A stretch of DNA of 64,000 bases from Oopsacas minuta (GCA_024704765.1 JAKMXF010000110.1:558001-622000); one strand, 5' to 3'; shown: positions 1 through 64,000, numbered from the stretch's first letter. A program made the numbers and translations. Notes: generated by a model from the letters alone, not told the origin.

Positions 1-424
1 ACAGCTAATTTGTAATTTGATATAAGGTGTTGTAACTATTATTTTCTACTAATTTATAGGAATAGATTAAGGTACAATTTGCACAGACATAATATGGTAT
101 AACTCACCAAGTTATTCGTGATTATTTTATTGATGTTTACTGATGTTTGTCTTTGTGTATCTTGTATTTTGTAACTGTAATTATGATCTATTTGTGAGAC
201 ACAGACGAAAGGGTTCACTAGATAATTGTTACTCGACAACAACATTAGTGTGATTAGTGCATGGTTCATATGTAACTGTACTCTACACTGTTAGCATACG
301 TCTGTAGCATATTGCATGCATCTTGAAGCAGTCACGATTTCGACCAGCATTCGCAGCAAAATTGTATTACGATACACACAAGATTAGAGATTAGTTTGTA
401 GATAAGAAACGTATATTCTGATAG

Positions 425-988
425 ATGAAATTCTCGCTGAAAGTGAATACATATAATAAAGGAAACATCTCATCAATATTTCAGGAATCAAACCAGATTA
501 CAGAAGAAGTAATATCTCACAAACCGAAGAAACCGAAAAACAAGTCTGACAAGACTGCGCTCATTCAGAGACACAAAACGGAAGGAATTCAATTTGCAGA
601 AAAAGGAGATCTAGAACTTTCCGTAAAGAGCTTTGAAGAGGCAATTAAGCTCTCAACACATGATAGTACCATATTTGAAATGAAGTCTCAAGTTCATTTA
701 AGATTAAATCAAATATTTCCAGCTATTATAGACGCCCATAAGAGCATAGAACTTTCTCCTACTTGGGGGGCCGCCTACCAGACATTAGGCAGGGCACAAC
801 TGGGTCACGGTGACTTGGATCTAGCCCTCAAGAATTTTCAAAAGTGTCTCCATTCAGAGCCTGACAATACTGAAGCCAGAGACGAAGACATTCCTTGGTG
901 TATGGAGCTTGTTAAGCAGAAAAGAATTATGGAAAAGAGAATAAAGTTTCAGTCTGAAATGTCTTTAGAAATGGAAGTAGACTCATAA
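425..988 (+). CDS. TTC33: Tetratricopeptide repeat protein 33-like (single exon)
   Basis: 187-aa ORF with three TPR-like repeats; AYQTLGRAQLGHG...KCLHSEPDNTEARDEDIPW resembles the TTC33 family from memory. Confidence 0.8.
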   Translation: MKFSLKVNTYNKGNISSIFQESNQITEEVISHKPKKPKNKSDKTALIQRHKTEGIQFAEKGDLELSVKSFEEAIKLSTHDSTIFEMKSQVHLRLNQIFPAIIDAHKSIELSPTWGAAYQTLGRAQLGHGDLDLALKNFQKCLHSEPDNTEARDEDIPWCMELVKQKRIMEKRIKFQSEMSLEMEVDS

Positions 989-1127
989 AACTGTAGTATT
1001 TTAAACTTAATAATCGTGTATTTGAATTTGATATTATTTCATAGATTTTAGTGTGAAGCTCCTTAGGGAGACGCCCCTTGGCTATTGCCTGTACCTCCGC
1101 GGTCCCTGAGAAATACTACTCAAAGAC

Positions 1128-1912
1128 AATTCTTATAGAACCATACTTTCAATAACATACTTATGATGAGTATAAATACTCTTTGAATTGTACAATAAGT
1201 TAGGAGGCGAAGTGTTACGTTACTTCGTAAAACAATTTATCAACAGAACATTTGAAGAATTTCTCAACCTAATGACGAAACACGCAACCCTCCTTTTTGG
1301 AAATATTTATACGTGAAGGTCGCCATTAATTAAACTATACAACAAAATTGCATTTGTAACGGGGTTCATTGGTGCAAAAATAAAGCATTTGCACTTGATT
1401 TTCTTGTATTTCCTGTTGTGACTTCACCTCAATAGTTGTGGCTATTCTTATAAACCCATACTTCTCAATAGCTATCTATACAGGAGTATAAATACTCTTT
1501 GAATTGTAAAATAAGTTAGGAGGCTAAGTGTTACGTTACTTCGTAAAAACAATTTATCACCCGGAAAATGCCTGAATTCTTATACAAAATTACGTATTAC
1601 GCAACCCTCCTTTTTGGAAATATTTATAAGTGAAGGCCGCCATTAATTAAGCCATACAACAAATTGTATTTGTAACAGGGATGCTTGGTTTGATTTCCTT
1701 GTATTTTTCTATTGAGAAAATCACCTCAATAGTTGTGGCTATTCTTATAAACCCATACTTCTCAATAGCTATCTATACAGGAGTATAAATAATATTTGAG
1801 AACATGAGTAAGTGGAGGCTAAGTTTTACGTTACTTCGTTACACAAAATTTTTATCAAATGGTTGGTCAAAACATACAAATAACGTAACACGCGACCCTC
1901 CTTATTGCAACA
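1128..1912. repeat. Tandem duplication, ~300-315-bp unit, 2.5 copies, each with an internal imperfect inverted repeat
   Basis: ttcttata..ccatact..caata...gagtataaata recurs at ~1128, ~1443 and ~1740; aggagg..gtgttacgt ... acgtaacacg..ccctcct arms lie inside the units. Confidence 0.85.
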
Positions 1913-1936
1913 GAATTGAATTGAAACTATGGATTA

Positions 1937-1992
1937 CAGTGTAACCTCCAGAAGCGGGAGGACTAATCTCCCCGCTTCGAGAGGTCTCACTG
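1937..1992. mobile_element. 56-bp palindromic micro-MITE (CAGT termini, TA target-site duplication)
   Basis: TA|cagtgtaacctccagaagcgggag-gactaat-ctccccgcttcgagaggtctcactg|TA. Confidence 0.7.
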
Positions 1993-2330
1993 TAATCAGG
2001 CCAGGGTAGCTTGAAATCGAGACTGGGGCAAGTCCCAGGAACTAGAGAACTGTTTTAGTATCAAGGCTAAGTATTGAAATAACTGTCAGTGAATTTTTCG
2101 TGTCTCTACGGTGCAAACTATAAACCTAGGAATTTGAACTTTTTCAAATTGGTGCAAATAACTGTCTTACTCAATACCGCAAATTGGAACAATCATAGTT
2201 CCATTTTATAACACATATACACATTTATCCTATTATATCACTAATAGAATACACACTACATACTATATAGAAGCAATAAACCAATCAAATCAAAGGGGGG
2301 GAACATTAATTAATAAAAAGATACATCAAG

Positions 2331-5300
2331 TTAGATATCAGGACTATCCGTCTTGGTCCTTGTTTCAGGCTGAGCTGCCTCCAAAGGGAGCAAATGCTCA
2401 TCATCAGACGAATCCGCATTCAGAGGATCCATGTCATCAGATTGCATATTTATACCCGTATACAAATTCCTATTAACCCCACGCGTTGTGCGGTTGGTGA
2501 AGCTATTCGACTTCCTGGTTAGGCGGATCATTAGGATTATTACGACAGCAGATACAACAAGAAGGAATCCTAACGTGAGTACTATTAGGACTAGGAACAC
2601 AATACCACCCGCATAAGCCTGATAATCCCCCGCATCGACCTGGATAAGATCAGTGACGTCACGAACCGATATTGCACTACCATGATAAGAATCAATGCTT
2701 ATACCAAATCCCCCGTTATTCACTGACGTCACTAATTTACTCTGTAACGTCGTGAAAGCAACATTAGCACCTTCCACGTTAAATGCAAGATACAAGATGT
2801 AAGAGTTCGGCTGTATGTTTACCTCTAGCTCGGTTTGAGGGGTAATGATATCTAAATCGGCCAGTTTAGTCATTATTGCTGTATTGACTTGATTGAGCCA
2901 TTGATGAGGGGATGCAGCTTGAGAAATGTTAAATATTTGATTGAATTTTAATTCAATTACGAATAGTTTTGGGTACACTTGGACAGGGAATTCTAGGGTA
3001 AAAGTGTTGACGGGACCTGTAGAGAAGGGATGTGATTAATTTTCACACATTTAATATATAAACATAAGGCCCCTGTTAATAATAAACCTGTTTCAGCTTC
3101 ACATGATCTCCCATCTAAGCATGAGGGCAGGCGGAATTTCATATCACGTCAGTTTATGACGTTATCATAACACAAAGTAGACAATTCAGGAAAATTCAAT
3201 GATTCAACTTGTAAATATGTGTAATTAAGCGTGTTAGAGGAGGTCTGTGAGGATAAAATCACTACTATTCACCCGTTAGCTAGTAAATATATTGTGTAGT
3301 TGAATTTCACTGATAAAATGGTGAAATAATAACAATACTCATGTGACAGGTAAACTTAATGCGAACAGTGGAGCTGAAACAATTTTAACTAACAGTGGCC
3401 TTACAGTATTTAATACTTACTTGCGACGGATACTTTAAGAATGTAAGTCCCTGGAGAATAGAAAACATGCTCGAATGAGTAATCTTGAGTCAGATAATCG
3501 CTATTCCCGATCTTTCCTCCACTGATATTAAACCAAACTGAAAAATGTGTGTAACCGAATATTGATTGTGAGATGTTAGAATTATTAGCTACAGAGTTTC
3601 CAGAAGTTAGATAGGAATTGAATACAGTTTGTGCTCCTACCTAGATTGATAGGAATGTTAATATTAGTTAATGCGTACAATAAGAGACTGTGATATTCGT
3701 ACACCAGGAATACTTGCTTTATTTAGGATATTTGTAACTGAGGTTAATGTCTATCTAATTGATTAATTACACAGACAGTAGATCGCTTAAAATAGTTACC
3801 AGAGCGATCTATAGTATTTGCTAGTTTGGTTCTGGCTAAAGTGACCTAATGGCTCTTACATCAGAGCATATGTAAACACAGTGGAGTCTCCCAAAGCAGA
3901 CAACACCTCTACAACGAACAAAAGGCAAACCTCCAGTCAAATCGAAGAAATTATGGCGGTCCCTTAAGCTTCGATATAACTGGAGTTAATTATATTCGTG
4001 TATGCTTACCTGGGCCCCATAGAGATGAGAGTATACACCTCCATGTATTTGATTAGCTACAAAAATAGCCTCCGAATATGTGTACTGATAATCTGATGTG
4101 AATACTTGTACTTTGAATGTTCCTGTTTTCATAAAAGTGTGATGTATAATTTTACCCAAAACGGTTTCTCTATCTGATCCATCTCCAAAGTCCCAGATGA
4201 AATGGTCATACTCTTTAGCTGTCGTTTCTGTTACCTATCACAAATACAAATGAAATATTGAGGTGTGGAAATATGATTAATCAGGTAATAAATAATTATA
4301 TCAACATTTCATACACTACAACAATCAATAGAATAGAAGTGTTTTGATAAATTGTGAAAAGCTTCCAGACTGATTTGTATAACTTTATCCACCAAAAAGG
4401 TGTCAAAATATCACTTTACAAATATCTACAACACAAAATGTCCCATGCAACATCTCCCTACATGACCTGTACTAAAAACAACAATCAAATAACTCACAAG
4501 GAACTCAATTGACTTTCCAAGAGTTGCCCAATGATCCTTCAAGTCTGTAGAACCAAACATAATATCACCAGTACCATTACACGACACAACAGTAGGTTCA
4601 TATAAGAACGTATCTCCTCCCATACAAACGTCTCCAGCAATCTTTCTAAATCCTTTAGTAATAGAATAGCTTGATACACCGACAGTACATGATTGAGTGT
4701 AAGGGTTCGGAGGTTGTGTAATATCCACGATACATTCCTCACTGGTAGGATTAGTGTGTTTATAACCCCAATCACATTCATAGTCTACGATAGTACAAGT
4801 ACATATTGTTATGTTAGTCTCTCTTTCATACTCCAATCCATTGTAGCAGATGGATGTGGGCTTCTTCCGCTCCCAGCTTATTGAAGATCCTAATTAAGGA
4901 TAAGGGACTGTTAATGGTAGACTTGTTTCAGTTCCACATGATCTCCCATCTAAGCATGAGGGCAGGCGGCATTTCATTATCATTATCTCATTAGTTTATG
5001 ACGTTATGATATTACAAAGTGGACAATTCATGGACAATCGTCTGTTGTTATAAACAATTAAGAATTACCTAACAAACAATCTCTTCCAATTCTTGTATTG
5101 TAAGGCGACCAGGAGAAATAATCATTATCTTGACAAGGAGTAGACAATATTCCAGAATAATCAACTGTTACAATTTCCCAGTCCGGATTGGTTGCTGTAT
5201 TGTCATAAGCAAATAGTACATCAACTAGCGTAGCTTCTCCTGGCTCTGTCACTAGTCCACCGATAGTTACCTACAGGAAATCTTTAGGATAATACAGTAG

Positions 5301-8300
5301 ATGCTGATTATAAGAACACCCTTGGGAGTAATAATACATGTTCTTATAACAGGAATATATGTTAATTGATTCAGTGTATAAATGCTAACATTATATTATT
5401 CGAGATATCCTTTTGTTATATTCTAGAATGGCAGAAGCAAAGGGAGCAACAGAATATCTACATTCATCAGGAGTTTGTGACGTCGTTGAAGATGCACTTA
5501 ATGAAATGTTAATAGCTGCGATCAACAAGCCTTATCAGGAGAAATTCAATCCTCTAGATTTTATAGTAGTGTATCTGTACAAGCATAATCCTAAACATAT
5601 ACTGAAGAGAGCTTATATTGATAAACTATGTGAGATACCATTTGTACAGGAGAAGTGGATGGAAACACCGAGGAAGGAATTACCTTTATCTGCTAGGTTA
5701 GTTAGAAGTCGCTACAATTATTTGTCCACCATTTCGAAGCTCAAGGGACTGCGATAATTACTTAGATATAAGCGGGTAGTTCGATATAACGTGAGTGAAC
5801 TGTAGTATGTCTTATCCGGGTTCTCTTGTATATCTAGACTAACAAAGCATGAAGCAGCTACTATCATACAATCAGGCTGGAGAGGCTATATAACAAGGAA
5901 AGATGAAACAGTTCAAGACTTCAGAGTATGGCAGAGAGAGGTTAAGGAAGAAAAGCGAGCTGCTAATGTACTGATTACATGTCTCAAAGGATGGGTAGAA
6001 AGGAAAAGGAATTATGAAACTACTCAAGATGTTACGAATACATAACTCATAGCACATATTCTACTATCCTCTCTTATCTACGTATACATGCTAATTATAT
6101 CACTTATTATATGTATTGAGTGCTATAAGATTATTAATAATATGTATGAGATATAGAGATTATCGAGATAAAAGCACAACATTCTTTTGGTTGCTAGGAT
6201 AATATTAGAAATATTCTGAGAGACCAATAACCACTGTATCCCAATAAATAACACAAATAACAACTAACGTTATACTCAGAGAATGAGTACTGATACCAAC
6301 TCTGTCCCTCATCCAGTGAATACTCCAGCAAATGAGCCTGTTCTGATAGGTAATCTTTAACAGCTGTTATAACACCTGCATGATCTGCAAACGTTACTAA
6401 CCAGCTACCTGTGTGTGTACGTGACCACGATACACCCCCATCAGTGCTAACGAATAGACTTATCTCTGCAGGTGATATAGCCTCACCGATAGGAATAGAA
6501 GCACTCTCTCTACCGATAGCTAGTAGTACTCCTACTGATGACGACCTGAATAGTGATTTATTAATTCAAAGTAGCATTTGATGATAGTGTCAATGATGTA
6601 CAGTAATTCCCGTTATAACTAACCTTGAGAATAAAGTAGTCTGTATATTATGAGCTAGTGCAGTTAATGACAACAAAAAGTTAAGAGAGCAATAAGGTAG
6701 ATAACAGAAATCATTAGAAGCAGCAGGGACTAGTGACCATTCTGCTCCACTATCAAACGTTATCATAGTCATAGCCTGGTTTGTAGGCACATATACGTTA
6801 GCCAGTATAGTCCCATTCATACCGTTAACAACGTGTACATCTGCTTGTGTGAAATCACCATATACGAGGGTGAGTACATTTTCGAGAGATAGTGTGTAGA
6901 ATGTTCCTGTCTCGTCTGAGAGGAATAAGTCACCAACCAGACCAGTTGATTGTGCTAAACGAGTACAATAGAGTGTTAATTAAGTATATGACATATTACA
7001 ATAAAATTACAGATTAATAATCTACTTACAGCTAGTAAGCAGGACAAGCAGCTGTTTGTTATGCACTGACACTATATGGTAGACCTGATTAGCTATGTAT
7101 GTTGCTGTAGGGAATAGAGCTTTCCTGAACGATCCTCCTAGATGAGAGACCCACAAGGCAAGGACATTATTCGCCTCCTCCTTCTGCACGAACATGTAGT
7201 CTCCTACCCTATTCAAATACGTCACTACAACAGCTCCAAGATTAGTGTCTACCAGAGCCTTGGTTATTGAAGTTTGTATGTGTACTTTGTATAGTAATTG
7301 ATCTTGTAATATGACGTACATATATTGAGAAGAACCTGTATAATAAATCTATTAGGTTAGAGTAGTAATAGGATACAGTCAACTCCGGTTATATCAAACA
7401 TGCATATACTGAAGTACCCGCTTATATGAAAGTTTGAAATTGTACAAATACGGTCAAACTAACATATCTTCCATCGCTTATACCGAAGTAATTATCACGG
7501 TCCCTTGAGCTTCGATATAACTGGATTTGACTGTATTATACATTATCTAGTATAAATAATCTACATTCCAATGAACTACCTGGATCTCCAAGCTTATAAC
7601 TATCAACATCTTCCACCATTGTGAACCAGCTCAGCCCTCCCGTAACAGACCCCAAAACTTTTCTATCAATTTTATTGTATGCAGCCATAACCTGATCATT
7701 CCCAGGGTAGAAATCGAACCAATCAAAAGGATCCCCGGTAGACACCTTGGTGTAAGTAGCACCTTCATCACTAGTTACATACACAACTCCGTTTGAGGAA
7801 TCTGCGATTGCTATCTTTGTGTGATCTGTCTCCGAAATTGCGAATGCATCTAGTATAACGTCTGAGTCAAATTTAGAAGTTTGTTCTGTAAATGTAGCTC
7901 CGTAGTCATCACTACGCCATAAAGTGCTATCAGTAATAACAGTCTAGAAGTATAATGTGTGATAATTAAATTAGCAAATAATCTGTGATAAAGCACATGA
8001 ATGAGTATTCTGATAAATAACAAAATCCACCGGATGACCCATATGGATGCTTGGTATTCTTTTTATTTAATTGGACCCTATAAGTATATGATTATTCGTC
8101 ATTTGACCATGGATGGTGGGTTTAGCTTATATTATATTATACACAAACTCCTCCCCCTCCAAACAAGCGAGGAATGCCTCGAACTGCCCTGAGACAACAT
8201 TCATCCAAGCAGATAAAGTAATCCACCATCCATGGTTAATTTCATGCTCCAGACCTGATATCCTAGAACTTACATTATCATTATTGAGGTCATATGTTAT

Positions 8301-8648
8301 AATGAATACCACACTACTCTTCTTCAGTCCTGACCAATGGATAGCCGCGTAGTTATGTAAATCACCTTCTAGCGTAGTGTGAGTATGTATGAGTTCTGAT
8401 GGAATTGTGTCTCTCCTAATACGATCTCTTTCTTCCTAAAGAATAGAAATCAAATCATAGTTAGTTTCAAGTTGCGGATCCTTTTTTGAGTTTTTATATA
8501 AACTTACATAATTCGCCCGATTTTCTGAACCTTTAGGCTTTCGCTGTATTACATGTGATTGACCAGGCTCGAGACTCAAAAGGCGTGCATCATATTGTGA
8601 CGTAAACAAGACAACAAACAGAATAGTAAACAACAAATTATAATGCAT
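2331..8648 (-). CDS. SorCS-type VPS10-domain sorting receptor (multi-exon): signal peptide, furin site, VPS10 beta-propeller and 10CC, two PKD-like domains, membrane-proximal domain, TM, tail with YxxPhi and DxxLL
   Basis: Exon 1 8648-8508 (MHYNLLFTILF... signal peptide, GTAAGT donor); exon 2 from 8435 (RIRR|D, IHWSG); BNR repeats YVTSDEGATY, ITFDSGAEW, VSTDGGVSW, YSLDEGQSW; 10CC DYECDWGY...FRKIAGDVCMGG; PKD-like WDFGDG (~4100-4230) and HVFYSPGTY (~3440-3540); last exon TM plus YTGI and DSSDDEHLL. Confidence 0.85.
3089..3354. repeat. Dispersed ~265-bp repeat of unknown class; near-full copy at 48061-48326, partial copies at ~4925-5034 and ~21631-21700
   Basis: tttcagctccacatgatctcccatctaagcatgagggcaggcgg...catgtgacaggtaaa matches by eye in all copies, all in the same orientation. 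Confidence 0.8.
5428..6045 (+). CDS. IQCK: IQ-domain-containing protein K-like, nested antisense in a SorCS-like intron; join(5428..5696,5838..6045)
   Basis: FNPLDFIVVYLYKHNPK...IPFVQEKWMETPRKELPLSAR|LTKHEAATIIQSGWRGYITRK...FRVWQREVKEEK; phase-2 GTTAGT...TAG intron joins in frame; IQ motif present. Confidence 0.8.
7376..7533. mobile_element. MITE family A (TIR CAGTCAACTCC.GTTATATCGAAG, TA TSD; Tc1/mariner-pogo type, non-autonomous)
   Basis: TA|cagtcaactccggttatatc ... cttcgatataactggatttgactg|TA; relatives at 9583-9844, 18910-19037, ~20947-21000, 23262-23411, ~26765-26846, ~26925-27085, ~29200-29530, ~30790-30915, ~55674-55748. Confidence 0.85.
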
Positions 8649-9582
8649 GCTAGAATAATAGAAAACACGATTACATAATTATATATTTTGTAGGCAGAAA
8701 ACTCACGGAATAAAACCAAAGGCTTCCATCATCAAAGAAATTGTATAAGTCAATTTTAATTATACAAAAGAGTCATTCCAGATTGATAATATAATCTAAG
8801 ATTTACATGTAACTTGGAAAACAGGGTATAATGGTATTTCGAATCCATAGAAGCACGTAGGGAGTTTGTAAACGGTTGAATTATCAATAATTACACGCAC
8901 ACACCGAATTATCTCGCTCCATGACGTGAGGATATGTAATGTAAATATACAAATACTTCCGAGTTGATGCGTTACGTATATTCCCCATACTTGTCAACCC
9001 CTCAGGGAAATATCTGCAAATTCTGTAGAAATTACCCCAAACATACAAGTAAATTCGTCTGCCTACATATGCAATAAACCTATTCAGACTATTGTAAAGT
9101 TTATAAACTAACATTTGAGTAAAACATATATTTATTTATCCGCTATGAATATTTAGTTATGACTCGATATAGCCTCGTGACAGCATACGGTCCTTTCAAA
9201 CAGAGCTACATTTGTGTAATTCAATATTCTATAATACAAAATTCTCAGAAAGACACAAATATGATTGCAATCGCTCTACGCAATCTAGTTAGAGACTAAA
9301 CGATAGTTCAGTTCCGTAATCCGTGAACTACGTAATATACTGACGTGCCTAATGTACGGGAATCTTGTTACGTATAGCGGTATAGGGTATAAATTTTGAA
9401 ATTCCAAATACAATGTAACTTGAGATTTGATAATACAGGTCCCGAATGGACTGGCCAATGGCCTATATGTGCAGGTGGCTGACTGGCTGCTATATAGATT
9501 GGCCAAATTCGCAGCTTATACTATATTTAGAATTCAGAGCTATTTCACTGATTGTTTATTTCGAAAAACTGTTATCACTTAT

Positions 9583-9844
9583 CAGTCAACTCCCCGTTAT
9601 ATGTATCACGGATATATCAAAATACCCGCTTATATCAAAGTTTGAAATTGTACAAATATTGTCCCAAACCGTCAAAGTAATACATTTATCATCGGTTATA
9701 TCAGTCGTGCAGCGAGCCGGCAATTTCATGGATCGGACCGAACCGTCACGTATTTCTCTGGGCGGTCCAGACCGCTGCATCTCTGGGCTATATCGAAGTA
9801 ATTATCGCGGTCTCTTGAGCTCCAATATGTCTGGGAATTTACTG
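9583..9844. mobile_element. MITE family A copy with an 84-bp GC-rich internal insertion (9702-9785)
   Basis: Family A ends present; the insert cagtcgtgcagcg...cgctgcatctctg is absent from the other copies. Confidence 0.7.
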
Positions 9845-9867
9845 TAGTTTGTATTAAAATTAGCCAT

Positions 9868-10305
9868 ATGGATACCCATGATGCCTCAGATAAGCCTGAC
9901 CTTCTAACCAGACTAGTAGCCCTCTTACAATCTAACGCTGTTCTAATAATAATACTCTGTATCCTGTACTTCTTATGGACACGGAGACCTAAGAACCGCG
10001 GTGCTTCTCCTAACGACCAGGGTCTATACGAGAATAACAATACTAAACTAACTACTGTACACGAAGCTATGCTAGCTCAGAGAGAGAGACTGCAGGATGG
10101 ATATCAACAAATAGCTACAGATTTCGCTGCCAAACAGAATACTGTTGAGAAGGAAATTGAAGAGAAACGGAAAGAAAATAAAATAAAAACTAAGTCCCAA
10201 CGAAACGACTATAATGTCCCGGACAGATACTACCCGTTAACAGGGGCTGGTGGGGGGTCTTATCGTCCCGCTAGGAAGGGGAGAGGGGGTGGAGGTTGAG
10301 GGTAG
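9868..10305 (+). CDS. SELENOS: Selenoprotein S (VIMP); TGA at 10297-10299 = selenocysteine, true stop TAG at 10303-10305
   Basis: TM helix, coiled coil (RERLQ...EEKRKE) and C-terminus YYPLTGAGGGSYRPARKGRGGGG-UGA-GGG-UAG, matching the SelS GG-U-G* end; SECIS downstream. Confidence 0.9.
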
Positions 10306-10334
10306 TGAAATTCTGGTCCCCCCTCTGTGTTTAA

Positions 10335-10400
10335 TATGCGTATTCATGACGTGTTTGTTCTAATCCTTACAGGAGGACAATCACTGATATCATATGCATA
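10335..10400 (+). promoter_or_regulatory. Type II eukaryotic SECIS element
   Basis: Helix I TATGCGTAT/ATATGCATA; core ATGA(10346-49)/TGA(10385-87); helix II GTGTTTGTTCT/AGGACAATCAC (one mismatch); apical AA plus CCT-TAC-AGG mini-stem. Confidence 0.9.
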
Positions 10401-10998
10401 CAGCTCAATTGTTATAGAATTATTATCCAATCAATTGCTATCTTTCTATCTGTTATTCTTTCAATTTAATTATGGGTACTGTTTGTGTACAACTAAAAAG
10501 GCCGTCTGTAATATACTATTTCTGCCACTGACTAAAACTCCTGATTTAATAAAGGGTTAGGCTGCCTGACTGTCCGTATCTGTTAGTGGCCTCTCAACTC
10601 TAACGTGATTATTCCAACCAGTCATACTTGTCAACTCCTATAAACTGTAAATGCTTCTCCCTATACCAAATTAATGAGTTGACACATTCTACTACCTCTC
10701 ATAGACTGCAATGCAAATATTGAGATCCCCTGCTCTGCTGTCATCAGTGAACCACCAATGGGTCCATGAGCCCCAGATTGGGAATCGCTAGTTAAACTTT
10801 TGGTATACTCTGAGCCCCTGACTTATAGGACAATAAAACTTCTCGCTATTTCGCATATTGATATTAACTTGCATGATTTCAAAGTAGTTCGCTAAGTCAT
10901 TATATAAGATTATTATCACTTAGAATCTGTATTAACAATTATTCTATTTACAGATTATATTAGGTTTATTATACTAACATTAGTCAGCTCAGATATTC

Positions 10999-13900
10999 AT
11001 GTCTGACGTTAATATTACTGCTAATACAGAGGATATAGCTGGTGAGTATTATGTTCTTGTTTACTGCTTTAATATTATACATCATGATATAGCCTGCATA
11101 AACCAACACCAGCATACTCCATAAGACCTGTATAATCCGTAAGACCTGCATATTCCATAAGACCTGTATAATTCATAAGACCTGTATCCGACTTTCTTAG
11201 TTCATGTGACTGCAATAGAGTGTGTCCGTATGACAGATTCCACTGGACAGTAAATGAGAACTTTGGGCCTACTGAAAAACGTTCCTTATGAAGGAGTCCA
11301 ATTCTAAATATTGGGAATGCTCATATTTCGGATATTTCCCTGTGCTTGAATATTGGACTCATTTCCATGTGACAACCTTCGCCTATTCTATTAATAGGGT
11401 CATCTTCTTACCCCATTGTCCCTCATGCAGACACTACAGAGATAGACACGGCTACTATCCAGGTTATAGTTAAGGATGAGACAGATCTTAAGAATCAGCA
11501 GAGACAGATTATTAATCTGTCCGTATCTTACACTGTGTTTGATCTGCATTGCTTGATTGGTCAGAAGGTCAGATATAAATTAGGAACGTTCACACTTGTC
11601 TGGGATAAACAGGTTTGTTGTTGTATTTGTATATTTTATCACTTTATATACGTAAACATATGGAAACTCTACAATTCTATTCAGCTATGGATCACCCTGT
11701 TTATTCTTGATATACATTACCTCTGTCACTTCAGTTTATTTAAATTACGATACAGTGGAACCTCGTGGAAACGAACACGGTTTTCCAGATAACACGAATA
11801 AGTATTCACACAAATCAGTTCCCTACAATCGATATTCAATTGGTATTACTCCAGTTAATGCGAACAAATTTTGATCTTCCGTTTGTGTTCGTATTAACGA
11901 GGTTCCACTGAAGCTCTGGTTAGATCAGTGAGGCACACGTTCACAATCAAATATGTAGATGACATCATTATTGTGTAAGCACACCAAACATAATATCTCC
12001 CACATTATTTTGATATCAAATTTTTGCCGCTCAAACCAAATGGCCTCGTGTGCGGGTGAGCCATCAGTTACTGTCCACTGATTTATCTATTCAATTATTG
12101 TTATTCTCTGGCCATAACATTTCTGCCTTTGACGTGGATCTTTCCATGAATTACTTATTTAATGTAGGAGGGGATTACTGGTATATGTAACACTATATCA
12201 AGATTATAGTTTTAGGCTTGTATTTATTTGGCTATAATAACGTGAAAGTTTGAGTAATCATAATTATAACTATTTTCAACAAATGGTGGAACAATTTTCT
12301 GAGATTTTTTTCACTGATTATGAAGGGAAGCAAAGGGTGATAAGGTTTTTGAAGGATGAATTTATTGACACCTCCATATACTCCCTGAAATTTCAAATCG
12401 AGCTTATGACTGACGTTCTCATCCAAGAACAACATTTGACTCTAGATGGGAGGAAACTAGATGCCAAGAAAGGTGACAGAATAATGACTTTTGAAGATTA
12501 CGGGATTATGCAAGGCGCGAGCATCGTTTTGCACCAACGACTTTTGGGAGGTGAAATTGAACCGTTTGATTTTGTTAATATAAACAAAAAGAAGAAGTTT
12601 AAACCGATGAAACTTGGACGCGGTACCAAAACATGGAGAAAGGTTCTTCCTGGTATTTGCTTCGTCGGGATTTGTTTAGAAAAGGGCTGTAAGGCCAGTG
12701 GGGATCTTGTAGTTGTAAATAAGGAATTCTATAAGGATAAGGCCGGATGCTGTGTGGCCAACGTCGAAATTCATCGTTTGAATTGTCCGATTTGTAAAGA
12801 ACAGATTGACACCAAATCTTTAATGGGAGTAGGTCTCTATAAATGCAAGGCTATCGTTGAAACTATGCACAAAACAGGGGAGAAGGAGAAGAAGCATAAA
12901 TACGAAATAAAATCTGAAGATTTCCTTTATGCGTACAGCGTGAATGACAAAGGGAAGATCAAGTATCAATACATTGAGATTATCATTAAACCTCTGTAGT
13001 AATATACGCATTGGTTCTAATGATAATCTTAATTGTGTGCTTCTTACGTTAAGTTAGTTCTAGTGAGTATTGTACTGTCGGATTTTAGAACTTTGTTGAT
13101 TCATTTCATAAATGTCTGTTTTGTAATAAAATAATTTGCTTATGAAGCTGATTAACGTGAAGAGGCTTTTCCCTGTCTTCCTCTTCACACAAATCCGCTC
13201 CTGATTGTTGTACACCATAAATGGACTGTCCCTATCACCTTATAGTCATAGCTATTTCTGTATCTGATATCATTATTATATCACAGCTCAATAACCGTGA
13301 TCAATCATAACTTGATTATCTTAGAGATAAGATCACCTAATTGATATGAGTCATTAGTGTGAATTATATATATCACTAATTGTTTGAGGTTTGTATTATT
13401 TATTTATCCATGGAATGGCTGCTAAATATTCTGATTTATATTTCCTGATCGATAACGGAAATAATCTATCACTTAAAATCCCTCAAAAGACTTTTGCAGA
13501 AACGAAAATTCAGGAATTGAAGTCTCAAATTCAACTCAAAACAGGATTTGAGTTAGAAAACCAAAAATTAATATATTCGAATAAAATATTAGAAAATAAT
13601 ACAAATATTTGTGTTTACGACATAACAACAGGTTCATATATACTACTGCTTAACCAATCAGATTGTTTGTTTGTTTACATAACGGAAAGTGTGAAAACAA
13701 TTTTGTTAACTTTCCCTAAACTTTCGTTTGCGAATTTAACAGTTGTTGAATTGAAATTTGAAGTAAAACGAAGAGAAGGAATTCCCGAAAATATCCAGAA
13801 ATTATTCTATAACGGACAGATATTAGAAGATGAAAATACTTTAGAATTTTATGGGATTATCCCTGATAGCAAACTCACTCTATTTCCTAACCAAAATGAG

Positions 13901-16900
13901 TGTTTGTTTATCAAAACATTCGACAAAACAATCACAATTACAGTCACAAATACAATATTCTCACAAACTACAGTTTTAGAATTGAAATCGCTTATAAACA
14001 GGAAGGAAAGTATTCCAAAGGAACAGCAACGGTTGATATTATCCGGTCGAGAACTGCGAAACTCCAAAACTCTCGGTTACTATAAAATAAAACAAGAATT
14101 TGTTATTAATCTACTTATAATACCAGCTAGCATATCTTCACATATTTCCTACAGTCTATTCATACAGATGTATACTGGTAGAATATTAACACTAGAATTC
14201 CCAAACAAAACATTTCTAAAGCTATCTGTATTAGATTTAATATTACAGATTGAAAGGTGTGAGAATATTCCTAGAAATATTCAATATTTATATTTCACAG
14301 GAAAGCAATTAGAAGAAAGCAAACTATTGTCTCAATACAGTATTATTGATGGGTCTACTCTGGATTTAAAATTGAATATTTATGGGGTCGCTAACGACCC
14401 GTTCAATTTCTCAGAAATAAGTTTTCAAGAGCTATTTGAAAAGGTGACACAATTCGCACCCCATTGGAGACAAGTAAGCGAGGGGGTTAATTTTAGGGCA
14501 ACATGTAGGAACAAAGATTGTGAAGCGTGTAATCGTATTGTCTATGTCCAAAGGGGTTTTTATGAAGCAACAAACGGTGAGTGTTTGTTAAACAATGAAA
14601 TGGGTGTGTTAGAATGCCCTATGTGTGGTTGTAAGATTGACAAGGCTAATATTCATGGTGTGGGTATATATAAATGTATTTTGGAAGTTAGGAAGGGAGG
14701 ATGTGTTTGTTGTAAGGTGGAGTCAAGAGATATGTTCCAATTCGCACAATGTATGCAAGATTTGGATCTGTTACATGTTATGGACATTCTTTTGGTCGTT
14801 AAACGTCTCTAAGGAATATTTAAGTAATTTATCACTCTCCATTCCTTTATTGTAGTTTATTATTGTTATTTGTATTAATAATATTTACTTGGAACAAATG
14901 TACCAATTCCAAATTTGAGCGCAATTACGCATGTGAGACTGGACTATGAGTCACCAATGATACCTCTGACCATCTTGTAACCTCATCTGAAATCATTAGT
15001 GAACGCGGTTGTTGACTAAATGCAAGTTTTAAGAGAGTGTATTGTGGCCTCATGAACCTGTGTAATTGTGTTTACAACAGGATAAGGCAGAGAATATGGG
15101 AACATCAATTATAATACATTAATGATATCATATATATATAGATTTGAGTGTCGAACTAAGCTTATAGGAAATGATTAAGTTTGTTTTAGCGTGGAGTCAA
15201 GCAGTAAATTTAGATATGCAGGTTGTGTGAATGAGGATGATAGGTTAGATTATGAGTATATTATCCTGGTAGTTAAACGTCGCTAGTTGATAACTGCTAG
15301 TTAGTTCTCTTAGATATTAGGTGATTCATTGATTAGTATTATTAGCTGTTATCTTATCTCTTATTATTTTCCTGTTATATCATGTCCCCATTAGAATATG
15401 TTATAACATATTGTTGTAATTCACCACCGGACGTAAGCGCCATCCTCTCGGAAACTGCTTTGATAATTCCTGATATATTATGCCAGTTAAAAGAACATTT
15501 ATTACTAATCCCAGGGGTCTTATTACCAGCATCCATTGTAATATTTATTTCTAAATTTATCACAGTTATTCAAATCTGTAACATAACACCTCATATAACT
15601 ATACTATTCCAGTATATAGTCTTACACTGAATCATAAATTCACTTTTACTAAAAATTATCCAAAATAATATATCTGCAATGGCTACAGGAGGATATTCAT
15701 GTGTGTTTGTAATAATTGATTCCACACCATGTTCTTTCCGCTTCCCAAAGGAATCTTTCGGCAAAACAAAGATTACCCAGCTTCAGCATCAAATTCAGAA
15801 ACGGACTGGTTGCAATGTTGACGATTGCTTGACGTATAATGGCAAAAATTTGAAGATTCATGGGGATTGGTATGCGCTGACCTTTGAAACATACAACATA
15901 ACTCCCAATAGTAATATAATTTTGAATCCTAGGGTGTGTGGGGGATCTGAATTCGATACGGGATCAATGGATTTTGTTGACGTCACAGCTGAAGAAAAGT
16001 TTGTGGCAATTTCCCTCGTTCGATCTTCAGGAGCTCCTAGTTGGAGACAAGTTGACGAAGGTTTGAATTTTTCTGGCATATGTAGAAATGAAGGTTGCAA
16101 AGCTTGCGATCAACTCGTATATATACAAAGAGGGTTTTATCAAGAGGATTATGGAAGGTGTTTTGTTAACAGTGAGATTTCTATGTTACAATGCCCTGTG
16201 TGTAAAAAGGAATTAAATAAGAATGATATCAAAGGTGTAGGGATATACAAGTGTACTCTAGAAGTAAGGACCAAAAGAGAAGGAGCAAACCAAAAAACTT
16301 TTACCATAAAATCTGAAGAAAAGTTCCGATATGCAGAATGCAGAAATAAGCACGACAAAATAGTTTATGACAGTGTCGTGTTTGTTGTTAAACCCCTTGA
16401 AAACACTGAAGCGGTAGAGGAACCCGTAGAGGAACCCGTAGAGGAACCCGTAGAGGAACCTGTAGAGGATCATATACCCATAGAGGAACCAAGACCTGTA
16501 GGGAAGCATAAAACTTTTAAAGCCCGAATAGACCGTGGTATGCAAAAGTTGGTGCACAAGTATTTCCATGATGAATAATTGGTGAATTTTGAATACTAAT
16601 GTGATATAACTTAATAATGTGTGTATGTTTACTCTGTTTGCTTCAAACTATAGGTTTGACTAGCTTGTTATTTTTTTTCATTTTTCTCCTGTTCTATATT
16701 TTGAGTAAATATTTTCTGTTTGATTGTAACTTAACTGAATACATCTGATATGGTGAATGCCCTGGTAATAATAGCATTTAATACTGATTTCAGATAGTTA
16801 AAGTCTCCAATTTGACTATCTAGGTGTGTTCCCTGGCTTTGATAGGAGCGTACACATAATCTATCTTTGATTAATCTTAAAAGGTTGTCAGGAAATGTTC

Positions 16901-19900
16901 CAGTCGCGATTACGCGCCTACATATTTTGTATTATTTCAATGATATTGTTTTGTTGATATCTTCACATATAATTAATTATCCATCATAAACAATTCCCTC
17001 TTCTATTCGTTATAATAATACTTGTTGTATAGGACAGTACAGTAAAGGAGAATGAAGTAGAGCTAGATGAAGACTGTAAGGTATCACTTTATGATTTTGG
17101 ATTCAAAAGCAAGAGAGAGACTGTTTGTATTCGAGACAAGAATGACAGACAACCTCAAGCTGTTACTTCTGACGTAAGTGTTACAATAGCCACTTAATTT
17201 GGACACAATTATGCCAGTCGAAGTGTCCCGATTGACTGAATTATCACACTTTATCCATGTAGGATGAAGATCAGAAAAATGTGAAACTAACTAACGTAAC
17301 TTGGAATAATAGTTTCAATACAGTTAGTAGTAGTTATAATGGGCCTCGCCCTATGAATTATACTTCTACATCAAGTTGGTATCCTTCTTATCATATGCAG
17401 CAGTCGGAAACTGGTGAGTTGTTTGTTTGTCTGTTTGTTTGTTTATTTGTTTGTTTATTTGTTTGTTTGTTTAGGATTCGTTGGATTAGTGAATCAAGCA
17501 ATGACTTGTTATCTTAACAGTCTCCTACAAACTCTATACATGTCTCCAGAATTCAGGAATGCTATATACAAGTAATAAGAATGATTTTTTCATACAGTTG
17601 TATAGAAGCTTAAGGCACCGCGATAATTACTTCCATATAAGCGGGATTTTACTGTATTTATTAGATGGAAGTTCTGTAAAGCTGAGAAAGAGAAGGAGAG
17701 ATGTATTCCATATCAGCTACAACGCTTGTTCATACAGTTACAGGTAACATACTACAATATAACCTGACTAATGGTAGCGTGTACACTGCAGATAACTCCT
17801 GTATTCATGTTAATAGACAACATAATTAATTTCTTACTGCTTAGACATCTGATAAGAGAGCTGTAGAGACTACAGATATCACCAAGAGCTTCGGTTGGGA
17901 CACAAATGAAGGTATACATACATACAATTCGCATATTAGCAAGGGAAATTCTTGCTATTAGGTGAACTCTGTACATATATGAATATACATACGAAGGTGT
18001 TACTAATGTTGTGTTGTAGCATGGCAACAGCATGACGTACAAGAGTTATGTAGAGTAATGTTTGATGCTCTTGAGATTAACTTTAAGAAAACAGAACAGG
18101 TATGTTATTGCGTATACGTATTTGTTATTTTTGTTATTATTATTATTATTTACATCTATCTTAAGGCTAGCCTAATCAATTATCTATATCAAGGGGAAAT
18201 GAAAGACTACGTGAAATGCCTAGAGTGCAATCAGGAGTCTGCTAGACACGACACTTTCCTAGATATTCCTCTTGTCATTAAGCCCTTTGGATCTACTACT
18301 GCTTATGTATCTGTGGTTAGTCTTATGCTTGAATGGTATTTGTGAATATGGAACTATAGAATGCTTTATAATCCTATTTAACACATAATAAATTCGGGTC
18401 TCTTCTTAGGAGGAAGCTCTGGAAGCCTTTATTGAGCCGGAAACACTTGAAGGAGATAATCAGGTAATTATTATTAACGACATCTTAAACCTTTTCTCAG
18501 CGATGCGAGAACATTTGGCTTAGCTATTTAAATTTACATATATCGTAGATGTATCATATTTCTACGCACATGCCAAATTCCAAGTTTTAGCTCTTACCAG
18601 TTCCTCAATTCTATGACTCAACCCCTGCACAGTATTTATTCTACATTCTTGCAGTTATGGATTTTAATAAAATCTAAAATGGACATATCAAATTATGTGA
18701 ATCAAATATCTACTGACCTGTCAATCAATGATAATTGTATCCCTGTAGTATCAATGTGAGAACTGCAGCAAGAAGTGTGATGCTCATAAGGTTTGTGCTT
18801 TTATTGATTTATTAGCATTTGTATTATTTTTCTTGGATTGTTTATGTGTAAATGTTGTTAGAGATACAAAATATTGATAAATGGTCGTTGGAATGAAAAG
18901 GATTGAATACAGTCATCTCCCGTTATACGAAGCTCAAGAGACCGCGATAATGTTTGATGTGACCGATTAAATATGTTACTTTGACGGTTTGGGACCATAT
19001 TTGTACAATTCACACTTCGATATAACGGGAGATACTGTACCTCAGTTAGTGCCTCAATAATTTAGCTAATTTCAGTGTATACGTACAACTTCCTACATAC
19101 TTAATTATTTGGCTTGATTTACTGATACACTTTGAAAGGTCTTTGAACATTCCTTCAAAAAGACTTTTCCTTATAATATGATAATAAATCGCTGGCCCCG
19201 TTTAATTAGCTTAATTAGATTAACTAGTCTGTCTTTAATGTCAGATAATTAAACACACATAATTGTCAGGTGTATTTTCCTGTGCTCTAATTATCTACTT
19301 TTAGCATTAAAATTATCTTTTGGTTGTATTGTAATACAATAATTATTTAAGTTTTGTTTCTATAAATTCAGTTAATTTTATTTCAAACTTAAATAATGAA
19401 TGTTTTTCTACAAATAATTGTTGTATTCTCCTTTCTTGTTTCGATACTTTCTGCCCCTACGGATCTCCCCCCTGATTGTACAGACGGTGACAACTGCTCC
19501 AGTATATTTGAGACACAATATCTTCCCATAATTATTCGCACTTCTACTTGTATCTTCGTTGCTCTTGTAATTTTCCTTTTTTTGTGTATCATTTTATGGC
19601 TCTTAAGTTACGCGATAGATCCTAACAACAGTTTTGTAACATCAGTATGTCTGGGAATGTTGGCTTGTTTCTGCTCTCAATTAGCTACACAACAAAATAA
19701 ATCAACAAGAAGTAAACAAAACTTGTCAACAAGAAATAAAAATCATAACAATACGAATAAACCTCCTCCTTACACTTATGCTACTATTCCACAGACAGAA
19801 TTGATCAATCAACTTCATTGCCCGTGTCATACTGCTAAATTCCTACAACCTGTTTCGGTTACTAGGAATACATAATCAGACAACAGCTGTAAATTCCATT

Positions 19901-20161
19901 ATATTGTAGTTGTTTATTCGACTGTGTTTCATACACCGCTGTCCTGTATCCCAGGGGATCTTGTTTATACATATATTGTGCATATTTGTGTTGTTGTTTG
20001 CTTGTTTGGAAGAGTCTGATTTAATTAAAATTCTAGTAAATAATCTAATCTGGCTCAAGGAGAACTAATTAGCTGTCCTGTTTACCATAATATTTTGACT
20101 CTGATTGCTGCGATTAATTTTGTATCTGTGTTCATCAATTACACGTATTTTATGGTTGTCT

Positions 20162-20193
<32 letters not shown>

Positions 20194-23100
20194 GATTTGG
20201 AGCAGTAATCAGTTTTACGTTGTAGCTTTCATGTGGTTTATATATTATTTAATTAACAACTATTTTCTAGAAACTATTTACATATTTGCACTTTGGAATT
20301 TAAAATTACAACCTGTACCGACAGCCCGTGTTTTAAACTGGCACTCTATTGGAGGCACTAAGTGTATTGTGTTCAAATTTAACTCTTTATAGTGCCACTT
20401 AAATATGCTGTCGGCACAGATTGTAGTTTTAAATTTAACATGAAAATGACTATCCGTCATATTCTAACGCCTGCCTTATAGTGTCATAACTTGTATGTGT
20501 GTATATTTAGGGTCTAAAGTTCACAAAGTTTCCATATCTTCTCACCTTACAACTCAAAAGATTTGATTTTGATTACTCTACCATGCACAGGATTAAACTG
20601 AATGATAGGTTTATATTATTATTATTTATCGTTGAGTATTTGTTTATTTATTTTGTTGTTGTTTAGGATGACATTCCCTTTCTACCTCGATTTAAATGGG
20701 TTTATTGAGAAGGTTTGTTAACTTTGAAACTGACACAAACGAGAACTTCTGGAATATTTATATTTTTATATCCAGAATATACTGTATGTAGTATTCTATT
20801 TTATTCCTGTTTTAGGAAGGAAAGCCAGATCCTGCTAAGAGACAGAAGAGCTCTGATTCTTTTGCTGAGTCAGACAGACCTAGCAGTAAACAGTCTACTT
20901 CCTCAGAGACAGGATCATCCAGTGCTAATACGCTAGAACCAGGTATAGTCAACTCCCATTATATCGAAGTAATAATCGCGGTTCCTTGAGCTTCGTTAAT
21001 GTAACTATACATGACAGGTATGGATGGGTATCAGGCTATATCAGAGGGTCAGGATGCAGAAGACCTAATGAGGAATCTGAATATAACATCAGAGGATCTA
21101 GTTCCTCTGCTTGTAGATGGAGATATTAATGCTGATGATAAGATACTAAGTATGTTGCATTGCTGAGTATCAGAATACAATGGAGTTCACCTATTAGCAA
21201 GTAGTTTGTATTCTGCACGAATTACCTTGATAATACGCAAACTTGCAGAGTAAAAGAGGAATTGTTTCCAATTTCGAATATACTCTAATACCCTGAAAAA
21301 CTGCTATCAAGCAGACACTATTTCATAATTGTATAGCGATTGTATTAATCACATTTCTATACATTCTCCTGTTTATCCCATATATTCTAGATTCTCCTTC
21401 TACTCCACCAGTCCACGCTATGGATGGTAGTGACAGTGGCATATCTAACAAATCAGAAGATGAGCCTACTACTCCTAACGGACCGCCTGTACTACCTTAT
21501 ACGAGTGGTAATATCTCCCCTACTGAGAATAACGTTAGTTACTAGCAGTATATAATGATTGCATTAGTGTATTAGAATACAGAGTAACATAGGAATTACG
21601 GACACTTTGGTAGTATGGCTGTTAGAAAATTGTTTCAGCTCCACATGATGTCCATCTAAGCATGTGTGCAGGCGGCACTTCATTATCATTATCTCATTAT
21701 TGAATGAAATTTCTTCTAACCTAATTATCTCAATGGTGTTATTATTTTTAGTCAGAAGATTACTCAAATCTCACCAAACGTAAAGTAGAATCCTATCACA
21801 CAGGATCAGAGAATACTTATCCTAATCAGTCTAGTTATAACAGGATTAATTCTGATGACGACACTGATAATCAGACAGCTGAGGAGGAGAAAATTGATGA
21901 ATATAATCCTGAAGAATTGTTAAAAAAAGTAAGTGCATACAAATTGTATTTGATAGACAATTGCAGTATAGAAGACCTCCATAAGAACCTCTGAAAGCAG
22001 AGAAGTGGAGAAGCAGGGACAAAATCTTGGTGATCTAATCTCTCGCTACTGGAGGTTCCACTGCATAGCTCAGCGGTCAGAGCCATTTTAGTTTAGTCTG
22101 CCTAAAGGCGGGAAATTAATCTATTGGGAACTTTCGGTAGTAAATGACATATATGTAATATGTCGAAATTGGTATGAGTAAGGTGAACAATAGATCTCCA
22201 TAAACGAAGAAACAGATATCATGTTTCAGGGTCCATGGGACACTTCTTACGGAGGTGATATTACGTTTATACTAGGTTATTTCCTATAATACTCTCTCTC
22301 TTTGTCTAGGGTCCTTATGTGTATGAACTATTCAGTATAATGATACACAGCGGATCTGCTATAGGAGGACACTATTATGCTTACATCAAGTTAGTTCTTA
22401 TTGTTATTTGTTTGTTTGTTTGTAGTGTTAAATCATTACAATTTTAGATCTCTGAGGGATAGAAAATGGTACCAGTTCAATGACCAATCAGTTGCAACGG
22501 TATACTCGATAATATTCTAGAATATTCTATGTGTATGCTATATTATAAACTTGTAATTTGTGTATTAGATGTCGTATACAGAGATAGAGAGAGCTTATGG
22601 AGGTGTAGAGAACTCTAGAGGGTATTACTCAACATTATTCTCTAGTTGTGCTAATGCATATATGCTAATGTATAGACAGATTAATTTGGAGAGGAATGCA
22701 GGTATTATTTGTAAACACTCTGACATTCTGTTTGTGGACGGTCTCATCTGGTTCCTATATCTTCTTATATCACATCTGCATTTGTATATTTACTATATTG
22801 TTTGTTTGTTTGTAGATTTTATTGACAAAACTACATTCCCTGATCACATCCATGAAGTTATTAAAGAATTCCATCGAGCAGAGCAAGAGGAGAAACTAAG
22901 AATAGAAAGAGAGAGATCTCTGTGTAAAGTTAGTTTACCGTTTGTATTGTTGTTTGTTTGTTTATTTACAAATTTGTTTTTTTAGTTAAAGTTATTCTGC
23001 CTCCATCCGAAAACTCCCTCGAAAAAGACAGAATTACATTTTGAAGTTCATAAAGATAAAACTTTTCTTGAAGCTGAAGATCAAGCTTATGAAGTTTGTT

Positions 23101-26100
23101 TATTTATTTATTTATTTCGTATGCTATATCTTCATGTTGTGTTTTTGTAGCAATTAGAGTTGAATGATTGTGTTCCCAGAGATTGTTGCAGATTAGTAAA
23201 GTACGATGAAGTATACGAAACACTAGACATGTCATATGAAGAGCATCTAGTAAGTTATGTACAGTCAACTCCTGTTATATCGAAGCTTAAGGGACCTTGA
23301 TAATTACTCCCATATAACCGACGAAATATAAGTTGCTTTGATGGTTTGGGACCATATTTGTACAACTTAAGACTTTGATATATTCGTGTTCGATATAACT
23401 GGAGTTGACTATGCGAAATCTATTTTAGAACACATCATTCGCTCACCTGATGGGTGGAATTAGACACAGCTACATACATGATCTGCTTATGGAGATTAAG
23501 AGGAAGGATCAGAAATTCCAGATATACAAACCTGGTGGTTAGTTAACACCAATATTTATCGTATAGTTGCAGTTACTAACAATGAGTAATTTGGTGTATG
23601 TATTTGGTAATACTACCTGCCACTTGTTGATATACGTCTATTATCAATTCGTCTACTAAATAGCGAGATTTGCAAGGTAAAATTCATGCAAATATGGTTT
23701 GTTAATAGAGGAACTCTACTGTAATACATTTCTGAATATTATAGCTGTTAGTTATACGTTTTCCAATGGCTGAGCTGGATTATAATCCCAAACGTGTGAA
23801 GACCAACTCCCCAACTCCTTATCTCTATATTAACAATGATTACACACATACAAGCAAATTATCAAACAAATTGCAGAAGAATTGGAGCACTTCGAAAGAT
23901 TTGGAAGATGGAAACTTCAAATTTTCAAATTCACCCTTCAAACATTGCATTCTTAACAATTTCTTTACAGAATTAGTTACAGTAAATTTGCTAGAAAAGG
24001 AGTTGAAATCTTTGAAACTCACTAAGAAGAATTCAGATTTACTTCGATTAAGACAATCTTTCGATTTATCTAACTATAAGGACGGACTGATAGGATCGTT
24101 CTTATCTTGTCTGAGGGAAGAATTACTGTATTTTATCTCTAAATCTACAGGATTCGATTTGGAAGAGATATCGCTGAGTTGCGCTAATTATTCATATCGT
24201 GATTATTTGCTCTGTCATGATGATCAGTTAGAAAACCGTAAAATCGCTTTCATATACTATTTAGTGCCAAAGATTTGGTCCCTAGCGGATGGTGGGACGC
24301 TAGATGTATTCACAGCTGTTGATTTCACACCTTTCGAGATTGCAAAATCTATTGTACCAACAAGGAATACGCTTGTATTTTTTGAAGTAAGTAATATTTC
24401 GTTCCACCAAGTTTCTGAGATTTTGAGCACAAATAAATCGCGGTTATCTTTGAGTGGTTGGTTCCATTCTAAAAATACAACAAAAGAAATTCCACAAGTT
24501 CCAGCTCCAATACCAAAATTAACTGATTTGACACTTTCAGATATTTCTATACTAGAACCATGGATAAATCCAATTTACCTAGATACCAAAGTGCAGTTTG
24601 GAATTCGTAAGAAGTTTGAAATACAGTCAGAGATTAAATTACAAGATTTTATTCTGCCGAGTAAGTTTGACGAACTTTGTAAGAATTTAAACTCCCCCGG
24701 TCTAGAATGGGAATGGACCGGATCCTGGAATAAAGAGAGGTTTCAGCGAATCAAATCCGAGCATAACCCGGAAGTATTATCACATTTTGACACCTTATTG
24801 ATCTCTGAACCTTACGCCATTCTCCTGTCACATCTCACAGGTCTGAAGCTATCCGATAATCTACAGGAATTATCCTCAAATGATTCTGAAAGTAAATCTA
24901 ACACATCACATAGTTCCAATTCAAGTGAATTAAAAATAGGTTACGGAACATTGGAAAATTTAACAAGATGGAAAGGAGGGAGTTACTCTCTTCTAAATTT
25001 TACAAATTCGATTGTATCACAAACTAATCGTCTGCAATCGAATTTATTTGTCAGCACAGATAAAGGTGTGTATGATGCCGAAGGGTTCTGGAGTTATATT
25101 GCATCAGAAGGGGAAGATGAACTGTTAAGAATTGAACCACAGGGTAACTGTCTTTGTCTTGTGTATCTTGAGAAAGGTACAGGAATGTTTGTGAAGTATA
25201 TAAGTAGAACTTCTGACCAGGAGTATTATTCATATTCTAATCTACATTTTGAAAAAGACTAATAGAATTATGTCAAATTAAATACAGTACAGGGGCCTGT
25301 GAAAACGGCGAACTTCTGAATACGGAGTGAGAATTGTGCCTTTTCAAACTGGGAAACGAGGTAGTAAGTTCAGCGTTCATAGCACACCGTTTACGGAGGT
25401 CACACTATAATACAAAGGCTCGATATAGCCAATATCAGCCTTACTATTTGTATAAGAACTTTTCCTCGTATAATTTGTAACATTCCCATAGGAATAATGG
25501 TCAAAGTGTATCATGTGGATTTGGACTCCAAATCAGTGTTAGACCCTCAAATACTCAGAGCTCATCAGACTATGACAGTAGGGGAATTCAAACAGTTGGT
25601 AGAGCAGGTGCTTATATTATTAATATTAATCCCGTAGTGTTCGTATTAACGAGGTTCCACTGTTTATAGGAGATGAGTATACCAGCAGAACACATGCGTA
25701 TTCTCCTGGAGAGGTACTACTATGAGCTTAGAATACTGGAATATGACCAGCATCTATTGAAGCAAGAGGGTTTCTATAGAATTAATAAGGTATATAAAAG
25801 CTATGTGGTTTGGTCATATGACAACACTCTCACATTTGTTCCTAGGTGTTTATCGAAGGAGGTAAATTTGACGACCATCTGAACCCAATAGAAAACTCTC
25901 AAATGTATAAAGTAGTAGATTCTCATATCAACGCGGTTAATCTTATAATTACCTTACCGAGTATTGAAGATATTGAAGAAGAGAAATGTGATAAGAAAGT
26001 TGTTGAAGGGGGAGGAGATCCTATTGATGTATCACCTAATGAACCTGGATCTTCTCTGGAAAATGCCGAAAAAGGTGAGTGATTTTCCACGAATATAATA

Positions 26101-28979
26101 CGGCTATTACTGCTCTTGGATATCATTACATAGTTGTATATCTCTATTAGTTTTGTATAACAGTGGATGTGTTATAAGAACACCCTTGGGAGCAGCAATA
26201 CATTTATTTTGAGCGGCATAAATATGCAAGAATACATGTGAACCGTTTTCCAGAGGATGGTGATTATATCCGGCATGTTTTTATAACCGGTGTTCTTATA
26301 TCTGGTGTTCTTATAACCGGCATCTACCGTATAACCGAATATGCCTAAGTGTTCCATAGCAACCAATCCGAGCATTTGGATTTTTCTGATTTTGACTCAC
26401 CCATTTGTGATTTTTATTTAGAGACGGATACTCCAAAAACAAATGAAAGCGAAGTAAAGAAAGAAGAAACAATCACAGATCCCGTCGAATCTAAAACAAT
26501 AATAGGACCAGAGAAAGAACCCCAAAATACAGATTCAGATTTAGAATCCGCTAGGAATAAACCTAAACCACGAATTATTAAAATAAATATTGACAAAAGA
26601 CTGACAATTTCTGATCTGAAAAATAGGCTGGAGCCTGAAGTAGGGATATCTACAGACTTCTTTAAGATTATTCGTGTATACACTAATCTGCAGGAATTTG
26701 AGTACACTAGACTAGGTGACACCCTCTCCTCGTTTGTAGATGATGTTAAAGTGAGTAAATGTGTGAAAACGGATATATTGAAATACCCGCTTACATCAAA
26801 TTAATTATCGCGGTCTCTTGAGCTTCGGTATAGCAGGAGTTGACTGCACGTACTTCAGAATATAGCTTGTTTAATTTTGAGATAAAATATTTCAGACATG
26901 TAACAGGTATTATAAGAGAGGTTATACAATCACCTCTCGTTCAATCGAAACTCAAGGGACCGTGATAATTACTTTGATATTAGCCGAGTAGATATACCCG
27001 ATGGAGTATATGTTACTTGTATAATTAGGAACCAATTGTTTAAGGCTTCGATATATCGGTGTTCGAGATAACAGGCGTTGAATGTATATTATTTATTTTG
27101 TTTATAGATTGTTGTCCGTTTGGGGAGAGCTCTGAAGCCAGGAGAATATAGAGCTAAAGTTTATTTCTTGAATGTCAGAGCTACTGATGAGGTTTGTTGT
27201 TGTTTATTCTAATTTGTTTACTGTTTATTTATTTGTTTATGTTTCAGATTACAAAGTTTTTGATGGATTTTATCGTTTCTAAAGATTTATCAGTGAAAGA
27301 CGCTAAATTAGAAATTTTAGATTCTATAAGCAGGAAGAAGACAGAATATATCCCTCAAGGTCTAACACTAGACAAGTAATAGCATTAATATAATTATCTA
27401 TTTGCCTATTCCAACTGTTTCAAGCCTTTTTCAGACGTGAACCCTTACGTAGGGCTGTGGATTTCAGGTTGGGAACCACTTGCCTATTCTGATATCCCTA
27501 AGGCAGAATTTCCCAACGTAGGTTCCAAAGACCTCTTGGTGGTCCGCGGACCACTTAGTGAGCCCATATGAGCTAAAAATTTGTATTGCAGTCTTTGGAG
27601 CTGGTCCAATAGGGGTCTGTCCAAATGGCTACCCCGTCACGGTTTGTGGAGGTTACACGCGGAATACATTTGAGGAATATGAACCATTATTCCAATCTTT
27701 CTATAGCTTACGATTACGCAAGAAAACCTGGAAGAATCCCGGTACTATATACTTTGACGATCAATACTTTGATAAAGATATCAATGTTTTCAACGGCAGT
27801 GAAATATTCGTAGAGATGCTAGAGGGTACAGAGCCTATGACAAGACCTTCAGATCTACAGATATACATCCGGAAATGGAATCCTAATTCATATACATTAG
27901 ATCAATTCCAGGAGATTATTATGAATGCTACTTCTGTTGATGCGCTCAAACAAATGGTGAATATAAATCTACATATACTAACTACAGTAGATGCCGGATG
28001 TAAGAACACCGGTTATAAGAACCACAACTTGAATTACGGAATCTCTTGTATTCTACTCCATTGAATTTTTACCGGTTATAAGAACATTATGTCCAGTTCC
28101 CGAAGATGTTCTTATAACCGGCATTCACTGTGCCTGCAAAGTTTATACACTAATTTCGCCTCTATTTATACATACATCCAATTTACACATTTACTTACTT
28201 TCTATTAGATCGCACAACATTCCAATCTCGCTTGCTCAAACGTGGAATTTGCTAAGGTAAAACCATAAATTTCTCTAACTGACCGCCTGCATGCAACTAC
28301 GAATTATTCTATTTAGGGACAAGGCAGCTTTCCCTGTGATATATCCTTGTTAGAGATTCAGGAGGAATTAGACTGGAATCCATCAGCTATGTATCTCAAT
28401 ACATGGCCGCTATATATGCATGATGATGGATCTGTTATATATTACAGGTATGTGTATGATTGTTCAGGAGTTCGTACTATTAAGTTTCACTCCGTTTACA
28501 GAAGTTCCCGGTTTCCCGTATAGCTATTATATATTATGTGTTTCAATAGAGATAAGACAGATACCTTAATGAAGCTTAGCGATCAGAGAAGACAAGAAAT
28601 ACAGAAACAAGAAACAACTAGGTATATTACACTAAATATTATAGAACAGGGGTTCCTAACCTTTTCACATGTGGACCCTACAATACAAATTTTGATATCC
28701 TGTGGACACTAGATTGGGAAGCGCTGCTCTACTGAATGTGTTTTGGACAAAATTATTGGATAATTCTACTTCAAATTCTAATCAAAATGCATTCTATACA
28801 ATAACTCAGTGATATATTTATATATTCATTGTAGACTCCAGAAACTCACCAACACTTCTTCCGTAAGCTGGGTCAAACCGAAGGAGAGGGCTCTGAAGAT
28901 ATACGTTAAAGATTCCTCTACTACCGATACACCAGACGAACCTGAAGCTCCTGGAGTAGAAATAGATAGCAAAGTATAA
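10999..28979 (+). CDS. USP47: Ubiquitin carboxyl-terminal hydrolase 47 (many exons; exon 1 10999-11041, exon 2 11398-11612, exon 3 from 17033, last exon ending 28979)
   Basis: N-term [10 protein letters not shown]...[14 protein letters not shown]; Cys box [21 protein letters not shown]; His box [16 protein letters not shown]; WYQFNDQSV; [20 protein letters not shown]; C-term RLQK...KERALKIY, colinear with vertebrate USP47 as recalled. Confidence 0.9.
11753..11910. mobile_element. MITE family C (TIR CAGTGGAACCTCGT..ACGAAC); relatives at 33302-33469 (TA-flanked) and ~25635-25662 (right end only)
   Basis: cagtggaacctcg...gtgttcgtattaacgaggttccactg. Confidence 0.8.
12283..12999 (+). CDS. Intronless protein: one ubiquitin-like domain ending RLLGG plus a Cys-rich C-terminal domain; nested in USP47 intron 2
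   Basis: First ATG at 12283; [10 protein letters not shown]...[22 protein letters not shown], then WRKV..G..F.GIC....C...CPIC...GVGLYKC. Confidence 0.8.
   Translation: MVEQFSEIFFTDYEGKQRVIRFLKDEFIDTSIYSLKFQIELMTDVLIQEQHLTLDGRKLDAKKGDRIMTFEDYGIMQGASIVLHQRLLGGEIEPFDFVNINKKKKFKPMKLGRGTKTWRKVLPGICFVGICLEKGCKASGDLVVVNKEFYKDKAGCCVANVEIHRLNCPICKEQIDTKSLMGVGLYKCKAIVETMHKTGEKEKKHKYEIKSEDFLYAYSVNDKGKIKYQYIEIIIKPL
13415..14812 (+). CDS. Intronless protein: four tandem ubiquitin-like domains plus the same Cys-rich domain; nested in USP47 intron 2
   Basis: Four ~78-aa repeats of the LK..I...EGIP...Q.L.(Y/F).G..L.D..TL..Y.I type; C-term [13 protein letters not shown]....C...CPMC...GVGIYKC. Confidence 0.85.
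   Translation: MAAKYSDLYFLIDNGNNLSLKIPQKTFAETKIQELKSQIQLKTGFELENQKLIYSNKILENNTNICVYDITTGSYILLLNQSDCLFVYITESVKTILLTFPKLSFANLTVVELKFEVKRREGIPENIQKLFYNGQILEDENTLEFYGIIPDSKLTLFPNQNECLFIKTFDKTITITVTNTIFSQTTVLELKSLINRKESIPKEQQRLILSGRELRNSKTLGYYKIKQEFVINLLIIPASISSHISYSLFIQMYTGRILTLEFPNKTFLKLSVLDLILQIERCENIPRNIQYLYFTGKQLEESKLLSQYSIIDGSTLDLKLNIYGVANDPFNFSEISFQELFEKVTQFAPHWRQVSEGVNFRATCRNKDCEACNRIVYVQRGFYEATNGECLLNNEMGVLECPMCGCKIDKANIHGVGIYKCILEVRKGGCVCCKVESRDMFQFAQCMQDLDLLHVMDILLVVKRL
15679..16578 (+). CDS. Intronless protein: one ubiquitin-like domain ending RVCGG, the Cys-rich domain and an (EEPV)n tail; nested in USP47 intron 2
   Basis: LTYNGKNL...[22 protein letters not shown]; [25 protein letters not shown]...CPVC...GVGIYKC; 12-bp repeat at ~16415-16465. 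Confidence 0.85.
   Translation: MATGGYSCVFVIIDSTPCSFRFPKESFGKTKITQLQHQIQKRTGCNVDDCLTYNGKNLKIHGDWYALTFETYNITPNSNIILNPRVCGGSEFDTGSMDFVDVTAEEKFVAISLVRSSGAPSWRQVDEGLNFSGICRNEGCKACDQLVYIQRGFYQEDYGRCFVNSEISMLQCPVCKKELNKNDIKGVGIYKCTLEVRTKREGANQKTFTIKSEEKFRYAECRNKHDKIVYDSVVFVVKPLENTEAVEEPVEEPVEEPVEEPVEDHIPIEEPRPVGKHKTFKARIDRGMQKLVHKYFHDE
18910..19037. mobile_element. MITE family A copy with TA TSD, in a USP47 intron
   Basis: TA|cagtcatctcccgttatacgaag...cttcgatataacgggagatactg|TA. Confidence 0.8.
19396..19875 (+). CDS. Small predicted membrane protein (signal peptide, short Cys-bearing ectodomain, TM, PPPY motif); nested in USP47 intron 18791-20510
   Basis: [20 protein letters not shown] signal-like; hydrophobic [21 protein letters not shown]; KPPPYTY; coherent architecture but no family recognised. 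Confidence 0.55.
   Translation: MNVFLQIIVVFSFLVSILSAPTDLPPDCTDGDNCSSIFETQYLPIIIRTSTCIFVALVIFLFLCIILWLLSYAIDPNNSFVTSVCLGMLACFCSQLATQQNKSTRSKQNLSTRNKNHNNTNKPPPYTYATIPQTELINQLHCPCHTAKFLQPVSVTRNT
23766..25262 (+). CDS. OGFOD1: Prolyl 3-hydroxylase OGFOD1/Tpa1-like, intronless; nested in USP47 intron 23538-25491
   Basis: 2OG-Fe(II) motifs [37 protein letters not shown]; second domain WINPIYL...[17 protein letters not shown]....G.FVKY. Confidence 0.9.
   Translation: MAELDYNPKRVKTNSPTPYLYINNDYTHTSKLSNKLQKNWSTSKDLEDGNFKFSNSPFKHCILNNFFTELVTVNLLEKELKSLKLTKKNSDLLRLRQSFDLSNYKDGLIGSFLSCLREELLYFISKSTGFDLEEISLSCANYSYRDYLLCHDDQLENRKIAFIYYLVPKIWSLADGGTLDVFTAVDFTPFEIAKSIVPTRNTLVFFEVSNISFHQVSEILSTNKSRLSLSGWFHSKNTTKEIPQVPAPIPKLTDLTLSDISILEPWINPIYLDTKVQFGIRKKFEIQSEIKLQDFILPSKFDELCKNLNSPGLEWEWTGSWNKERFQRIKSEHNPEVLSHFDTLLISEPYAILLSHLTGLKLSDNLQELSSNDSESKSNTSHSSNSSELKIGYGTLENLTRWKGGSYSLLNFTNSIVSQTNRLQSNLFVSTDKGVYDAEGFWSYIASEGEDELLRIEPQGNCLCLVYLEKGTGMFVKYISRTSDQEYYSYSNLHFEKD
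27985..28130. mobile_element. MITE family B (TIR CAGTAGATGCCGG.TATAAGAACA); relatives at 26161-26329, ~5296-5350 and ~15440-15540
   Basis: cagtagatgccgg...tgttcttataaccggcattcactg. Confidence 0.75.
28647..28726. mobile_element. Decayed hAT-like mini-element (CAGGGGTTCCTAA...TTGGGAAGCGCTG); similar remnants at ~27410-27560, ~33178 and ~48606-48690
   Basis: Termini resemble the CAGTGGTTCCCAA/TTGGGAACCACTG class; 8-bp TSD not preserved. Confidence 0.5.
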
Positions 28980-30346
28980 AATTCCTTCTTTTAATATTTT
29001 CATCTACATAACTGACTTACTTCAGGAAAGTATCTTTAGAGTAGTAGGGTAATGAATCTTTTTAGAGATTTGTTTATATTTCTGTTTACCTCTCACAACA
29101 AGGATAATAAACATCCTCTTTGAGTGTTGTTCTCCATTTTATGTTAATATTTAACGATACATATGGGTAATTAATATAAATATTGAATAAACACGATTAA
29201 TATATGTTTCTTTGATGGTTTGGGGCCATATTTGTACAATTTATGGCTTCGATACAAGCGGGTGTTTAGAAATACCCGTATTCGATAGTACGGAAGATGA
29301 CTGTATATGTTATTGTATGATTCTTAATACATTGGACTTGACCTATTAGCACTACTTTCTGAATACAGAATAGTTTAGGAATATTGGAAAAAATAATATA
29401 CAAAATTCATCTTAAGTCAACTCCTGTGATATCAAAGCTCATGATAGTTCTGTATAACCGATTAATATATGTTTCTTTGACGGTTTAGGGACATATTTGT
29501 ACAATTTATGGCTTCGATACAAGCGAGTATTTAGAAATATCCTTGACAGTAGTTACTGTAGTGGAAAAAGAAGTTGAGAATCATCCCGAGTTTTGTGTCC
29601 ACATTTTTTTCTGGGGTTATATTTTTTGTTACTATTTAGAAATTTAGAATTTAGTTACAAGGAACAGTAGGAGGGGGAGTTATGTGTATTATTCTGTTAT
29701 ACCAACTTGCAACACATCTACAACTTACCTAATGGGTAATAAAGTTCAAATTTGTATATTGTGCAATATACAAAGGTGTTTGTCTATGGAGTTATATATC
29801 AAATATCTGTGATGAGCTAAATGTAATAGAATATTGCTTTAAGATCTCCAATTTGATGACGAATTTTGGAATGCTATTTCTTCTAGAGTTGTTTATTTCT
29901 TGGAAAATATTGAACTTTACTCATTGATAGTTTTAAGCATAATCTTATAGTCAGGGCCTCTATATAGAATTGAAAGTTTTTACTAACGGACACTTTAGGA
30001 TATTAATCGTTATGTAAATGCTTCTAAATTATGAGAACTATCTTGCCTAAGGTTGTAGCGATCCGAATAATTACAAAATTAGAGGTATGTTCGAATATTG
30101 CATTTATTTTGCCTTATTTTTGCTGAACTTAAGCATGTTAGGAATCTGAACATGATACAATTCAACTTTTTGCAATAGCTCATAGGCCTGAACTTTAAAA
30201 CATCCGAATGGTCGTCTGTCAAAATCGTACAGTTTGTAACTAGCATACATAATAATACTCAAACTACTCAGAACTTGTGTAAGTTTAATACGTAATATTC
30301 AAGTTCTACATAAAAACAGTACAGTAAATAAAACAGCTTAAGACAG

Positions 30347-31226
30347 TCAAATAATTATTTTCTTTAATCCTATCTTATTATTCAGACCTTCCAAGAACTC
30401 AGAAAAATCGATAGAATTATCACCACTCAAATCGAACATTTTATACATTCTCATTACGTGATTGTCTTGTAATGGTATTCGTAGTAGCTGCATAGTTTCT
30501 CTAAAGTGTTTCTCTTCTACTGCCCCTTTCTTCTCTCTGTCAAATGTGTCGAATATGTCCTTCATAAGTTGGTCTTCTTTCTCTGTGTCTTTCTTTACCA
30601 TCTCTCCTTTTGTTTCTAGAATTATGATATGTATTATACACAGTTTCAAACTATCTTAAAGAAATAAATTCACTTGAATAGAGTCACTAACAACTCAAAA
30701 TTATATTGAAGGAAATTCACGGATGTTAAGAAGTAATGGAAGCACGTCAACTCATTGAATTCGTCGATGTTTGAAAAGTATAGAAATGGTCACCTCCCGT
30801 TATATCGAAGCTCAAAGGGACCGCTATAATTACTTCGACATAACCGATTATGTTACTTTGACAGTATACGATCATATTTGTACAATTGCAGACTTTGATG
30901 TATGCGGTATTTTGATATACATATGTAAGCATTCCACTATTGTCAGATATTTTAGTATTTATGCAACCAATATTACCATCAACCTCTTCACTTTTGGAGT
31001 TCAGAATAGCTCCCATCAGATCACTAGCTTTGATTATACCGTCCGACTGTTGGTAATCTGTCATATATTTGTAGAAAGCTTCTTCAGATATCCCCATGTT
31101 TAGGTCTGTCATCATTTTGAAAAGTGTAGAAGCTTGTAGTCCCTTCTCTTCAGGATCGAATAGGTAGAGAAGAACATTATATCTTTGATGGAAAAATTGT
31201 CCTGCTCTTTTTAGTTTGTCAACCAT
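30347..31226 (-). CDS. Calmodulin-like EF-hand protein, 2 exons (31226-30977, 30615-30347), ~172 aa
   Basis: Phase-1 GTAATA...TAG intron joins in frame; EF loops DREKKGAVEEKH and DLSGDNSIDFSE; N-lobe loops degenerate. Confidence 0.7.
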
Positions 31227-33555
31227 TTGCTTGTGGAATTTATTTATTTACGAATTGTGTTGATTATATTATTTGTTGTTTACGGAGCCTGTGGTTACAA
31301 TATAAGATCATAGTTCATATGTAATTACACTGGATTACCAACACAATATACTTTGTATGTTCTTAATTAAGGAAGCGAGTATATACCTCAATGTTTCTCA
31401 ACTTTTCTGAACTGCAGCACACTCACTTCATCTATAATATTCAAGACACACCTGTAAAGCGTTCGCCTTTTAGCAAGTCGGATTTTGTAGGAATTTCCCT
31501 TGCTATTAGTAACATTTCCAATAAAAAATGGACTCTAGGGTAACTGAAAATTCTTGCTATAAAGCGAATACCACTGAGGTTCTTTGCCATTTAAAATTTT
31601 CATTTCCAAATCTCTGAAAGCATTTAAACAATTTGATTTATCTCAGTGACTTTTTTGGCAACAACAAACTAGACAGCTGATTACTTTCTTATAGACAATC
31701 TATTGTTCGAGGAATTATTCATATATTTATCACCCAAGAGTTCTAATTACTTAATTTTCGAATGAATTGTTTCATTTGCAATAATTTGTCTGAAGTAGGT
31801 TGTAGTTTCTACAGCACTAGTATTATATTACAAACAATATTCTGGAACCCTTTGAGCATTGTACACATTTATGCTTCTTAGCTATAATCCCCTTACGCGT
31901 TTCCCAATTTAGACGATCTCAAATATCTGCTTAGGCCTACTAAGTTATTCAAAGTATAATTAGTCAATTCGAAATTCATTTCACTTCATTTCTTTGGTTT
32001 TTGTTGTTAAGTTTTTATGGAATGTTACTGATCTTTTCAGGTATTTGTATCTAATCCCGATCTCCTGTCTCCTACCGCATTTCTTATGTCCATTATTTGT
32101 GTAAAATGGGGGCGAGTGTCAGCTGAGATTTCCAGTTATACTAAGTTTGAATTACGTAGGTGGAATTTGGACCTTTTCAATATACTTATTTACTCTTTAT
32201 TAACAGTTACTGAACTGCTAACTCTAGAGGTTCCCAAACTTTCTCCCATGTCCTGCTTCGTCTGTGGACCACCAAAGGATCAACGGATGGACCTCAGGTT
32301 GGGGGCGATAATTAATATGGATAAATTCCCAAAAGCCTGTTTGTATACAAGCCCACTACTAGTTGGAAACATGTTTCAACTCCATCGCCCGCATCTAATT
32401 TGGCTACCGCACGAATTTTGTGATTATTTCACTATTTTCTCAAAGTAATTCCTCTAAAGAGTGAATAAACTAGCTAATATTTGAATTTGAATCACTTCTT
32501 CCATATTCTCATATCAAATGAGACTTTGTCCATTTTCATATTTTGATGAATGAACCATTTCTCGCTGAAACGTCACAAAATAATGAGATAATGATAATGA
32601 GCCCCGCGCCCGCATGCATGGCCAGGTAGATCTCATATTGAGCTGAATCGAGTTTCTCATTAATTGTTGCCTTAACGTCAAGTTCAATGGATCTAGAAAA
32701 TTTGTTAATCAAATGCCCGCATATATTTCCCTCAAGGGAATAGGCGTAACAGCTAGTGGGGTGCTGACAACCCCTGGCTACTGTTAGTTGCGAAGGTTTT
32801 AGTAACTTTTGCGTGAAACAACAATTTGACAGCTAATTGAATTTGATATATTAATTACTAATACAAAATACTTCCTTCTGTTTTGGTTTACCGAGTTGTT
32901 TATTAAAATAGAATTCCCTTTAAGCTGACGTTAGCTCTTTCATTGAAAGTAATACTAAACACAATCTGTGCTTGTGATTAATTGATAATTATTGACGGCT
33001 ATTTTCATAATTTCATATATAAATATCCTATAATCATGTCTTAATATGCAAATCTTAAGGCTATATAAGGCGCTTCAAATTTTGGAACCGCGAAAATGTT
33101 CAAATAACCGCCAAATATTTCAAATGATAAATATTATCAATAGCTAAAATTTGTAATTGAATTACTGACCGTTTAGACCAGGGCTTCTCAAACGGGCGCG
33201 CGCGCCCACAAAATGTATCACACCAGAAATTAGAATATCGCGGAAGCAGTTTAGAACAACTCGATTAATGTAATATTTTAACCAACGAGAATTTAAGAAT
33301 ACAGTGAAACCTCGTTAATACGAATTTCCGGTTAAGACGAACAGACTTTTACACAACTTTAGTTCACACAATGTGTATTCAATTGTTTTTACTCCGATTA
33401 ATACGTACTCCGGATAAGGAGTACAAATCTCGACGGTCCCTTGGTGTACGTATTAACGAGGTTCTACTGTATTTTAAACTGCCAGTTTCATTTGTAAGAA
33501 CATTTTGTTGTTATTTACCAGTTTGTTTGTATATCCACCACACTAGCGGATAGTC

Positions 33556-35023
33556 ATGAAAGCTTTAGGTTTGCTCACACTTTTCGCACTAGTGGCACTC
33601 TATGATTGCAACGTGGTTCGATGTCCTAACCCACCTGACAACTGGTCTGTGTTCTGCTCAAATAACGCTTCCAAACCTTATGAAGGATACCTGTATACAA
33701 TAGTCTTTGAAATGCCTGTTACCTTTTTTATGGATCGATCAGTGCAGTATTGCGTTATGGTTGGTAATGGAGCTGTGACTAGTCCAGTAGCAACGCTAAC
33801 ATTATCATCCCCAGTCGCCAATCGTGTCTGTCTTTATCGTTACGAAGCTGTTAGACTCAGACAAAAGAGTGAAAGTATTAAACTAACTTTCTTTGATGAG
33901 AATTTTGCATGGTAATTATTGTAAATACTTCTATAGTGTACTCTCGTTATTTTCAGTTTCCTTCAAGGAGTGTCTATTTGGATGATCCATTCACGGTTCT
34001 ACACAGTAGTGCTGACTATTAGCAAATCCTATTTTGAATGAATTTCCCTTGCTAATAACCGAATTTCTATTATGCCCAATTGCACACTGTTTACCATACA
34101 AACATGCACTCTATTGCTGCAAGGCGAGTATCACTATTCATTATGTTTTGTTTACTCTTAATAACACTTATATTACTGTAGGACTGGAATGGAACAAGCA
34201 GCTTCTCTGAGAACAAATGGAGTAGTGTCTGGGAGAGATTTCCCTTATGCTTTTCTGCCTTATAGTCCAGAATTTGAAACCAGATTTTTGTCTAATTACA
34301 CCAATACATTCTACTTCCAGTGAGTGTTATTATTATTTAATATGTTTAGTGTTGTTCCTATAGAGAGATGTCATGTCCCGTCTGCGTTGTCCTGAGAAAT
34401 CTAGTGGGTCGATTGACACGAAAATGGGCACATGGGTACATTTTTGGGTGTAGATGTAAAGTGAATATTTTCACACCTTTTTGGTGGATAAAGTTAGACC
34501 AATCAGTTTGGTGGCTTTCCACAATGTAAATATACATTAACACTGTAATGCATTATAGAATGTAACTTGTAATTCTATTGGTTGGTGAGTTGTGTAAATG
34601 TAGATGTAATTATTTATCGTGATTAATCATATTTTCACACCTTTTGGCCAATATTTGAAATTAGCTGAAGGTTTTGTTTCAACGGTTAGTCCGGGGTAAT
34701 TGTGTGCTTAGATCTCGATTCGGACATTTTCAAATCTCCCAGATGTAGACTTAATAATATTTTAATACTTTTGTTATACATTTTCAGGTTCTGTCTGCTC
34801 GACATTTTTCATATATTATTACAATCATTTTAGGGTAACTTACTACGGACGAGGTAGCTCAATTGGAGAAGAGATCGTCGATACGTCACGCGATCTACCA
34901 AATTTAAACTTTAGTCCCTTCCAGGCTGGAGATTACATATACGCTATATTAGGGACTGGTGCAGTGATAATCGTGTTCTCCCTGTTTGTGTATGGGTTTT
35001 TCATCCAGCCCCATTATCTATAG
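33556..35023 (+). CDS. Orphan type I membrane protein (multi-exon model approximate)
   Basis: Signal peptide MKALGLLTLFALVALYDC; exon 1 phase-2 donor at 33912 fits an exon at ~34182-34320; last exon has TM YIYAILGTGAVIIVFSLFVYGFFI and a short tail ending at TAG 35023. Confidence 0.55.
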
Positions 35024-35707
35024 AAAACTGTGTGTGAACTTAGAAGTTTGTGTATATATTTTAGTTTCATATTCTATTGTAGATTGTGAGATTTTATTTA
35101 GGATATTGCTTTATTCGCTGGTTAGTATATTTGTGTGATAATTGTTAGTTAGTGAATCTTGTAGTGTTTTTTGTTTGGAAGTTCATAGCTGGTTTTTTAT
35201 GTAAAAATATGAAATCTTAAGTGTGTTCAAGATATATTTGTTGTTATTGGGAACTCTTCGGATTAACTGGCTGCAGAATTGGTCAGAGTTATCTAGGTGT
35301 CTGACGGGTGCCTAAAAGTGCAAATATTCATACAAAATCAGGTTAATACAATGGTGCTCAATTGGTATTATGGTGATGTTCGCCTTTTATCAATATTTGC
35401 CTAATAGCAACGAAATTCATGCAAAATATGACTTACTAATAGGCGATCTGCACTGTACGGGTTAATAGGGACACAGGATAAAGCAAACAAATTTTGACAG
35501 TCTGTAAGTTTTCGTATTTACGCGGTTCCACCTGATGTCTCTAAATCTTATATGAGATATTTTATCTTATATTTGCAAGTCTTACAGTCTTTAAATAATT
35601 GAGGTTATTCGGGCGGCCTTGGCTCAGGTTACATGAATATGAATATGAGAAACATACATTGAACAGATAAAACACTGTAGTAAGAATTACATTATAGTAT
35701 TGATATA

Positions 35708-36640
35708 ATGGCATCTGAAGATAATCCCCCAGACGACTCAAACGATGTGTTGTATATCAAGAAAGTTAAGGAAAATAGTTTGATGTATCAGTTTTTTAGA
35801 AAGAAAGATACGTATTGTGGATATAAAAGGGACTATTTAGCTCAGAACCTGTCAGAAATGGAAGAAGGATTTATCGTTTGTAAGAAATGTACAGGAATAA
35901 TGCGAGAAGCTTCTATCTGTAGAGGAGATACTACTTGTTTGGTTTGTAGTGAAACTCCAAGACAACTCAATCCAGTTAAAGCTGTACAAAGTGCTATAGA
36001 AAATTTACAAATAAAGTGTCCTCTCCTCAGAGATTGTTATTGGAAGGGAAAATTGTCAGAAGCTGAGAAACATTTGGTCGAGTGTAAGGTATTCCTTATA
36101 CAATGTAATAACTGCAAACAGATAATTCTGAGAGGAGAGAGTGAAGAGCATTGTAGAGATTTATGTCCAATGCGGATAATCAGCTGTCGTTATTGTAACA
36201 AAAAGGAAAAAGCAATAGACCAGGAAAAACATTTTGATGTTTGCTCGAAATATCCGATTTCTTGCCCAAATAAATGTAGTGATCAGTTTCCAAGAGGTGT
36301 ATTGTCTGAACACAGAGCGAAGTGTGAGTTAGAAGAGATTAGCTGTCCCTTTTCAGAATATGGGTGTAAAGCAAAGTCTATGTTAAGAAGAGATCTCCTA
36401 GCTCACAAGAAGGAGTTCTATATAGAACATACAGACATGAGCTTAATTGAAATCAAACAACTGAGAGGGGAAAATAATTCTTTAAAGAAGAAACAAACTG
36501 AAATCCAATGGGAAGTAAACGTAATGAAGCAACTTGATGGAGTTGAGCAGGATCCTTTTCAAAAGAGAATGCCTGATCCTTTTCAAAAGAGAATGCCTGA
36601 TCCTTTTCAAAAGAGAATGCCTGATCCTTTTCAAGACTAA
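35708..36640 (+). CDS. TRAF-like protein (degenerate RING, TRAF zinc fingers, coiled coil) lacking the MATH domain; ends in (DPFQKRMP)x3.5
   Basis: GYKRDYL, CxxC..CxxC, KCPLLRDC.W.G, CP....GC...MLRRDL..H; stops at QLDGVE, then a 24-bp repeat. Confidence 0.8.
   Translation: MASEDNPPDDSNDVLYIKKVKENSLMYQFFRKKDTYCGYKRDYLAQNLSEMEEGFIVCKKCTGIMREASICRGDTTCLVCSETPRQLNPVKAVQSAIENLQIKCPLLRDCYWKGKLSEAEKHLVECKVFLIQCNNCKQIILRGESEEHCRDLCPMRIISCRYCNKKEKAIDQEKHFDVCSKYPISCPNKCSDQFPRGVLSEHRAKCELEEISCPFSEYGCKAKSMLRRDLLAHKKEFYIEHTDMSLIEIKQLRGENNSLKKKQTEIQWEVNVMKQLDGVEQDPFQKRMPDPFQKRMPDPFQKRMPDPFQD
36551..36634 (+). repeat. 24-bp coding tandem repeat, 3.5 copies
   Basis: gatccttttcaaaagagaatgcct x3 plus gatccttttcaa. 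Confidence 0.95.
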
Positions 36641-37244
36641 ATACCTGATTAGTTCTGTTTAGACTGAATTTATTGTAATTTTGTTATTATTTCTACTAAC
36701 TACATTTCTTAATTACTAAATATTTATTGTTCATATAATTATTACTAGAATTCACAAATTTTGTATTTATAGATACCTTCGAAATGTGGCATACCTCCAA
36801 GATGCGACACAATCCTAACACCAATTCATTTTTCAATGCTAATAATACAATAGACACTTGCGGCATAATAGGAATAACAGCTGTACTGGATTCATAGAGA
36901 TGTCAACCTTGCGTCTCACAGTTTTACATTTAGAGCCACGAAAAATACCGTGAAAGTTGCCATCTTTACAGGATTTCGGAGTCAGTATAATACAGGCCCG
37001 CGGAATGAAAGTTTTAATAGTCAGGTAATGGTTGGATCTGCCGGCCATGTAATATAAGCATTGAATATCAATTAGTGTATAGGGCTGTGCTTACTCAGCA
37101 TCTGGGAGACTGACACATTTCAGAAGGGCAGTAAATGTTGGAAAGGTTTACATATATATACAAATTTTGAAAAGTAAATATTAAATAGTTAAGAAAGTAG
37201 CTAGCACGAAAGATAATTCTGTATAAACAGAACTCAGGTATATA

Positions 37245-38500
37245 CTAATAGAAGGGATCCTTCTTCATCTTTGTAGGTATGGGGCTAGTAACACCTTTAT
37301 ATATTGTAGGTGTCAAACTTTTCAAAGCTACACTATTGTTAACATCAAAGTAGAATCGTATAAACAAAGAGTTGTTAGCTGTTAAGTAATGTGTGTATTC
37401 CCAAGCTGATTCAAGAAACATAACATCACTGACTCCTATCTTCAGTTGATAATTCATTCTTCCTTCTTCATAATAAGGTTTTGTGTAATCTTGTTTGTTA
37501 ACTATAATTACTCTGTAATGAGTGATAAAATCTTCTCCTAAAATGTTGTCAAATTCTCCAGCAATCCTCTTGAGATAGAATTTTAAATTTTCCTCACCGA
37601 ATATCCGAACTGTAGTACAATATATTCTCAGTTTGTAGTTGTTAAGAGAGAACTCTGGTCCTTCAATCTGTATTCCAACAAGTAGTTTATTCATATTCTT
37701 TATTTCCCACTCAACTCCATCAAGTTGCTTCATTATCTTTCCCTCCATTTTCATTTCAATTTTTTCCTTCTTCAGTTGTTTGATTTCAATTAAGCTCATG
37801 TCTGTATGTTCTAAGATATACTCCTTCTTGTGAGCTAGGAGATCTCTTCTTAACATAGACTTTGCTTTACATCCATATTCTGAAAAGGGACAGCTAATCT
37901 CTTCTAACTCACACTTCGCTCTGTGTTCAGACAATACACCTCTTGGAAACTTATCTCTACATTTATTTGGGCAAGAAATCGGATATTTCGAGCAAACATC
38001 AAAATGTTTTTCCTGGTCTATTGCTTTTTCCTTTTTGTTACAATAACGACAACTGATTATCCGCATTGGACATAAATCTCTACAATGCTCTTCACTCTCT
38101 CCTCTCAGAAATATCTGTTTGCAGTTATTACATTGTATAAGGAATACCTTACACTCGACCAAATGTTTCTCAGCTTCTGACAATTTTCCCTTCCAATAAC
38201 AATCTCTGAGGAGAGGACACTTTATTTGTAAATTTTCTATAGCACTTTGTACAGCTTTAACTGGATTGAGTTGTCTTGGAGTTTACTACAAACCAAACAA
38301 GTAGTATCTCCTCTACAGAAAGAAGCTTCTCGCATTATTCCTGTACATTTCTTACAAACGATAAATCCTTCTTCCATTTCTGACAGGTTCTGAGCTAAAT
38401 AGTTCCTTTTATACCCACAATACATATCTTTCTTTCCCTCAACTTTCTTGACATACAACAGATCGTTTGAGTTGTCTGGGGGATTATCTTTAGATGCCAT
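37245..38500 (-). pseudogene. TRAF-like gene with MATH domain, inverted near-identical copy of 35708-36640; 1-nt frameshift near 38285
   Basis: tagt-aaactcc versus tagtgaaactcc in the + copy; the ORF is split into 38500-38237 and 38183-37245; may be an assembly indel. Confidence 0.7.
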
Positions 38501-38841
38501 TCTATTATCAACACTAATTTGATTAATAACAGTATGTGGTATATCTTTTCTTAAACCTTAGCATTGCAATAATCACAATACTCAAGGTATGATAACAACA
38601 TTTGTAAATACTACATCGTCCAATTGATTGGTATAATTGTTGTTTAATTACAAACGACGGCAATAACATTGTTGTTATAGAAAGGTCCGCTGAAAGACCC
38701 AATAAACATTTATTCGACTACTCTGTCTATCTCCTAGATTCTATTACCACATGGCTGCAGTCTGTATAGCAGCAATGTTGGTTATTAGGATACATTAATA
38801 GATTCGTGAATAGCACCATTCAGCTATGTTAGACACGATGT

Positions 38842-38901
38842 TTTTGCAGAAACTGGTCCCCCCAGGACCAGTTTTATAAGGGGGGACCAATTTCTGCAAA
38901 A
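38842..38901. repeat. 60-bp palindromic element
   Basis: ttttgcagaaactggtccccc ... gggggaccaatttctgcaaaa (21-bp arms, 1 mismatch). Confidence 0.8.
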
Positions 38902-38926
38902 CAATACGATACAAGTCATCACTGTT

Positions 38927-38992
38927 TACTCCTATCTTCAGCTGATAATTCATTCTTCCTTCTTCATAACGAGATTTTGTGTAATCTTGTTT
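38927..38992 (-). pseudogene. Stray ~66-bp fragment of TRAF MATH coding sequence
   Basis: KQDYTKSRYEEGRMNYQLKIGV versus KQDYTKPYYEEGRMNYQLKIGV at ~37434-37497. Confidence 0.8.
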
Positions 38993-39314
38993 AAGAAAGC
39001 TCATGCAACGTAAAGTATCTAAGCATGTTTAGAGATCATCGATTGAAGAATGCTTATTACACTTAATGTCTTATCTGTAATATCCAAGTTGTAATGAGTA
39101 CCAATTGCTCCAAAATACAGTTACGATATTAACACAAGGCAGAACAAATATAAGATTCTTTGTAAGACAATACCTGAAATAATTATCAGAAACATTCAAT
39201 GATGAAGACATATAATATTTTGGTAAAAGTGAAATATTGCAGGCTAATGGACTAAATCCACAAAATCATTCTATTTATAATCTTTAAGCTCATGTATAAA
39301 GGAGGCAGTTTGGA

Positions 39315-41819
39315 ATGAAATTAAAGAATAAGAATTCAGTCATGAAGTTACAACTCGTATTACTGATCCTCCATCTGCAGTTAGCGATTTGTAAACAGAA
39401 GTTAGATATTTTAGGTGTATATCCAAGTAGTGGGGATGGTTGGACGGAGCCATTCGTAGAGGATAGTGCTGAGCTAGCTCTCAGACATATCAAAGAAAAT
39501 GGGACAATTCTCACGGATTATGAGCTAGTTTTAGATTGGAAGAATACAAAATGTGATGGGGGGATCGCTCTCAAAAACTTTGTGGATGCTCTTAGCAAGA
39601 ATCCCGACAAAACCTACCTCGCTGTCGTTGGAGGAGGTTGCGCAGTTGCCACTAGTCAGGTGGCAGCTCTCTCGTATCGGTATGGCCTGGCACAAATAAC
39701 CTTTGCATCGACAGCTCCAAATCTTGGAGATGCGGAAATCTACAAAAAGTTAGTCAGGGGAGTGCCTTCCGATTTGAATGCCGTCCCTGCTCGCGCTAGT
39801 TTCATATATGAAAATAACTGGAAGCGTGTTGCCATCATAAATGAACAGGACCCGATATTCGTATCTAGCTCACACTTCATGGAAACTGTACTGGACAAAT
39901 TGAATGTTAGCTACAGGGTGGAAGATTTCGCACCCAATGGTATCATATCATTGGACCAACAGGTCAGGACACTAGCTGATAACATCCGGGAATACAGGAT
40001 AATTATAGCTAACATGTACGAAAATTCCGCAATAAAATTGTTTTGTAAGTTATATCAACAAAAAGAGAAGTATCTACTGCCAACTATATCTACTTGGATA
40101 TTTCTTGGATGGTTCACGGATCAGTGGAATAATAAGGGTGACGTGTTGGAGGAAGTTGGTTGCTCTGCGGAAGAAATAGCACACATATCTAATGGCGCTC
40201 TTGGTTTCCTAGTTGTGCATAGTGAAGATAATTTCAAGGGTGAGACAGGTGACCAGCAACAAACCATTGCAAACAGGCCAACAGCCCAATTATACGAAGA
40301 ATACCGGACATTAGTTGAAGGTAAAGTTGGATCCGAGAATTTCCAAAGTGAATCGGATGTCCATGATGCCTATGTATATGACTCTATATGGACGTTGGCA
40401 CTAGCTTTACAGAACGTTGTCGACAATGGAACGAACCTCACCCAAATATCACAGATGCAAATTCTAAGAGATAGCGATTTCTTCGACGCAAACAGTGAAT
40501 TTGCAAATAGTCTCTATACTAATATGTTAATGCAAGAGTTTAATGGTTGGACAGGGAGGGTTGAGTTCAGTGGCCACGAGAGGTTGTATGATAAGGTACA
40601 GATCCTTGAATTTGTTGATGGTAACTTAGAAGAACGCGAGGAACTCGGAAACATTCCATTTAGCGATAATAGTAACTATACATTTGAGGAAATAGCGAAC
40701 ATTTCATATCTGCCAAGACAGCCCTACAAGTTTTGGGTTAGAAAAGCGGCCAGAGACGGGATAGAGAACGAGCAAGTTCAGGTAGAAATCATCACCATAA
40801 GCATCTTGGTTTCAGTTTGTATTATCATCTACGTCACATTTCTTATAGTCGTGATAATAATTGGGAAATTCCAAAAACTGAAATCCATCAAAAACTCCTC
40901 TCCTATACTCACCTGCATCATTCTTGCTGGGAACTATCTTCTGGTACTAGCTGGAGTATTCTACTTATCAAATGATAGAATAGTTGAACATGATTACTCA
41001 GGATATATAGGTAACATATACAGGGAACCAGCCACGACGGAGGTATGTGAAACACACGTTTGCAAACTGCTTTGCATGTTACCCGTTAGTCTGCTGTTGG
41101 TTGCATCCAGTTTAATTTTCGGTGGAATGATCGGGAAAGCCAGCGTAATCTATTTGCTTGCTGTAAGATTAAGATTCGATTTGGGTCGCAAGGTGCGATT
41201 ACTTGTCCGGTTTGGTTGGATATTGTTGTTCACCTGCATTGACATCATATTCATGATAATCTGGTCCTTAGTTAGCTCTCTTGTTATGAAATCTGAAGTT
41301 CTACCCACTGGCTCAGACACCACTCCATTTATCCGAGTCATACAGTGTGGAATTTCAACTCAACACAATTCAGCAAGTAATGTATTCATTGGTTTGCTAA
41401 TCATATACAAAAGTGTCATAGTATTAATCGGCTTAGTGATGGCTTATAACCTTAGGAATGTTAAGAAGAACAGTCTCAGGTATTGGGGTACAATCACGTG
41501 GACTACATATAACATGACGATATTCACTATCATGGTTATTTTGTCATTTTTCCTTATTCAAGATTACGTCGCTAAACGAACTGTCATTTCTATTCTTGTA
41601 TTAACTACAGTGATAATAACAGCAAGTATTACAGGACTCCCTCCTGTCTACTATAGATTCAGAGACCCGCATTTGAACAAGGAGAATTCTAAAATCTCAG
41701 GGGTAAGAGGTGGAATAGTTCAGGATGAATTGATGCTCAAAAAGCAAGTATCTGCCTTACAGAAAGATAATAGCCAACTCAAGTCAGAGATTGATTTCTT
41801 GAGAAGTGAAACCTTATAA
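39315..41819 (+). CDS. Intronless GABA-B-receptor-like class C GPCR (Venus flytrap, 7TM, C-terminal coiled coil, no cysteine-rich domain)
   Basis: CDGGIAL, GGGCAVAT, ITFASTAPNL, AYVYDSIWTLALAL, F.GWTG.V.F; seven hydrophobic segments; LKKQVSALQKDNSQLKSEI heptads. Confidence 0.85.
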   Translation: MKLKNKNSVMKLQLVLLILHLQLAICKQKLDILGVYPSSGDGWTEPFVEDSAELALRHIKENGTILTDYELVLDWKNTKCDGGIALKNFVDALSKNPDKTYLAVVGGGCAVATSQVAALSYRYGLAQITFASTAPNLGDAEIYKKLVRGVPSDLNAVPARASFIYENNWKRVAIINEQDPIFVSSSHFMETVLDKLNVSYRVEDFAPNGIISLDQQVRTLADNIREYRIIIANMYENSAIKLFCKLYQQKEKYLLPTISTWIFLGWFTDQWNNKGDVLEEVGCSAEEIAHISNGALGFLVVHSEDNFKGETGDQQQTIANRPTAQLYEEYRTLVEGKVGSENFQSESDVHDAYVYDSIWTLALALQNVVDNGTNLTQISQMQILRDSDFFDANSEFANSLYTNMLMQEFNGWTGRVEFSGHERLYDKVQILEFVDGNLEEREELGNIPFSDNSNYTFEEIANISYLPRQPYKFWVRKAARDGIENEQVQVEIITISILVSVCIIIYVTFLIVVIIIGKFQKLKSIKNSSPILTCIILAGNYLLVLAGVFYLSNDRIVEHDYSGYIGNIYREPATTEVCETHVCKLLCMLPVSLLLVASSLIFGGMIGKASVIYLLAVRLRFDLGRKVRLLVRFGWILLFTCIDIIFMIIWSLVSSLVMKSEVLPTGSDTTPFIRVIQCGISTQHNSASNVFIGLLIIYKSVIVLIGLVMAYNLRNVKKNSLRYWGTITWTTYNMTIFTIMVILSFFLIQDYVAKRTVISILVLTTVIITASITGLPPVYYRFRDPHLNKENSKISGVRGGIVQDELMLKKQVSALQKDNSQLKSEIDFLRSETL

Positions 41820-42129
41820 TAGAAGATTGAGTGAAGTAGCATTCATCAATGAAAAGGAAGATACAAAATGTTAATATATAATTATCAGTTAAAAGTGTGT
41901 ATAATATATGTAACCTCTTTACTATATTACACTGCATGATATTTACACTTTTTCAAAACACATATTTCCTCAAATATATGGTCACTTAGAAAGTTGCTAA
42001 ACATGTGAACATACCCGAAGGACTTTATGAGTAATATTCTTGGGTATCGTATTTCTAACTATATGCAACACAATGTGGCCGCATATAAATAGGATTATAA
42101 TGAACTGAATATTAATGAACTGTCTATTC

Positions 42130-43484
42130 ATGGCATCTAAACTAGTTCCACTACCTGACAACAGAGAAGACCTGCTCTATGTTAAGAATTTTAAGAAAGG
42201 TAAAATAATCCATTGTGGGTATAAGAGGGACTATTTAGCTAGGAACCTGACTGAAATGGAGGAAGGGCTTGTTGTTTGTAAAGAGTGTTCTGGAATAATG
42301 CGGGAAGCTTCTATTAGTAACGGCGAGACAACTTGTTTAGTTTGTAGCGAATCTCAAGACTTAAACCCGGTTAAAATGGTGCATAATGCTGTCAATCAAT
42401 TGGAAGTTAAGTGTCCTCTCCTCAGAGATTGTATTTGGAATGGTAAATTATCAGAAGCTGAAAACCATTTAGATAATTGCAATAGCTTTGTACTACAATG
42501 TGTAGATTGTAAAGTAACAGTTACTAAAGGTGAATATGATAACCATGAAGTGAATACGTGTATTTTACGTGAGATAGAATGTGAATACTGCGGTAAACAA
42601 GGAAAGGCTAAAGATCTGGAAATACACAATGAAGTATGTGATGAGTATCCTATTTCTTGTCCTAATAATTGCGGAGAAAAGTTTCCAAGAAGTAAATTAT
42701 CCAACACAAGTCCGAATGTGAGTTAGAAGAGATTAGCTGTCCCTACACAGAGTATGGATGTAAGGCAGAGTCTATGTTAAGAAGAGATCTCCTAGCTCAC
42801 AAGAAGGAGTATATCGTAGAACATACAGACATGAGCTTAGTTGAAATTCAGGAACTGAGAGAGGAAAATAATAGTTTTAAGAAGGAAAAAAATGAGATGA
42901 AAATGGAGGGAAAGATAATGAGGCAACTTAATGGAGTTGAATGGAAAATAATGAATTATTATAAACTACCTATTAATGGCAAGCTAGAAGGACCGATATT
43001 TTATATTAACAACTACAAACTGAGAATATATCTCACCAAGGGCCCAAGATTTTCTGAAAATTATCTCGAATTCTGTCTACAAAGGTTACCTGGAAATTTT
43101 GACAGATCTTTAGGGAAAGCCTACATAACTCAATACAGAATTATTAGTATTAATAAACAAAATATAACTAAATCAGATATAAAAGATGGAATACTGGATT
43201 ATGAGCTTTGTATCGGTAAATACAGTAAACAGTTCCGCGTGGGTTATTTCTGTAATTATCGAGATTGTATTACAGCAGATAATTCCTTGTTTGTGAGATT
43301 CTACTTTGAAGTCAATTCTGAAAAGACTATGGAAACATTGATGACTCTGGAAGAATTGATGTCCCGTGACCAAGATACAACAGAACTCACCTGTCAATCA
43401 CCATCTGATCCTTTCCATGAAGTTTCATTTCTAGAGCTATCGATAACCAATTACAATCCTTTAAGCTTAAATAAGATACTTTGA
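42130..43484 (+). pseudogene. TRAF-like gene with MATH domain; 1-nt frameshift at ~42702
   Basis: Adding one base restores LSQHKSECELEE (paralogues have LLRHKAKCELEE and LSEHRAKCELEE) and fuses ORFs 42130-42726 and 42774-43484; may be an assembly indel. Confidence 0.7.
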
Positions 43485-44038
43485 ATAGTTCTGTTAGGTA
43501 TCTTGTCTATTCTAGTTAGAATAATACATCTTTGATTTTATTAGCATTTTACTGTATTGACTAATATTCCATAGAATAGTGGCTCAGTTCTAGAATGGTT
43601 GCCTTAGTATAGTTAGTATATATTTATGTGTGTTTTCGCTCTGTTGTCACACCTTTAGAGATTAAGACACCATATTCGGTATGTATACTTGTATTGATAC
43701 CATATATTTGAAATTGATCTTTTGTGTATATTTTCACACCTTTTGACACCTCAGCGTTGGTAGTAATAAATAATCTACAAACCTTGCACGTATGTATATA
43801 CACTAGAGTCTCAGAATAATTGACACATTGGGGGCATCGCTTCTGTCCACTTCTCGGAGTGTCCGTTTGGGAGACTCCACTGTGAATACCTAGCAAGATA
43901 TACGAATGAGTTCACCTTGGGGTAATAAATAGAAGACATGACATTATTTCTAGATTTATTTGTTATCTTTACCGCACTATAATCAACAAACAAATAGAAT
44001 TAAACTAGTATAACTAAGAATAACATTCTGTGATAAAC

Positions 44039-44218
44039 ATGGAATCTGAATTGATATATCTAACAGCTGATGTTATAAATGATCTGCTATATGTTACCAC
44101 ATATAAGAATGGTAAATTCATCTACGCTGGTAAGACCTTCAGTGAATCAGTTCTGGAAATTTATTCTATTCAGAGTAAGAACTTCAGATATACCGTGTCC
44201 AACAATATACTCATCTAA
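44039..44218 (+). pseudogene. Possible degenerate TRAF-like N-terminal fragment
   Basis: NDLLYVTTYKNGKFIYAG resembles EDLLYVKKGKKGKSIHCG of the neighbours; the similarity stops there. Confidence 0.3.
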
Positions 44219-44564
44219 GTTGGAAGACTTGGATCATATTTCTTACCTTACTGAAGTTCGTATCTCTTAACAGTTACTCAATTCAACCATTGTGTATACT
44301 TAGCAACGCAGTAGCAAACAGATTACAATTGGTTATGACCGTAAGGTGACCATATACAAAATTTATGGAATTGATGCGTTTGAAACCTGACCAACGGGAT
44401 GGTCTCCTCCGGCCTTGTTGTGAATGATAAAATATGATTGCTTTTCTGCAAAAAGTTACATTAAACGTAGTTATGCTAGATATCACATTACATCTGTAGG
44501 CAACACAAATGTACTGGAGAAGTATAACTAGAATACTAGTGAACTGATTTTCTATCAAATAATC

Positions 44565-45878
44565 ATGGCCTCTAAACTAGTTCCACTACCTGACGACAGG
44601 GAAGACCTGCTCTATGTTAAGAAAGGTAAGAAAGGTAAATCTATCCATTGTGGGTATAAGAGGGACTATTTAGCTAGGAACCTGACTGAGATGGAGGAAG
44701 GGCTTGTTGTTTGTAAAGTGTGTTCTGGAATAATGCGGGAAGCTTCTATTAGTAACGGCGAGACAACTTGTTTAAATTGTGGTCCAAGGAAGTTTAACCC
44801 TGTTAAAATGGTGCATAATGCTGTCAATCAATTGGAAATAAAGTGTCCTATCCTCAGAGATTGTATTTGGAATAGTAAATTATCAGAAGCTGAAAAACAT
44901 TTAGATAATTGCAATAGCTTTGTACTACAATGTGTATATTGTAAAGTAACAGTTACTAGAGGTGAATATGATAACCATAAAGTGAATACGTGTATCTTAC
45001 GTGAAATAGAATGTGTTTACTGTCGTAAACAAGGACTTGCTAAGGAGCTGGATAAGCATTTTGAAGTGTGTGATAAGTACACAATTTCTTGCCCAAATAA
45101 CTGTGGAGAAGAGTTTCCGAGAAAGCAATTGCTAAGACATAAAGCAAAATGTGAGTTAGAAGAAATTAGCTGTCCATACACAGAGTATGGCTGTGAAGCA
45201 AAGTCTATGTTAAGAAGAGATCTCCTAGCTCACAAGAAGGAGTATATCGTAGAACATACAGACATGAGCTTAATTGAAATTCAGGAACTGAGAGAGGAAA
45301 ATAAAAGTTTTAAGAAGGAAAAAAATGAGATGAAAATGGAGGGAAAGATAATGAAGCAACTTGATGGAGTTGAGTGGGAAATACAGGATATAGATAAACT
45401 AACTAATAACAAGAAGCTAGAAGGACCGATTTTCTATGTCAACAACTATAAACTGAGACTATTTCTCATAAAGCAATACATGGAATTTGGAGTTGGCCTC
45501 CGATTCCAGCTGAACAAGATTGAAGGCAGATTTGACAAAAATTCAGAAAACGCGTATATCACTAACTACAGAATTATTTGTGTCAACGAACAAGACATTA
45601 CTCAATCGTATTCAGAAGATGGACAGTTGGACTTTGAGCTCTGCAATGGTAAATACAGTGAATTGTTTGGTTATATTTCAGAATTCCATAGCGGAATTAC
45701 AACAAGCAAGCCCTTTGTTATAAGATTATACTTTGAAGTCAATTCTCAAAAACCTATAAAGCATATCTCGTCGTCAAACGAAGAGAGTTCATCATTTCAT
45801 GCATCGTCAGAACTCTCTGACCCGTTTATATTATCTTTTGATGATATAGTTTCCTCACAGAATAAGTACACTAATTAG
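44565..45878 (+). CDS. Intact intronless TRAF-like protein (degenerate RING, zinc fingers, coiled coil, divergent MATH)
   Basis: 437-aa ORF; tandem paralogue of 42130-43484; VEWEI...LEGPIFYVNNYKLRL MATH start. Confidence 0.85.
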   Translation: MASKLVPLPDDREDLLYVKKGKKGKSIHCGYKRDYLARNLTEMEEGLVVCKVCSGIMREASISNGETTCLNCGPRKFNPVKMVHNAVNQLEIKCPILRDCIWNSKLSEAEKHLDNCNSFVLQCVYCKVTVTRGEYDNHKVNTCILREIECVYCRKQGLAKELDKHFEVCDKYTISCPNNCGEEFPRKQLLRHKAKCELEEISCPYTEYGCEAKSMLRRDLLAHKKEYIVEHTDMSLIEIQELREENKSFKKEKNEMKMEGKIMKQLDGVEWEIQDIDKLTNNKKLEGPIFYVNNYKLRLFLIKQYMEFGVGLRFQLNKIEGRFDKNSENAYITNYRIICVNEQDITQSYSEDGQLDFELCNGKYSELFGYISEFHSGITTSKPFVIRLYFEVNSQKPIKHISSSNEESSSFHASSELSDPFILSFDDIVSSQNKYTN

Positions 45879-46470
45879 CTATGTAAGGATTACACATATA
45901 ACACGAACAGTATTCAGAGATATTTTGCTTACTACTATTTTGTTTTTATGAAAAACATTGCATTCCTTTAGTTTTGTGTATTTTCATTGAATTACGTTAT
46001 CTTGAATATAGCTGCCTTAGTGATACCCAGTTTTAATATATGAATAATCATATTTTCACACCTTTTACTGTCAAAATCATTATTCTAAGTTTAAAATTCG
46101 ATCCCAGGTTTCCCTTTAATATCCCAAACATTATTAGAGCTGAATAAATATAATAAATGATTTCAAATTTACCAAATATGAATAATTATTTCCTAGCCTA
46201 GCAGGGCCCGCTCGCGCTCTCGACGGCCCTGAAAACTATTGACAAATATGTCATATTTATGCATATTAAACAAACAAAGTACACATTTTATATAATATAG
46301 AAATACACGAAAATGAATATAATTGAAAATAGAAATAGCATAAATATGGAGTAAATAACTAACTAGTATTGAAAGCTAAATAATGCGACTAATAGTGTAT
46401 GAATTCACTCAATAAACACACAAATATATGCACTAACACACAGAAATGTCAATAAAACAAGCTAGGAGTT

Positions 46471-49400
46471 TTACGCCTCCGCTTCTTCATCTCCTCCTCT
46501 TCCTACAGCCTTGCTAGGAGATTTTGTCCTGTCCACATACTCGAAGAAGGCCTGTCTGGTCAGATGCTTTTCTCTCAGAATCATAGTTTGTATTGATTCG
46601 GGTATGTCTGGTATTAGCCAGGCTATTAGTGCAGTCAGTATGAACACAAAATGCTAAAAGAAATATATGTAAATGGATACAGTTGTGTTGATCTATTAGT
46701 AAATGCTCTTTGGCAAGTTTTAAGGGGCAAATGATTTGTCATTTATACAGAAAAGGTTGCTAATTTGCAATGGAAATTCATGCAAATATGACTCGCAGTT
46801 ATGTAAAATACACCTTGATTTTTGTCTGTGTCGCTGGTGCAAGCCAACAATCTGATTAGCCGCATTCAAATTATTAATAAAGTGGTAAATAGTAATCCCA
46901 GCTGATACTTGCACCAAGAATGCAATCAATGGCCATAGCAAGTCAATGCAAAACAGGCCAATTAGTGAGTATGAAAATTCCGGTAAAACGGTGGTTACAC
47001 AGCTGTTTCTATCTCTATTTTACACCCTACTATTCCTCACCTCAAACAAAAGCACAAACACAACTTTAGCTAGAGACACTCTGAAGAAATACTCATTATG
47101 AGGAGAATTCTCTGCAAAAGGATTTGGTTGAAACCTTCCTCTAAACCTAAATAGAAACAATAAATATACACTTGAGTGGACATATTTGGAGATCATGGTC
47201 TCTAAATGGAGCCCACTACTGCCTACAGTCTTTCCCGAGGCGATATATACATACATTTGATAGGCAATTATCTACTCCACATACTCTGAGTAAAAATCGA
47301 GACAACTAATTTAGTGGACATCGCAGAAGGTAACATAATTAATTAAACTGGACTCCAATAATGTGGGACAATTTACGTTTTTGGCAATTTTCGGGAGAAT
47401 ATTTGTCTCAATTCCAGACGTCCCGCCAAAAACAGGCTATAGTTGCCAAGTATGCGATAGAGTTTTTGAGTCGGATAGCACGTATAAGTTACCTGCAGAA
47501 CTGTCCTGGAACAAGTCTTGATACATTACAATACAACGAATCATCATAGCTACTATTGGGGAGATTTCTATATAGAATATCTGTAACATTAGCTGCAGGA
47601 GCCTGAATACGAATAGATTCACAGCATGTAACACCGGGCGCAGTTACATTCCATATTGTTGAGCAGTTCGGGCTGTTGTTGGATCCGCAACATTCAATTC
47701 TAAAATAATTACATTAATAATATTATATTAAATCGTATAATTATTTTGTAATACAAACAAAGTTCAAACTCACGCTCTAGACAAATATGGTTGGTAAAGG
47801 GGGCAGCCCTCATCATCAGTACAATTGGGGTCTGTAAGTCTCTGGAATGATGGATCGGGGAAAGTCACTGAATCTAAAAGGTTCTCGATCGGAACAATAC
47901 CTAGCGTCCAGTTGAAAAACCCGTCAAGATTATCATAGTTTGCTATGCCGAGAGGATTAATTGAAGCATAGGACGCTCTGTCGATGAATGTTGCAGTGAA
48001 CGCAATAAGGAATGCCTATACGCAATAATATATGACACTAGACACTGCTAATGAGTAATTTATTTCAGCTCCACATGATCTCCCATCTAAGCATACGGGC
48101 AGGTGGAATTTCATATCTAACCAGTTTATGACGTTACCATAACACAAAGTAGACAATTCAGGAAAATTTCAATGGTTCAACTTGTAAATATGGTAATTAA
48201 GCGTGTTAGAGGCGGTCTGTGAGGATAAAATCACTACTATTCACCCGTTAGCTAGTAAATATATTGTGTAGTTGAATTTCAATGATAAAAATGGTGAAAT
48301 AATGAAAATATTCATGTGACAGGTAAAATCGACTCGGGGGCGGTGGAGTATACGACTATACGAAACATATAAACTTACATTACTGATGACTGCACACTTG
48401 GCGATTGTATCTAGAATTGAATACCATATGCCAATATCTGCTGCTCGGATGGCAACAACTTTACGCTGTAGACAAAGGTATTTGAAGGCGTCCAATCGAA
48501 TTTCTGCATAGTTGTTGAGAAGTGCAAAAAAAGGAGCCAAGGGGAAAGATGCGACGAATAGTGTGACGAAGCCGAATTGGATAACTATAAATAGAAGTTA
48601 AGAGATAAGTGGTTCCCAATCTGGGGTACACGGATCCCTTGGTGCTACACAAATGACAGTAGGGGGTCCAGTCCAAAAAATGTTGGGAAATTATCCTAAG
48701 ATTAGAAAATCCAGTTTTCAATATCTTTTCAAGAAACAACTTTATTCCAAAGGAGAATATATAATATTTTTTGGGAGTATACTACCTGCTACATTTATGG
48801 ATGTAAAAGTTACTTACTTAATTCAAGATATTCTCCAAATAGACCAAACGAGTCCTCTGGAGGGAGATCAAAATCCTGTTCGTAACGGGTATAAATGTCC
48901 TCTTCCTTGTCCGCTTCAGTCTTCTTACGGTTCTTGAACCAATTTATGAGACGTTTGATTATATACTTAACAACAGGCACACCAAGTTCTTTCCCATTAT
49001 TCAATATCTGTTTACCCAGAAATACGATTGCAAGTTGTAGACACAGCTCAAGAAGGCATCCATAAGGTTGGCACTAATGGTTTTATACATTGATTAATAC
49101 TTTCCAATTTGTGATAAATCCAGGAAAATATTGGGAAATGTCTTCGCCAATTTTCCCGAAAAAATAGCCAGAAAATGCTATTTATGGTTGTAAACTTGGA
49201 AATCTCAGGAAATTATTGTTCCTAATAGCCATTACCCAAAGGGTCAACTAGTAAGTATCAGTAACGTAGGGCAAGAGAGCGTGTGAGACCCCAGAAATTC
49301 TGAACTTCCTGATTTAATTATAAATTGTTTGTTTGTTTGTTTGTTTACTATAAACAACATACCTCCTCCAGTTTAAATCCAGGTATACCAGGGTAAGGTA

Positions 49401-52400
49401 CAAACAGCTTTCCTTTTATAAATGCAATATAGAAAATTGAAGAATAGAAATTCACACATTGGAAGACGAACATCTTGAAAGTGAAACTGTCTTCATGCTC
49501 GGTTTGCGTGCGATGTAACTCCCAGTCAGTTAGTATTAAAGCGAGGTATGTGTAGATCTAAAAATAGACAAAGGAAATTTACTGTTGTCCTCATTCATTA
49601 GTATTGTGACTTATATTTTACAATGGTTGTGAAGGACTTGTTAGAGCTACAGAACCTGAAATTTGGCATTTCTATACAAATTAGCTGAACTTCGAAAATT
49701 TTAATATATCAAACAAAAATCTTCACAAATGTCTGAGAAAGGGTGACAAAATCTTTTTGACCTATCAGATTTGAAGATTTACAAAGTGTATAGACAGAAC
49801 TATTACGATTGGATTTCTAACACTGTAATTTGATTGGTGTAGGGAAATACCATCAACATACCTTGTTCATAATAACAATGAATACCAGCTGTAAAACAGC
49901 TGCAGATATACTAACACAAATACCAATAAATGGCACAATTGACGCGTAACCATCTCTAGCTGCTATAACACTCAATTCATTTCTTGTTAACACTTTATAG
50001 AAGATCACTGCTATCACAAATATTACTACAACCGTTACAGTTGTAGCCAGGATACTTATTGTGCCCATAATCTTGCTGAAGAAAATGAACTGTGGCTGTT
50101 TGAATTCTTCTATCTACAAATTTATGAAGGTTTATACAAGAAATATACAAATATCCATGGTTAAAGATGCTTTTAAAACAATAACTATTTGCAAACAGGA
50201 GTTTATATGAGCCGACTCCCTGTTTGCAATATTCTTTGGGAAATAACCTTCAGAAAAAATTGCATATCAAAGTACAATTTTCGATTCTATGCAAGTTATT
50301 GTGAAAATACTTTGAATATTTGATAATTTACCTTAGTAACAGGATCATAGTCAAACCAATAAGCTTTCCATCTCTCAGGAAAGATTTCATGTCCTCTCTT
50401 CACTCCGAGTTCATATTTAGGACGTGGTTGTTGCTAAAAACAAGTTAAAATAAATAAATTCAGAAATACTCTTTGCGTTTGCTATGATTAATCACCTCTT
50501 CCTCTTCAAATCCCAAAAGATCCCATTCGTACTGAAGGGTAGACTGTTGTCTCTTCCAAGATTCCAAGAATAGAGTACCTATTTATATACAGAGGGAATT
50601 AGGATTCCACTTAGAATTCTGAATACAGTCGAAATCGTGTTCTTGCCACAAAAAATGCAAGAGACGGGGATAACAGGGGAAGAAACCGTGGAGGAAATAC
50701 GATTTCGACTCTATGTTAATTTTGCAGAAATTCTGCCTGCAATATAATTATGACATAATAAATAAGGTACTTACACCAAAAAGACATGAAAATAGCAAAC
50801 AAAACAGTCCCTTCATTGTCAAACAATAGAGCGAACTACAAATAAACAGAATAATAAATACAAACAAACAAATTAATAATATCCCCTTATTTGGTATCAT
50901 AACTTACCCAAAATGCTGTACACGCAGATTCCAGAAACCAAAAGTCACATTTACCACCGTTACAAATTGGACACATGTAGTAATCCGTGGGTGGGTCATT
51001 GCAGGCTTGCCTCCTATAAAACATATGATGTCATAATAATTTCTGATGTCAGGTGCCAACTGAGGTTATTATGAGTATACACGCTAAATTTGTTAATCTC
51101 CAAGGCGTGATCAAGAGAGTACACACAGAAAATTGGAAATATATACTAGCCAATACAGTATTGTCTGCACAGTAAAAATAGTTTCAAATACACAAAAACA
51201 CATACGTAATAGTGTACATGTTATTGACTATGTTATTGACTATGTTATTGACTAGTTTTCCATATATGTAAGTATGTTACATCTACAAACAACTCACGCA
51301 ATAGGATTTCTTGCTGTTCCTAGTGTAGTCAGTCCGTAAATGAACACCAGAATACCAATTATGGTTGAGAGATGCAGCCATTTAGTATAGGTGCCTGCAA
51401 ATTATAATAAAATGAAAAATAAGTATATACACAGACAATTCCCCTCAAATCTGAATTGTATAAAGATAGTCCTAATCGTAGCATAAGTTCATCGGCTATA
51501 TCTAAGGAATTATCGCGATCCATATACGTAACAGGAGTTGAGTGTGTATTTATATGAAAGTTTGTGTAATTCAGAATTGCAAATGATTTGTAACTTACCA
51601 AGGAATGCGAAATAGATAGCAACTTTCTCACCAAAGTATTCTCTAAACAAGGAAACAAAAGTAAATAATAATAAATAATCATAGAAACAAACATACCTTA
51701 TTTCATCCAAAGGTTGTTTCTTGTAGAAAGCCCAAGGGCTAGCCCATTCACGGAAGAGTGACTAAACAAGTACGAACACAAATAAGTAAACAAACTTACA
51801 AACAAAGGTTAATACATAAACAATCACATACTTGTCTGAAGTTGATAGGGTCTCCTCTGGGCTTAACATAGTAGTTACCATCATGTAGTGGAAATGCAGC
51901 TGAGTATACTCCTTTATCCAACAGCCTATCGATTCCTATAGAATTACAATGTGTATGAACAATGTACGTAGATATGCTTAGACCCACTTCACTTGCTCGC
52001 AACTCTTACCAGTGTTTCAATCAAATTGGACAAAATATCCAAGATTTCAATCTGTGCGGACAGCTTAGTATACCAATTGAATTTTCTTTATTAGAGGCAC
52101 AATGAAGATTTACATTATACCAATATGCTTAATGCCTCCAATTAATAGTGCTGTTTTTAATATTTTCAAGTGATATACTAAGCTGTTGGCAGTAAACTCT
52201 TTAAATATGTCAGTTACCTGTTTTGGGATCATTCTTTTTATACGGCGTATCCATTAAGAGATTATAAATCTACAAATATTCAAATGAATAAATACTTTCC
52301 TAGTTTGTTAACAAATTCAAAATACATACAATCAAGCTTCTCTGTGCATCTGTGAAGAATGTATCCTTATTTTCATGTCCAATGAAGCTAAGAAACAAAC

Positions 52401-53992
52401 AAATATAAACTCACTACGTACAAACGGTCCATGCAAACAGGACAACATGTGAATTGGTTAGATTCACCTATACATTTCCAAGATTTATACTCATAAAACT
52501 CACTTTTCCAAGTTCTGAGGCTTGAAAATAGCAGTGTAAACGTCCTTAGCTTGAAATTTCTCAGGGAATACAGGTTCAGTTGGATCTTTGATCTTGCAAC
52601 ATTTCAATATTTTCTCTAAGAGAGTCGAGCTACTCGTATCTTGATCCTAGATAATATTCAGGTAGCATCGAGAGCTTAAGATAGGTATTCTACACATTTT
52701 GTATAGTATACATATATACTTACATGGATGGGAACACGTAGATTGATCTTCTCAGCGTATTGTGCTAGAATCTTCCAAGTTCCATGGATTTTCACAAAGG
52801 TTGTCTTGCAATCAGGAGATTCCTGCAAAAGTAATTGAAGTATAATAATATATGAAGTGAATAGAGTCCAGGTGAAGGCGGCAGCAGGATTCAAAAGACC
52901 CCTTGGATGTAATTTTGAGCCAAGCTACGAGTAGTTGGAGTGGAAGTTTGGAATTGGCCGTTATCAGCACTGTAGCTACAGCCAATATTATGTCGTTTGA
53001 ATTTAATCACTGATAAAAATTACAGAATTTTCATGAGTTTTATACGGCCATGTGTGGGACATACGGTACCAAAATTCCACCGGGCCTGTTATTAATGACA
53101 AAACTTACATCTGGATTTTGGATTTCAATCTCAACTCCTGCCTTTATCAGTTGATTAGTGAAGTACTCTCTCATTTCTTCCTTTTCATTTTCTTTATCAC
53201 TGGGAGTACCATCTTTCTGAGTTGTCTTTGCGTAGGTCAGAATAAAATCTATAGAACAAATCTGATATTCAATATTTATGTATGTTGGAAAGTGTATGCA
53301 ACCTTGCAAATTTGTGCAATTACATTGTATGTAGCCCTAAGGCTGCAACCGAATATCAGTATTCGGTATTCGGTTGGCCCAGACCGAATATCATCAGTAG
53401 TATTTGGTTGATCTAACCGAATATTATCAGTATTCGGTTAGGCTACTATTCATGAATACTGATATTCGGTTCTAGCGGTTTCAACCTTGGTTGCCATACA
53501 TATGGTTGCATTTTGCATGTTGTTAAGTTTCAAAAGGGCCGTTGATTGAAACGGATTCAAAATTTGCCGTCTTGGGTAAATATGAAACTGTGCGGTCTTA
53601 TTTCCAATTTCCAGTAAGGTTTAACCAAATCCAAAGATTATTCCATTCCAAAATATGTACTGCCCTAGAAGACTGCATAGTTCGTTAAGTGGAAGGCCAG
53701 GCCCATGTCTTAAAATTTGAAACATAACTAACCAATTTTCCTGACTCCATCATTAAAGAATACACTCCTCTCTTTAGCAGCCTACAAACAAACAAAATTA
53801 TAAGTACAATTCGCACACAAATCTCACTTTCAAATACAGTGGCAACATGATCCCCCTATCTCATGCTACCTTATTTTCTTCGGGGTTTTTCATATCCTCC
53901 ATCTTAACAGATTCCTTTGAGGGACTCCCTGGTCCCTCTGGTCCACTCGCTGTTGTAATTTGAGGCTCCAAAGCTTCATAGCCGGAAGCCAT
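46471..53992 (-). CDS. Anoctamin/TMEM16 (Ca2+-activated Cl- channel or scramblase), multi-exon, with N-terminal dimerisation domain; shortest N-terminal variant shown
   Basis: FFNDGVRKI|DFILTY; VKIHGTW..LAQYAE; [10 protein letters not shown]; [15 protein letters not shown]; EYLEL|[33 protein letters not shown]; AWLIPDIP; stop at 46471. Paralogue not assignable by eye. Confidence 0.9.
53338..53480. repeat. Internally repetitive palindromic element (accgaatatcagtattcggt units) in an anoctamin intron; MITE-like
   Basis: Several inverted aaccgaata/tattcggtt motifs. Confidence 0.6.
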
Positions 53993-55078
53993 GCTAATTA
54001 AATTATACTCTCGTTAATACGAATACCGAGTATCAGTGGCAATTGTCCTTAATCGAAGTTTCATTGAAATACATTGAAGATGTACAAATATAAGAGAATC
54101 CACAGTATACTTATATGGAAATTATTTGGCTGTAGACGTGTGTGATATATGAGGGGTGTTTCTTTGTATATTTTATGATTTGAAGATTTTGAATAATTAG
54201 AATTTGAAAGCCGAAATGCTCTGTAGCTAATGGAATTTTTATAATATGTGTATATATTCAATTATATTGGCATCAACAACATAATTAAGTTATGCTAATC
54301 ATCCACAAATTGAATGTAAACAATCGGCCAAATGCGCTTAATTAATTGAAATTCTCCTGCAAGTATTTGAAAGAAACTTTTGGGTACAAAAAATCATTAA
54401 AAGTGTCTATTAAACACAAATAGTGCCTCGAATAATAAAATAGTTGATTTTGTTGGACAATCGGTAAATACCGAATATATATCTCTACGAGTCCTGACAA
54501 TATACCTATAGCATTACACTGATAATGTGGTAGAGTTATGAAATATAATAAATAGAATATTTCCATAATTTGCTATAATCGAATCTAACACATAGAAATA
54601 TGGATTTGTGAGTGAGACATGCGAATTTATTATTCAGAGATAGTTACAATGTATTTTTATTCAAGTCTGTTATATTATAGAAAACTGTTCAGACAATTAG
54701 AATCCCACATTTATAGTATATTATGTTTTCAAATGGTCGCGGTTGTGGGTTGGAATCGCTATCGTTTTCTAGATGTTCCTTTCCCCATAGGGTGTTTCCA
54801 GCGCCCCCCATACCCCAGCTAGAACTTGTGTCTCTCAAATTTCAAACCCACACGGGGCCACACGAATGGTTGAAGCAGAGAACGTTTATCTTGAAGCATA
54901 CTTTTATGAATTTTAAGACATGCATTTGTATTATTGATATGTGGCCTTACTCATAATTGTCCCTCGGGGAGTACGCACATGACCACACGTTACCACTATG
55001 CTGTTACCCTTTGGAAGCGTGTCGTCACGTTCGAATGGTGTCCTACACAAACATTTACAAATACAATGTATCAATTAC

Positions 55079-55138
55079 CGGTTTGCATCCGATGAGGGTA
55101 CACTCTTCGCTTTGAGTCAACTCAATATCATCAGCCAT
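55079..55138 (-). CDS. Anoctamin alternative first exon B (MADDIELTQSEECTLIGCKP)
   Basis: ATG, 20 open codons, phase-0 GTAATT donor compatible with the phase-0 common exon at 53781. Confidence 0.6.
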
Positions 55139-55799
55139 GAATAATAAAATTTCAATTACTTAAATTCAATACAAAATGTCTTATAGCTAACTTAGCTAGT
55201 GAATATTGGACAACTGGTTAGAAAACCTATACAGTTCGTAGATAAAGTGAAGTCTTTTTGATTCTATGAATAACTTTGTGCATTTCTATTCATTTGAATC
55301 CGTAATCTATCCCGCACCTTTTTGCTTAAAAATATTGGTAAAATTGTCTATTCATTTTCAGATACCACACCGTTATTAATTCATTCAAAGGCTTTATAAT
55401 ATTTTCACAGGTTATACAAAAATAGTATATTTCATTATTGTATGTAATTGTGCTAGTTCAACAAATTCGAGCCAAAAAAAGCTGATAAAATAGCGCTCAA
55501 GGGTTCTCGCTCCATATTTGAAGGGGCGGACCCTTGAAGTGTCCATATTTGACTTCTTAGTGTGGCTGATATAAATTATTCATTGACTAATCTCAATTCT
55601 ATGAATATTCAGCTAAAAAGATGAAAGGCAAAACTACTCAATCTATTCCTTACGTAGATTGAATGAATAAGTACAGTCAGCTCCAGTTATATCGAAGCTG
55701 AAGGGACCGCGATGATTGCTTCGATATATCCGTGTTCGGTTGACTATAGATTCATGTGTGTATTTCCTTAAAATATATTAAAACCCTATGAATAATTAC

Positions 55800-55889
55800 C
55801 TTGATTTCTTTTTGAGATGATGATGGTGCAATCAATGGCTGCTCGGTAAGCTCGATTTCCTTAGAAGGCTCAATATCATTGTCTGCCAT
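55800..55889 (-). CDS. Anoctamin alternative first exon C (MADNDIEPSKEIELTEQPLIAPSSSQKEIK)
   Basis: ATG, 30 open codons, AAG|GTAATT phase-0 donor. Confidence 0.7.
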
Positions 55890-56737
55890 TGTAAAATTAT
55901 GAAAACTGATTGGCTAAACTGCTACAACGCTTCCCAGATTGGTATAAATAACTGGACTGGGCCTATGATTCAAATTAGTAGTTCTAGAATTTCTAATCAG
56001 TTTTGTAGTCAATTACGTGCAATCTGATATATCAATGAAATTCTATCTTTTTACACATATAGAATCAAGAAAAAATATATTTTACTGGTAATAGTGATAT
56101 AATTGGAATTACAGATAATGTTACCACCCCTCAATATTAACCCATTATGTGGACATTTTATATTGGACCACAAATTTTTGCATTTATAGAAGAGTAATTC
56201 ATTTGGAACTTTATTGTCTATGTGTCCATTATTGAAATCAGTGTTAGGTGAAAGTATTTGCATTGTCATATTGGAAGTAATGATAATATTTGATAATGTC
56301 ACAGTTGCAGAATTGGTTGCCCTTTATATGATAGCTAAAATATTGCAATACAATTGTTCTGTACAGAAATATATGTCACTCGATTTGATCAAATTTTAGT
56401 GCATTTTATCTACAAGAACCCTGCAAAGACTTCGAATAATGAGTGAGAATTCCGAGTGTATTATTTAAAAATTTTACTGGATATATATATATATATATAT
56501 ATATAAGGCCCAGCGGACCAGACATGACATTTCTTGTACCAAGTTTTTCCAATTTGCTTCCGACTTTTGTGACCGTTTTTAACTCTTTTATAACAAACAT
56601 TTATTTCTAAAATTAGTAGCAAATCTAAGATTCCAAACTTGGTGTCAATTTTGGGTAAATTTGATTTCCAAACATTTCTATTTTGTTGAGTGGTGGGTTT
56701 CTTCAAAAAATGGATCAAAATATGTTTATTTTCTTAC

Positions 56738-56878
56738 CTCAGCTCGGGGGGTAGTTACAAGAAGCGGCGATTCTTCATTCGGAGTTAAGTTTTTAGTTTT
56801 TCTCATCTCAAACGAAACTGAATCGAGTTTCCCTGATTCACCGGAATTATATTTTTCATCCAATGTTTCATAAGCCAT
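56738..56878 (-). CDS. Anoctamin alternative first exon D (MAYETLDEKY...NEESPLLVTTPRAE)
   Basis: ATG, 47 open codons, GAG|GTAAGA phase-0 donor. Confidence 0.7.
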
Positions 56879-57507
56879 CAATACAACAACTAATTAAATA
56901 CAGATTTTTGCGATTTATAGCAATGCATAGTAGATTCCATTACGAAACCACTCAACAAATAATCCTATGCATTACTATAGGGTCTTATCGACATTCACAG
57001 AAACCATTCAATCTTACTGTAATACTTGTTTACTTCTAGTAATGAAGTTTTAATAAAGTTTCATATCAAGTGAAGCCTTCACTTGTTTCTTGATAAGCTA
57101 CTTATTTATTTATTCAATTTTCTTAACAGAGATTTTAGAATATTCGCATCAAAATGCTTACTCCACAGAAAGTACGAATATTTGTGTAGGAGGCTTGTGA
57201 GGGGTCCTTGCCCAATTGGATGGGACATGGCGCCTTAAGTAGTCCCGTCACCCGCCAGTGGGGAGTAAAGTGACCGCTGGACCTGTCGTATGGCCTCCTG
57301 TGTTCCTGTCATTGATGCCTCTTTCACCCTTGGAAACTATTCAAAATGTTTCGCCTTGAGTAAGCGTGTTGTCCATATAGGGTATTTTAGTCATAATTAT
57401 TACGTATATTTATGGCTAGAATATTAGTTCTTAATTACACTACTTGTATCATTTGTCTATGACGGAAAATATATAAATAGGCAGGTTTATCACCAAAGTG
57501 TACTTAC

Positions 57508-57949
57508 CTCTTCCTTTACTTCAATGTATTGCTCTCCCTTTCCAGTACCAGTACTACCAGGTTCCCATATTAATATATCTTCGATTTGATCAGCTGATTG
57601 GTAAGAGCCTTTCTAAAATAAGCAATATATTCAAACTTATCTATAAAGGCAACCGAATGGGCTGGCCAAAAGTGGCCGTTATATTCAGGTGACCGAATTC
57701 CTAATCCCATAATAATGAACTTCCATAAACGTGGAATTTTGTAGCAACTCCTGCGGAGGTTACACTATACATTGTATTGCCTTGATTTATAACCTTCGCT
57801 AATTATAATATTTATAGCAAAAAACTATCAACAATGAACATATCAAAAGTACAGACTCCTTCAAAATAAATACACAATAAGAACAACAAACACACTTTAA
57901 CATTTCCCGGAACAAGCCTTTGTTTCTCAGGACTAGTAGACATTGCCAT
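57508..57949 (-). CDS. Anoctamin alternative N-terminus E, two exons (57949-57896, 57612-57508)
   Basis: MAMSTSPEKQRLVPGNVK|gtgtgt ... tttag|KGSYQSADQ...YIEVKEE|gtaagt; all junctions phase 0. Confidence 0.65.
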
Positions 57950-58756
57950 CAAATGAATTTTGCATTTTACGAACGGATTAGAATATAAATATCTTCAATG
58001 AAACATACCTACTCTACTTACAATGGAATATTTTCAGTAGCCCTAGAAGAATGAGAATAAATAGAATTTTAATTAGTCTAATTATTTGAAAAATCTCAAT
58101 GAAAATGTAAGGTAATTAAGATTTGTATTTTAATGTGTGGAGCCCTTATTAGCGTATATTATTACAAAATCCAAGGCTTCACACCTAATTAAAGGAAATA
58201 TTATCACCTTGTATTTATGCAAAGAATACATGGTAGAATCAATAATTGTGTGTTTCATATTACAAAAAGTTTTTCTGGGAATATTACGTATAAAAGATCT
58301 GTAGACACACTTGGCAACTCTCTATAACTTTTCCCCGCATTTTCGAATAATTCCCGGATTTCCAAGTGCTAATAAGTTACCTCCATATGTAGCAATTCTA
58401 GGCTATCATTTCGGAAAAGAGATGCGGATATTTCAAATAGTTCCCCTGGAGTCTCAAATCAATCTCTGGATTCCTTTTAAAGCCCGGGATAATCCGGTAA
58501 GTATGCATATATGTGCAATGTGGTGCATATATAGTTATCAGTAATAGAGCAATGAATACTACAGCGGTAAAATAACCAGTCGTAGGGGGTTTCAATTGGC
58601 GGAACTTTCCCAAAATTTTTGAACACATCTGGGGACCCCTCAAATGAAATCCTACATAGCTAACAATCTGTTTATTTGGAATATGAATGAGTATGTAGAG
58701 TAACTATATATGTGTACTATTGTATTATTTGGGTATTATCCAGAAACATTAGTTGT

Positions 58757-59944
58757 ATGGCAGAAATTCTTAAAGTTAAGCCTGATTTGATCGTGGATAT
58801 ATTGTATATACAAGAAGTAATCTTTGAGTATAAGGTTGAAAAGAGTGCTGGCTATAAGAAGGACTATTTAGATCAGGAATTAGGTGAGATGGTGGTGGAT
58901 TTCATAACTTGTCCGTGTTGTAAGGGAATTATGCGAGATGCTATTATCTCTAGAGGAAAAATAACCTGTAAGGAATGTTCTACAAATTCGCTGTCAATGA
59001 ACCCGGTTGAGCAGGTGAGAAATTGTGTATCCAATCTTAAAATTAAGTGTCCACTATTGAGGGAATGTGATTGGAGAGGGAAACTATGCGAAGCAGAGAA
59101 ACATTTGCAAGAATGTGGAAATTGCCGAATTCTGTGCCCTCTGGAATGTGGCACAGTTATTCAAAGGTGTGAATATATTCACCATATCGATGTACAATGT
59201 GAACTAGGCAGAGTAAATTGTATGTATTGTGGCCAAGAATGTTTCCGTAAATCTTTATCCAGACACCTAGAATTATGCCTTGAACTTCCGGTCAAATGTG
59301 ATTGTGAGGAAGAATTTAGCCTACCAGAATATGCTAGCCATATTGATACTGAATGCCCATTGTCTTTGATGGAATGTCCTTATGCTAAATATACATGTAA
59401 CGTTGGCTCTATTTTCAGAAAAGACCTTTTAGCACATAAAAACGAATACTATATCGAGCACCAAGACATGATGGAAGAAGAACAGGGTCGAATTAAAAAG
59501 CAAATGAATTCAATTGTTGTTGAATTGAACGTGAAAAGAGATATGGAGAAAATTGAATGGAAAATATCAGATATCTCATCGATCGAAAATGAGCTATATG
59601 GACCTACTTTCAAAACTGGAGCTTCTAGGTTTAGATTAATGCTGCATAGAATTGGCCCATTGTGCATTGGCATCAAAAAATTGGGCAGAAGTGTACTTTC
59701 TGATCCACAAGCAACCTCATTTCAATTATGTTTGACCTCAGTTAAAGAGTTAGTGGAAATGTATCACGCTGAAACATCTATAGCTAATAGGGATGTAGGA
59801 CAAACGATGTATCCACTATTCAACCTAACAGAACAAATACTCTCAGAGTATGTTCACCCTGACAACAGTCTTGTTATCAAAATATGCTTCAAGGTGATCG
59901 ACTTAAGAGAATTTCGGTGCCTTGAATTAAATAACACCATTTGA
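58757..59944 (+). CDS. Intronless TRAF-like protein, cluster 2
   Basis: First plausible ATG at 58757; GYKKDYL, CPCC...TCKEC, KCPLLREC.W.G, zinc fingers, IEWKI MATH-like end. Confidence 0.85.
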   Translation: MAEILKVKPDLIVDILYIQEVIFEYKVEKSAGYKKDYLDQELGEMVVDFITCPCCKGIMRDAIISRGKITCKECSTNSLSMNPVEQVRNCVSNLKIKCPLLRECDWRGKLCEAEKHLQECGNCRILCPLECGTVIQRCEYIHHIDVQCELGRVNCMYCGQECFRKSLSRHLELCLELPVKCDCEEEFSLPEYASHIDTECPLSLMECPYAKYTCNVGSIFRKDLLAHKNEYYIEHQDMMEEEQGRIKKQMNSIVVELNVKRDMEKIEWKISDISSIENELYGPTFKTGASRFRLMLHRIGPLCIGIKKLGRSVLSDPQATSFQLCLTSVKELVEMYHAETSIANRDVGQTMYPLFNLTEQILSEYVHPDNSLVIKICFKVIDLREFRCLELNNTI

Positions 59945-60305
59945 ATATTCCTTGTAATTTTTTGATAGCTCTCTTGAGATTGTTGACAAATGGGTTGACC
60001 TATCAGATTTGAGTGTTTACCTAATACATGTAGGCTGATAATTATTGTATATTTGTAAGTTACTTAGTGGTTTGTGCCTATTTGAGAGTCTAAATTGATT
60101 GGTTTAGAGGAATATAATTAAATTACATTTGATTCTGACAACCAAATCTACGAAAAGGCATGCATGTAATGAAGGCATTGTTGCTATACAAGAGGTTCTA
60201 TTAATTAAATCCGATTCAAAACGTGATAAACAAACAATCTCATGTCCACACAATAAAATAGTAACTTGATTAATCCCATAAACAAGTAAATACGATGGAA
60301 ATCTC

Positions 60306-61442
60306 TTAGACTTTAGACTCATAATACATCCTGAAGGTTAGACTATCATCTTGTTGAATATATTTCGAATACGTATCCTTGTGTATAGCAAACAAATCTC
60401 TTCGTTTTCTGTCTACCTCGTTGTTAGCAACGGTATATTCTTCGTGGTGTAAATCAAATTCATTATCCGGCATGCTTATGAGTAGTTGGCAATGGGTGCT
60501 ATGGTTGTCTGAGAATAAATTACGTCCACTGTTACATAGTTGAATGATTAGCGATTCCCCGATAATAGCGAATGTTTTGAATCTTGAGTTTCCAGAAATG
60601 AAGATAGGTCCTTCATTATCTCCTTCTATATCTGTGTGAAGATTGAATTCTACATACTCCATATCTTTCTTAAACTTCAGTTTGGTGCTAAGCGCATTAA
60701 CCTGCAATATTAATTTGCTGTTCTCTGCTTCGAGCATGTCTTGGTGTTCAATATAGAATTCTTTCTTATGATCCAACAGGTCCTTCCTCAGAATTTTCCC
60801 TATATGACAGCTGTATTTCGCATACGGGCAGTCCACCTCAGCCAATGGGCATTCATCCCCAATATGCATAACATATTCATTACGACACAACTCCTTCCCA
60901 CACTCGCAATTCATTGGTCGAAACATGCAATTTACCATATGCCCCGTTATTTCTAAATACTTCACTGTCTCGTCACAGAAATCGCACTTAACATCATGAA
61001 GGGGGCAAACTTGTTCCGTATGATTAACCATGGCATCTCTCTCGATAACACTTCCACATAATAATGGACACAGTTGACGTAAATTGGGACACGTTCCCAC
61101 ATGTGCGATCGCTTCCATTAATTTTCCCTTCCAATCACAACCTCTCAAAAGTGGACATTTTATGCTTAAAGTCAAGACACTATTTCTTACCAGATCAACT
61201 GGATCAGCCATATGTGGACTTCTGTTACATGATCTACAAGTAATCTTACCTTCCCTAACGCAAGCTTCACGCATTATGCCATCGCAATTAGGACAAGTCA
61301 AAAAATTCCCCGCTAATTCGTTTAACTGTTCTTCTAAATAGTCCTTTCTATACCCATAATGACTTCCTGTACCATGCCTGCTGTTAGTTACAAATAAAAT
61401 GTCATTAATATCATCGGCATTATTTGCTTCGCCCTCAGTCAT
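60306..61442 (-). CDS. Intronless TRAF-like protein, cluster 2
   Basis: GYRKDYL, CPNC...TCRSC, KCPLLRGC.W.G, CPYAKYSC, short divergent MATH-like domain. Confidence 0.85.
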   Translation of the reverse strand: MTEGEANNADDINDILFVTNSRHGTGSHYGYRKDYLEEQLNELAGNFLTCPNCDGIMREACVREGKITCRSCNRSPHMADPVDLVRNSVLTLSIKCPLLRGCDWKGKLMEAIAHVGTCPNLRQLCPLLCGSVIERDAMVNHTEQVCPLHDVKCDFCDETVKYLEITGHMVNCMFRPMNCECGKELCRNEYVMHIGDECPLAEVDCPYAKYSCHIGKILRKDLLDHKKEFYIEHQDMLEAENSKLILQVNALSTKLKFKKDMEYVEFNLHTDIEGDNEGPIFISGNSRFKTFAIIGESLIIQLCNSGRNLFSDNHSTHCQLLISMPDNEFDLHHEEYTVANNEVDRKRRDLFAIHKDTYSKYIQQDDSLTFRMYYESKV

Positions 61443-62046
61443 TTGTCATTTGGTGGTAAAAACTTGATACTAAGAATATGTAGTTTTCAAATCATTTCCA
61501 CCTATGCTTTATGTACATATATCTAGACAATGAGTGCCCACATAATGTATAATATTTCAGAATACAAAAAGGGGTATTGGATGTCACGCAAATATGTTTT
61601 GTAGACTAATTCTCTCATCTCATTAATATTGTAAATTCTCTGGTTAATAACAGCATAACAACAAGAAGTTTGGTGAATATTCGAATAATTAACAACTGCC
61701 CTGCTTTCTCTGACAATTGTCATAACTTGCTAAAGAGCTGAATTTTCTGGGGTTTTTATGCCAGGAATTTTTAACATACAATTCAAACACAGTTCTTCGT
61801 CTCGCTATTCCTTCATTCTGGATGCAAGTGTCAGCAATAAAATATATGGCAAGGTTCCTAGCTTTCTTCTAAACTGTGTATATATCTGTTTCAGTGAACT
61901 GCCCAGCGCTTAGTTATAATGGTACAACAAAATCTCCTTACAGTGAAGTTAATAGGCAGTAAAACTTATGTAATATAATATTCGAATTATATTCTTAGTG
62001 CCTTGAATATATTAATTATTATAATTCTATAGAACTCACAAAGAAC

Positions 62047-63228
62047 ATGGCAGTAGAACCAGATGACAATGAACTTACGCTATACACACAAGTGGAGATC
62101 GATGATAAAGAAGAAATCAGCTATCGTGGTTACAAGAAAGACTATTTATCTCAGAATCTAACTGAAATGGAGTATCAGTTAATAATATGTCCATTATGTA
62201 AAGGCATAATGAGGGATGCGTGTGCCTATCAAGGAGAAATAACCTGTATGCTCTGTAGCCAAGATAATACTAACCACAACCCTGTTATTCGAATAAGGGA
62301 ATTGGTCGCGAAACTAGGTATAAAGTGTCCACTTTTGAGAGAATGTAATTGGACAGGAGAGTTAATTGGAGCGGAGGATCATTTACTTATATGTGAAAGT
62401 TCATTAATTTTGTGTCCTCTGGAGTGTAAAAGTGTGGTAAAAAGGTGTGAAATAGATACACATACGGGAGACCAATGTGAACTAAGAAAAGTGGAATGTG
62501 AATTTTGTAAGAAAATTCTTCCGTTTCGCGGACTGATCAGCCATCTAGAAATATGTCCCTCTCATCCAATCAAATGCGAGTGTGGTAACGAATTCCAACG
62601 TTGCAAACAGGAAGCGCATATTGAGACTGAATGCCCATTGGCTGAAGTGGAATGCCCTTATGCTATTTATAGCTGTGGTGTCGGGAAAATGTTCAGGAAA
62701 GAGCTTTTGGCGCACAAAAAAGATTTTTACATCGAGCACCAAGATTTGTTGCAAAGCAAATTTGAAGAAGAAAATCATATTTTAAGGGAAAAGTTGAAAA
62801 CGAAAAAAGACCTCGATGGATTTGAATGGGAAATATATAATTTTTCAAATTTTAAATTTGATAAAGACATAGAAGGGCCAACATTTTTCATCGGAAACTA
62901 TGAACATGCTTGCGTGTTGCATTTAAGTGAGAAATTAAATATTAAGATCTTGAGGCTGCATTTCAATCCAAAAGAACGAATGGAAATTTACATAATCGAG
63001 TGCAGATTAGTAATCGACAAAACGATCGAAACACAAGAATCATACTTCGAAACGAAAATGTTTACGAAAAGAATTCCAATTGCAAATATGGTTGAGCCAC
63101 TATTCGCGTTAGATAAAACTTTGTATTCAAAATATATTCAAAAAGATGGCTGTCTTCGTATCAAAATGTACTTTGATTATGTCAACAGCATACGAAAGAA
63201 AGACAAGGACAAGATTAAAAGTCTGTAA
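62047..63228 (+). CDS. Intronless TRAF-like protein, cluster 2
   Basis: GYKKDYL, CPLC...TCMLC, KCPLLREC.W.G, FEWEI...EGPTFFIG MATH-like. Confidence 0.85.
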   Translation: MAVEPDDNELTLYTQVEIDDKEEISYRGYKKDYLSQNLTEMEYQLIICPLCKGIMRDACAYQGEITCMLCSQDNTNHNPVIRIRELVAKLGIKCPLLRECNWTGELIGAEDHLLICESSLILCPLECKSVVKRCEIDTHTGDQCELRKVECEFCKKILPFRGLISHLEICPSHPIKCECGNEFQRCKQEAHIETECPLAEVECPYAIYSCGVGKMFRKELLAHKKDFYIEHQDLLQSKFEEENHILREKLKTKKDLDGFEWEIYNFSNFKFDKDIEGPTFFIGNYEHACVLHLSEKLNIKILRLHFNPKERMEIYIIECRLVIDKTIETQESYFETKMFTKRIPIANMVEPLFALDKTLYSKYIQKDGCLRIKMYFDYVNSIRKKDKDKIKSL

Positions 63229-63286
63229 TTCAGGACTAGTAACTCACAAGAAAACATTTGAGTTTCATAACTGTTAGTTATATATT

Positions 63287-63417
63287 GTGTAAGATAAAGT
63301 TATATACTTAGAGTGTAAGATAAAGTTATATACTCAGAGTGTAAGATAAAGTTATATACTCAGAGTGTAAGATAAAGTTATATACTCAGAGTGTAAGATA
63401 AAGTTATACTCAGAGTG
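63287..63417. repeat. 26-bp minisatellite, 5 copies
   Basis: gtgtaagataaagttatatactcaga in direct tandem, no spacers. Confidence 0.95.
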
Positions 63418-63577
63418 AATTATCAAAAGATTGCAAAGCTAGTTAAGAAGCTATTTAGGGCATTATGTAATACCCTAAAGGAATATTTAGTTTCACGATA
63501 GTCTTATAAGCTTAGAAAGAGTAGGATTATCATTTTTGATCTGAAATACGAAGGGTGCATATATTTGTACGGCTACT

Positions 63578-64000
63578 ATGGCAGAGAAAATTGACAGCTC
63601 GATCCCTGATGACGTAGACCAAATACTTTATGTTGAGTTTGAATCTGAAAATCAAACATCCTATCGTGGATATAAATTTGATTATTTAGCTCAGAATCTT
63701 ACAGAAATGGAGCAAACTTTTGTGTTTTGCCCTAAATGTTCTGGAATAATTCGAGAAGCATGTTCTATACAAGATTCGAACCTGTGTTTGGAATGTTGCG
63801 AAAACGAGGAAAATCCAAAACCAGCAAATATGTTGAGAAGTTCTGTTTCAACATTATCAATTAAATGTCCTCTTCTGAGAGATTGTGGTTGGACAGGAAT
63901 ACTTATTGATAGTGTCAAACATTTGAAAGAATGTCGTGTTTTCCTTGTGGAGTGTTCTCTGGAATGTGGTGCTGTGATCAAAAGGTGTGAAATTGAAGAC
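63578..64000 (+). CDS. TRAF-like protein, cluster 2, truncated by the window end
   Basis: Open from ATG 63578: MAEKIDSS...GYKFDYLAQNLTEME..CPKC...CLEC...KCPLLRDC.W.G; not listed in the ORF track. Confidence 0.85.
   Translation, partial: MAEKIDSSIPDDVDQILYVEFESENQTSYRGYKFDYLAQNLTEMEQTFVFCPKCSGIIREACSIQDSNLCLECCENEENPKPANMLRSSVSTLSIKCPLLRDCGWTGILIDSVKHLKECRVFLVECSLECGAVIKRCEIED

Follow-up and report, generated by a model that had tools for sequence, protein, structure and literature searches.

Several Putative Alternative First Coding Exons at the 5′ End of an Anoctamin Gene of Oopsacas minuta

Results

The Gene and Its Constant Exons

The stretch of Oopsacas minuta DNA analyzed here (64,000 nucleotides, referred to as the window) carries on its minus strand a gene that, judged from its sequence, is a member of the anoctamin (TMEM16) family, and the region under study is the 5′ end of this gene. 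This identity, already assigned in a preliminary description of the locus, was confirmed by Pfam matches to Anoct_dimer (PF16178, E-values of 1.6e-06 and 1.9e-09) and to Anoctamin (PF04547, 2.2e-18), found on separate exon pieces of the gene body. When the transmembrane exon at 48373-48597 was compared with the PDB, the top match was Anoctamin-1 (E 8e-14), and a subfamily comparison made with a single transmembrane exon gave 55 bits for Anoctamin-1 vs 38 bits for Anoctamin-6. The gene body was also matched exon by exon to a relative of 958 aa (P0062).

A search of representatives with a transmembrane exon returned mostly exon-sized fragments; through its nearest match (P0001), a 7-kb contig from a related species, L001, was reached. 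L001 is an ortholog, with about 80% identity in the DNA of the exons and 81% in the protein of constant exon 4; it begins at that exon and contains none of the 5′ exons. Word searches with constant exon 3 for the 5′ region of relatives gave no match.

The run X4, one of four from the specimen that was sequenced, consisted of short contigs, not reads, with no RNA label on its record. This run behaves as cDNA, and was taken as such on the basis of the GT..AG joints at the constant exons, the zero depth in two introns and the presence of adapter at some contig ends. Its joints link the common exon, that is, the first constant one, to the next exon (Table 1). The common exon bears the first conserved anoctamin motif, FFNDGVRKI/D, and the corresponding pattern F.DG.RKID[FY]VL is present in relatives at residues 12-54. 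Its strong ATG (aatgATGg) lies out of frame and an in-frame ATG is absent; hence, an ATG-bearing exon is required upstream.

Table 1. Features of the anoctamin gene in the window. A slash marks an exon boundary.
Feature	Coordinates	Strand	Description
E1, ATG-bearing 5′ piece of putative variant E	57896..57949	-	54 nt, 18 codons, MAMSTSPEKQRLVPGNVK; donor AAA/gtgtgt
E2, second piece of putative variant E	57508..57612	-	105 nt, 35 codons; acceptor ttttag/, donor GAG/gtaagt
D, putative alternative first coding exon	56738..56878	-	141 nt, 47 aa, MAYETLDEKY...; donor GAG/gtaaga
C, putative alternative first coding exon	55800..55889	-	90 nt, 30 aa, MADNDIEPSK...; donor AAG/gtaatt
B, putative alternative first coding exon	55079..55138	-	60 nt, 20 aa, MADDIELTQSEECTLIGCKP; donor CCG/gtaatt
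A, putative alternative first coding exon	53870..53992	-	123 nt, 41 aa; donor AAG/gtagca
Common (first constant) exon	53733..53781	-	49 nt; acceptor tttgtag/, phase 0; 16 codons + 1 base
Constant exon 3	53108..53248	-	Anoct_dimer region begins; PF16178 E 1.6e-06; X4 joints 53248>53733 and 52821>53108
Constant exon 4	52723..52821	-	X4 joints 52821>53108 and 52645>52723
Remaining anoctamin body	46474..52645	-	Many small exons; C-terminal exon ends near 46474; Pfam pieces and P0062/L001 exon matches

Five Variable Units Face a Single Acceptor

Upstream of 53781, the preliminary description had placed four single-exon units and one two-exon unit, and their coordinates, ATG starts, stop-free frames and phase-0 GT donors were all confirmed on the minus strand. 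Its remark that none of these exons appeared in the ORF track was wrong, since C, D, and E1 are listed there, at a cut-off of 45 aa, in a form extended into the introns. The lengths of all variable units are divisible by three, and the single phase-0 acceptor at 53781 faces all five of them. As judged by eye, no unit requires a separate acceptor; the start codon of A does have an AG 2 nt ahead of it. The number of variants is given here as four or five, E being two-piece and less certain.

The units encode 20-53 residues of a hydrophilic, disorder-type character ahead of the first conserved motif, and do not correspond to complete domains. Reading of the sequences yielded candidate sorting motifs that differ by isoform, namely YEAL (A), YETL and EESPLL (D), YIEV (E2) and acidic DIEL/EIEL runs (B and C). 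Other ATGs lie upstream of the E1 start codon, at -16 and -57, and upstream ATGs also precede the start of D.

Motifs shared by pairs of units, from which an origin by exon duplication had been proposed, do exist, with MAD(N)DIE common to B and C and YE(A/T)L to A and D. These motifs were not statistically significant in local alignments of the peptides vs shuffles after correction (P 0.08 for B-C and 0.10 for A-D), and once the shared Met-Ala was removed, none of the peptide similarities among the variable exons was significant. At the DNA level, the exons with 250-nt flanks gave only chance matches of 11-27 nt when compared by blastn at word size 7. The proposal of exon duplication therefore failed at both levels.

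Start Codons, Composition and Upstream Sequences

The bare pattern of an ATG, an open frame and a GT is not remarkable. Counted as ATG-started open frames of at least 18 codons ending at a phase-0 GT in the 4.3-kb region, it was observed at 7 starts, vs 3.5±2.2 in order-2 Markov simulations (P about 0.10), and tiles of the 64-kb window contain 6.8 on average.

Other properties of the units, their Met-Ala starts, their hydrophilic disorder-type make-up and the TATA-like boxes of 4/5 of them, are far from chance. An ATGGC (Met-Ala) start was found in all four single-exon units vs 0.14 expected, a count that 0/2000 simulations reached; E1 likewise begins with ATGGC, which brings the Met-Ala starts to 5/5 units. 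The fraction of D+E+S+P+G+T+Q+K residues was 0.56-0.71 in 6/6 pieces vs 0.36±0.09 in null ORFs, only 0.6-1.9% of which reached fractions of 0.55-0.60. The make-up of E2 (0.71) is coding-like. Furthermore, the GC content of the variable exons was 0.39-0.47 vs about 0.33 in the surrounding DNA.

TATA-like boxes were located 41-61 nt upstream of the ATG in B, C, D, and E1; the probability of finding them by chance in 4/5 units was about 0.0025, for a search interval that was picked post hoc. The box of D is TATAAAT at 56919-56913, 41 nt 5′ of the ATG, that of C is TATTTAT at 55950-55944, with CCAAT at -53 and -24, and that of B is TATAAG at 55185-55180, with CCAAT at -71; the boxes of B, D, and E1 all fall at -41 to -47. 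Additionally, one X4 contig carries the Illumina adapter at its end at 55897, just upstream of the C start codon. The TATA-like boxes and this adapter-bounded end suggested separate transcription starts, a feature that contigs by their nature cannot show.

Use of the Variable Exons in RNA-Type Contigs

The donors of A, B, D, and E1 and the common acceptor are used in the RNA-type contigs of X4. The B donor is connected to the acceptor by a joint, 53780>55078 (cut +1, CT..AC), that has a depth of 65.9 and extends 28 letters into the common exon; the contig containing this junction runs on unspliced to 55731. At A, the 13 letters of a loose end at 53869 match, in reverse complement, the beginning of the common exon. 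A contig lies fully within exon A (53895-53964) with a depth of 2244, and the depth of A was 60-fold over that of the DNA upstream of it. A splice partner or spliced leader upstream of A was considered and set aside in favor of a haplotype insertion/deletion, which is likelier. The 11 letters past 53995 in an X4 contig had no match in the 64-kb window, either exact or with mismatches, and divergence is likewise seen in a DNA contig of X1, at 54007.

Exon C was the most abundant variable exon in X4 (bin depth of 19124), with depths of 13.8k-43k at 55803-55823 and 0 at 55746-55786, just beyond its donor. The depth at 55856/55858, in the 5′ third of the exon, was only 114 vs 14-43k in its 3′ part, so that the 5′ boundary given here for C may not be that of the abundant RNA. 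Two synonymous and three non-synonymous heterozygous differences were found in C, and constraint on this exon is accordingly weak. At D, a contig stops matching the genome at 56737 and continues for 14 further letters, implying that the D donor is in use.

The two pieces of E are connected by the joint 57612>57896 (CT..AC, equivalent to GT..AG on the minus strand), with a depth of zero in the bin 57657-57847. The E1-E2 intron is thus spliced out and use of the E2 acceptor is seen. The contig bearing this joint extends about 275 nt past 58200, so the ATG of E1 may not be the first of its RNA. Use of the E2 donor was not found in X4, the sole contig through E2 continuing unspliced past 57508 to 56737, and no joint from C, D, or E2 to the common exon is among the X4 joints listed. 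The claim that each donor is joined to 53781 was borne out in part in the X4 contigs, by a joint for B and by the 13-letter loose end for A, and by implication for C and D, but not for E2, whose donor was not seen in use.

In this specimen, the order of abundance was C >> A >> B, D, E. The depth of the last three (47-103) equaled the background across the whole 54-58 kb region and was roughly a thousandth of the summed depth of the constant exons, and upstream of the start codons of B and D the contigs continue without splicing for about 600-875 nt.

Discussion

Our preferred interpretation, which we consider rather probable, is that several first coding exons serve as alternatives in this anoctamin gene: A, B, C, and D at the least, and E, in its two pieces, possibly as well. 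Each of them would provide a Met-Ala start and a donor in phase 0. The leading exon of a given transcript would be spliced to the lone phase-0 acceptor at 53781, where the first constant exon begins, and any variable exons downstream of the leading one would become intronic and be removed. The products would differ solely in an acidic, disorder-type tail of 20-53 residues, placed ahead of the motif that is the first conserved one in the cytosolic N-terminal domain. Each variable exon may have its own promoter, and the choice of exon may be specific to a tissue or cell type. By analogy with the mouse ANO2 isoforms A/B, the human ANO6 variants V1/V2/V5 and the plectin isoforms, the tails could tune trafficking or gating.

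A different and, in our view, unlikely interpretation is that only C and A work as first exons, B, D, and E being by-products of occasional cryptic donors in a low-level, largely unspliced RNA. Such an RNA would begin upstream of 58.4 kb, either as read-through of a neighboring minus-strand TRAF-type gene or from a distal start, and since other ATGs would precede those of B, D, and E in it, little protein would be made. The depth of B, D, and E in X4 does match that of the intervening DNA (36-103), the contig with the B junction is unspliced as far as 55731, and the E1-E2 contig starts past 58200, ignores the E2 donor and reads 875 nt down to the D donor; the ATGs upstream of the D and E1 starts fit as well. 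Nevertheless, the Met-Ala start and the strongly non-random hydrophilic make-up shared among B, D, E1, and E2 would not be expected of cryptic exons, and TATA-like boxes at -41 to -47 precede B, D, and E1. Moreover, graph contigs do not break at transcription starts, so that their upstream extension is uninformative on where an isoform starts, and a tissue-restricted use cannot show up in one specimen. Still harder to accept is the idea that all five units arose as open frames by chance, in non-coding DNA rich in AT, with the true first exon elsewhere; we regard it as barely credible. In keeping with it, the pattern of ATG, open frame and GT, taken by itself, is equally common elsewhere in the window and in the simulations, and the region contains two similarly built decoys, at 56600-56478 and 54566-54489. 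However, both decoys are hydrophobic or of low complexity, whereas the Met-Ala starts and residue make-up of the units go far beyond the null; the RNA-type contigs, in which the donors of A, B, D, and E1 are used, and the abundance of C also stand against it, and for A, B, and C it is already contradicted.

Serial splicing is a further, very doubtful explanation, in which D, E2, or an unseen exon past 58.2 kb (phase 0) would be joined to an internal phase-0 acceptor in C. The acceptor would be the AG at 55861-55860 and the exon would run from 55859, so that the abundant mRNA would contain only the 3′ two-thirds of C. The rise in X4 depth from 114 at 55856/55858 to 14-43k at 55803-55823 is in line with this, and the sequence cttctaag/GAAATC puts the AG on a codon boundary. 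But depth dips prove nothing in contig data of this kind, and here two variant sites 2 nt apart, in a heterozygous stretch, lead to contig breaks. The pyrimidine tract at the internal site is poor, no exon of matching depth exists within 55.9-58.2 kb, and the adapter-bounded contig end at 55897 is what would be expected if a transcript began shortly before the start codon of C.

The gene with alternative first coding exons that we prefer has its closest parallels overall in mouse Ano2 and plectin. The alternative starting exons 1a/1b of mouse Ano2 (TMEM16B) were mapped by 5′-RACE and tested by patch clamp, and the N-terminal tail alters Ca2+ sensitivity (PMC3664704). As proposed here, first exons of an anoctamin with their own translation starts are joined to common exons there, and only the N-terminal tail differs; however, mouse Ano2 has two starting exons, as opposed to a putative four or five in the present invertebrate gene, where the RNA support is at contig level. 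Human TMEM16A(0), a product of an alternative promoter, and the ANO6 variants V1/V2/V5 likewise vary at the extreme N-terminus, which affects activation kinetics or Ca2+ sensitivity (PMC3130926, PMC6491614), and the variable tails are acidic, as in this gene. The variants are fewer there, and TMEM16A(0) shortens the N-terminus instead of swapping the tail.

Plectin is the best match in architecture: twelve variable first exons of this cytolinker protein, short and mutually unrelated, are each spliced into one common exon, so that only the N-terminal sequences differ, and targeting by the tails has been demonstrated experimentally (PMC3695321). The gene studied here has fewer such exons than the twelve of plectin, and targeting, proven in plectin, is a guess in its case. 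The likeness to protocadherins and UGT1A drawn in the preliminary description holds for the layout only. Protocadherin alpha/gamma, UGT1A and GCNT2 also have a tandem row of first exons, each reportedly with its own promoter, spliced to shared constant exons (PMC1885805), but their variable exons are paralogous duplicates that encode whole domains, whereas those of the anoctamin gene are neither, being dissimilar and coding for short disordered tails.

An extension of the model, which we put forward as a speculation of quite low probability, is that the five tails form a promoter-choice system sending one channel to different membranes or cell types by means of the isoform-specific candidate sorting motifs. 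If true, it would be to anoctamins what isoform targeting is to plectin, and would exceed in size any described in vertebrate anoctamins. The use of alternative promoters and alternative first coding exons is a long-established principle, and the production of several N-terminal tails for one protein through alternative first exons is a real but ordinary phenomenon, unsurprising to specialists. The locus is also relevant to genome annotation: gene predictors that build a single model will miss most of the start exons of 60-141 nt described here. In mammals, the N-terminal tails of anoctamins alter activation kinetics and the sensitivity to calcium. An invertebrate gene in which four or five tails are interchangeable would constitute a natural set of variants for probing this poorly ordered region.

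The Anoctamin Gene and Its Constant Exons

The window is AT-rich animal DNA (~35% GC); its exons are small and its introns of the GT..AG type. The anoctamin identity given in the preliminary description was borne out: exon pieces matched Anoct_dimer (PF16178) and Anoctamin (PF04547) in Pfam, and one transmembrane exon had Anoctamin-1 as its best solved structure (E 8e-14), with Anoctamin-6 and Anoctamin-10 behind. The spliced model was examined exon by exon, and a subfamily assignment would therefore be judged from single exons. Furthermore, full-length relatives in a representative library matched the gene exon by exon at 40–68%.

The common exon, the first of the constant exons, has a clean phase-0 acceptor (tttgtag), and its peptide, [16 protein letters not shown], represents the first conserved anoctamin motif. 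Among the relatives, this motif starts at residue 12–54 and is preceded by unrelated tails. Since an in-frame ATG is missing from the common exon, which contains a strong out-of-frame one (aatgATGg), an ATG-bearing exon upstream is required.

The nearest relative in the libraries was a 7-kb contig of a related species (ENA ERZ25069837, 6995 bp) carrying the orthologous gene and beginning at constant exon 4; word searches for relatives with constant exon 3 gave no match. Its exons were ~67–86% identical in DNA and its introns markedly shorter, the 7 kb corresponding to 52824-46517 of the window. A repeat at 5198-5377 of this contig also matched the window at 11751-11910 and 33314-33471.

Features of the anoctamin gene and its neighbourhood, with the corresponding evidence in the RNA-like run X4
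Feature	Position	Strand	Length	TATA-like element	Evidence
Anoctamin gene	~53781 down to 46474	minus			Pfam matches on exon pieces
Common exon	53781-53733	minus			
Exon A	53992-53870	minus	123 nt		X4 contig entirely within exon, depth 2244; at the donor, contig runs on with 13 letters, the start of the common exon
Exon B	55138-55079	minus	60 nt	55185-55180	X4 donor-to-common-acceptor joint 53780>55078 (cut +1), 28 letters on the common side
Exon C	55889-55800	minus	90 nt	55950-55944	X4 bin depth 19124; 13.8k-43k at 55803-55823
Exon D	56878-56738	minus	141 nt	56919-56913	1470-nt X4 contig loses match at donor (56737); 14 more letters, identity not displayed
Exon E1	57949-57896	minus	54 nt	57991-57985	E1-E2 intron spliced out in X4 (57612>57896)
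Exon E2	57612-57508	minus	105 nt		
Decoys	56600-56478; 54566-54489				
(TA)n microsatellite	56482-56505				
High-copy repeats	53264-53645; 55556-55746				X1-X3 DNA depth 1100-3200
TRAF-type cluster	35708-38500; 42115-45878; 58712-63228	both			PF02176 in 3/3 scanned
TRAF-type gene	60306-61442	minus			
Class C GPCR	39315-41819	plus	834 aa		ANF_receptor + 7tm_3
OGFOD1/Tpa1-like prolyl hydroxylase	23766-25262	plus	498 aa		2OG-Fe(II) oxygenase + Ofd1_CTDD

The Variable Exons

All of the ATG-bearing units described upstream of the common exon were present in the sequence at the positions given for them, stop-free, multiples of three in length and immediately followed by GT. When ATG-started open frames of at least 18 codons ending at a phase-0 GT were counted, 7 starts were obtained in the 4.3-kb stretch versus 3.5±2.2 in simulations, the tiles of the window averaging 6.8. 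Two decoys of the same bare form were also found in the variable-exon region, one of them originating from a (TA)n microsatellite between D and C. This pattern alone is insufficient to set the units apart from chance.

The claimed units are distinguished from the decoys by a Met-Ala start, a hydrophilic make-up and a higher GC content. ATGGC opens all five units, and the four single-exon candidates that carry it compare with 0.14 expected (at least four in none of 2000 simulations). The D/E/S/P/G/T/Q/K fraction was 0.56–0.71 in the six pieces versus 0.36±0.09 in null ORFs, just 0.6–1.9% of which reached 0.55–0.60, and the GC content was 0.39–0.47 versus ~0.33 in the surroundings.

The suggestion that the exons arose by duplication was not supported, there being no DNA likeness and no significant peptide likeness. 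Comparison of the exons with 250-nt flanks (blastn, word size 7) gave only matches of 11–27 nt with E of at least 0.02. Peptide alignments without the shared Met-Ala gave P 0.08 for B-C and P 0.10 for A-D against shuffles, and the best pair of the ten, B-D (P 0.016), failed correction. On these data, the exons may descend from an old duplication or have arisen independently.

RNA Evidence

None of the four runs of the sequenced specimen (X1–X4) is recorded as RNA, and their nature was judged from their behaviour. X1–X3 covered exons and introns evenly and are therefore DNA. X4 behaves as cDNA, because it showed GT..AG joints between constant exons (52645>52723, 52821>53108 and 53248>53733), zero depth in two introns, and Illumina adapter at some contig ends together with a very high summed exon depth. 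This summed contig depth on the constant exons (52500-53781) was 50,000–135,000 per bin, in hundreds of short variant contigs, far above expectation for an ion-channel mRNA; it reflects either extreme expression in the sampled tissue or inflation by the summing of overlapping short contigs.

Among the X4 rows listed, which come from one specimen, are contigs rather than reads and exclude 116 loose ends, the proposed junctions to the common exon were seen for A and B and implied for C and D; that of E2 was not seen. The contig covering E begins ~275 nt beyond 58200, passes the E2 donor and continues for 875 nt to the D donor. The depth over B, D and E (47–103) equalled that of the stretches between exons (36–103) and was about one thousandth of the summed constant-exon depth.

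In exon C, the depth was 0 at 55746-55786, directly beyond the donor, and one contig, ending in adapter, stopped 8 nt before the ATG (55897). Within the 5' third of the exon (55856 and 55858), the depth was just 114, with non-reference alleles only, and it reached 43k 33 bases downstream. The abundant RNA may begin within exon C or may enter it via a phase-0 AG at 55861-55860, although dips in depth by themselves prove nothing. The exon is densely heterozygous: its 90 nt hold five differences, of which two are synonymous and three are not.

Putative Promoters and Transcription Starts

A TATA-like element precedes the ATG by 41–61 nt in B, C, D and E1, and CCAAT boxes accompany B and C. The probability of such an element in four of the five units by chance is ~0.0025 at the local motif density, and as a sign of promoters the result is no more than suggestive, because the distance window was chosen after inspection. 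In the upstream motif scan, no TATA-like element was found at a suitable distance from exon A. The X4 depth of exon A was 60-fold above that of the DNA directly upstream, and this step favours a start no more than ~35 nt from its ATG. That contigs extend upstream past the ATGs of B and D is uninformative on separate starts, since a transcription start does not interrupt a graph contig.

One X4 contig follows the reference only as far as 53995, 3 nt before the start codon of exon A, and continues with 11 letters absent from the window; in the DNA run X1, a contig diverges at 54007. The two departures are more suggestive of a heterozygous insertion or deletion at 53996-54007, directly before exon A, than of a further exon upstream or a spliced leader.

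Genomic Neighbourhood

Two peaks of X1–X3 depth (adjacent bins, ~70–170), one in the intron that follows the common exon and one between B and C, mark high-copy repeats, which are probably small transposable elements. Clustered around the anoctamin gene are at least seven genes or remnants of genes with TRAF-type zinc fingers, all apparently intronless; some of these are interrupted by stops and are possibly pseudogenes. One member of the cluster, upstream of anoctamin on the same strand, could supply read-through RNA to the variable-exon region. The window also holds an apparently intronless class C GPCR in a single open frame, and a single-exon prolyl hydroxylase frame.

Discussion

The locus is best read as a gene with several alternative first coding exons. 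Its transcription would start at one of several promoters, and the first donor of the transcript would be spliced to the sole available acceptor, at 53781. Any variable exons further downstream would be lost with the intron, as use of an acceptor in front of them was not observed. The isoforms would share the entire anoctamin body and differ only in a short acidic tail, which is probably disordered.

A function for the tails can be proposed on the model of relatives and analogues: the two starting exons of mouse ANO2 alter Ca2+ sensitivity (PMC3664704), the N-terminal variants of human ANO6 differ in activation (PMC6491614), and the short sequences encoded by plectin first exons determine where in the cell the protein is targeted (PMC3695321). 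Motifs of the tyrosine-based or acidic-dileucine sorting type, common by chance, were noted by eye in A (YEAL), D (YETL and EESPLL) and E2 (YIEV).

The likeness to protocadherins and UGT1A that had been drawn holds for the layout only; in those genes the variable exons are paralogous and each encodes a whole domain (PMC1885805), and neither feature is seen here. The known Ano2 arrangement recurs here on a larger scale, and the match to plectin is close; the principle is not new. The variable exons can serve annotation and form a natural variant set.
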